Below, piece by piece: positions 1 through 37,863 of a DNA stretch of 37,863 nt. The position numbers and the translations under genes were made by a program. The number at the start of each line of letters is the position of its first letter. Within the stretch, counting starts at the first letter, position 1. The notes below the pieces were generated by a model. That model did no database searches. It saw only the letters and a program-made list of their open reading frames with translations, and was not told the origin of the DNA. The stretch comes from a virus (taxonomy: Duplodnaviria; Caudoviricetes): positions 1 through 37,863 of IMG/VR virus record IMGVR_UViG_3300032295_001490, one strand, 5' to 3'.

Positions 1-285
1 CAAAAAGTTTTAGGGCTTAGTAAGATCAACCGTATAGTAGAATATTTCAGTAAACGTCCGCAAATTCAGGAACGTTTAACAGAGCAGATATTTCACACCT
101 TACAGTTCATCCTTGATACAGAAGATGTTGCAGTTATGATTGATGCTCAACACTATTGTGTTAAGAGTCGTGGTGTAGAAGATACAGGCAGTAGTACTGT
201 TACTTGTCGTTTAGGTGGTGGTTTCAAAACTGACCCAGCCGCAAGACAAGAGTTTTTACAGATTGCTAACAAAGGATGCAAATGA
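1..285 (+). CDS. folE: GTP cyclohydrolase I, C-terminal part (truncated by window start)
   Basis: Frame 1 reads [30 protein letters not shown]...[12 protein letters not shown]..., with the FolE motifs [13 protein letters not shown] and HxC..RGV; TGA at 283-285. Not in the ORF track. Confidence 0.95.
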
Positions 286-410
286 TTACTTTACTATTGA
301 TTGTATTAGTAGCAGTCATTGCTATTTCTATTGTTCGCAGATTACCACCTAGCAGTTGCATCGGAGATTGTAATCAAGGTCGCAACTGTAATTGTGTTAC
401 AAAGGAATAA
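282..410 (+). CDS. small membrane protein with Cys-rich tail (42 aa)
   Basis: Manual translation [42 protein letters not shown]; ATGA overlap with the folE stop. Confidence 0.65.
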
Positions 411-412
411 AA

Positions 413-649
413 ATGGGATTTCGTTCACCAATGGATAAACATTCAGTACAACATCAAATCTACATGGCTGGTGTAGAATTATACAGTCCTTATAACGACG
501 GGTTCAATCAATTTGAAATCAAAAAAGATTTATACAAACTCAAGTGGTTAATTGATTCAATAATGAAAGACAGCCCTGAGTTTGCAGGTGAAAAAGAGTT
601 TGTAGAAGAACATGAAAAAATTGTAATGTGGAAAACACTGGCAAAATAA
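413..649 (+). CDS. hypothetical protein
   Basis: ORF track 392..649; ATG 413 preceded by AAGGA. Confidence 0.7.
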   Translation: MGFRSPMDKHSVQHQIYMAGVELYSPYNDGFNQFEIKKDLYKLKWLIDSIMKDSPEFAGEKEFVEEHEKIVMWKTLAK

Positions 650-654
650 GACTT

Positions 655-900
655 ATGAATAACATGACGAAAGAAGAAGCAAAAGCTTTCATTCGCCGTG
701 TGATGGGTCCTACTAAACGAACATTAGAAGGACAAGAGAAAGAGAACATGTTAACATTGTTCCGTCTTATTGAACCAATAGAAAGTACAAATAATCAAAG
801 GTCGTTTACAGATGAATACTTACATGCAGGTAAAACATATTACGTTCATTATTTTGGAAACGATATAGAAGTAGAGGAAGTATTACCAGATGACAACTAA
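655..900 (+). CDS. hypothetical protein
   Basis: ORF track 628..900; start likely 655 or 664. Confidence 0.65.
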   Translation: MNNMTKEEAKAFIRRVMGPTKRTLEGQEKENMLTLFRLIEPIESTNNQRSFTDEYLHAGKTYYVHYFGNDIEVEEVLPDDN

Positions 901-1042
901 ATATAATTTAACAAAAGCGGCAATCAACATTGAAGATGCTATTGAAATCATTGAACGTGATATAGGTAAATGCAAAGTTGGCATTGAACTAGAAAGATGT
1001 TTAGTGCAATTAAAAGAAATTATTGAAAGAACAAAAGAATGA
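890..1042 (+). CDS. hypothetical protein (50 aa)
   Basis: Manual ORF MTTKYNLTKAAINIEDAIEII...; GAGGA upstream; fills the gap; ATGA overlap with the next gene. Confidence 0.55.
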   Translation: MTTKYNLTKAAINIEDAIEIIERDIGKCKVGIELERCLVQLKEIIERTKE

Positions 1043-1515
1043 TTTTTAACAATATAAAAGAACTAAAGAAGGAAGGCAAACGGGTTGGTATTGTTTTCTC
1101 ATCGTTTGACCTAATGCATGCGGGTCATATAGCAATGCTCAGTGAGGCAAAGAATCATTGTGATTATTTGATTGCAGGACTACAGACTGATCCAACAATT
1201 GATAGACCAGACACTAAGAATAAACCAGTGCAAAGTATTGTTGAACGACAACTTACATTAGGCGCATGTAGATATGTAGACGAAATCGTAGTTTATAGCA
1301 CTGAGCAAGACTTAATCGATTTGATATTGACACTACCTATTGATGTGCGTATACTAGGAGTTGAGTATGAGGATACAAACTTTACTGGGCGCAATGAAGG
1401 CGCAGGTCGTGGAATACACCATGTGTTTAACAAACGAGACCATTCATTTAGTTCTTCAAGTTTACGTAAACGTGTCTATGACAGTGAATCAAACAAAAAA
1501 GGAGAAGTAAAATGA
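1039..1515 (+). CDS. cytidylyltransferase, TagD / glycerol-3-phosphate cytidylyltransferase-like
   Basis: FDLMHAGH (HxGH), GLQTDP, ER..L..CRYVDE and SSSSLR motifs. Confidence 0.85.
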   Translation: MIFNNIKELKKEGKRVGIVFSSFDLMHAGHIAMLSEAKNHCDYLIAGLQTDPTIDRPDTKNKPVQSIVERQLTLGACRYVDEIVVYSTEQDLIDLILTLPIDVRILGVEYEDTNFTGRNEGAGRGIHHVFNKRDHSFSSSSLRKRVYDSESNKKGEVK

Positions 1516-2312
1516 AACCACAAAGAATTTTAATTATGGGTCTGCCTGGTGCAGGAAAAACTTATCTAGCACAATATGTACTAGAGTATTTACAAAATGA
1601 AAAGAAAAAAGTAGGCTGGTTAAACGCAGACGATGTGCGTAAAAAGTACAATGACTGGGACTTTAGCACAGAAGGTCGTATTCGTCAAAGTCATCGTATG
1701 CGTGAACTAGCAGATACAATGACAGAATATGATTATGTTATCTGTGATTTTGTTGCACCATTAGTTGAAATGCGTAATAACTTCAAAGCAGATTGGACTA
1801 TCTGGGTTGATACTATTGATAAAGGTCGATTTGAAGATACCAACAAAGCCTTCATCCCACCCGAAGTTTATGATTTTAGAATTACAGAACAACACGGTGA
1901 AAAGTGGGGCGAGTTCATTGCCGCCCATATATATGACAACCGTCGTAGACCAGTGTTTGATTGGCAGAAAGAAACTGTACAGATGTTAGGTCGTTGGCAA
2001 CCATGGCATCAAGGACATCGTAAGTTGTTTGAACGTGCTATTGCTAAGACTGGGCAAGTAGTTATTCAGATTAGAGATTGTCAAGGATGGCAAGGTAGTA
2101 ATCCTTTTGCGATTGAACAAGTAAAAAGTTTCATCAAGCGTGACTTAGATATGTTATATCAAGGTCAGTATGAGATACAAATCGTTCCAAATATTGTAAA
2201 TATTACATATGGACGTGATGTTGGATATAAGATTGAACAAGAAACTTTTGACGATGCAACCCATGCTATATCTGCCACAAAAATTCGAAAAGAATTAGGA
2301 TTTGGTAAATAA
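1512..2312 (+). CDS. adenylylsulfate-kinase-like P-loop kinase fused to an HxGH nucleotidyltransferase domain
   Basis: N-terminal GLPGAGKT, NADDVR and DFVAP (CysC-like); C-terminal GRWQPWHQGH ... ISATKIR (NMNAT/cytidyltransferase-like). Confidence 0.8.
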   Translation: MKPQRILIMGLPGAGKTYLAQYVLEYLQNEKKKVGWLNADDVRKKYNDWDFSTEGRIRQSHRMRELADTMTEYDYVICDFVAPLVEMRNNFKADWTIWVDTIDKGRFEDTNKAFIPPEVYDFRITEQHGEKWGEFIAAHIYDNRRRPVFDWQKETVQMLGRWQPWHQGHRKLFERAIAKTGQVVIQIRDCQGWQGSNPFAIEQVKSFIKRDLDMLYQGQYEIQIVPNIVNITYGRDVGYKIEQETFDDATHAISATKIRKELGFGK

Positions 2313-2338
2313 GAATAGCGGCCTCGGCGTCATCCCGC

Positions 2339-2367
2339 TTTACAAATTCTGCTGCCTATGCTATAAT
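2339..2367 (+). promoter_or_regulatory. sigma70-type promoter upstream of queD
   Basis: TTTACA-17 nt-TATAAT with extended TG. Confidence 0.65.
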
Positions 2368-2383
2368 AACATAGGAGAAAATA

Positions 2384-2911
2384 ATGGCAAAATATCTTTC
2401 AACAAAAACTTACGGTAACGACAGAGGACTTTCGTGTTGCTTTAGACAATGGCGTAGTACCCATTCACATTGCTCACTACTACACGGATACTCAATCGGT
2501 ATCAAACTAGTTTTTGAATCAGAAACACTAGACGACCGTAATTGGGTTATGGACTTTGGTGGACTCAAAGCATTTAAAGAATGGGCCGACTGGCAATTCG
2601 ATCATACAATGGTCATTGCTAAAGATGATCCGGAACGTGGTACTTTTGTAGAACTGAACAAGATACAAGGCGGGTTTAAAAACATGGGTATCATTGACCT
2701 ACGTATTGTAGATGGCGTGGGATGTGAAATGTTTGCTCAGTTAGTATATAAGGTCATGAATGAAATTTTAGGTGCGTACCAAGCAGGTATAGGATGGATA
2801 CATCCAGATGGTCGAGTATTTGAAGCACGGTATCCAGTAGGCACAGGTGTTCGTTTGCGTAGTGCAGAAGTATTCGAACACGCAGGCAACTCCGCAGTAT
2901 ACGAAGGGTAA
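2384..2911 (+). CDS. queD: 6-carboxy-5,6,7,8-tetrahydropterin synthase (QueD/PTPS family)
   Basis: HCSLLHGY, WVMDFGGLK, FDH and terminal EHAGNSA motifs; SD AGGAG; folE/queE context. Confidence 0.88.
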   Translation: MAKYLSTKTYGNDRGLSCCFRQWRSTHSHCSLLHGYSIGIKLVFESETLDDRNWVMDFGGLKAFKEWADWQFDHTMVIAKDDPERGTFVELNKIQGGFKNMGIIDLRIVDGVGCEMFAQLVYKVMNEILGAYQAGIGWIHPDGRVFEARYPVGTGVRLRSAEVFEHAGNSAVYEG

Positions 2912-2912
2912 T

Positions 2913-3575
2913 ATGGCACACCTAGTAGCAAATATTCCTCCAGTGCATTGTTATATTCGCCGTGAATTCCTTTATGATTTTCAAAAGGGGCATGGCGAAT
3001 ATGAACCTTGCATTTGGGTAAGTATAAAAAGCCTACGTAGTCAAGCATTTAGAATCGAAGCATACTTACCTAGATATGGTGCATTATATGACAAACTACC
3101 TTTACATGCATATGTAAGCAGAAACAAAGATTTAGATTCAGCTAAGTTTTTAGATTTGGATACACTACAAATTTGGGACTGTTTTAGTTATGATTTCACT
3201 GTAATACAAAAGGCATTCTTGCGTAATTTAAGTTGCAAGTTCTACGCAAAAGATAAAAACTTTTATCAAGGCAATTATCTTTTTACGGTAGACCATAGTG
3301 CTCCTGATTTAAATTTGATTGATACTAGTTATGCTGAATGGCCAGAAGATCACAAGAGTTTCAATTTCATTGAATTAGAAAACGGGCAGTATGCGGCTCA
3401 ACCAAATAACCGTTGCATATTCTTGGATGCGGCTAGCAATCCAAAAGAACTGCTATTCCCGGACTTTAAAGTAGCTACTAAAAAATATGTAGTAGAAACT
3501 AATCCCAAATGGGCATTAGGTGATTCTACTACCGTGATGTACGAAGAGGATAAAGATGTTAGAAACAATATGTGA
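2913..3575 (+). CDS. conserved hypothetical phage protein
   Basis: ATG 2913 (MAHLVANIPPV...), tightly packed between queD and the aldolase gene. Confidence 0.75.
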   Translation: MAHLVANIPPVHCYIRREFLYDFQKGHGEYEPCIWVSIKSLRSQAFRIEAYLPRYGALYDKLPLHAYVSRNKDLDSAKFLDLDTLQIWDCFSYDFTVIQKAFLRNLSCKFYAKDKNFYQGNYLFTVDHSAPDLNLIDTSYAEWPEDHKSFNFIELENGQYAAQPNNRCIFLDAASNPKELLFPDFKVATKKYVVETNPKWALGDSTTVMYEEDKDVRNNM

Positions 3576-4191
3576 TATTATGGTAGACGCTTATAAGCGT
3601 AACTGGATTACCAGTCGTGACGGCAACATAAGCATTCGTCATCATGATCGTGACCACTTTTACATTACACCCAGTGGTGTACGTAAGCAAACACTACAAC
3701 CCGATCAGTTTAAAAAGATTGGTATTATGTTTCAACCAGTTGAAAGGTGGAACTGGGTAGATTTACCATATACTGACATTAGTAAGAATCTAAAGCCCAG
3801 TGGAGAAATTCCACTACACTTTGGCTTACAAAAGCGTATGGGACAACACGCAGGAGAAGTTCGTGTAATAGTACATGTGCATCCTACGTACTGCATTGCA
3901 GCCATGCATGCCGGCATTGACCTAAGCACTATTAGTAATGCGTTTCCAGAACTCAATCGCTATACAAAAGTTGCTCCAAACGTGGGTGATGTTCCTCCAA
4001 TTAGTCAAGAACTTGCTGATCGTTGTCATGAGAATCTCAAGTTAGATGATTATGGTAATATTGCCTACGACATTGTAGGGATTAAAGGACATGGAGTTGT
4101 AGCTATTGATACAAGCCCATGGCGTGCTTACGAGCACATAGAAAGATTAGAACATATTTGTAAAATTGTATTAGCAAGTGGAAAATATTAA
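3556..4191 (+). CDS. class II aldolase/adducin family protein (FucA/AraD/MtnB-like)
   Basis: DGNIS, ITPSG, PSGEIPLH, VHVHP and GHGVV Zn-binding motifs. Confidence 0.88.
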   Translation: MLETICDIMVDAYKRNWITSRDGNISIRHHDRDHFYITPSGVRKQTLQPDQFKKIGIMFQPVERWNWVDLPYTDISKNLKPSGEIPLHFGLQKRMGQHAGEVRVIVHVHPTYCIAAMHAGIDLSTISNAFPELNRYTKVAPNVGDVPPISQELADRCHENLKLDDYGNIAYDIVGIKGHGVVAIDTSPWRAYEHIERLEHICKIVLASGKY

Positions 4192-4388
4192 TGATGAAGT
4201 TTTTTTCTAGAGGTGTAGAAACATTACGACAACCTGACCGCAATCCTAGATGTTATGAATTGACAGATAAAGAACGACTTGATAAAATTCGTGAGTGGAA
4301 CAATCGTAATATTTGGAATGATCCTTCTCTCACTTATGAAGATGCGTTAGCACAAGACTTACCAAAAAATAGATACTACGGAGCATAA
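4191..4388 (+). CDS. hypothetical protein
   Basis: ORF track; coupled to the upstream stop. Confidence 0.6.
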   Translation: MMKFFSRGVETLRQPDRNPRCYELTDKERLDKIREWNNRNIWNDPSLTYEDALAQDLPKNRYYGA

Positions 4389-4389
4389 T

Positions 4390-4485
4390 ATGACCATTAA
4401 TGAAATTATTGCCATAGTACTCATGATAACTGTAGTAGGAGTAGTACTATGGGATATGCACAAGAATAAGGATAATAATGAATAA
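4390..4485 (+). CDS. small membrane peptide (31 aa)
   Basis: Manual ORF MTINEIIAIVLMITVVGVVLWDMHKNKDNNE with GGAG upstream. Confidence 0.45.
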   Translation: MTINEIIAIVLMITVVGVVLWDMHKNKDNNE

Positions 4486-5644
4486 AAATGTAGCAGTCAT
4501 CGGGGCCGGCATTACAGGCATTACAACAGCATATTACCTTGCTAAAAAAGGTTATAGTGTGACTGTCTATGAACAAGAACCACATGCGGCAATGCGTACA
4601 AGTTTTGCCAATGGTGGTCAAGTAAGTGTCAGCAACAGCGAAGTCTGGACTACTTGGAGCAATGTAAAGAAGGGCATCAAGTGGCTCTTTAAGAAAGATG
4701 CTCCGTTATTGATTCGTCCCAGACTTGATTGGGCACAATGGCGATGGATGACAAAGTTTCTTTGGAATACTATTACCAATCAATACGAAAAGAATACTAG
4801 TGAAACAATTAAGATGGGGCTAGAGTCTAGTAAGTTGTACAAGGAGATTATGTACAGTGAAAGATTATCATTCGACCAATCACCCTCAGGCATTCTTCAC
4901 TTCTACAAAGACAAACAATACTTTGAAGCCGCTAAACAAGCACAACAAATCTATCGAAAGAATGGATGTGAATGGGATATTCTTTCAGCCGAGAAAACAA
5001 AAGGGCTTGACAGTACATTATCTAATGTTCATGGAATAATCGGTGGTGCTTGGACATTGAGTGACTGGACAGGTGACATTCACAAGTTTTGTTATGAACT
5101 TGCTAAGGTTCTTGAAAACAAATACGGTGTTATATTCGAATATAACTGGAAGATTAACCATATCGAAGAAGTTTCATACTACGATGCGGTAGTCATTAGC
5201 AATGGTGTCGGTAGTACACGGTTAGCAAAGACTGTGGGTGACACGATTGATGTGTATCCCGTTAAAGGTTACAGCATCACTATTAACAATGTAGACAAGA
5301 AACACTTACCTGTTGTTAGTCTATTAGATGACCAAGCTAAGATTGTCACAAGTAGTTTGGGCAATAGATTCCGTGTTGCAGGTACTGCTGAGTTAACAGG
5401 TGAAAACTATGATATCAAACATGACAGAGTTAAACCTTTGTTAGATTGGGTACATACTAATTTCCCAAATATCAATACACATGACTACACAAGTTGGGCA
5501 TGTTTAAGACCAATGACCCCAAATATGATGCCTATTACCAAACGTAGTGACAAAAATTCTAAAGTGTTCTATAATACAGGACATGGTCATTTAGGTTGGA
5601 CATTAGCTCCAGTAACAGCAAAACGAATTGCGGATATAATATGA
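4478..5644 (+). CDS. dadA: D-amino acid dehydrogenase-like FAD-dependent oxidoreductase
   Basis: GAGITG FAD motif, TSFANGGQ, YPVKGYSIT, WACLRPMTP and NTGHGHLGWT. Confidence 0.88.
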   Translation: MNKNVAVIGAGITGITTAYYLAKKGYSVTVYEQEPHAAMRTSFANGGQVSVSNSEVWTTWSNVKKGIKWLFKKDAPLLIRPRLDWAQWRWMTKFLWNTITNQYEKNTSETIKMGLESSKLYKEIMYSERLSFDQSPSGILHFYKDKQYFEAAKQAQQIYRKNGCEWDILSAEKTKGLDSTLSNVHGIIGGAWTLSDWTGDIHKFCYELAKVLENKYGVIFEYNWKINHIEEVSYYDAVVISNGVGSTRLAKTVGDTIDVYPVKGYSITINNVDKKHLPVVSLLDDQAKIVTSSLGNRFRVAGTAELTGENYDIKHDRVKPLLDWVHTNFPNINTHDYTSWACLRPMTPNMMPITKRSDKNSKVFYNTGHGHLGWTLAPVTAKRIADII

Positions 5645-6492
5645 ATCAAATAAAAATTAGTGAGTTATTTTATAGTATTCAAGGTGAGGGTCGATACATG
5701 GGTGTACCGAGTGTGTTCTTACGCACATTTGGTTGCAACTTAAAATGTGCTGGCTTCGGTATGCCTCGAGGTGAATTGAGTGAAGAAAGAATTGATATTG
5801 CTAAACAAGCACAAAATTACAAAGATTATAAATCCTTACCACTTGTCAGTACGGGATGTGATTCTTATGCATCTTGGGACCCTAATTTTAAACATCTTAG
5901 TCCTTACTACAGTACCGATACTATTGTTAGTCGCATTATGGATATACTGCCATTCAATAGTTGGCACGATGAGCACTTGGTTATCACGGGTGGTGAACCG
6001 CTTCTAGGATGGCAACAACTATATCCCGAATTACTAAGTCATGAAAAGATGACTAACTTAAAAGAGTTAACATTTGAAACTAATGGTACACAACCATTAG
6101 GTGAAGAACTTAAAAAGTTTTTTCAAAAGAAATGGCATAGACAAAAAGGCATTGAGACAATTACATTCAGTGTTAGTGCAAAACTATCTAGCAGTGGTGA
6201 GAAACTTGAAGATACTATTTGCCCTGATATAGTTCGTGAATATGAAATGTATGGTCATGCATATCTCAAGTTAGTTGTTGCAACGAATGAAGATGTTGAG
6301 GAAGCACTAGAAGTAGTCAACACATATCGTAAGGCCAACTTCTATGGTCCAGTTTACTTGATGCCAGTAGGTGGTGTTGAAAAGGTATACAGTTTGAACA
6401 ATCGCCGAGTTGCAGAACTTGCAATGAAGCATGGGTTGCGTTATAGCGATAGATTACAAGTGCCATTGTTTAAAAACGAGTGGGGCACTTGA
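5641..6492 (+). CDS. queE: 7-carboxy-7-deazaguanine synthase (radical SAM)
   Basis: ELFYSIQGEG, FLRTFGCNLKC...CDS, ITGGEPL, FETNGT and RLQ motifs; ATG 5641 overlaps the dadA stop. Confidence 0.9.
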   Translation: MNQIKISELFYSIQGEGRYMGVPSVFLRTFGCNLKCAGFGMPRGELSEERIDIAKQAQNYKDYKSLPLVSTGCDSYASWDPNFKHLSPYYSTDTIVSRIMDILPFNSWHDEHLVITGGEPLLGWQQLYPELLSHEKMTNLKELTFETNGTQPLGEELKKFFQKKWHRQKGIETITFSVSAKLSSSGEKLEDTICPDIVREYEMYGHAYLKLVVATNEDVEEALEVVNTYRKANFYGPVYLMPVGGVEKVYSLNNRRVAELAMKHGLRYSDRLQVPLFKNEWGT

Positions 6493-6710
6493 TGCCACAA
6501 ACACAATCATACGATCATTTCTATGAGAGAGTGGTAGGCACTGAATATAAGTTTGCTTGGTTACCTAAAACTTGTCACATATCGGGAAAACGTATTTGGT
6601 TAAAGAAGGGTTACCTATTGACTAGACTTATTACTGGGCCCGGCGATACACTATTTGAGTATCGTTGGCATGATAAGAATGCCCATATTATATGGAAGTT
6701 AACAAGGTAA
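6492..6710 (+). CDS. hypothetical protein
   Basis: ORF track 6480..6710; TGATG coupling at 6492. Confidence 0.65.
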   Translation: MPQTQSYDHFYERVVGTEYKFAWLPKTCHISGKRIWLKKGYLLTRLITGPGDTLFEYRWHDKNAHIIWKLTR

Positions 6711-6717
6711 ATACAAG

Positions 6718-8067
6718 ATGAAATTATACAATAAACGAATTGCATTCTTAATTAGTGACCAGCATTTTATTCCCCATGGTGGAATCGGTAGCTTTTGTAA
6801 AAGCTTTACTGAAATGTGCGGTAGGTTGAATTGGAAGGTTGATGTTATTTTAGATAAAGCACCTACCGGTACATTTGATACAGTCATTGAGAATGCAGGT
6901 GCTAATCTAGTTTGGCCATTAGAACCATTACGTTATAACAACCATACTTCAACATTTGCGTTTAGTGATACTATAAATTTTGAAAAGATTATTAACTTTC
7001 GAACCGCATTAGTAGAAGCATTTGAAGAAAATGTATATGATATGATTGTGTGTAACACACAAGAAGCGATGACTGCGGCGTATGCATTGACTGTCAATAG
7101 ATACATTCCAGTTGTATTCTATACACATTTGCATAGTATGATCTTCCGTGAAAGTCAAGGCAGTGATGTGTTTTTAGATAGCTATCATAACTTCTATAAC
7201 AAGCATATGGAATTTAGTGATATCATTATCGGCACACAGAGTCAAAAGAACATTGACGAATTGACAAAATACGGTGCGTCTAACTGTGCTTTACTACCCA
7301 TGCCTATGAGTGAGCGTGGATTACTAGAGCCATATACAGGACCTCGTAAAGGAGTATTGTTTATAGGTCGATGGGAAGAAGGTAAAAACCCAGAAGCATA
7401 TCTTAGAGCAATGAAAGAGGCAAAACTTCCTTGCAAGGTAATGACTAATAATAATGGTGCTAAGAAGTTTGAAAAGGCTTTCAAAGAAGCAGGCATCACT
7501 GATTATGAAATTAAAGCAGGGATTACTGGTCAAGAGAAAGTAGACTTTATTCGCAGTAGCAAGGTATTCTTTATGCCAAGTCTGCGTGAGAACTATCCAT
7601 TTGCATTTTTAGAATGTTTGGGTCACATGCCTTGTGTAGTACTTGATACACAAGATTGGTCAGATAACTTTAATAGCATTTTCTTTCACAAGACACATAT
7701 TAGCACAGCGGCTGATAGAATCAAGACCCTATATGATATAGATCAACCATCAGATGCGTTAGAATATGTAAAGCAACTAGATGATAAAGTAGCACAAGCA
7801 TGGGTTAAGTTCTTAATTGATTTTGTAGGTAAGCGTAGTAATACAAATACTGCAAAGATTAACTCATATGAAACAATCAAGTACAGAGATTACATAAAAG
7901 AACTGGATCGAAAATTTATAGCACGTGAAGATTTCGAAAGTGTGTTATCAAATAAACACAAGTTTATCAATGTTTGGTACACTGACAATGATACATATTT
8001 GAGCAAAGACCCAACATTTAAACCAACAATAGAGGAAACAAGTGAAAGCTTGTTTGAATGGCAATGA
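6718..8067 (+). CDS. glycosyltransferase, GT-B fold (family 4-like)
   Basis: PHGGIG N-terminal loop, LFIGRWEEGKN, and MPSLRENYPFAFLE (EX7E). Confidence 0.82.
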   Translation: MKLYNKRIAFLISDQHFIPHGGIGSFCKSFTEMCGRLNWKVDVILDKAPTGTFDTVIENAGANLVWPLEPLRYNNHTSTFAFSDTINFEKIINFRTALVEAFEENVYDMIVCNTQEAMTAAYALTVNRYIPVVFYTHLHSMIFRESQGSDVFLDSYHNFYNKHMEFSDIIIGTQSQKNIDELTKYGASNCALLPMPMSERGLLEPYTGPRKGVLFIGRWEEGKNPEAYLRAMKEAKLPCKVMTNNNGAKKFEKAFKEAGITDYEIKAGITGQEKVDFIRSSKVFFMPSLRENYPFAFLECLGHMPCVVLDTQDWSDNFNSIFFHKTHISTAADRIKTLYDIDQPSDALEYVKQLDDKVAQAWVKFLIDFVGKRSNTNTAKINSYETIKYRDYIKELDRKFIAREDFESVLSNKHKFINVWYTDNDTYLSKDPTFKPTIEETSESLFEWQ

Positions 8068-8891
8068 AGAAAATTTTAATTACAGGTAGCTCAGGCTACA
8101 TCGGTTCGCATCTATGTGATCTATTAGCAGGTGAATATGAAGTACATGGACTTGATATCAATGACCCGCAAGTAGAAGTTGATAAGTTTTATAAACTAGA
8201 TATCAACAAGCAGTTCTCAATCGAAGGTATTGAGTTTGATGCAGTTGTGCATTTGGCTGCATTAGTCAATGTAGGTGAGAGTCAAGAACGACCCATCAGC
8301 TATTATATTACTAACTTGAACGGTACAATGAATGTAATGAACAAAGTAAAGACAAAAAACTTTATCTTTGCTAGTACTGGTGCCGCTCAAGATTGCATTA
8401 GTGCATATGGTGTCAGTAAACGTGCCGCAGAAGATGTAGTTCGTTCATACACAAAGATGTCGGAATCAGACTATACTATCTTTAGATTCTACAATGTTAT
8501 AGGTACTACAGTTGTAAAGCCAACTAATCCAGATGGATTATTCTACAATCTAATCAAAGCTAAAGACACTGGTTCTTTCACTATCTATGGCACTGATTAT
8601 CCAAACACCAGTGACGGTACATGTGTTCGTGACTATGTTCATGTAGAAGAAATATGCCACGCTATCAAAATGGCAATTGAGAAGCCTGCAAACAAAACTG
8701 AATGTTTAGGACATGGTGTGGGATATACAGTACAAGAAATGTCTAGTATCTTTCAAAAAGTCAACGACTGCAACTTTGAGGTAATCAAAGGACCACGCAG
8801 AGACGGTGACATTGAGTACTATGTACTAGCAGATGTAAGTCCATATATGAAGAACCTCTACAGTGTAGAGGATCTTTTGAGAATTGATTAA
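8064..8891 (+). CDS. galE: NAD-dependent epimerase/dehydratase (UDP-glucose 4-epimerase-like)
   Basis: TGSSGYIGS, HLAA..VGES, YGVSK, RFYNV, DGTCVRDYVHV and RRDGD. Confidence 0.85.
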   Translation: MKKILITGSSGYIGSHLCDLLAGEYEVHGLDINDPQVEVDKFYKLDINKQFSIEGIEFDAVVHLAALVNVGESQERPISYYITNLNGTMNVMNKVKTKNFIFASTGAAQDCISAYGVSKRAAEDVVRSYTKMSESDYTIFRFYNVIGTTVVKPTNPDGLFYNLIKAKDTGSFTIYGTDYPNTSDGTCVRDYVHVEEICHAIKMAIEKPANKTECLGHGVGYTVQEMSSIFQKVNDCNFEVIKGPRRDGDIEYYVLADVSPYMKNLYSVEDLLRID

Positions 8892-9436
8892 GTATAGCCT
8901 CGTACTCTGTCAAAGAAAGAAGGCTTGTTAACTTCAGGCCCTTTGACTTCACCGTGACGCTTATGTTGACCACCATAGTCATAGTATTTACCTATTAGGT
9001 CATATCCATGTTTGAAAAACAATGCGGCTGGTGGTTGACTCATTCTCATTATACCAACACGTTCTTTGCCTTGCGGTGCAGGCTTTACGCCCTTCTCACC
9101 ACGTTTAATCGGTTGTAACCAAGCATTGGGTTTGAGTTTTACTAACCATGCATAAGGTTGTTCGCTTGCATAAACAGTACGTTTTTGATCCAAATATGTT
9201 TCTAATGGGTAGAACCAAAGTACAGGACGACCTTTACCATGACCAATGTAATCTACGTCAAAGTTAGGGTCGTCAGCATCTGGCGTTTTACCAAACCATT
9301 GTTTAGCACTATAGCCTAACTTGTCCATACCAGTAAATCTCACAAAGTATTGTCCAGGACCGTTCTTCTTAACATCAGCAAGAATTTGATCTCGGACGCT
9401 TACTTTGGCTTCTGTGATGAACTCAACTGACCTCAT
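8888..9436 (-). CDS. hypothetical protein, putative head-internal protein
   Basis: N-terminus MRSVEFITEA resembles the T4 internal-protein capsid-targeting sequence (MKTYQEFIAE). Confidence 0.65.
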   Translation of the reverse strand: MRSVEFITEAKVSVRDQILADVKKNGPGQYFVRFTGMDKLGYSAKQWFGKTPDADDPNFDVDYIGHGKGRPVLWFYPLETYLDQKRTVYASEQPYAWLVKLKPNAWLQPIKRGEKGVKPAPQGKERVGIMRMSQPPAALFFKHGYDLIGKYYDYGGQHKRHGEVKGPEVNKPSFFDRVRGYT

Positions 9437-9437
9437 A

Positions 9438-11384
9438 TTAGTGTTTTAATAGTAGGGTTGATATAATGTTAGGATCGTTAGCACTTATATCACCCTCACC
9501 CGGTGCAACAATAACGTTGTACTTCATGCCTGCCGGTATAGACTTGCGCTTAGCCATGTACTCATCATAGCTAAGAATAGAGTTCGCACTGAGTCCGTAC
9601 TCACTAGCCAATCTTTGTTTTAGTTCAGGTAACTTGTCAGGTTGCACTTGCGATTGTCCGCTTGGCCCCTTAACTAAGTTTTTCTTTTCGTCCTTAACTA
9701 ACAAATCTTGGAACAAGTCATCAGGAACAATGCGACTATTCTTAGTTGTATCTAAGTTAGCATCTTTAGCTTTGACTTGCTTCTCTTGTCCTGTATTAGC
9801 ACCCTCACTCCAGTTGATAATAAAGTTAGCTGGCTTCTGTGCTAGTGCCGCATCAGCCATCTTTGTATAAGCATAGAACTTAACACCAGGATGTTGTGCA
9901 GCCATCTTCAATGCCATGTCTAAGTATTCTGGACTAAAGAAGTCACCGGCATCGTGCCAACGAATAGTTACTTCATAACCACCTTTATCTCCCAACTTTT
10001 CTTCTTTAGCAATCTCTGCACTTAATTGACCAAAGAAACCATCTGGATCATTCAATAGATATGTTAGTATGCGACCATCACTCAACCATGCGGCTTTAAA
10101 CTGAACTTTACCACCCTTCATTGCAAAGCAATCTACCTTACATGAACCAGCACCCGGGCATGTATTAACGATGATTAGATTGTTTGTTTCTTCATCTAAT
10201 GCAATACCGGTCAATGCGGCAAAGCCAACGTTGAAGAACTGTTCTAGTTCACCGTTACTGTGTTTCATCTTTTCGTTTTGCTTTAACAACTTCTTAGGGC
10301 GTTGTCCTAAAGCGGCTTTAATTTTATCTTCACTGTAATTCTCTCCATCAGGACCTAGGTATTCAATTACACTACTACGATGGATATAAGGCATTTTATA
10401 TCTGTCTGTTTTTGTTTTACCAGAGACATACTTTTCATTGCCCTTCTTATCAGTCTTAACATTACCTTGTTTGTCAACATCAGGTGTACCAACGATACGC
10501 TTCATATAGTCTTGAAATTCATCGCTACCCAAATCACGTGTTTGTGCTGGTAGTTTTGTAGCTTCACCTAGCCCGGATAATTTGCGAATTTCTGCTAAAT
10601 GATCTTCACCTTCCGCCACACCTTGCTGACCTTGACTCATTCTGTGTAGAGTATTCAACTCATCCATCATGGCCTTTCCTGCTTGTTTAACATCGCCAGT
10701 ATGTTTCATAATTGTATAGGCAGTATCAATAGCACCCAGCATTTCTTGTTCGCTGGGACGCCATCCTTTAACAGTCTTGGCTAAAAAGTCCATTATCCGC
10801 GGCGCTGTCTTTAGCAAATGTGCCTTGTATTTTTCTGCTTCTTCAGAACCTTCCGCCACACCTTGTCCTAATACTTGTTTTACTAACAGTTGAGGTGCAA
10901 AATCCATATCACCTGCTAACTCTCTTGCGGCTGCTAATACTGCTTGTGGAGTAGGTTGTAATCTTTTTTCTTCTACATCCCGGCGTAGTTTCATAATAAG
11001 AGATTGTGCATCATATCCTAAATCTCTAACGCCCTCCGCCACACCTAGTTTCTTATCTCTCTTTACAGCATCACTGTATGTTTTCAATACACCAGGATTC
11101 TTTTTAACAAGTTTGTTTAACTCTTTGCCACTTTCAATATCTTTTGACTTTTGAACATCTTTGGCATATTTTTTAGTCAAGTCAGGTCTTGCCTTCAACA
11201 AATCTCTTAGCATTTTATCATATTCATCTTCTTCTAATGTATCTTCTGCCACACCTTGCTCTGATTCTTCACCGGGCATGTCGCCAGCTTTAGCAACGAA
11301 TTGCTGAGGTGTCATAATTTGGATACCCTCTGGGGCTCCTGCTAATTTTGGCTCTGCGCCTTCCATTAAATGTTTGATTTTCAT
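9438..11384 (-). CDS. modular protein with GVAE(G) repeats and C-terminal GP88-like Cys-rich domain
   Basis: ATG at 11384 (MKIKHLMEG); four GVAE motifs; C-terminal TCPGAGSCKVDCFAMKG, IRWHDAGDFFS and FYAYTK. Confidence 0.75.
   Translation of the reverse strand: MKIKHLMEGAEPKLAGAPEGIQIMTPQQFVAKAGDMPGEESEQGVAEDTLEEDEYDKMLRDLLKARPDLTKKYAKDVQKSKDIESGKELNKLVKKNPGVLKTYSDAVKRDKKLGVAEGVRDLGYDAQSLIMKLRRDVEEKRLQPTPQAVLAAARELAGDMDFAPQLLVKQVLGQGVAEGSEEAEKYKAHLLKTAPRIMDFLAKTVKGWRPSEQEMLGAIDTAYTIMKHTGDVKQAGKAMMDELNTLHRMSQGQQGVAEGEDHLAEIRKLSGLGEATKLPAQTRDLGSDEFQDYMKRIVGTPDVDKQGNVKTDKKGNEKYVSGKTKTDRYKMPYIHRSSVIEYLGPDGENYSEDKIKAALGQRPKKLLKQNEKMKHSNGELEQFFNVGFAALTGIALDEETNNLIIVNTCPGAGSCKVDCFAMKGGKVQFKAAWLSDGRILTYLLNDPDGFFGQLSAEIAKEEKLGDKGGYEVTIRWHDAGDFFSPEYLDMALKMAAQHPGVKFYAYTKMADAALAQKPANFIINWSEGANTGQEKQVKAKDANLDTTKNSRIVPDDLFQDLLVKDEKKNLVKGPSGQSQVQPDKLPELKQRLASEYGLSANSILSYDEYMAKRKSIPAGMKYNVIVAPGEGDISANDPNIISTLLLKH
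10609..11258 (-). repeat. four dispersed 17-bp direct repeats, consensus CAAGGTGTGGCGGAAGG
   Basis: Copies at 10609-10625, 10849-10865, 11032-11048 and 11242-11258; spacings 240, 183 and 210 nt, all in frame. Confidence 0.9.
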
Positions 11385-11401
11385 GCTGGTTTCCGTAAAA
11401 T

Positions 11402-11430
11402 TTGACAATAAATACGACTTATTGTATACT
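11402..11430 (+). promoter_or_regulatory. sigma70 promoter for uvsE
   Basis: TTGACA-ATAAATACGACTTATTG(17)-TATACT. Confidence 0.75.
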
Positions 11431-11458
11431 ATCTAATATTTATCATTCTGGACTTCTT

Positions 11459-12484
11459 ATGCACTCTTTCGACATTACTACTAAACGCATCGGCTTTGCT
11501 TGCAAATGGGCTGAAATCAACAAGAAAGGCGAGATTGCCAGCACAGAGGGCCTCAATACAGGCGGCACTACAATGGCTTGGGCAAAGCGCAACAATCGTT
11601 CTAAGGTTGAGGAAAAAATCATTGATGTTGCAAAAACCAACATTCTCAACACACACGCACTAGTCAAAAAGGTAGCTACTCTACCCGAACCACTACGTAT
11701 GTTGCGTATCACTAGTGACATGTTCAGTTTTTATACACATGAGGACTATACTGACTTTTGGCAACGACCCGACATTCAATCAAGTCTTGAACGTTGGATG
11801 GCACCCATCGGCGAGACTGCACGACAAAACAATGTTCGTCTTAGCTTTCACCCTGACCAATTCGTAGTTCTTGCAAGTGATCGTCCTGATGTAGTAACTA
11901 AGAGTATCGAGGAGTTCGAATACCACGCTACTATGGCTCGCTTTATGGGCTATGGCAAGACGTTTCAGGACATGAAGATCAACGTTCACATCAGTGGTCG
12001 TCAAGGTCCCGAAGGTATTCGTAAGGCATATCAGCGTCTGTCTCCCGAAGCACGTAACTGTATCACTATCGAGAACGAAGAAAATGCCTGGGGACTTGAC
12101 GATTGCCTTACTCTATCTGATCTGCTTCCAATTGTTTTGGACATTCATCATCATTGGTGCAGAGAGGGAGAATACCTGGCAGTCACCGAAGAGCGGGTTC
12201 AGTCTGTTATTAATAGCTGGCGCGGTATTCGCCCTACTCTACATTATAGTGTGTCACGTGAAGATATCCTTGTTGGTCATTGCAGTAATACTTTACCATG
12301 CCGCAACAGCTTAATTGCTGAAGGTACTAATAAGCAAAAGCTACGTGCCCATAGTGACTATTACTGGAATCATGCAGTAAATAAATGGGCAATGACTTTC
12401 AATGATAAATTCGATATGATGTGCGAATCTAAGGCTAAGAATTTAGCTAGTTTCAAACTATATGAGGAATATGTGAATGTTTGA
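11459..12484 (+). CDS. uvsE: UV DNA damage endonuclease (UvsE/UVDE)
   Basis: RIGFACK, LRITSD, RLSFHPDQF, TIENEE, VLDIHHH, HYS, RAHSD and MCESKAK. Confidence 0.92.
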   Translation: MHSFDITTKRIGFACKWAEINKKGEIASTEGLNTGGTTMAWAKRNNRSKVEEKIIDVAKTNILNTHALVKKVATLPEPLRMLRITSDMFSFYTHEDYTDFWQRPDIQSSLERWMAPIGETARQNNVRLSFHPDQFVVLASDRPDVVTKSIEEFEYHATMARFMGYGKTFQDMKINVHISGRQGPEGIRKAYQRLSPEARNCITIENEENAWGLDDCLTLSDLLPIVLDIHHHWCREGEYLAVTEERVQSVINSWRGIRPTLHYSVSREDILVGHCSNTLPCRNSLIAEGTNKQKLRAHSDYYWNHAVNKWAMTFNDKFDMMCESKAKNLASFKLYEEYVNV

Positions 12485-12917
12485 TAAATTAAAAAATATG
12501 TTTAAGAAGGAGGAGGTCAAGCCTGAACCTCTTCCACAATCTGAGGCAAAGAAAGAAAAGAAACCACGTAAACCACGTGTGAAAAAGGAAGCTTCAACTA
12601 TCAGCGAAAAGGAACGTGCTACCAAAGCAGGTGAACCTTATATCTCTATTGTACGCATGGACATTGACCCAAACGATGTAAATAACGGGTCATTTGAACT
12701 TGATTGGAATAGTAAATTCGTTGCTAACTTGGCACGTGCAGGATTTCAAATGAAACCAAATGAACCTGAGTCTGACATTGTGGATCGATGGTTTCAAACG
12801 GTATGTCGCAATGTCGCATTAGAAGTGTATGAGCAACAACAAGCAGATCCAACTAACCGGGACATGCGTAACGTAGTAACACGTGACTTAGGAAATGGGC
12901 GAACCGAGGTCAGTTAA
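12477..12917 (+). CDS. conserved hypothetical protein
   Basis: ORF track; GAGGA SD. Confidence 0.75.
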   Translation: MFDKLKNMFKKEEVKPEPLPQSEAKKEKKPRKPRVKKEASTISEKERATKAGEPYISIVRMDIDPNDVNNGSFELDWNSKFVANLARAGFQMKPNEPESDIVDRWFQTVCRNVALEVYEQQQADPTNRDMRNVVTRDLGNGRTEVS

Positions 12918-12952
12918 GGTTGCAGATAATTCATTTTAGTGTATAATAGAAG

Positions 12953-12987
12953 TCTTGTTGAGCATAGTGTTCAACAAGATTTTTTTT
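12953..12987 (+). terminator. 12-bp hairpin plus U8 tract
   Basis: TCTTGTTGAGCA-TAG-TGTTCAACAAGA followed by TTTTTTTT; lies just downstream of TATAAT at 12942-12947. Confidence 0.6.
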
Positions 12988-13000
12988 AAAGGAAACAAAA

Positions 13001-14209
13001 ATGGCAAAATTATCGCCTACTCAAAAATCCTTTCCGTGGACTGATGTTCCGAAAGGTCAAGTGATTGATATCACAAAGATCAAGAATGCTCTTGATAGCA
13101 AACGACTCAAAACAGCAAAGCCAAAGACATTGGCACAATCTGTTGCTGAACTTGAGAAGAATCCAATCATCATAAACATGTTGGATGACTTGAAAAAGAA
13201 GAAGAGGAAGTTTGATCCAAATAAGATCGGCACTGTCAAGAAACAAAAAATTGGTCGAGCAACCATTTTAGAAGAAACTCAACGTTTGGTCATCGTTAAG
13301 CACATTGCTGACATTGGTGCAAACTGCCAAGAAGAACTATTAAGTCCTGCATTTGCTACTATCAGTGCAGATGGCAAAACAAACCCATTGTTTGATACAC
13401 AACACGGGATGAACCTTGTTGGTTTGTTCGCAAAGCATGGTCTTTGGCAAGGTGTTGACCCTGCTAAGTGGGAAGACTTTGAATTCCCGTTCTTTGTAAT
13501 TAACAACAGTGATGTTGCCTTTGCTAACGAGGCTGCATATCACCGCAACGGTAAAGGTCAGAAAAAGTGGACAGCATTCGACTTCCACCGAATCAAAGTT
13601 GCAGGTGTTCGTCAGCATGGCTCTAAAGAAAAAGACTATGTTGATGCTGAAAAGCGCCAAAAAATTTGTGAAAAGAATGAAGCTATCCCCGTACCCGCAA
13701 GCGATAACGCACAGAAAGGTAAGGCAGGCACATTAGATCGCATCGATGCAGTTTACAACTGGAGTCATAAAACATTAGACTTTATTCTTGCTACACACAA
13801 GAAATATTGGCATGGTACAAAGATCGACAGCGCCGCTTTTGGTTTGTATGGTCACTTATATGACAACTTGAAAAAGAATAACATCCCAATGTCAGGTAAA
13901 GACTGGGACGAATTCTTAGACAACTTCCATGCAATCATCAAAAAGTGTTTCACTGATTTGGGTACTCTGCGTACAGAAACAGAAAACGCACATGTGGCAT
14001 GGCATAGCATTGCTTATCCCAATGTCCCGAATCACAAACTGAAATCTACTAACTGTGCTTTGGCTATTGTGTTGAAAATCTATCAACGGTTGGATACTAC
14101 TAACAGCATCTACATCACTAACGATGTGAATGACTTCACATATGTCAACGAGGACATCTATGATTACCTCGATCCAGTAGACGTTCTTGAGGCTGTGAAG
14201 AATGCCTAA
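13001..14209 (+). CDS. hypothetical protein, possible ParB/Srx-like (DGQH-type) domain
   Basis: 402 aa; LFDTQHG resembles the DGQH(R/T) motif; AAGGA SD. Confidence 0.55.
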   Translation: MAKLSPTQKSFPWTDVPKGQVIDITKIKNALDSKRLKTAKPKTLAQSVAELEKNPIIINMLDDLKKKKRKFDPNKIGTVKKQKIGRATILEETQRLVIVKHIADIGANCQEELLSPAFATISADGKTNPLFDTQHGMNLVGLFAKHGLWQGVDPAKWEDFEFPFFVINNSDVAFANEAAYHRNGKGQKKWTAFDFHRIKVAGVRQHGSKEKDYVDAEKRQKICEKNEAIPVPASDNAQKGKAGTLDRIDAVYNWSHKTLDFILATHKKYWHGTKIDSAAFGLYGHLYDNLKKNNIPMSGKDWDEFLDNFHAIIKKCFTDLGTLRTETENAHVAWHSIAYPNVPNHKLKSTNCALAIVLKIYQRLDTTNSIYITNDVNDFTYVNEDIYDYLDPVDVLEAVKNA

Positions 14210-14645
14210 ACTTAAACTACCCAAGAAGTGCGGGTGGTTTTATATTCTCCGTTTACGCCATAACAACATTTTGGGGTTTGGCATAACGGAGAATCAGAAC
14301 ATCAAAAACTACCTAATCAAACGATACATCAACCCAGGTGCAAACAAAGGTCAAGTATTTGACTATTTGTACTATGGAAAAATGTCACAGATTCGTGCAT
14401 TGGAAAATCATATCAAGCACGAATGGGGTGAACATCTATTAATCATTCACAATGATAAGTTAGAATGGTTTGCGCCTAGCGCAAATATTACCGACAAACA
14501 AACAATAGAGTTTATTGAAGCAAGATGCAAGAATAACTACCCTGAAATTTACAAGGTTAAAGAGGAATTCTTGCCATTCTCTGCTGATAACACTTTCGAA
14601 AAGATTCGAGAAAATCCAGACATGTTCTTAGAGGTAATCAAATGA
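14202..14645 (+). CDS. GIY-YIG/T5orf172-like nuclease-fold protein
   Basis: WFYIL...GFGIT, ALE..IK and EWF pattern. Confidence 0.5.
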   Translation: MPKLKLPKKCGWFYILRLRHNNILGFGITENQNIKNYLIKRYINPGANKGQVFDYLYYGKMSQIRALENHIKHEWGEHLLIIHNDKLEWFAPSANITDKQTIEFIEARCKNNYPEIYKVKEEFLPFSADNTFEKIRENPDMFLEVIK

Positions 14646-15139
14646 GTGAAATGGTATCTGTAAACACTTTTAAACCCGTATTCTTGCAAGACTTGGTTAA
14701 CTACCTTTATGAAGATGAGAATGAATTAGTCCAAGAATTCAAAGTAAGGGAATTACTTGAGGTTGATGTTAACAAAGGATTCTTTTGGGAAAAGGTCCTT
14801 GCAAAAGCAATGCCACATACTACAAGGCTCAAGGCAAATGCCTGGCACATGGATTATGCCGATGGTTCTGATGCCAAGTTTGCTGTGGCAGGTAGATATG
14901 CCTCAGGACCCTTGGTTGCAACTATCCACACTTACAACAAGATTGGCCCATTGCGTGTCTGTATTTGCGTAAAGGGACAACATCGCCATAAAGTATACTT
15001 TATGCTTATTCCATACTCTTACCATAGCAAATTGAATCCGAATTCACCCATCAAAGTGACTATCAGCAACTTTATGCCCTACGGTGAGGTTTGGAATCGA
15101 TTTCGTTGTTCTTGGGAAGAAGTTACCAAACAGATTTGA
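14642..15139 (+). CDS. hypothetical protein, possible PD-(D/E)XK nuclease fold
   Basis: WEKVLA...MDYADGSDAK, an E...D...DxK spacing. Confidence 0.45.
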   Translation: MSEMVSVNTFKPVFLQDLVNYLYEDENELVQEFKVRELLEVDVNKGFFWEKVLAKAMPHTTRLKANAWHMDYADGSDAKFAVAGRYASGPLVATIHTYNKIGPLRVCICVKGQHRHKVYFMLIPYSYHSKLNPNSPIKVTISNFMPYGEVWNRFRCSWEEVTKQI

Positions 15140-15164
15140 CAAGTAATCTAAATAGTAGTATACT
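15136..15164 (+). promoter_or_regulatory. sigma70 promoter for rnh
   Basis: TTGACA-17-TATACT; its TGA is the stop codon of the upstream gene. Confidence 0.75.
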
Positions 15165-15200
15165 TAACGAAACTTATCTAACTACATATAGATCCCACAC

Positions 15201-16211
15201 ATGAAATACGCACTCATCGACACTGCTAACACTTTCTTCCGTGCCCGTCACGTTGCATCACGTAACAGTGACCCATGGGAGAAGGTGGGGATGGCACTTC
15301 ACCTTACACTAGCGTCGGTCAATCAAGTGGTTCGCAACCATAAAATTGACCACGTTGTATTCTGCTTAGAAGGTAGGTCGTTTCGCAAAGACTTGTATGA
15401 GCCGTACAAGAAAAATCGTATTGTCAATACACTCAGTCAAACTGAGGAAGAGGTTGAAGAAAATGCCCTCTTCTGGGACACCTACGATAAATTCACAACC
15501 TTTCTCAAAGAAAAGACCAACGTTAGCGTATTACGTCATGAAAATGCCGAGGCAGATGACTTGATTGCACGTTTCATTCACCTACATCCCAATGACACGC
15601 ATTATATTATTTCTACTGATTCCGATTATGTTCAGCTTATTAGTGAGAACGTGCTCCAATACAATGGTGTCACAAATGAACTTGTTACCATCAACGGATA
15701 CTTCAAAGATAACGGCAAGCCGGTACTAGACAAAGAGAAAAAGCCCAAACTTCTTGAGGATACACCCGACTATCTACTATTCAAGAAAATTATTCGAGGT
15801 GATGCGGGAGACAACGTTTTCACAGCATATCCCCGTGCTCCCGAAAAAGGTAGTAAAAATCGTGTAGGCATTCGTGAGGCATACGAAGATCGTAATAATC
15901 AAGGCTTCAAATGGAATAACTTCATGTTGCAACGCTGGCTCGATCACAATGGTGAAGAGCAACGTGTGCGTGAATGCTATGAACGCAATAAAATGTTAAT
16001 TGACTTGACTGCACAACCGCAGGAAATCAAAGATAAGGTAGATCAACGTATTAAGGAATCTGTACGAGTAACTACTACTCCACAAGTTGGTGTACACTTT
16101 ATGAAATTCTGTGGTAAGTATGAACTTGAAAAAATATCCCAAAATGCTGAAACTTATGCTAAGTGGCTTAATACACCGTATCAAGGGAACATACATGAAT
16201 CTCTTGTTTGA
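15201..16211 (+). CDS. rnh: 5'-3' exonuclease / T4-type RNase H
   Basis: LIDTAN.FFR, YKKNR, EADDLIA, STDSDYVQL, RGDAGDNV and ERNKMLIDL. Confidence 0.9.
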   Translation: MKYALIDTANTFFRARHVASRNSDPWEKVGMALHLTLASVNQVVRNHKIDHVVFCLEGRSFRKDLYEPYKKNRIVNTLSQTEEEVEENALFWDTYDKFTTFLKEKTNVSVLRHENAEADDLIARFIHLHPNDTHYIISTDSDYVQLISENVLQYNGVTNELVTINGYFKDNGKPVLDKEKKPKLLEDTPDYLLFKKIIRGDAGDNVFTAYPRAPEKGSKNRVGIREAYEDRNNQGFKWNNFMLQRWLDHNGEEQRVRECYERNKMLIDLTAQPQEIKDKVDQRIKESVRVTTTPQVGVHFMKFCGKYELEKISQNAETYAKWLNTPYQGNIHESLV

Positions 16212-16226
16212 GAAGCAATTGAAAAA

Positions 16227-16682
16227 ATGAAAAAGATTTATTACATCAAAGAAGGACGAAAGTATGTTCCAGTTGCAGAATATGACAACGAACTTTTGGA
16301 TAGTTTTCCAAAGGGCACTCATTTGGTTATGGTTTATCCCGGAGGCACTAGTCGCCGGTTTAGTATTGATCCTAACTATGCGGCTATGATTGCCGCTGGT
16401 AGAGTAGCAGAGGATGCCATTTGTCGTGCTATCAGCAAAGCCAGTGAGCTACGTCCAAAGAGTACACCTATTACAGAAGCACAACAAAAAGCATGGAAAA
16501 AGTTAGCCAAAGAAATGGGTGATGAACTATGTACCTTATATGGGCTTAGTGTACGTGATTGTGCAGAGGCAGGTGTTAAGGCTATGATGGAAGAGGCTAA
16601 CCATTTAATGGAGAACCCATCTGTAAAGAAAGCATACGAGCATTTCTTGTTGATGTGTGAGTTGACCAAAGACAATAAATGA
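16227..16682 (+). CDS. hypothetical protein
   Basis: ORF track, operon packing. Confidence 0.75.
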   Translation: MKKIYYIKEGRKYVPVAEYDNELLDSFPKGTHLVMVYPGGTSRRFSIDPNYAAMIAAGRVAEDAICRAISKASELRPKSTPITEAQQKAWKKLAKEMGDELCTLYGLSVRDCAEAGVKAMMEEANHLMENPSVKKAYEHFLLMCELTKDNK

Positions 16683-16876
16683 AAACAAGGGAAGAGATTA
16701 TAACATCAATGTGCTATACGTATCGTCATGACTATGGATTAAACCGTAGTGATGACGATGCGCCATGGGTTGCCGGGATGACAGATTTTGAACGCAAGGG
16801 CCTATGGCAAACAATGGCTCAGATATTTGATAACGATATCGCACCACTTATGAAATTGAAGGAAAATAATGACTAA
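16679..16876 (+). CDS. hypothetical protein
   Basis: ORF track, ATGA overlap. Confidence 0.7.
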   Translation: MKTREEIITSMCYTYRHDYGLNRSDDDAPWVAGMTDFERKGLWQTMAQIFDNDIAPLMKLKENND

Positions 16877-17327
16877 TTTAATTGCAAAACCTATTATAAA
16901 AGACCAATATTGGGTGGTTACTGACGGTGAACAAAAAGTAGGCAACGTAATTGCTGAAGGTTCCGGATTTAACCTAAAGATCAATGGTGTCAGTAAACAC
17001 TTTGAAAATACTTCTGAATTGAAGCGTACCACACGAATACAGTTTCAAACATTAAAAACAGACAGAACCAAAGCAGAACTACCTTTTGCTAAGTTCCCAA
17101 CTGTAGGTAAAGTACATAACTCAATGCTAGATATCAAACGCAGATTGCATTTGTTTACCAAAACTACAAAAAGTAAATGCTACTATGCCGCAGGATGGTT
17201 TGCTATCAATCAAAATGGTGAGTTTGAAAAGGTTCTATGCCCTAAGTATATCTTTGTGCAACGCTATCCATACTATGGTCCGTACAAAACAGAAACCGAA
17301 GCCGAGAGTGTCATAAATAATCTATGA
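16869..17327 (+). CDS. hypothetical protein
   Basis: ORF track, AAGGA SD. Confidence 0.75.
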   Translation: MTNLIAKPIIKDQYWVVTDGEQKVGNVIAEGSGFNLKINGVSKHFENTSELKRTTRIQFQTLKTDRTKAELPFAKFPTVGKVHNSMLDIKRRLHLFTKTTKSKCYYAAGWFAINQNGEFEKVLCPKYIFVQRYPYYGPYKTETEAESVINNL

Positions 17328-17530
17328 TTCACATTAAACGATTCATTGATAAGGTTTCTATGACTGAAAGTAAGCACGGTAAAGATTTTGTTATGCCTAT
17401 AATTGAGGCCCGTGGCTTGCGTGATGAATTGGCTAAAATACTAGCAGATCAATATCAAATTAATAGTGAAAAAAAGCCTGATGAAGAACCGGTAATAAAA
17501 GTAGAAATAAAAGGTGGAAGTTTTAAATGA
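17324..17530 (+). CDS. hypothetical protein
   Basis: ORF track, ATGA overlap. Confidence 0.7.
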   Translation: MIHIKRFIDKVSMTESKHGKDFVMPIIEARGLRDELAKILADQYQINSEKKPDEEPVIKVEIKGGSFK

Positions 17531-17832
17531 GTAGATCACAACCAAAAGTCTTGTTAGAGTTAGTTGACAAGAAAACATACAAGTGCGATCAAATTGTAGA
17601 AGCCGCGGGTATTTGGGCTGTGTTCTATGACGGTCAACCTATCAATCTAAAGAGCCAACATTACTTGGATAATCAAACAACTCCCAAGTATAAAAAAACG
17701 AGTTTCAGTAATCCAGGTCATGCACGTAACTTGTGCCGCAAACTGAACGTACAATTCAAAACAGACAAGTTTACAGTGGTCTTCATGAACTCGGGTAGTG
17801 TGGTGTACCCCGATGACCATCAAATCGATTAA
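17527..17832 (+). CDS. hypothetical protein
   Basis: ORF track, ATGA overlap. Confidence 0.75.
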   Translation: MSRSQPKVLLELVDKKTYKCDQIVEAAGIWAVFYDGQPINLKSQHYLDNQTTPKYKKTSFSNPGHARNLCRKLNVQFKTDKFTVVFMNSGSVVYPDDHQID

Positions 17833-18214
17833 ACAGCAAATTACTGAGGCTGTAGTAGCAGAGATTCCCAAATCACATAGAATTTACCATGATCTACCAA
17901 TTGACGATGTAATGTTCAAGTGGTGGCAAACAGGTAGACAAGAAGGCCTTCGTTTAACTGAAGAGGGCGTTACTGGTTTTCATTTAGCTGAAATTGAATT
18001 CTATGATTACGAATTCAAACAAGATGGACAAAGTTATCACAGTTTTGTACTTGAACTGAATAAAAAAATCAAATGCCCCTATTACATTGGTGTAAATAAA
18101 AAAGACAAGGATAAGTCGTTCTACATTAGAGTTTACGACAGCAAGGTCGCAATGATGTTAGGATTGTATGGAAACTTGCAAGAGTATCTATCTTCTATAA
18201 AGGTAAAAAGATGA
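17813..18214 (+). CDS. hypothetical protein
   Basis: ORF track 17798..18214; ATG 17813. Confidence 0.7.
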   Translation: MTIKSIKQQITEAVVAEIPKSHRIYHDLPIDDVMFKWWQTGRQEGLRLTEEGVTGFHLAEIEFYDYEFKQDGQSYHSFVLELNKKIKCPYYIGVNKKDKDKSFYIRVYDSKVAMMLGLYGNLQEYLSSIKVKR

Positions 18215-18381
18215 CTGAAAAGAAAAACCCAAATCCATTCATTCAAATGGCACTAGAAGCAAAAGCACGTAATACTAAAATTACACCCGAAAAAGCTAAC
18301 CAAATTCAAAAAGCAAAAGCACCTAAACCAACTAAAGGCTTTGGGTCAACAGTTACAAGAAAAACGGGCAGGGGCGGCTAA
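18211..18381 (+). CDS. small basic protein (56 aa)
   Basis: Manual ORF MTEKKNPNPFIQMALEAKARN...RKTGRGG; ATGA overlap. Confidence 0.6.
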   Translation: MTEKKNPNPFIQMALEAKARNTKITPEKANQIQKAKAPKPTKGFGSTVTRKTGRGG

Positions 18382-18468
18382 ATAGTTGTCAACTGGCCTT
18401 GTCTCTGAGGCGTTATATATGTATACAGCAATAATTTCGTTCTGTATATTTTTAAAAGGAAACTTAAA

Positions 18469-18753
18469 ATGAAAACATTAGCAATCGCCCTAATCGCTAC
18501 ATTGTCAGTAGCAACAGCAATGGCTCAGAATACAGCCCCTGCCGCAAAACCAGCAACACCTGCTCCGGCAGCTACAGCACCGGCTGCACCTGCTAAAGCA
18601 GAAGCACCAAAAGAAGAAATGAAGTTGGCTAAGAAGAAAGAAGATGCTAAGGCCGCTCCTAAAGCAGATGCCACTAAAAGTGCACCTGCCAAGGACGAAA
18701 AGGCTGCAACAGCAACTGCTCCTAAAGCGGACGCCAAGCCAGCAGGCAAGTAA
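18469..18753 (+). CDS. secreted Ala/Lys/Pro-rich low-complexity protein
   Basis: Sec signal peptide MKTLAIALIATLSVATAMA (AMA cleavage), AAPAKA repeats, AAGGA SD. Confidence 0.8.
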   Translation: MKTLAIALIATLSVATAMAQNTAPAAKPATPAPAATAPAAPAKAEAPKEEMKLAKKKEDAKAAPKADATKSAPAKDEKAATATAPKADAKPAGK

Positions 18754-18937
18754 TCTAGAAGGCAGTGATGATTACGATGTAGTTGAAATAGACTTACATC
18801 GTAGTTATATAAGACCTAAACTAGTTAAAGTTAAGGATCTGTGGGATGATGACGCTGAATTACCAGATCACATCTTACAGAGACTAGCAGAAATTAGACA
18901 CAAGGCTCTAGAAAAATATAGAGAAACATGGGGCTAA
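18644..18937 (+). CDS. overlapping hypothetical ORF (start uncertain)
   Basis: The 3' part (18754-18937) looks protein-like and ends at a terminator; the only ATG lies inside the upstream gene. Confidence 0.45.
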   Translation: MLRPLLKQMPLKVHLPRTKRLQQQLLLKRTPSQQASNLEGSDDYDVVEIDLHRSYIRPKLVKVKDLWDDDAELPDHILQRLAEIRHKALEKYRETWG

Positions 18938-18954
18938 TGCCCCATTTCTCTTTT
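18928..18954 (+). terminator. intrinsic terminator
   Basis: ATGGGGC-TAAT-GCCCCAT followed by TTCTCTTTT. Confidence 0.7.
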
Positions 18955-19056
18955 ATAGACAAATATTTTGCGCTATAATACTAGTGTAAATACTAATAGA
19001 CAGTTGTAGTATCTGTTCAAAAAATCTACTTAAACACACTTACACAGGAGAAAATT

Positions 19057-19326
19057 ATGTTTAACACAGCAACTTACGCCGTTATCGATGGCGTTTCAGA
19101 CTTCAAAAAGAAATTCGTAGAACAAACAGTTCAACACGAAGGCATCAAAAATGCATTAAACGGTTTTGTTGATGCACAAGCAAAATATACTAAAGCAGCC
19201 GCAGACGCAGGAATGCAATCAGCTATGGCTTTGGGTATGATTTTCACAAGCAAAGATTTCTACACACAATTAGCTGACCAATACAAAGCAATGGTTCCAG
19301 CTTTCAATCAAAAGAAGGCTAAGTAA
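19057..19326 (+). CDS. small helical protein, possibly phasin-like
   Basis: AGGAG SD; amphipathic helical pattern. The phasin resemblance is recollection only. Confidence 0.55.
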   Translation: MFNTATYAVIDGVSDFKKKFVEQTVQHEGIKNALNGFVDAQAKYTKAAADAGMQSAMALGMIFTSKDFYTQLADQYKAMVPAFNQKKAK

Positions 19327-19328
19327 TT

Positions 19329-19493
19329 ATGAAACTTTTAGGAATGCTAATAGCGTTCCTAGGTTTCTCTACAGATACCTACGGAACAGCACTAGAAAAA
19401 TATATAGTAGGCAAAAACCCGCAAGATGTAGGCGACATAGATCGTTTGACATACGAGTTTCACCGCAAACAATCAGATTGGAGATTTCTATGA
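19329..19493 (+). CDS. small protein, DUF3563-like (54 aa)
   Basis: Manual ORF ...LEKYIVGKNPQDVGDIDRLTYEF..., similar to the YL.....D..DLE.R pattern. Confidence 0.5.
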   Translation: MKLLGMLIAFLGFSTDTYGTALEKYIVGKNPQDVGDIDRLTYEFHRKQSDWRFL

Positions 19494-19573
19494 ACACACT
19501 TAAACAATTTTTCAACAGCCTCTTAGAGGCAATTCGTGATATTAAAGAATATAAAGCGAGTAAAATGAAATGA
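19490..19573 (+). CDS. small peptide (27 aa)
   Basis: MNTLKQFFNSLLEAIRDIKEYKASKMK; GGAG SD; ATGA overlaps on both sides. Confidence 0.5.
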   Translation: MNTLKQFFNSLLEAIRDIKEYKASKMK

Positions 19574-19701
19574 ACCAATGGCAACCGATGACCGATGAAG
19601 ATTGGGAATGGGTTAATCATGGTACATTACCAAAACCCGTTGACATTCCAGTCAACACAAAATACAATAAACACACATACACTTTTAAGGAAATAAAATG
19701 A
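19570..19701 (+). CDS. small peptide (43 aa)
   Basis: MNQWQPMTDEDWEWVNHG...; ATGA overlaps on both sides. Confidence 0.45.
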   Translation: MNQWQPMTDEDWEWVNHGTLPKPVDIPVNTKYNKHTYTFKEIK

Positions 19702-19970
19702 CAGACTACACACCGAAATTACCCGAAGTTAAATTCAACAAAAACGGTTACGAAATCCGCTCAGATATTTTAGCTATGGCTAAAGACCTAGTTGGTCAAG
19801 AATATCAAATGAAATTTCATGGTTGGGAAATGAGCGCCAAGCGTGATGAAAAAACAGGTCAACTTGTATCTACAGTTGAAATGCCACAGTTCCCGGGCCT
19901 AGACAAGATCCTTGAGACTGCGGAAAAGATGTATGGATTTGTTAATCAAAGTACACAGTCTAAAAAGTAA
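19698..19970 (+). CDS. hypothetical protein
   Basis: ORF track, AAGGA SD. Confidence 0.75.
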   Translation: MTDYTPKLPEVKFNKNGYEIRSDILAMAKDLVGQEYQMKFHGWEMSAKRDEKTGQLVSTVEMPQFPGLDKILETAEKMYGFVNQSTQSKK

Positions 19971-19990
19971 TACTGTTGTATTCAAACAAC

Positions 19991-20014
19991 AGCCCTGCTA
20001 GTCGGGGCTTTTTT
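19991..20014 (+). terminator. intrinsic terminator
   Basis: AGCCCTG-CTAGT-CGGGGCT followed by a T tract. Confidence 0.75.
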
Positions 20015-20025
20015 GCATCCAAAAT

Positions 20026-20054
20026 TTGACAATAAATGGTTTTGGGCATATAAT
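20026..20054 (+). promoter_or_regulatory. repeated early promoter, copy 1
   Basis: TTGACA-ATAAATGGTTTTGGGCA-TATAAT. Confidence 0.9.
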
Positions 20055-20084
20055 ACATGTATTGAATCGAGAAAAGGAACTGAA

Positions 20085-20324
20085 ATGACTGAATTTGAAT
20101 CTAAGTGCTACGGTATGTCTGAGTCTGATATCCGTACACAATACATGGAAAGCATCACTGCTAAGTTTTCTGGTCTGGAAATGGTTGTGATGGGCATCAT
20201 GTCTGACTGCCAAGAAATGATGGCAATGGGCACTGGCCCCCGCTCGGTTGAACACGTTCGTAAGCAAATGAACGTTGCTAAGTTCATCCTGTCTGAAATG
20301 ATGGAAGCAAAGCAACCGGTTTGA
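20085..20324 (+). CDS. hypothetical early protein
   Basis: ATG 20085 after AAGGA; directly behind the promoter. Confidence 0.75.
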   Translation: MTEFESKCYGMSESDIRTQYMESITAKFSGLEMVVMGIMSDCQEMMAMGTGPRSVEHVRKQMNVAKFILSEMMEAKQPV

Positions 20325-20349
20325 CAATAAATCGGTTTGGGTCTATAAT
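20321..20349 (+). promoter_or_regulatory. repeated early promoter, copy 2
   Basis: TTGACA-ATAAATCGGTTTGGGTC-TATAAT. Confidence 0.9.
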
Positions 20350-20381
20350 ACATACATTCACTCGAAACAAAGGACAAACAA

Positions 20382-21026
20382 ATGGCTCGCTATCAACGCC
20401 CTGTTTTTAAGTTCAACGCCGACGATGTTTGGGCGGCAGCTTGTGCGGCTCAACGCATCAACGGTTCATATGTTAAGATGGTCCCTGCCGATCAGAAGGG
20501 TGACACCAATCGTCAAATCGTTGACATGTTCCTGGGTCAGCCTGATCTGATTCAACAAGCCGATCGTGACCTTGCTGAGAAGGTTCGCACGTACTACAAA
20601 GGCTTTACCTTCAAGATCCTGAAGGGCATCAAGCTAAGTGACTTTGACAACACTGCAATGGTTATCGCTAACCGTGATGTTATTGAGTCCAACTATGACC
20701 TCGCTGTTATCTGCTCACTGCCTAGTTGCTATGAGCGTGGTGTCAAGCGTGATAGTCTCAACCAGCGTATTGATTTTGCTAACGGTGGCACGATTGGTGT
20801 TCCTGGCAACAAGGTTCGCATTGAAGGTGCTGAGGTTATCAAGTGCAATTTCTCACAGCAATACAACACCTTCTTTGTGACTTGTATTACAAAGGAAGAT
20901 CAAGTGGTGTTCTTTGCACTGCGTAAGGATGTTCCACTCGGTCAGGTCGTAAACATCGAAGGTACTATCAAGAGCCATCGTGATAGCAACACCACTCAAC
21001 TTAACCGTGCAAAGGTATATTTCTAA
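20382..21026 (+). CDS. hypothetical protein with probable C-terminal OB fold
   Basis: Beta-rich C-terminus (IG..G.KV...GTIKSH...TQLNRAK). Confidence 0.6.
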   Translation: MARYQRPVFKFNADDVWAAACAAQRINGSYVKMVPADQKGDTNRQIVDMFLGQPDLIQQADRDLAEKVRTYYKGFTFKILKGIKLSDFDNTAMVIANRDVIESNYDLAVICSLPSCYERGVKRDSLNQRIDFANGGTIGVPGNKVRIEGAEVIKCNFSQQYNTFFVTCITKEDQVVFFALRKDVPLGQVVNIEGTIKSHRDSNTTQLNRAKVYF

Positions 21027-21235
21027 TGGAATTACAACTTAAAACAGAGCGTCAACATAAAATTGCTGACTTTCTTTGGCAGGCACAGGATCAGGAAATG
21101 GTGAACTTGATTCTTAAAACATTTGGACATGATGCACACATTGTATACAATATGATGGTTGCATCTATACTAGATGATGATGAATCTACTGATGTAGCCG
21201 AACAGGAACTATTTAAAATTTTTAGTAAGGAGTAA
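21026..21235 (+). CDS. hypothetical protein
   Basis: ORF track, TAATG coupling. Confidence 0.7.
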   Translation: MELQLKTERQHKIADFLWQAQDQEMVNLILKTFGHDAHIVYNMMVASILDDDESTDVAEQELFKIFSKE

Positions 21236-21237
21236 AT

Positions 21238-21645
21238 ATGGGACTCGATATGTATGCATACGCTGGTCGTTCCGGTCAACGAGATGAATTTTATGAGAAG
21301 GCTGTATGGAACGAAGATACCAAAGAGTTTGATAGTCCGGTTTCTAAACCCGTTGAACTTGCCTACTGGCGCAAACACCCTTCACTGCATGGTTGGATGG
21401 AGAAACTTGCAGAACGAAAAAATCTAGAGTACAGTAGTTTCAATGGTGTTGAACTTGAACTAACTTGGGAAGACATTGATGAACTTGAACAAGCGATTCG
21501 TCATGGTCAGCTTCCATTCACTGAGGGTTTCTTCTTTGGCGAGCCGGCTGATAATGTTTACTACGAAGAAGACCTCAAGTTTTGTGTTGATGCTAAGGCA
21601 GAATTGTTTTTAGGCTTCAAAGTATTTTATAACAGTAGCTGGTGA
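21238..21645 (+). CDS. conserved hypothetical phage protein (MGLDMY...YWRK...SSW type)
   Basis: TAAGGAG SD; motif pattern common in phage early regions. Confidence 0.75.
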   Translation: MGLDMYAYAGRSGQRDEFYEKAVWNEDTKEFDSPVSKPVELAYWRKHPSLHGWMEKLAERKNLEYSSFNGVELELTWEDIDELEQAIRHGQLPFTEGFFFGEPADNVYYEEDLKFCVDAKAELFLGFKVFYNSSW

Positions 21646-21755
21646 TGTATATCACAAACAAATACGATTCAATCAGACTGCCCTACAGTGAAGAACTGTT
21701 AGAGTGGCTGATTGAAACTTACCCATTCTCACAGTACCGGGCGGTTGACAAATAA
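21645..21755 (+). CDS. small protein (36 aa)
   Basis: Manual ORF MYITNKYDSIRLPYSEELLEWLIETYPFSQYRAVDK; TGATG coupling. Confidence 0.55.
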   Translation: MYITNKYDSIRLPYSEELLEWLIETYPFSQYRAVDK

Positions 21756-21773
21756 TCCAATCCCTGCTATAAT
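21745..21773 (+). promoter_or_regulatory. sigma70 promoter for DNA ligase
   Basis: TTGACA-17-TATAAT with extended TG. Confidence 0.85.
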
Positions 21774-21800
21774 ACTTGTATAAATTGATAGAGGAACTAC

Positions 21801-23147
21801 ATGTCTGCATCTTGGATTAACAAACTAAACGAATCTGATAGTCGCCTGCACAAAGAGGACATCATCCTGCAGGCACGTGAAGCCGCTACTCTAGGTAGCA
21901 CTAACGCACAAATCTTTCTAGGCTTTCTCAAAGCCTGTTACAACCCCTACGTGACATTCGGTGTCAAGCAAATTCCCGATACAGTAGGTATCACCGGTGC
22001 AGAAAATCCCTGGACTGACTTTAACGAACTTATGTTGCAACTAAGTCAACGTAGATTGACTGGTCATGCCGCACGTGATGCTATTCTAGAAATGGCAGAA
22101 CGGTTTGATAGTACTGAGTGGAATACATTCCTTGCTCCTGTATTGCGTAGAGACATGCGCGCCGGCATCAGTGACAAGACTATCAATAAAATCTGTAAGG
22201 GTACTGATTACGAAATCCCAATCTTTGGTTGCCAACTTGCAACTAACAGCGAAGGTCGTCCTGAAATGAAGGGGACAAAACGACTCGAACCAAAGCTTGA
22301 TGGTGTTCGTGTTTTGATGACGGTTATTCCTAGCGACTTCGGTGTTACTGTTATCAGCTACAGCCGCAACGGTAAATTGTTTGAGAACTTTACTCACATT
22401 GAAGAACAAATTTCATTGAATTGGACAACAATGGTACGTGCATGTGCCGGTGTTGACCAAGGTCGTAGTCTCGTTGATGGTTTTGTGCTTGACGGTGAAG
22501 TGATCGGTAATACATTCCAAGAACTCATGCGACAAGCACGCCGTAAGAGTGATGTACAGGCTGATGACAGTGTGTTTAATATCTTTGACATTATCCCACT
22601 ACAAGACTTCCGTCGTGGTCACTGGAATGCTCAACTGAAAAAGCGTATTGCTTTGCTTGATAATATGCGACCCGTAATACACAATCTGCCTAATGTTGAA
22701 TTGTTGCCTCACATTATGGTTGACCTTGACACTGCCGCAGGCAAGGATCAACTTGAACGCTATGCTAAAGACAATGTGAACGCAGGCTTTGAAGGCATTA
22801 TGATTAAGAACATGGATGCTCCTTATTTGTGCAAGCGTAGTACTGATTGGATGAAGTGGAAGCCAACTATCACTGTAGACTTAGAGGTTGTAGGTGTTGA
22901 AGAAGGTACTGGACGTAATGTAGGACGTTTGGGAGCACTTGTTTGTGCAGGCATAGATGACGGCAAAGAAATCTCAGTCAATGTCGGTAGTGGTTTTTCT
23001 GATGCTGATAGAGATGATTATTGGATTAACCGTAACATGGTTATTGGTCGAACTGCTGAGGTTTTGTGTGATGTGATTACACAGAACCAAGATGGTACTT
23101 ACAGTTTGCGTTTCCCCCGCTTTGTTCGTTTTAGGGATGACAAATGA
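21801..23147 (+). CDS. lig: ATP-dependent DNA ligase
   Basis: EPKLDGVR (adenylation Lys), SRNGK, LDGE, EGIMIK, WMKWK, VGSGF and SLRFPRF. Confidence 0.95.
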   Translation: MSASWINKLNESDSRLHKEDIILQAREAATLGSTNAQIFLGFLKACYNPYVTFGVKQIPDTVGITGAENPWTDFNELMLQLSQRRLTGHAARDAILEMAERFDSTEWNTFLAPVLRRDMRAGISDKTINKICKGTDYEIPIFGCQLATNSEGRPEMKGTKRLEPKLDGVRVLMTVIPSDFGVTVISYSRNGKLFENFTHIEEQISLNWTTMVRACAGVDQGRSLVDGFVLDGEVIGNTFQELMRQARRKSDVQADDSVFNIFDIIPLQDFRRGHWNAQLKKRIALLDNMRPVIHNLPNVELLPHIMVDLDTAAGKDQLERYAKDNVNAGFEGIMIKNMDAPYLCKRSTDWMKWKPTITVDLEVVGVEEGTGRNVGRLGALVCAGIDDGKEISVNVGSGFSDADRDDYWINRNMVIGRTAEVLCDVITQNQDGTYSLRFPRFVRFRDDK

Positions 23148-23452
23148 ATAAGTTTAGACCACATGATTTGCCAAAACGTTTTACAATTAAAGAACGGTTA
23201 AGATATGGTTATTGTCTTGGTAGCTACAACTGGCAGAGCCGCACTAAATGGTACCCTGCAGGCTGGGGTTATAACAAACAAGTGTTAGGTGGCATTCACG
23301 GTCGCCTTCACTATCTAGCATGTCACTCACCAAAACCCATTCAACAGAAATGGGCTAAAACGTACAAAGTTTTTCAAGATAAACACTTTGGTAATTTAGG
23401 TAAGGCTAGTATGCGTTATCTTAATACTTGGTCTTGTCATAGTTGGATGTAA
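23144..23452 (+). CDS. hypothetical protein
   Basis: ORF track, ATGA overlap. Confidence 0.65.
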   Translation: MNKFRPHDLPKRFTIKERLRYGYCLGSYNWQSRTKWYPAGWGYNKQVLGGIHGRLHYLACHSPKPIQQKWAKTYKVFQDKHFGNLGKASMRYLNTWSCHSWM

Positions 23453-23453
23453 T

Positions 23454-23600
23454 ATGAACAAAGAAACACTATACACAATTCGTTGGACTCAATCTTATCC
23501 TGAACTAGAGGAGCACCTTGCTCAACTACGTGAGTATTTGGTTGAATCATCTGAGTACAAAGAAGCAAATGAACTTATTGAAAGGATTAAAAAGTTATGA
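23454..23600 (+). CDS. hypothetical protein (48 aa)
   Basis: Manual ORF MNKETLYTIRWTQSYPELEEH... Confidence 0.55.
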   Translation: MNKETLYTIRWTQSYPELEEHLAQLREYLVESSEYKEANELIERIKKL

Positions 23601-23773
23601 TTAAACTGCTATTGATTTTTGGATTGTTGTTCGCAGGGTTCTATATGGGCATACAGGCACTTAGAACATTACAAGAAAAGGAAGTTTGGGGGTTGACAAA
23701 GATGATAGGGTACAGTATACTATGCTCACTGTTGACGATTGTAGTGTTGGCTTCAATCGTTGTCGTTTTTTAA
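23597..23773 (+). CDS. small two-TM membrane protein (58 aa)
   Basis: Manual ORF MIKLLLIFGLLFAGFYMGIQAL...LLTIVVLASIVVVF; AAGGA SD. Confidence 0.6.
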   Translation: MIKLLLIFGLLFAGFYMGIQALRTLQEKEVWGLTKMIGYSILCSLLTIVVLASIVVVF

Positions 23774-23781
23774 GGAATCAT

Positions 23782-23868
23782 ATGATTAGTGATTTTTGGA
23801 TTAGACCCTTATATTTTGCATTGGGTTTTTGTGTGTGTGTTTTTCTTTTTTCTACTGGAGTTTTATAA
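23782..23868 (+). CDS. small membrane peptide (28 aa)
   Basis: MISDFWIRPLYFALGFCVCVFLFSTGVL after TAAGGA. Confidence 0.5.
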   Translation: MISDFWIRPLYFALGFCVCVFLFSTGVL

Positions 23869-24665
23869 TGAATCGTTTTATTAAAGTTGGTTTTGTTCTC
23901 GCCGCAGTTGCTTTGACTTCTGCATGTACTCGTATTGAAACTGGTGAGGTCGGCGTTCGTGTCGGCTTTGACAAACAGGTTCAATCAGGTGAACTCTTGC
24001 CTGGCTCATTCAATCAGACCTTGATTGGTGATGTGCTTACATTCCCTATCAAGGACGTTAATGTAGCGTTGAATGACATGACTCCTGTTGCCAAAGACAA
24101 CTCGACAATGAAAGACTTTGATGCTGTGGTTGTTTACAACATCAACCCCGCACAAGTGGCAGAATTGTATTCAACCAAGAACAAGGCTTTCCACGCTGAG
24201 TTTAAAGGTGATACTTATGTGATGTACAACTACATTGTTCAAAATGCTCGTAATGCTATCTACAAAGCCGCACGAAAGTATGAGGCATTGGACATGGCAG
24301 ATGCTCGTAGCGAAATGGAAAAGTTCATTCAAGATGAAATCGTTCGCAACTTGGCAGAAGAAAAGTTGGACGGTACTATTATGATTAGCCAAGTATTGAT
24401 TCGTAACGTTGTACCAGCAGATGCAGTAGTTGAATCAGCCAATGCATTGGTTCGTAGTAAGAACGAATTGAAGCAGAAGGAAGTTGAAGTCAAGACTGCC
24501 GAAGCAGAAGCACGCCGAATGGCAGCACTTGCAAACAACTCAAGTAGCTCAATTGCTTTCATGCAAGCACAGGCTATGTTGAACATCTCTGAAGGTATCA
24601 AAGCAGGTAAGGTTCAGACTATTGTTGTTCCAAGTAACTTCAATGCGCTAATGATGCCTAAATAA
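23868..24665 (+). CDS. SPFH/Band 7/prohibitin-domain lipoprotein
   Basis: ATG 23868; lipobox LTSAC; IETGEVGVRV; C-terminal coiled coil AEAEARR. Confidence 0.85.
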   Translation: MNRFIKVGFVLAAVALTSACTRIETGEVGVRVGFDKQVQSGELLPGSFNQTLIGDVLTFPIKDVNVALNDMTPVAKDNSTMKDFDAVVVYNINPAQVAELYSTKNKAFHAEFKGDTYVMYNYIVQNARNAIYKAARKYEALDMADARSEMEKFIQDEIVRNLAEEKLDGTIMISQVLIRNVVPADAVVESANALVRSKNELKQKEVEVKTAEAEARRMAALANNSSSSIAFMQAQAMLNISEGIKAGKVQTIVVPSNFNALMMPK

Positions 24666-24670
24666 ACACA

Positions 24671-24943
24671 ATGAATCTTGCTGACTATTTTGCGCTAAAC
24701 AGATATCACGGCAAGTATCAAATAGGAGACCGTATCATTGGTAAATGGCACGGTATCCCATTTGTGGGTACAGTGTACAATGATAGCGTAGTCTCTGAAA
24801 TTGAGGGTCCTAAGCTATCTGTACATTCCGACTTGCCTATCAAGTACAAAGATAAGTATTACAACATTATCAACCCCAAACACAAAGATGTACGCAAACT
24901 TAAAGAAATAGGAGAAAAAGATGGTAACAATCGTAAAGCATGA
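24671..24943 (+). CDS. hypothetical protein
   Basis: ORF track. Confidence 0.7.
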   Translation: MNLADYFALNRYHGKYQIGDRIIGKWHGIPFVGTVYNDSVVSEIEGPKLSVHSDLPIKYKDKYYNIINPKHKDVRKLKEIGEKDGNNRKA

Positions 24944-25451
24944 ATGGCATCAACACGATAGACAATATGCTATTGAACTTGATGAAGCACTATTGAGTGA
25001 AATCTATCCTGACTTGGATGAAGATGAGATTGCACAGAAACTTGCAGATATTGAATCAGGTGAAGTTGACTACGAAGAAGTTATCAATGATGCCTACGAA
25101 AATGACGTAGAGATTGAATGGGACTTTCAATACGATGACTGCTGGACTGACCGCAAAGGTGGGTATGATGTTACCTACGAACTAGGTGATGAAGATAGTT
25201 GGCATCACGAACCCGAACCTGACCCACCAACACACAAGTGTACTAACTGTAAGTGGGAAGGTAGTGAGTATGAGGCTGATTGGCAATGGCAAGACAAAGA
25301 CGGCAATGACTTAGATGAAGCTAAAAAGGTTTGTAAGTATTGCGAAAGCGACATTGCACTGACTGAGTTTGGTATTCAAAAAGAAAAAGAAAGTGCTGAA
25401 CGTACTGCACGATGGGCTAAAGAAGCAGAAGAGGGTGAGGAAGATGAATGA
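24921..25451 (+). CDS. acidic protein with C-terminal CxxC...CxxC zinc ribbon
   Basis: CTNC and CKYC; AGGAG SD; very D/E-rich. Confidence 0.75.
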   Translation: MVTIVKHEWHQHDRQYAIELDEALLSEIYPDLDEDEIAQKLADIESGEVDYEEVINDAYENDVEIEWDFQYDDCWTDRKGGYDVTYELGDEDSWHHEPEPDPPTHKCTNCKWEGSEYEADWQWQDKDGNDLDEAKKVCKYCESDIALTEFGIQKEKESAERTARWAKEAEEGEEDE

Positions 25452-25663
25452 TTGACCTATTAGGCAAGTCACATAGATTTGAAGATGGAGATAGCATTAC
25501 TGTCACGCAAATTAAATTGCGTGACGGCAATGAACAATGGGTTACGTATAGCATCCAACAAGGTCCTGGTATTGCTAGGCGTATGGTGATGCCTTTGTTC
25601 GAGTTTGTTGGTACATACGGGCATTTGTTCGGAGTAAGCGAAGATAATTTGCCGGGACAATGA
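25448..25663 (+). CDS. hypothetical protein
   Basis: ORF track, ATGA overlap. Confidence 0.65.
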   Translation: MIDLLGKSHRFEDGDSITVTQIKLRDGNEQWVTYSIQQGPGIARRMVMPLFEFVGTYGHLFGVSEDNLPGQ

Positions 25664-25677
25664 CTAAATACTAGCTT

Positions 25678-27222
25678 ATGAAGAAAATATTGAGCTTTTC
25701 CAACCTCACATTATTGGTTGCACTGTCATTAAGTACAGTAGCAGCCTATTATAGTATCATCGGTCTAACTGCTATCTTTGCTGGTGCAGTTATTCCTGTT
25801 ATCATTATGGGTGGTATCTTAGAAGTAGGTAAGATTACTACCACTGTTTGGTTACGTAAGTACTGGCATCGTGCTAGTTGGGTACTAAAACTATACCTTG
25901 TGCCTGCTGTAGTTGCATTAGCATTGCTTACAAGTATGGGTATCTTTGGCTTTTTATCTAAAGCACACATGGATCAAGGTATTACATCAGGTGATGTGCA
26001 AGCCAAAATTGCAATCTATGATGAGAAGATTAAAACCGCACAGGATAATATAGATGTTAATCGCAAAGCACTTAAACAACTCGATGAGGCGGTGGACCAA
26101 ATTATGGGCCGCTCGACTTCAGAAACGGGTGCAGATAAAGCTGTCGCCATACGTAAGTCACAAGCGAAAGAGAGAACTAGACTACTTTCTGAAATTGCAA
26201 CCGAGCAACAAACGATTGCTGGACTTAGAGAAGAACGAGCGCCCATTGCGGCTGAAGTACGCAAGGTTGAAGCAGAAGTAGGTCCTATTAAGTATATTGC
26301 CGCATTGATTTACGGTGACAATACTGATACAAACACACTAGAAGCCGCTGTTCGTTGGGTTATTATATTGTTAGTTATTGTGTTTGATCCTTTAGCTATC
26401 GCACTTGTTCTTGCCGCTAATGCAAGTAAAGAATGGGACAAAGAAGAACCTGAGGAAGAAGATAAACCTGATCCTTGGATTGCTGACGTTGGTGAAAAGC
26501 CAACGGCAGAAGAATTAGAGCCTGAAGTTGAAGAACTAGTAGAGGATAAAACAACAATAACATTTGTTGATCCAGGTGAGCATCCTAAGGATTTTGATGA
26601 CAAGATACAGGAAGAACCTATTATCGAACAACCATTACCTGATCCTGATCCAATTGAAAAAACTGAACCAGAAAAATCTATACTAGAACAACATCCTTAT
26701 CTGTTAACACCATTTGCACACTTTAAGAATATTGAACCAATGGTACACAAGCCTGAACAACCAGAACCAAAACACGATATCAAAGACGAAGAATTGGATA
26801 GCACTACTGAAAGCGAAGTTACGATAAACGCAAAACCTCAGTTAAAAGAAGTAGATGGCGGATATGTTATATATGACGGTAAAATGATTGCCAAAGATGC
26901 ATTAAAAGAAATGCATCCACAGTTATTCAAATTAACTGCTGATTCGGTAACACCTGTATCAACTAGTTTTGGTATTCAATTCCCTAAGTTTGCAAACAAA
27001 GGTGACACATTCATTCGTGTAGACGTATTACCAAATCGTGTATTCAAGTTTGATGGCAAACGTTGGTTTGAAATCAACAAAGATACAGTAGATTCGTACT
27101 TGTATGATGACAACTACATCAAGTATTTGATTGGTAAGATTGATAGTGGTGAGTATGATCCTGAGTTATTGTCTGATAAAGAGAAAGAACAGATAGAATC
27201 TTACCTTAATTCTAGCAAATAA
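25678..27222 (+). CDS. multi-pass membrane protein with coiled coil and acidic Pro-rich linker
   Basis: Three N-terminal TM segments, a coiled coil, then TM ending FDPLA. Confidence 0.8.
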   Translation: MKKILSFSNLTLLVALSLSTVAAYYSIIGLTAIFAGAVIPVIIMGGILEVGKITTTVWLRKYWHRASWVLKLYLVPAVVALALLTSMGIFGFLSKAHMDQGITSGDVQAKIAIYDEKIKTAQDNIDVNRKALKQLDEAVDQIMGRSTSETGADKAVAIRKSQAKERTRLLSEIATEQQTIAGLREERAPIAAEVRKVEAEVGPIKYIAALIYGDNTDTNTLEAAVRWVIILLVIVFDPLAIALVLAANASKEWDKEEPEEEDKPDPWIADVGEKPTAEELEPEVEELVEDKTTITFVDPGEHPKDFDDKIQEEPIIEQPLPDPDPIEKTEPEKSILEQHPYLLTPFAHFKNIEPMVHKPEQPEPKHDIKDEELDSTTESEVTINAKPQLKEVDGGYVIYDGKMIAKDALKEMHPQLFKLTADSVTPVSTSFGIQFPKFANKGDTFIRVDVLPNRVFKFDGKRWFEINKDTVDSYLYDDNYIKYLIGKIDSGEYDPELLSDKEKEQIESYLNSSK

Positions 27223-27273
27223 ACAAAAATAGCTGTATAATTTAAACAGCTATTTTTACATGATATATAAAGA

Positions 27274-28476
27274 ATGAACCAAGAAAACAAACTAGACCAT
27301 TGTTCCTTTTGTGGCAACCACAAAGATATTGTTAAAAAACTTATCGTAAGCGATACAGTGGCAATATGTAATAACTGTATTGATCTATGCACTCAGCTTA
27401 TAAACGATGATCCTACAGTAGAAGAAAAAGACTTAAAGCCAGTACTTGATCCAGTAGAAATCAAAGCATATTTAGACAAGTATGTAATTGGGCAACCAGG
27501 TGCTAAAATGGTTCTTAGTGTAGCAATTGCAAATCATTTTAAACGAATCGAGAATCCACCAAAAGATTTAGAAATCTCAAAAGGTAATATCTTATTAGTA
27601 GGTCCAACTGGTTCAGGCAAGACACTATTAGCAAAGACAGTTGCTAAGTTTCTTAATGTTCCACTAGTTGTAGCAGATGCAACAAGTTTAACAGAAGCAG
27701 GTTACGTAGGTGATGATGTAGAATCCATGATTAGTATGTTAGTTAATGCCGCCGGTGGTGATGTTAAACTAGCAGAACGTGGTATAGTATTCGTTGATGA
27801 AATTGACAAGATTGCACGTAAAAGTGAGTCTGCTAGTATCACACGTGATGTTAGTGGTGAAGGCGTTCAACAAGCATTATTGAAACTTGTAGAAGGAACA
27901 ACATGTCGCATTCCTGCTGGTGGCGGTAGAAAACACCCCGGTGGTGATATGCTTGAAGTTAGCACAAAGAACATTCTATTCATTGCAGGCGGTGCGTTTG
28001 TTGGATTGACAGATATTGTAAAATCTCGCAAAAAAGGTACTACTATCGGTTTTGGTGCAGATATCAAATCTACTGAAGAACAAGTTAGCTTAGAACATGT
28101 AACTCCCGATGATCTTACACGTTTCGGTATGATTCCTGAGTTCATTGGTCGTTTCACTACAACAGTTACATTAGAAGACCTAAACAAAGAACAATTGTTA
28201 CAGGTATTGACAGAAATCAAAAACAATTACATCAGTCAATATCAATACTTGTTTGAATTAGATGATGTCAATTTATCATTTGAACCTGAATCATTGGATC
28301 AGATTGCCGAAAACTGTTTAAAACTTAAAACAGGTGCACGTGGATTGCATACAGAGATTGAAAAGGTATTGATGCCACACATGTACAATCTTAGAAACTA
28401 CAGTAAAAACGGTATCAAAGAAATAGGTGTCACACGTGAAATGGTGTTAGATCCAAAACCATTCGATGTATCCTAA
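27274..28476 (+). CDS. clpX: ATP-dependent Clp protease ATP-binding subunit ClpX
   Basis: CSFCG..C..C Zn domain, GPTGSGKT, GYVG pore loop, DEIDK, RDVSGEGVQQ, RKHP, IGF loop and GARGL. Confidence 0.96.
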   Translation: MNQENKLDHCSFCGNHKDIVKKLIVSDTVAICNNCIDLCTQLINDDPTVEEKDLKPVLDPVEIKAYLDKYVIGQPGAKMVLSVAIANHFKRIENPPKDLEISKGNILLVGPTGSGKTLLAKTVAKFLNVPLVVADATSLTEAGYVGDDVESMISMLVNAAGGDVKLAERGIVFVDEIDKIARKSESASITRDVSGEGVQQALLKLVEGTTCRIPAGGGRKHPGGDMLEVSTKNILFIAGGAFVGLTDIVKSRKKGTTIGFGADIKSTEEQVSLEHVTPDDLTRFGMIPEFIGRFTTTVTLEDLNKEQLLQVLTEIKNNYISQYQYLFELDDVNLSFEPESLDQIAENCLKLKTGARGLHTEIEKVLMPHMYNLRNYSKNGIKEIGVTREMVLDPKPFDVS

Positions 28477-28520
28477 ATACTAGAATTTTTTGCGTGTTTT
28501 TGTTATAATAAATACGTATT

Positions 28521-28581
28521 GTAGATGCTCATGGTGAGGTCTACTTATAGTCATCTTGCTTATTAAAGGAGAAAACAAATG
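28521..28581 (+). promoter_or_regulatory. ROSE-like RNA thermometer in hsp20 5' UTR
   Basis: 5' hairpin 28521-28544, then UCUU-G-CUU/AUUA/AAGGAGA pairing the SD with a bulged G (UUGCU motif). Confidence 0.65.
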
Positions 28582-29016
28582 ACAAATCTATCCCTTCGTT
28601 CCTTGGATATTCCATCCATTCACAAATTCGCAGTTGGTTTTGACAACATGTTTGATGAAATCATGCGAACAACAGCCCAAACTACTAACTATCCCCCTTA
28701 CAATGTTGTGAAACATGGTGAAGATAAGTTTGCCATTGAATTGGCAGTAGCCGGCTTCAAGGATGGTGATATTGAAGTTACCGTTGAAAAAAATCAACTA
28801 ACTGTCAAGGGTGAAAAAGCAATCGAACTCAATGAAGGTGCAGAATATCTGCATCGTGGAATCAGTGCCCGTAGTTTCGTAAGAACTTGGACTCTCGCTG
28901 ATTACGTTGAGGTCACTGGGGCTGTAGTTCAAGACGGTATCCTAACTGTCAATCTAGAACGCATTGTTCCAGAAGAAAGCAAGCCCAAGAAGATTGCTAT
29001 TAGCTTCACTAAATAA
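28579..29016 (+). CDS. hsp20: small heat shock protein Hsp20 (IbpA-like)
   Basis: GFD, NYPPYNV, ELAVAGF, YLHRGIS.RSF, DGIL...L..VPE..KPKKI.I. Confidence 0.95.
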   Translation: MTNLSLRSLDIPSIHKFAVGFDNMFDEIMRTTAQTTNYPPYNVVKHGEDKFAIELAVAGFKDGDIEVTVEKNQLTVKGEKAIELNEGAEYLHRGISARSFVRTWTLADYVEVTGAVVQDGILTVNLERIVPEESKPKKIAISFTK

Positions 29017-29025
29017 TATAATAGC

Positions 29026-29055
29026 AGTGTGCGGTAATTACGCCGCACACTTTTT
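29026..29055 (+). terminator. hairpin plus U tract between hsp20 and clpS
   Basis: AGTGTGCGG-TAATTACG-CCGCACACT-TTTT. Confidence 0.65.
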
Positions 29056-29069
29056 CAAAGAGAATTAAA

Positions 29070-29375
29070 ATGGCAAAAACAGATACCAAAGTCAAAATCA
29101 AACCCAATATTGCTTTACAAGAACCCCCATTGTTTAAAATCATCTACATCAATGATGATGTGACAACTATGGAGTTTGTTGTAAGTTCCCTAGTAGATTA
29201 TTTTGACTATTCTACTGATACCGCAGTGAATCTTACTAAAGACATTCATCAAGAAGGAAGTGCTGTAGTTGCTATTCTGCCCTATGAAATTGCAGAGCAA
29301 AAAGGTATTGAAGTTACATTAGAAGCACGAACACAAGGCTATCCTCTACAAGTGAAAGTCGAAGCCGAAGCTTAA
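29070..29375 (+). CDS. clpS: ATP-dependent Clp protease adaptor ClpS
   Basis: EPPLFKIIYINDDVTTMEFV, IH.EG.AVV, YEIAEQK and YPL. Confidence 0.93.
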   Translation: MAKTDTKVKIKPNIALQEPPLFKIIYINDDVTTMEFVVSSLVDYFDYSTDTAVNLTKDIHQEGSAVVAILPYEIAEQKGIEVTLEARTQGYPLQVKVEAEA

Positions 29376-30064
29376 ACTTCAATGTCTATTCTTTTAGCCC
29401 AATAAGGATTTCTCTTATAGTAAGGGTTACACAAATAGTTGATATTATCTATCTTAGTATCAACTATTTTTCCATATGATCCATATGCCCAGTGTGATAT
29501 TTTAGACTCTGAATCTGCCAGTAGAGTCATTGACAACTCGGGCAGTATTTTTGCTTCAGGTGGTACTTCACCAAAGTATAGTTTTTCACTAGGTACACTG
29601 CTAGTCAACAACATTATCTTTTTTACATCTAGGTGCTTCTGTAATCGTTCTATTGAACTCTTTAGATAGATTAGATCCTCAAAACGACCTATACTATGTT
29701 TCTGTTCAAAATCATCTTCTTTTTCTCCACCATACCATCCCGGGCAACCTAATATGGCGACACCATCGATAATAACTACATGATGGTGCAAAAGTGCTAC
29801 ATTCCTGATTTTCTTGCAGGTACGTGAAATTTCTTTAATTCGCTTATCATAGTCATCTAAACCCTGGAATTCTAACGAACCCGGGGTATAGAAAACTCCC
29901 TGATAAAACCTAGATAAATGAGACAAAACCAAAGCAACAGTTCTAAGATCGGAACTGATGTTCCCTGCTATTACACAGTATAGACTTGTTGCTTTGTTTT
30001 CCCAATTGAAACTATCGTCAGGCGCTAGATTCAAGTCACTTATTAAGTCAAACCCAATTTTCAT
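29372..30064 (-). CDS. calcineurin-like metallophosphoesterase-fold protein with degenerate metal ligands
   Basis: Motif order conserved but altered: SDLN, AGNI, PGSLE, TSSVP, YGSYG, NP. Confidence 0.7.
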   Translation of the reverse strand: MKIGFDLISDLNLAPDDSFNWENKATSLYCVIAGNISSDLRTVALVLSHLSRFYQGVFYTPGSLEFQGLDDYDKRIKEISRTCKKIRNVALLHHHVVIIDGVAILGCPGWYGGEKEDDFEQKHSIGRFEDLIYLKSSIERLQKHLDVKKIMLLTSSVPSEKLYFGEVPPEAKILPELSMTLLADSESKISHWAYGSYGKIVDTKIDNINYLCNPYYKRNPYWAKRIDIEV

Positions 30065-30067
30065 CTA

Positions 30068-30418
30068 TTACTTAGCAACAGTCATTGTGGGTGCTTTTTT
30101 TGCACGTGGTTTAGCAGGTGCTTTAGCGGGTGCTTTAGCAGGCGTTTTAGCAGGCGTTTTGGCTGCTCTTGGCTTTGCCGGACGCTTTGCTTTGACTGGT
30201 TCTGCTACTGGGGCAGTAGTCTCAACTCGGTCATCAGCCGGCTTTCCAACTTCAGCTGGTGCCGCTACTACTGGTTCGACCTTTACAGGTTCTACTGCAG
30301 GTGGTACATCTACTTTGTAGGGTGCCTCAGTAACTGCTTCTTCTACGGTTTTTTTATCTCTGAATACAAAGTACCAGACGACAAATGCCACTACGGCCAA
30401 TATGATAACTAATTCCAT
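30068..30418 (-). CDS. membrane-anchored Ala/Lys/Pro-rich protein
   Basis: N-terminal TM, (AK[TA]P)n repeats, AGGAG SD. Confidence 0.8.
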   Translation of the reverse strand: MELVIILAVVAFVVWYFVFRDKKTVEEAVTEAPYKVDVPPAVEPVKVEPVVAAPAEVGKPADDRVETTAPVAEPVKAKRPAKPRAAKTPAKTPAKAPAKAPAKPRAKKAPTMTVAK

Positions 30419-30495
30419 TGTGTTCTCCTAAATGATAGTTAGTGTAGTATTTAACTATAGCTATATTGCGAGTAATTTTTTATGTAAATACATGT

Positions 30496-30993
30496 ATGCC
30501 AAGGTCTAGTACGTTACTGTCGTTGATGTCCGAAGATTTGCCCAATAGAACGTTTCAAAAGAGATTGCGCTATAGGACAAATCAGCAAGAGGTATTGGCG
30601 TTATTTAAGATCATCAACAAAGAAATATTCAACAACAAGTTACCAGTTCCTAGAATTGAAGTAATGCCCAATTGCAGAACGTATTGGGGATTATGCCAGG
30701 CAAATGCATTGGTACTACATTCTAACAAATCAGTGTCAAATTGCACTATTAGATTGATGGACAAATGGTTCTGTAAGCAATGGTTGATAACAACTTTAGC
30801 ACATGAAATGTGTCATCAATATCAATGGGATATAATAGGTTATCAACGTTTAAAAGAAGGCCGCAATCCTCTTATGAGTCACGGTCCCACTTTTTTCATA
30901 TTCAGAGAAAAATTAGCCAAGCACGGCATATCACTAAAACGAGCACACGGGATGAAACGCTGGTTCAGGCATCAAAACTTATTTAAGTGTTAA
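30496..30993 (+). CDS. SprT-like zinc metalloprotease
   Basis: F..IN..IFNNKL, TLAHEMCH (HExxH) and HGPTF. Confidence 0.85.
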   Translation: MPRSSTLLSLMSEDLPNRTFQKRLRYRTNQQEVLALFKIINKEIFNNKLPVPRIEVMPNCRTYWGLCQANALVLHSNKSVSNCTIRLMDKWFCKQWLITTLAHEMCHQYQWDIIGYQRLKEGRNPLMSHGPTFFIFREKLAKHGISLKRAHGMKRWFRHQNLFKC

Positions 30994-31011
30994 TTCGCAT
31001 AAATACTTATT

Positions 31012-32544
31012 ATGCGTGAATATATCAATCTAATCCAACAACTATCAGAAGAAGCATCTACTATAGGTGCTGACGGCGTTAAAGCCAAGGGTCTATACCC
31101 GGACGAATTGAAGAAACGAGACAACTTTAATTTGTTCATCAGTATGATTCAAGGAAAAAAACCGTTCATCATAAATGCAACCGGTGAACAGGTTATCTTA
31201 AATCAGAATGAAGCAAAACGTATGGCACAGATGTTCAAAGCCGGTGATTTCAAAGGAAAAAAAGTTACTATCTCTACTGCCGATGGTGACGTTATTAACC
31301 TAGGTGAACTACGTAAGACTGAAGAATTCGGTGGTAGTACCAAAGAGAATTTAAAGTTAAAACCAAGTAACATAGGCATTACAGATAAAAACATACCTGC
31401 TTCTGATTTATATGATATGATTGCTACAAATCCTGTATTATCCGAAACAGATTACGGGCAAGTAGTACAACAACTCGCTGAATACATTGTAGCTGGAGAA
31501 TATGTTCAGTTGCCACCAGAATATACTAAAAAAGACAAAGAATCAGAACGCAAAGGTATTGTTGACTACGCCGGTGAATATTTGGGTGTTCTAGCATTAT
31601 TGTATGGTCGTTCAAGATTCCCCAGAAGGCAACAGTTCAATGAGTGGTTGGGAACTGATATCGGTAACTTAGACTTGAACTTCCCAAGTGCCGCAAACAA
31701 TAACATCGCCGATAGTTATGCTATTATTTCTAACCCTGACACTAATCACAGTTTGAATATTTCTAGTAAAGGGACCGGTGGCGGGGCCGCACCTGCGATA
31801 TCTGGGTTGAAAGTTAGTGACCAGATTAGAAAAAATCCTAAATTAAAGAATGCAGTCAAATTGATTGACATTTGCCAACAAAAGGGTTCTATTGAGCAAC
31901 CTTTTGAAATTATGGATTTGATTTATAAAGTCAATCCAAACGCTATCTCTAAAGTTTGGCATAAGTTTTTGCCCTTTAGTACAAAAACACCTAGACTACA
32001 TCAACAATGCGCTGATAGCATCAAGAATGATACTACTTTACCTAGCATATATCAACCTATTGTCAATTCTGTAAAAAGCGAAAAGGCGACAGACGGTGGC
32101 AAATTAGTGTACATGATGAAGAAAGAAATTGCCAGAGCAGTCAATGAAGGTGATGCAATACCAGAATTTAAAGACTCTATTCTTTCTATCTTAGAAATGA
32201 ACTTTATTCAACAATACACAGACTATCACGGTAATGGTGAATTGACTTTTGCTACTCAATGGCCTGCAAAACTTACAGGTGTTGTTACGATGGAGAACAA
32301 ATCCAGTGCAGTTGAACCAACAAGTGCAGGCTTCAGTTTCAAGTTGGGTCGTAACGCAAGTGACTATGAAAATGGTAGTGTAGACGGCGAAGAGAATTTT
32401 GTTGCTTCCCATTCGCAAGAAACTGGTGACTTAGCCGACAAAGCCGCTGATCTAACGGGCGGACCGTCAATTACAAAGTCAAAACCAACTACTGAACCTA
32501 CAACTAAACCAGAAGTGGGTAACGTTGGGCGTAAAAAGCGTTGA
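31012..32544 (+). CDS. hypothetical protein, putative virion-internal protein
   Basis: N-terminus MREYINLIQQLSEE; TAAATA just upstream; possible nuclease-like core (GE...AD...ISSKG). Confidence 0.65.
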   Translation: MREYINLIQQLSEEASTIGADGVKAKGLYPDELKKRDNFNLFISMIQGKKPFIINATGEQVILNQNEAKRMAQMFKAGDFKGKKVTISTADGDVINLGELRKTEEFGGSTKENLKLKPSNIGITDKNIPASDLYDMIATNPVLSETDYGQVVQQLAEYIVAGEYVQLPPEYTKKDKESERKGIVDYAGEYLGVLALLYGRSRFPRRQQFNEWLGTDIGNLDLNFPSAANNNIADSYAIISNPDTNHSLNISSKGTGGGAAPAISGLKVSDQIRKNPKLKNAVKLIDICQQKGSIEQPFEIMDLIYKVNPNAISKVWHKFLPFSTKTPRLHQQCADSIKNDTTLPSIYQPIVNSVKSEKATDGGKLVYMMKKEIARAVNEGDAIPEFKDSILSILEMNFIQQYTDYHGNGELTFATQWPAKLTGVVTMENKSSAVEPTSAGFSFKLGRNASDYENGSVDGEENFVASHSQETGDLADKAADLTGGPSITKSKPTTEPTTKPEVGNVGRKKR

Positions 32545-32568
32545 CATTTCATAAACTTCCTGTATAAT
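32541..32568 (+). promoter_or_regulatory. sigma70 promoter for clpP
   Basis: TTGACA-16-TATAAT. Confidence 0.75.
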
Positions 32569-32593
32569 AGTAATTATTTTACAAAGGAAGTTT

Positions 32594-33184
32594 ATGAGTC
32601 TAGTCCCTATGGTTTTGGAACAAACGTCACGCGGTGAGCGTAGTTATGATATCTACAGTCGTCTATTGCGTGACCGTGTTATTTTGCTTGAGGGCGAAGT
32701 ACATGACCAAATGGCAAATCTAATCGTTGCCCAGCTACTGTTCTTGGAATCAGAGAACCCAGATAAGGACATTAGTCTCTATATCAACAGCCCCGGTGGT
32801 AGTGTAACTGCTGGCATGGCTATCTATGATACAATGCAATTCATCAAATCCGATGTTCAAACTATCGTGATGGGTCAGGCATGTAGTATGGGAAGTTTAC
32901 TTGCACAAGCAGGTGCAAAAGGTAAACGCACGATTCTTCCTAATGCACGACACATGATTCACCAACCCTCAGGTGGCGCACGTGGTCAAGCTACTGACAT
33001 GGAAATTCAAGTCAAAGAAATTTTGGCTATGAAAAAATCTCTGACACAAATCTACGTTGACCACAATAGTGCAGGCAAGTCATTCAAAGACTTGGCAAAG
33101 GACATGGAACGTGACTATTTCATGAGTGCCCAAGAAGCCGTAGACTATGGCCTTGCTGATAAAGTACTCATAAATCGCGGTTGA
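32594..33184 (+). CDS. clpP: ATP-dependent Clp protease proteolytic subunit ClpP
   Basis: [19 protein letters not shown], catalytic Ser (ACSMG), His (MIHQP) and Asp (MERD). Confidence 0.97.
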
Positions 33185-33209
33185 CAATAAATCCATGGTG
33201 TAGTATACT
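33181..33209 (+). promoter_or_regulatory. sigma70 promoter (repeat family variant)
   Basis: TTGACA-ATAAATCCATGGTGTAG-TATACT. Confidence 0.8.
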
Positions 33210-33229
33210 CACATATTATTGGAGATATT

Positions 33230-33745
33230 ATGCCTTGGATTCAAAACGTTGCAAAAAGCGATATCGCAAAGGGGTTCCACATCAACCCCGGTGCGAACGC
33301 CATGTTGATTCAGATTGTTGACCCACCTGGCGATTTTCCTACTCCCAAATACAACTTCAAAGAAGTGCATCAGTTCCAGTTCCTTGACATTGAGGAACAT
33401 GATTTCGCACTGGATGAGGCTATGCGTTGCAGTCATGAACAGGCTAACCAGCTTGTTGCACATTTACAACACGCACTTGCTAACCACATGAACGTGATTG
33501 TCCACTGTGTCGCTGGTGTTTGCCGTAGTGGTGCCGTCTGTGAAGTCGGCGTCATGCTTGGCTTTGACGACACTGAAGCTTTCCGTAGTCCTAACTTGTT
33601 GGTCAAGCACCGCATGATGAAAGCATTGGGCTGGACATACGATGAACAGGAACCGCACACTATCAACGGTGTGCCGTTCCAATACGATGAACTTGGTAAC
33701 AAAAAAATCATCCTTCCTCCTACCCGCGAGGAAAATTGGGATTGA
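33230..33745 (+). CDS. protein tyrosine / dual-specificity phosphatase-like protein
   Basis: CX5R loop VHCVAGVCRS; upstream FLD general-acid loop; PN motif. Confidence 0.85.
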   Translation: MPWIQNVAKSDIAKGFHINPGANAMLIQIVDPPGDFPTPKYNFKEVHQFQFLDIEEHDFALDEAMRCSHEQANQLVAHLQHALANHMNVIVHCVAGVCRSGAVCEVGVMLGFDDTEAFRSPNLLVKHRMMKALGWTYDEQEPHTINGVPFQYDELGNKKIILPPTREENWD

Positions 33746-33770
33746 CAATAAATGGATTTGGGAGTACAAT
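33742..33770 (+). promoter_or_regulatory. repeated early promoter
   Basis: TTGACA-ATAAATGGATTTGGGAG-TACAAT. Confidence 0.88.
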
Positions 33771-33802
33771 ACTTGTATTGACACTGAAACACAGGAGAAA
33801 AC

Positions 33803-34090
33803 ATGTCAACGATTCAAGATATCAATGCTACTATCATTTCGGGTGTGTTCACTAACGAACAACTGGACTCTATTCAAATGGCAATTAAGTTTGCTAAGAA
33901 TCAGCTAGCCGCAAAAGCCAAGTTTACATTGGTCAAAGGCACTCAAGTGAAATTCACTTCTAGCCGAAATGGTCAGACTATTCTCGGTACAGTTGAGAAG
34001 GTCAATCGTAAGTTTATCATTGTCCGTGAAAACGGCAAGGCGTTCGGTGGCTCATGGCGAGTCCCCGCTAACATGTTGAGTGCCGCATAA
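33803..34090 (+). CDS. hypothetical early protein (SH3/KOW-like C-terminus)
   Basis: AGGAG SD; G..VKF...GTVEKVNRK...WRVP pattern. Confidence 0.75.
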   Translation: MSTIQDINATIISGVFTNEQLDSIQMAIKFAKNQLAAKAKFTLVKGTQVKFTSSRNGQTILGTVEKVNRKFIIVRENGKAFGGSWRVPANMLSAA

Positions 34091-34242
34091 TGGACTTTTT
34101 TCTTGTTCTAAACGTTGCTTTTACATACCTGTCTTGGAAATGGGCAACGGATGCATTTGACAAAGGATTCAATACTTTAGGTTGGATTCAAATTTTTGTT
34201 AGTGCAATGAACGGTGCCGCAGTTGCTAGTAAGATTTTTTAA
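34090..34242 (+). CDS. small membrane protein (50 aa)
   Basis: Manual ORF MDFFLVLNVAFTYLSWKWATDAF...; TAATG coupling. Confidence 0.6.
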   Translation: MDFFLVLNVAFTYLSWKWATDAFDKGFNTLGWIQIFVSAMNGAAVASKIF

Positions 34243-34251
34243 GGAATAATC

Positions 34252-34467
34252 ATGGATACAATTTTTAAAATGGTTTTTACTGTTATCGGGGGCATTGTGT
34301 TCCTGATCTGTCTGAGTTTTCTGTTGTCTTGGCCTGTATACATGCTATGGAACGGATGCTTGGTTGGTGCTGTCAATGGCGTCAATGAGGTTACCTGGCT
34401 CCAAGCTTGGGGCCTGAGTATTCTGTCATCGTTCCTATTCAAGACCACTGTCAATACCAAAGGTTGA
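34252..34467 (+). CDS. small membrane protein
   Basis: TAAGGA SD; MLWN...TWLQAWGL motif. Confidence 0.75.
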   Translation: MDTIFKMVFTVIGGIVFLICLSFLLSWPVYMLWNGCLVGAVNGVNEVTWLQAWGLSILSSFLFKTTVNTKG

Positions 34468-34524
34468 CAATAAATGGGTTTGGGTATATAATACATACAT
34501 AGACAGTTAACTAAAGGACTCGAA

Positions 34525-34749
34525 ATGACCAAGCAATTTGTACAAGTTAGTGCCCACAAAGACAGCAACAATTTTGCACATTGTAGCAACCTGAGCCTCA
34601 TGGCAAACGATGGTTTGTCTGCCGAACAAGCCCTGCGTAAACTGCAGGAGATGGCTGATGAATACGCATTGAACGGGTACACCATTGAGTGGATCCGCAA
34701 TGATTTTGACGCTGTAGAAGAAGAAATGTACGGTGATTTGTTCGCCTAA
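34525..34749 (+). CDS. hypothetical early protein
   Basis: ORF between promoter repeats; AAGGA SD. Confidence 0.75.
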   Translation: MTKQFVQVSAHKDSNNFAHCSNLSLMANDGLSAEQALRKLQEMADEYALNGYTIEWIRNDFDAVEEEMYGDLFA

Positions 34750-34815
34750 AAAGGTTGACAATAAATGGATTTGGGTATATAATACATACATAGACAGTTA
34801 ACTAAAGGACACAAA

Positions 34816-34983
34816 ATGCAAATCGCAACAGCAATCAAACATATTGAAAAAGAGTCAAAATTCTTGGGTATGGGTTTCTTGGAAACTATGAAGTTCATCC
34901 AAAAGAATCCTCTTGCACAGCCCCAAAAAACCATTGATGCATACCGTGTTATCATGGCAGAAGGCGCCAAAATGTTTGCCTAA
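34816..34983 (+). CDS. hypothetical early protein (55 aa)
   Basis: Manual ORF MQIATAIKHIEKESKFLGMGFLETMKFIQKNP...MFA; AAGGA SD. Confidence 0.75.
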   Translation: MQIATAIKHIEKESKFLGMGFLETMKFIQKNPLAQPQKTIDAYRVIMAEGAKMFA

Positions 34984-35049
34984 AAAGGTTGACAATAAAT
35001 GGATTTGGGCATATAATAGAATCTTAAACAGTCGAACAAAGGAAACGAA

Positions 35050-35475
35050 ATGGCTTACTTCAATCAAGAACGCAAACAAGAACGTGCTCCAGTTATCAAG
35101 GCTATCCTGAAAAAGTACGGTGTCAAAGGTTCGCTTGCTGTGCGTAATCACAGTACTTTTGTACTGAACATCAAGTCGGGTTCTGTTGACTTTATTGAAA
35201 ACTATATCAAGACCGATGCCGACAAACACTATGGCAACAAAATGGATCAAAATCAAATTGACTATCTCCGCAAAAATAAAGCCATAGATGTTAACCCCTA
35301 TTGGTATCAAGAACACTATTCGGGTAAGGCTCTTTCTTTTTTGAAGGAAGTGTTTACTGCAATGAACAAAGGTAATCACAACAACTCGGACGTTCAAACC
35401 GACTACTTTGATGTGGGTTGGTATGTTGATGTGAACATTGGTTCTTGGAACAAGCCCTACACTGTTTCTAACTAA
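35050..35475 (+). CDS. conserved hypothetical phage protein
   Basis: AAGGA SD; NNSDVQTDYFDVGWY motif. Confidence 0.8.
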   Translation: MAYFNQERKQERAPVIKAILKKYGVKGSLAVRNHSTFVLNIKSGSVDFIENYIKTDADKHYGNKMDQNQIDYLRKNKAIDVNPYWYQEHYSGKALSFLKEVFTAMNKGNHNNSDVQTDYFDVGWYVDVNIGSWNKPYTVSN

Positions 35476-35486
35476 GGAGAAAATTC

Positions 35487-35642
35487 ATGAACACATATAA
35501 AGTAATGGTTAAGTACAAAGACGAACCCGGTGCTGGTTTTAGTTATGTGCATATCAATGCCGACAACCCGTTTGCGGCAATTCAAATGGCAAGGTCCATG
35601 TATGGTCGGTTGCTGATTTCGGAATCTGCGATTCCGGTTTAA
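35487..35642 (+). CDS. hypothetical protein (51 aa)
   Basis: Manual ORF MNTYKVMVKYKDEPGAGFSYVHINADNPFAAIQMARSMYG...; TAAGGAG SD. Confidence 0.7.
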   Translation: MNTYKVMVKYKDEPGAGFSYVHINADNPFAAIQMARSMYGRLLISESAIPV

Positions 35643-35664
35643 TAGAATTCGGGCAAACAAATGG

Positions 35665-35693
35665 TTGACAGTTATTATGCCCGGTGTTATAAT
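35665..35693 (+). promoter_or_regulatory. sigma70 promoter
   Basis: TTGACA-17-TATAAT with extended TG. Confidence 0.85.
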
Positions 35694-35750
35694 AATAACT
35701 GTCGAATGACAAACTTTTATCAACCCTAGTCTAACAGTAAGGAAACTATA

Positions 35751-36149
35751 ATGGCTAATCAAACTTTCAAAGTTGTCGGTATTACTACACATGGCGATTC
35801 TACAAAAATTCGCTTCACAGACGATATGGTTCGCCGTATCAAACAATTCACTAAAGGTGGCGCATCCCGCGTTGACTTCATTGAGTTGCCATCAGAGATG
35901 ACCAAGCTTGAAGCACTCAAGTATATGGCAACTCAACCTGAATTTGCTAGTGCAGGCGATCAGGCAACTATTGCTGATTGCATTGAGGACCGTGTCAAAG
36001 AAGCAAATAAAGGTACTGTCAAGGTTAAGACAACTAAGTCACCTAAGACAACCAAGCCAAGCATCGATGCTATCAAAGCACGTGGTAAGAAAACTAAGGA
36101 AGTGTCCGCAACAGAAACTCTTGCGGAAGTCGAAGACGCTCCTTTTTGA
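35751..36149 (+). CDS. hypothetical protein with Lys-rich tail (possible DNA-binding)
   Basis: TAAGGA SD; ORF track. Confidence 0.75.
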   Translation: MANQTFKVVGITTHGDSTKIRFTDDMVRRIKQFTKGGASRVDFIELPSEMTKLEALKYMATQPEFASAGDQATIADCIEDRVKEANKGTVKVKTTKSPKTTKPSIDAIKARGKKTKEVSATETLAEVEDAPF

Positions 36150-36174
36150 TTACTAGGGCTCAGGCCCTGTTAAT

Positions 36175-36381
36175 ATGAATCTATCTACATTTAGGCGTTC
36201 GTTTAATCCACGTAAAGAGTTTGATCCTGCAAACAAAAAAGATTTGCAAGAGTTTAAGTTCTTTAAGAAAAATGGTAAATGGAAAAACGGTTGTCCATTC
36301 TATTTAGAAGATCCATTCATTGATATTCCGGCAATGTGTGAAAACAAATTCACAAGCTACATGCTAGAAAAAATGAAATAA
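36175..36381 (+). CDS. hypothetical protein
   Basis: ORF track; ends at the terminator. Confidence 0.7.
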   Translation: MNLSTFRRSFNPRKEFDPANKKDLQEFKFFKKNGKWKNGCPFYLEDPFIDIPAMCENKFTSYMLEKMK

Positions 36382-36406
36382 GAAAAGCCCCGAAAGGGGC
36401 TTTTCT
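36381..36406. terminator. bidirectional intrinsic terminator
   Basis: AGAAAAGCCCC-GAAA-GGGGCTTTTCT between convergent genes. Confidence 0.9.
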
Positions 36407-36426
36407 GTTAGTATCTAAATTTTACG

Positions 36427-37176
36427 TTAGAATGGTTTAGTAGCAGTTTGTGTAACTGTACCATTGTTGGTCACAGTTTGTGTACCTGATGTATCTGTAG
36501 TAACTGCCGCACCCAACATCAGATACTTGGTATTAGCCAGGCTAGTTAATGGTGCTATTGGTGCTGTAACTGTGCTACTGGTGCTGTTGTACACAGCCGT
36601 GCCTACTGTAGCACGTAAATTGGTTATGAAACCGGGCCAATAGCCCCCATAGAATTTACCTATGTTGTTACAGACACCCGAGTAATTGAGATTATTGATC
36701 TGTGTGCCACCGCTGATACTGGTGCCGCCTGAGCAACTGGTAGCACGACTGCAAGTTACCAATGAACCGGTGTTGGCAAAGGTGCCCACCCACATGGTTT
36801 CTCTTTGATCGCTGTTGCGATTCAGTATAAAGTATTGCCACTGGTTGACCTGCAAGGTTCCATTTGGGAAAAAATAACTTCTAACACCACCACCACCATA
36901 TGCGTCTAGGCTGAATGACTGAGCATCCAGAGTGAATAAACTTAGGGCATTTGTGGCACCGCTGGGGTGCTGTGGAGCAACCAAAGCTCTTTGAGAGGTA
37001 TAGTTGACATTGTTATAGAACCAACCTTCTATAGTGTAAGCACCAGTACTTAATGCAAAGCCCGGCGACAAACTGAGAAACTGTGTGCTTCCGTTGAACT
37101 GTAGGCTACCTGCAAGAGCAGTGTAACTTACACCACTAGCCACATTATTCATCATGGCCATCATTGCGCCTGCCAT
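36427..37176 (-). CDS. LamG/concanavalin A-like lectin domain protein (tail-fibre associated)
   Basis: GSLQFNG, YTIEGWFY, NQWQY, GFITNLR...G.AVY and T.YL..., ending PF. Confidence 0.78.
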   Translation of the reverse strand: MAGAMMAMMNNVASGVSYTALAGSLQFNGSTQFLSLSPGFALSTGAYTIEGWFYNNVNYTSQRALVAPQHPSGATNALSLFTLDAQSFSLDAYGGGGVRSYFFPNGTLQVNQWQYFILNRNSDQRETMWVGTFANTGSLVTCSRATSCSGGTSISGGTQINNLNYSGVCNNIGKFYGGYWPGFITNLRATVGTAVYNSTSSTVTAPIAPLTSLANTKYLMLGAAVTTDTSGTQTVTNNGTVTQTATKPF

Positions 37177-37862
37177 TATGCTACTCCAGTACCGTTAATG
37201 AACCAAGTATCACTCGCTACTTTCATTAGTGTTGCCATACCATAACCACCAACAACACGATTAGCCGCTGTACTGTTACCTGCCATATACAATGTAACAC
37301 CACTTGCCGCATTAACTAAAATGTTGCCTGCTGCCTGAACAACAATACTGATTGCTGTACCTGTAGTGAATGGAACTGTTGAGTTCAATGGAATAGTCAA
37401 CGTCAAGTTACCAGCAGTAGTTGAGTAGTAATGTTTACCTGCATCGGTTGCAGCCAATGTAACGTTACCTGCAGCCACTTGAGGAATATCTCTGTAACCT
37501 ATTGCAGTGCCGCCACCAGCCGGGCTATTAGCAATATCTACTGATAAGCCTCTTGCAGTTCCACCTTGCTCAAACATTCGCAATGTATTTTGATATGCAT
37601 CAATAGTAATACCACCTGATAGATTACCATTTGGTGGCTGTGTCAATGAAATCTCACCGCCTTCATCACCTGAGGCATGGGCTGATATTAGATATGATCC
37701 AGTGATGTTACCGGTAACATTCAATGTACCAGTGATGTTTGCACCAGTGCCAGTTACTGTCATAGTTGTATTGCCAACTGCCGCTATAGTTACATTACCG
37801 TTTGCTGTTGCGATAGAAACATTACTGTTACCGTTACTAATGTTTGAACTACTACCACCTAA
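37176..37862 (-). CDS. tail fibre protein, C-terminal part (truncated by window end)
   Basis: Frame open to the window edge (ISNGNSNVSIATANGNV...); G/N/T-rich repeats; GYRDIPQ, DAGK and DTWFING.G. Confidence 0.8.
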   Translation of the reverse strand, partial: LGGSSSNISNGNSNVSIATANGNVTIAAVGNTTMTVTGTGANITGTLNVTGNITGSYLISAHASGDEGGEISLTQPPNGNLSGGITIDAYQNTLRMFEQGGTARGLSVDIANSPAGGGTAIGYRDIPQVAAGNVTLAATDAGKHYYSTTAGNLTLTIPLNSTVPFTTGTAISIVVQAAGNILVNAASGVTLYMAGNSTAANRVVGGYGMATLMKVASDTWFINGTGVA

Positions 37863-37863
37863 G

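Follow-up and report, generated by a model that had tools for sequence, protein, structure and literature searches.

A repeat inside coding sequence as site of in-frame cassette exchange, and probable head-protease site, in the GP88 gene of giant T4-like lake phages

Organization of the locus

The window analysed here comprises the 37,863 bases of a virus record, and the gene under study occupies positions 9438 to 11384 of its minus strand, on which the parts of the gene listed below are located. The ORF finder places the start of this gene at a TTG (position 11408; ORF 9438-11408), whereas homologues begin at the ATG at position 11384, which gives a protein of 648 amino acids composed of a leader, three cassettes, a spacer and a GP88 core. 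The first eight residues (11361-11384) end in L-M-E, resemble the N-termini of the T4 internal proteins IPII and IPIII, and are predicted to represent a capsid-targeting propeptide. They are followed by a conserved leader (11244-11360), which ends in the first of four copies of a 17-bp repeat, R1 (11242-11258). The repeats R2 (11032-11048), R3 (10849-10865) and R4 (10609-10625) delimit, together with R1, cassette A (70 amino acids, 11034-11243), cassette B (61 amino acids, 10851-11033) and cassette C (80 amino acids, 10611-10850). Behind R4 lies a spacer of 16 amino acids (10563-10610) that reads I-R-K-L-S-G-L and then x-E|A; it is similar to the tail at the C-terminus of the scaffold-position protein and is predicted to serve both as a hook to the prohead core and as the last cut site. 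The remainder of the gene encodes a conserved core of 374 amino acids (9441-10562; Pfam GP88, PF17338) with an invariant Cx5Cx3C motif (codons at 10160, 10142 and 10130) and a predicted radical-SAM-like partial barrel.

Compared with CAAGGTGTGGCGGAAGG, the four copies of the repeat carry 0, 0, 2 and 2 mismatches. Only 0.05 chance matches are expected in the window, four or more copies were obtained in 0 of 100 shuffles, and no further copy with up to three mismatches was found elsewhere in the window. All four copies lie in frame in a single ORF at spacings of 210, 183 and 240 bp, which correspond to 70, 61 and 80 codons. The original prediction had placed four 17-bp repeats at these minus-strand coordinates, with three in-frame, mutually unrelated units of the same codon lengths between them; exactly these repeats were recovered in the window, and the spacings agree. 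The peptide QGVAEG, which it had assigned to the joint, holds as the consensus and is encoded by R3 and R4 (Q-G-V-A-E|G), but not by R1 (Q-G-V-A-E|D) and R2 (L-G-V-A-E|G). The heptamer ATAAATA, a late-promoter candidate, is located about 55 bp upstream of the gene and was likewise present upstream of 17 out of 38 orthologues. A late promoter was not retained as an assignment, the heptamer being only weakly enriched before genes with a CTS-like (capsid-targeting) start in the related genome G002 (4/14 versus 53/383).

Conservation of the joint at the DNA level

For the analysis of codon usage, the best 80 of 494 loci were picked by the core protein and not by the motif, which avoids selecting on the motif itself. 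Among 97 distinct GVAE contexts in these loci, glycine was encoded by GGT in all 97, valine by GTG in 89 and alanine by GCG in 90, while the background in the long ORFs of the same loci, some spurious frames included, was 54% for GGT, 13% for GTG and 8% for GCG. Similar frequencies (0.60, 0.12 and 0.07, respectively) were obtained for 19 curated ORFs of the window. The GVAE copies in the 80 loci are related to each other, so that the codon counts do not represent independent trials; likewise, under an assumption of independence, the codon use of the copies in the window would have a probability of about 3e-8. These copies are not independent, and this non-independence is itself the finding. 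Codon context can be excluded as the cause of the bias, since Val-Ala, Ala-Glu and VAE rarely use these codons elsewhere: outside of GVAE, valine before alanine is GTG in 104 of 1100 cases, GCG accounts for 57 of 880 alanines before glutamate, and GTG-GCG for 6 of 98 VAE peptides that lack the preceding glycine. Conservation therefore acts on the DNA as well as on the peptide, as had been proposed.

The exact 16-mer is estimated to occur in about 1500 stored viral stretches. A 14-mer pattern was found 2 to 10 times per genome in five large related genomes, in which the reversed control gave no match. In 133 loci chosen by the motif and comprising many unrelated host genes, the longest open frame was the GVAE frame for 218 of 225 motif copies. 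Out of 202 distinct spacers of up to 1200 bp, 190 consist of stop-free triplets, and the remaining 12 all cross a gene boundary, each of them holding a stop and a new start. The spacers have a median length of 75 amino acids (10th to 90th percentile, 53-192), and about 160 cassette families were distinguished from 214 loci.

Three other explanations for the conserved sequence were considered, of which the G-quadruplex was rejected. It is suggested by four GG runs in the consensus, yet copies without the fourth GG equally keep GTG and GCG (85 and 82 of 96). Moreover, genes for FolE and QueD and a QueE-like gene in the window suggest 7-deazaguanine DNA, in which a quadruplex would be disfavoured. 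A Chi-like genome-wide motif is not supported by G002, where sub-words of the repeat show no strong excess (the largest, for GTGGCGG, being 57 versus 35). An internal GTG start at the valine codon would agree with GTG-to-ATG changes in 42 of 475 junctions, but third-base G-to-A changes, which destroy the start, were as common (51).

Cassette exchange within and between genes

The orthologue set comprised the best 120 of 2193 proteins, two of which are the window's own protein. Their cores are 85-100% identical, while total length varies from 435 to 831 amino acids. Joints of the type GV/M-x-E are absent from 49 of these proteins; one joint is present in 17, two in 29, three in 13, four in 10, and five and six in one protein each, so that the alignment of orthologues that had been suggested as a check does reveal variable module content. 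Locus L004 carries the order B-C-A instead of A-B-C, a circular permutation, and the interior of its cassette A is identical to that of the window in 193 of 193 nucleotides at the other position, with the alignment stopping at the repeats.

The same cassettes were found in unrelated genes. Cassette B occurs at 43 loci, which represent at least 11 host-gene classes, cassette A at 17 loci in at least 10 classes (7 among its 10 close loci with 88% identity or more) and cassette C at 13 loci in at least 9 classes; the classes were formed by single linkage of protein ends, and these counts are lower bounds. In L246 and L247, a different gene body follows behind the leader of the GP88 gene and cassette B. 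Among the loose ends listed, 23 of 24 fall no more than six bases from a repeat (27 more exist).

The arrangement leader-A-B recurs in L283, and B-C-A in L004, in L245 and in three (X4, X5 and X6) of eight public runs, six of which are labelled as lake water. The C-to-A joint in these three runs has 13 shared letters, and their contigs continue from cassette A into the core; since they reach the core, a joint that "goes back 633" represents a linear B-C-A allele and not proof of a circle. Free circles were not seen in the eight contig runs, in which contigs drop rare forms. Relatives with the same core have genomes of 260-520 kb. The joint is thus a shared in-frame site of cassette exchange within and between genes of a giant T4-like lake-phage lineage, and modules are gained, lost, reordered and moved between genes exactly at the repeat, as the original prediction had anticipated.

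The GVAE-type joint is absent from the GP88 gene of G002. Another T4-like lineage joins homologous modules by a different standard joint, KEEVEQIDE. Cassette A itself retains 56-66% identity in a distant lineage that uses another joint.

Predicted processing by the head protease

A gp21-type protease (PF03420) is encoded in 5/5 related genomes carrying the same core gene, and in G002 the portal, protease and major head protein genes follow in T4 order according to PHROGs. In all five genomes, the major head protein contains [LIVM]xE at residues 5, 17, 32 and 41 and once more near its end, i.e., four of its five sites lie within the first 43 residues. The scaffold-position protein, which is named by its position only and receives no name from PHROGs, contains 25-29 such sites. 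The pattern resembles that of T4, with propeptide sites in the head protein and many sites in the scaffold-position protein; T4 gp21 is described to cut after L/I-X-E, to shred core proteins and to trim propeptides (PMC9026906), and the SPN3US protease to cut after A-X-E (PMC5694885). The valine at P3 of the joint lies outside the L/I-X-E rule of T4.

The interiors of the cassettes avoid the cut motif. In 100 non-redundant cassettes of up to 110 amino acids with trimmed ends (longer spacers, many of them multi-module, were left out), [LI]xE was found 13 times versus 32.9±5.1 in shuffled sequences, [LIV]xE 26 times versus 46.6±5.8 and [LIVM]xE[GAS] twice versus 11.0±3.3, with a slight bias against internal VAE|G because spacers are defined by the repeat. 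Control motifs were flat ([LIV]xD, 75 versus 69.7; [LIV]E, 50 versus 47.1; Ex[LIV], 49 versus 46.6), and two longer spacings were mildly low (0.81, P 0.08-0.09). The avoidance implies selection on the cassettes to survive maturation intact. In contrast, 13 enzymes of the window are not depleted of the motif but enriched in it (69 versus 53.7). No depletion was observed in the GP88 core (3 versus 4.0) or in the bodies of 13 CTS-like proteins of G002 (33 versus 34). The glutamate is kept at nearly all junctions, even at those without the DNA repeat. The proposal that V-A-E is a T4-type head-protease site is thus supported indirectly by the protease gene and the motif avoidance, and is in disagreement with the T4 rule as far as valine is concerned. 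Judged from these sequence patterns, cleavage at V-A-E|G and packaging of the product appear quite likely.

Predicted targeting to the prohead

N-termini of the T4 internal proteins (NC_000866) were used for comparison. In T4, ten residues are described as sufficient for targeting, with residues 8 and 10 setting the processing (PMC9026906). A loose CTS-like pattern is present in 64/98 repeat-bearing ORFs and in 58/397 ORFs of G002, and a tighter pattern, written post hoc, in 47/98 and 14/397, respectively. Distant cores (30-45% identity) also start CTS-like, 89 of 146 of them matching the loose pattern.

In 5/5 genomes, the spacer in front of the core has a match in the final residues of the scaffold-position protein. 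The corresponding tail-like pattern was found in 118 of 120 orthologues, and in G002 it is confined to 2 of 397 ORFs, namely the GP88 gene and the scaffold-position ORF. A complex prediction for the major head protein and the tail-like spacer, both from G002, was uninformative, with a score of 0.02. A distant homologue of cassette A is part of a gene between the portal and the head protease (L294). Capsid loading, which had been assumed for the modules, is thus made plausible in an indirect way by the CTS-like starts, the scaffold-tail-like spacer and the homologue in the head gene cluster. Of the 137 ORFs that bear the motif, many of which are partial, only 3 carry the tail-like tag.

Taken together, the joint is an exchange site and, as we consider probable, also a prohead-protease site of a polyprotein that is likely targeted to the capsid. 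The N-terminal peptide and the scaffold-tail-like spacer would bring the precursor into the prohead core, where the gp21-type protease would cut after each hydrophobic-x-Glu. The polyprotein would in this way release a variable set of proteins of 50-100 residues and the GP88 enzyme inside the head.

Cassettes and core

Cassettes A, B and C gave no match to Pfam or PADLOC, and when the full protein was compared with PHROGs, matches were confined to the core. In a Pfam search with the window protein and 24 orthologues, GP88 alone passed the cut-off, with no embedded protease or listed polyvalent domain. Cassettes are rich in lysine (11.6% versus 6.5%), and 67 of 131 have a net positive charge; T4 internal proteins are described as basic as well (PMC9026906). 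A single-sequence fold of the cassette region reached a pLDDT of 46.7, too low to be used. With cassette B, nothing but short hypothetical clusters was obtained from the ESM Atlas at 0.90, with low recognition.

The core was predicted with a pLDDT of 93.9, and its Cx5Cx3C motif is invariant in 75 core sequences. In structural comparisons it came closest to spore photoproduct lyase, with a Z of 7.3 and an rmsd of 4.5 for 200 residues. This match is weak, as unrelated models commonly reach similar values, though many of the top-ranking chains belong to radical SAM enzymes. Foldseek against the PDB gave no match at E<=0.001, and PDB sequence searches with the core gave nothing significant. Cultured phages contain only distant GP88 matches of 31-33% identity that cover less than half of the query. 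According to the predicted structure, the core might weakly resemble radical SAM enzymes.

Discussion

Analysis of 475 junction contexts, which are not phylogenetically independent, showed that bases up to -2 follow the upstream module and bases from about +11/+13 follow the downstream module. Variants within the core of the joint are mostly private G-to-A changes that are seldom passed on with either neighbour. Counted by family, with small numbers inside the core, position +11 follows the downstream module in 7/11 versus 4/15, and positions +3 and +8 lean upstream (3/8 and 4/10 versus 0/4 and 1/4). Exchange may therefore fall inside the core of the joint, perhaps near its 3' end. Modules also adjoin plain x-x-E|G linkers, and cassette B adjoins linkers that share little beyond the Glu-Gly codons; 162 instances included 11 distinct degenerate linkers at left edges of modules and 4 at right edges. 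A polarity, in which each cassette carries its own 3' repeat, was considered on the basis of these 11 versus 4 junctions, 8 of the 11 deriving from cassette B, and is not established.

No tyrosine recombinase (PF00589; controls 14/14), serine recombinase of the resolvase type (PF00239) or reverse transcriptase (PF00078) was detected in five related genomes, three of which are rated complete, while a RecA/UvsX-family gene is present in all five. The integron-like or CRISPR-like machinery that the original prediction had envisaged is thus not reflected in the gene content, and this reading is weakened further by the 49 of 120 orthologues without a GVAE-type joint and by the plain x-x-E|G junctions. 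Since no recombinase of these types was found, RecA/UvsX is ubiquitous in these genomes, and KEEVEQIDE serves as joint elsewhere, we prefer general recombination. The phage's own machinery would act on 13-17 bp of homology, and the standard sequence would be kept by a compatibility effect without a dedicated enzyme, a variant joint losing access to the cassette pool. A homology of 13-17 bp is short for RecA/UvsX recombination. A dedicated recombinase is nevertheless unlikely.

The strongest alternative keeps the polyprotein and its cleavage, but lets AGGTGTGGCGGA be read by a dedicated sequence-specific recombinase, nickase or host factor, which would make the system truly integron-like. Such a factor would account for one rare-codon sequence being fixed across many genes and the estimated 1500 stretches, for core variants that are private and not inherited with either neighbour, for the family-level linkage that hints at exchange near +9/+10, and for the circular permutation. 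We consider it improbable in view of the three protein families without a match in the five genomes, the repeat having no dyad symmetry evident by eye, the degenerate linkers at module edges, the unrelated joint of another lineage, and sub-motifs without strong excess in G002.

In a second alternative, improbable as well, the cassettes are released by cleavage, yet most of them would be neutral or selfish passengers, or else core filler or DNA-binding peptides comparable to fragments of T4 gp67 and gp68. Flanking cut sites would make a cassette harmless to its host protein and allow it to spread without an effector role, and the optional, lysine-rich cassettes do jump between unrelated genes regardless of context and contain no known domains. 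Interiors that avoid the cut motif and a cassette A preserved in a distant lineage with another joint argue against this reading.

In the preferred mechanism, some of the freed modules would be injected along with the DNA and, like the internal proteins of T4, counteract host defences; T4 Ip1-3 are each described as a specific GmrSD inhibitor (PMC12373910). This is the weakest step of the proposed mechanism, and by this analogy the chances of a counter-defence cargo among the modules appear evenly balanced.

It is very improbable that the joint is a mere recombination hotspot that encodes a flexible linker in an uncut multidomain product, possibly outside of the virion. The core without motif depletion would agree with such a product, cleavage at the joint being a prediction, but neither the glutamate kept with and without the DNA repeat, nor the spacing-specific depletion inside cassettes, nor the CTS-like starts and the copy of the scaffold tail would be expected. 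Mis-assembly of metagenomes via short repeats can practically be dismissed: although every sequence derives from uncultured assemblies, the same arrangements occur in the independent records named above, reading frames are kept, and a repeat of 13-17 bp is shorter than usual assembly words.

Comparison with known systems

In integron cassettes and CRISPR arrays, too, repeats alternate with units that are gained, lost and reordered. The present system differs from integrons in having no tyrosine integrase, no attC-like inverted repeat detectable by eye and no dedicated array locus. CRISPR arrays contain non-coding spacers of constant length, whereas the spacers described here are coding and variable (53-192 amino acids, 10th to 90th percentile). 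In addition, copies of the joint are scattered among many genes, with in-frame translation of the units.

The internal proteins of T4 (IPI, IPII, IPIII and Alt) are alike in their short N-terminal peptide ending in hydrophobic-x-Glu (PMC9026906; PMC12373910; PMC3012670), in being a small, basic and highly variable cargo, and in their association with a T4-type head protease. The two hypervariable IP loci of T-even phages also share a repeat-associated variability of the cargo set (Repoila 1994, via PMC2839356; PMC12373910). However, T4 internal proteins are encoded by separate genes, each with its own CTS, whereas here many modules share one CTS and one frame. Furthermore, the T-even repeats are promoter elements between genes, while the present repeat lies inside coding sequence and encodes a predicted cut site. 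In the loci found, cassettes A, B and C always occur in multi-module ORFs, and a narrow search for stand-alone B gave none among 10 candidates of 33-107 amino acids.

Shuffling at promoter-early stem-loops (PeSLs) in RB49/phi1, PST and nt-1 is similar in that unrelated ORFs are inserted, deleted or replaced at short dispersed repeats (PMC2839356; PMC4122927). Mini-circles are described to form between these repeats, with no dedicated recombinase identified (PMC2839356); PeSLs thus provide a precedent for exchange without a dedicated enzyme and support our preference for general recombination. As described there, PeSLs are intergenic promoter and terminator units of early genes, whereas the joint described here comprises 13-17 bp, lies in frame and builds fusion proteins. 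No promoter or hairpin role was found for the joint, whose copies lie in frame inside ORFs in the 218 of 225 cases mentioned above.

Polyvalent proteins combine many unrelated domains in one virion-delivered polypeptide that is thought to be released by proteolysis, and cassette recombination has been raised as a possibility for them (PMC5512222). They are described to contain large enzyme domains that an embedded metallopeptidase processes (Iyer 2017); no embedded protease was detected here. The word "linker" does not occur in the main text of PMC5512222, and no DNA-conserved joint is mentioned in the parts examined. In its mode of operation, the present system resembles a combination of T-even IP loci with PeSL shuffling, and its construction is like that of a polyvalent protein (PMC5512222; PMC7824862), but it lacks a defining feature of each of these, and likewise of integrons and CRISPR arrays. 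No description of an in-frame dual-use joint was found in searches of the open-licence literature, and "GVAEG" appeared there only in unrelated papers.

Significance

Two themes of T4 biology, capsid-loaded internal proteins and repeat-mediated cassette shuffling, are joined here in one sequence. Since this sequence is both DNA joint and probable cut site, each swap stays in frame and clean release of its product would follow. The motif marks the exact borders of the cargo and thereby provides a library of small, probably virion-delivered proteins that can be screened against bacterial defences, a field in which few injected phage proteins with counter-defence function are understood. A still broader reading, which we regard as possible but rather unlikely, is a lineage-wide plug-in system based on 13 bp of coding sequence, which an undescribed recombination factor would recognise as DNA and the head protease as peptide. 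Giant phages would thereby gain access to a common pool of hundreds of mini-proteins and inject them as anti-defence effectors. If this were true, the joint could be used to locate a large collection of new anti-defence proteins directly. Exchange at the joint explains the strong variation in gene length in abundant uncultured lake phages, and it is a warning that such ORFs are mosaics.

Exchange of modules and gene halves in related loci

Two related viral loci carry the leader of the GP88 gene together with cassette B, in fusion with the body of a different gene (L246:66-1322 and L247:3-911), and whole gene halves are therefore swapped. Modules are also linked in three loci of a different T4-like lineage (L291, L292 and L293, around 2400-3500), here by a joint reading KEEVEQIDE whose codons are fixed in part only, and a homologue of cassette A is found among the modules joined in this way. 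The consensus joint of the polyprotein gene ends in GGAAGG, despite the scarcity of this hexamer in the large genome of a related phage (G002), where it is rarer than expected across the whole record (29 occurrences vs 71 under a Markov model), possibly reflecting an avoidance of Shine-Dalgarno-like words. In G001, another such genome, equal spacing of 381 bp was observed in two repeat pairs (176505-176899 and 524058-524452), and this recurrence suggests a duplicated assembly segment within this 524-kb record.

Genomic context of the polyprotein gene

The plus-strand genes within 1-8891 likely represent a 7-deazaguanine DNA modification cluster accompanied by sugar enzymes. They comprise family matches to FolE (PF01227) and QueD (PF01242), a QueE-like radical SAM gene (match below cut-off), and class II aldolase-like, GT-B glycosyltransferase and epimerase genes. 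ClpX-, Hsp20-, ClpS- and ClpP-like genes, recognized by eye at 27274-29375 and 32594-33184 (+), look like a phage-borne proteostasis set.

Two further ORFs, both without family matches, are candidate head cargo judging from their N-termini: that at 8888-9436 (-) has a start resembling a capsid-targeting peptide and fits the tight pattern, which was written after seeing the data, and that at 31012-32544 (+) begins similarly and lies outside the pattern.

The polyprotein gene stands head to head with a UvdE UV endonuclease gene (11402-12484, +), and a near-perfect sigma-70 promoter (11/12) at 11402-11430 overlaps the stretch between them. UvdE was found in 61 of 80 orthologous loci, the best 80 of 494 matching the core protein. 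Since the best, weak structural match of the GP88 core is spore photoproduct lyase, a role of this domain in UV repair may be considered as a loose lead.
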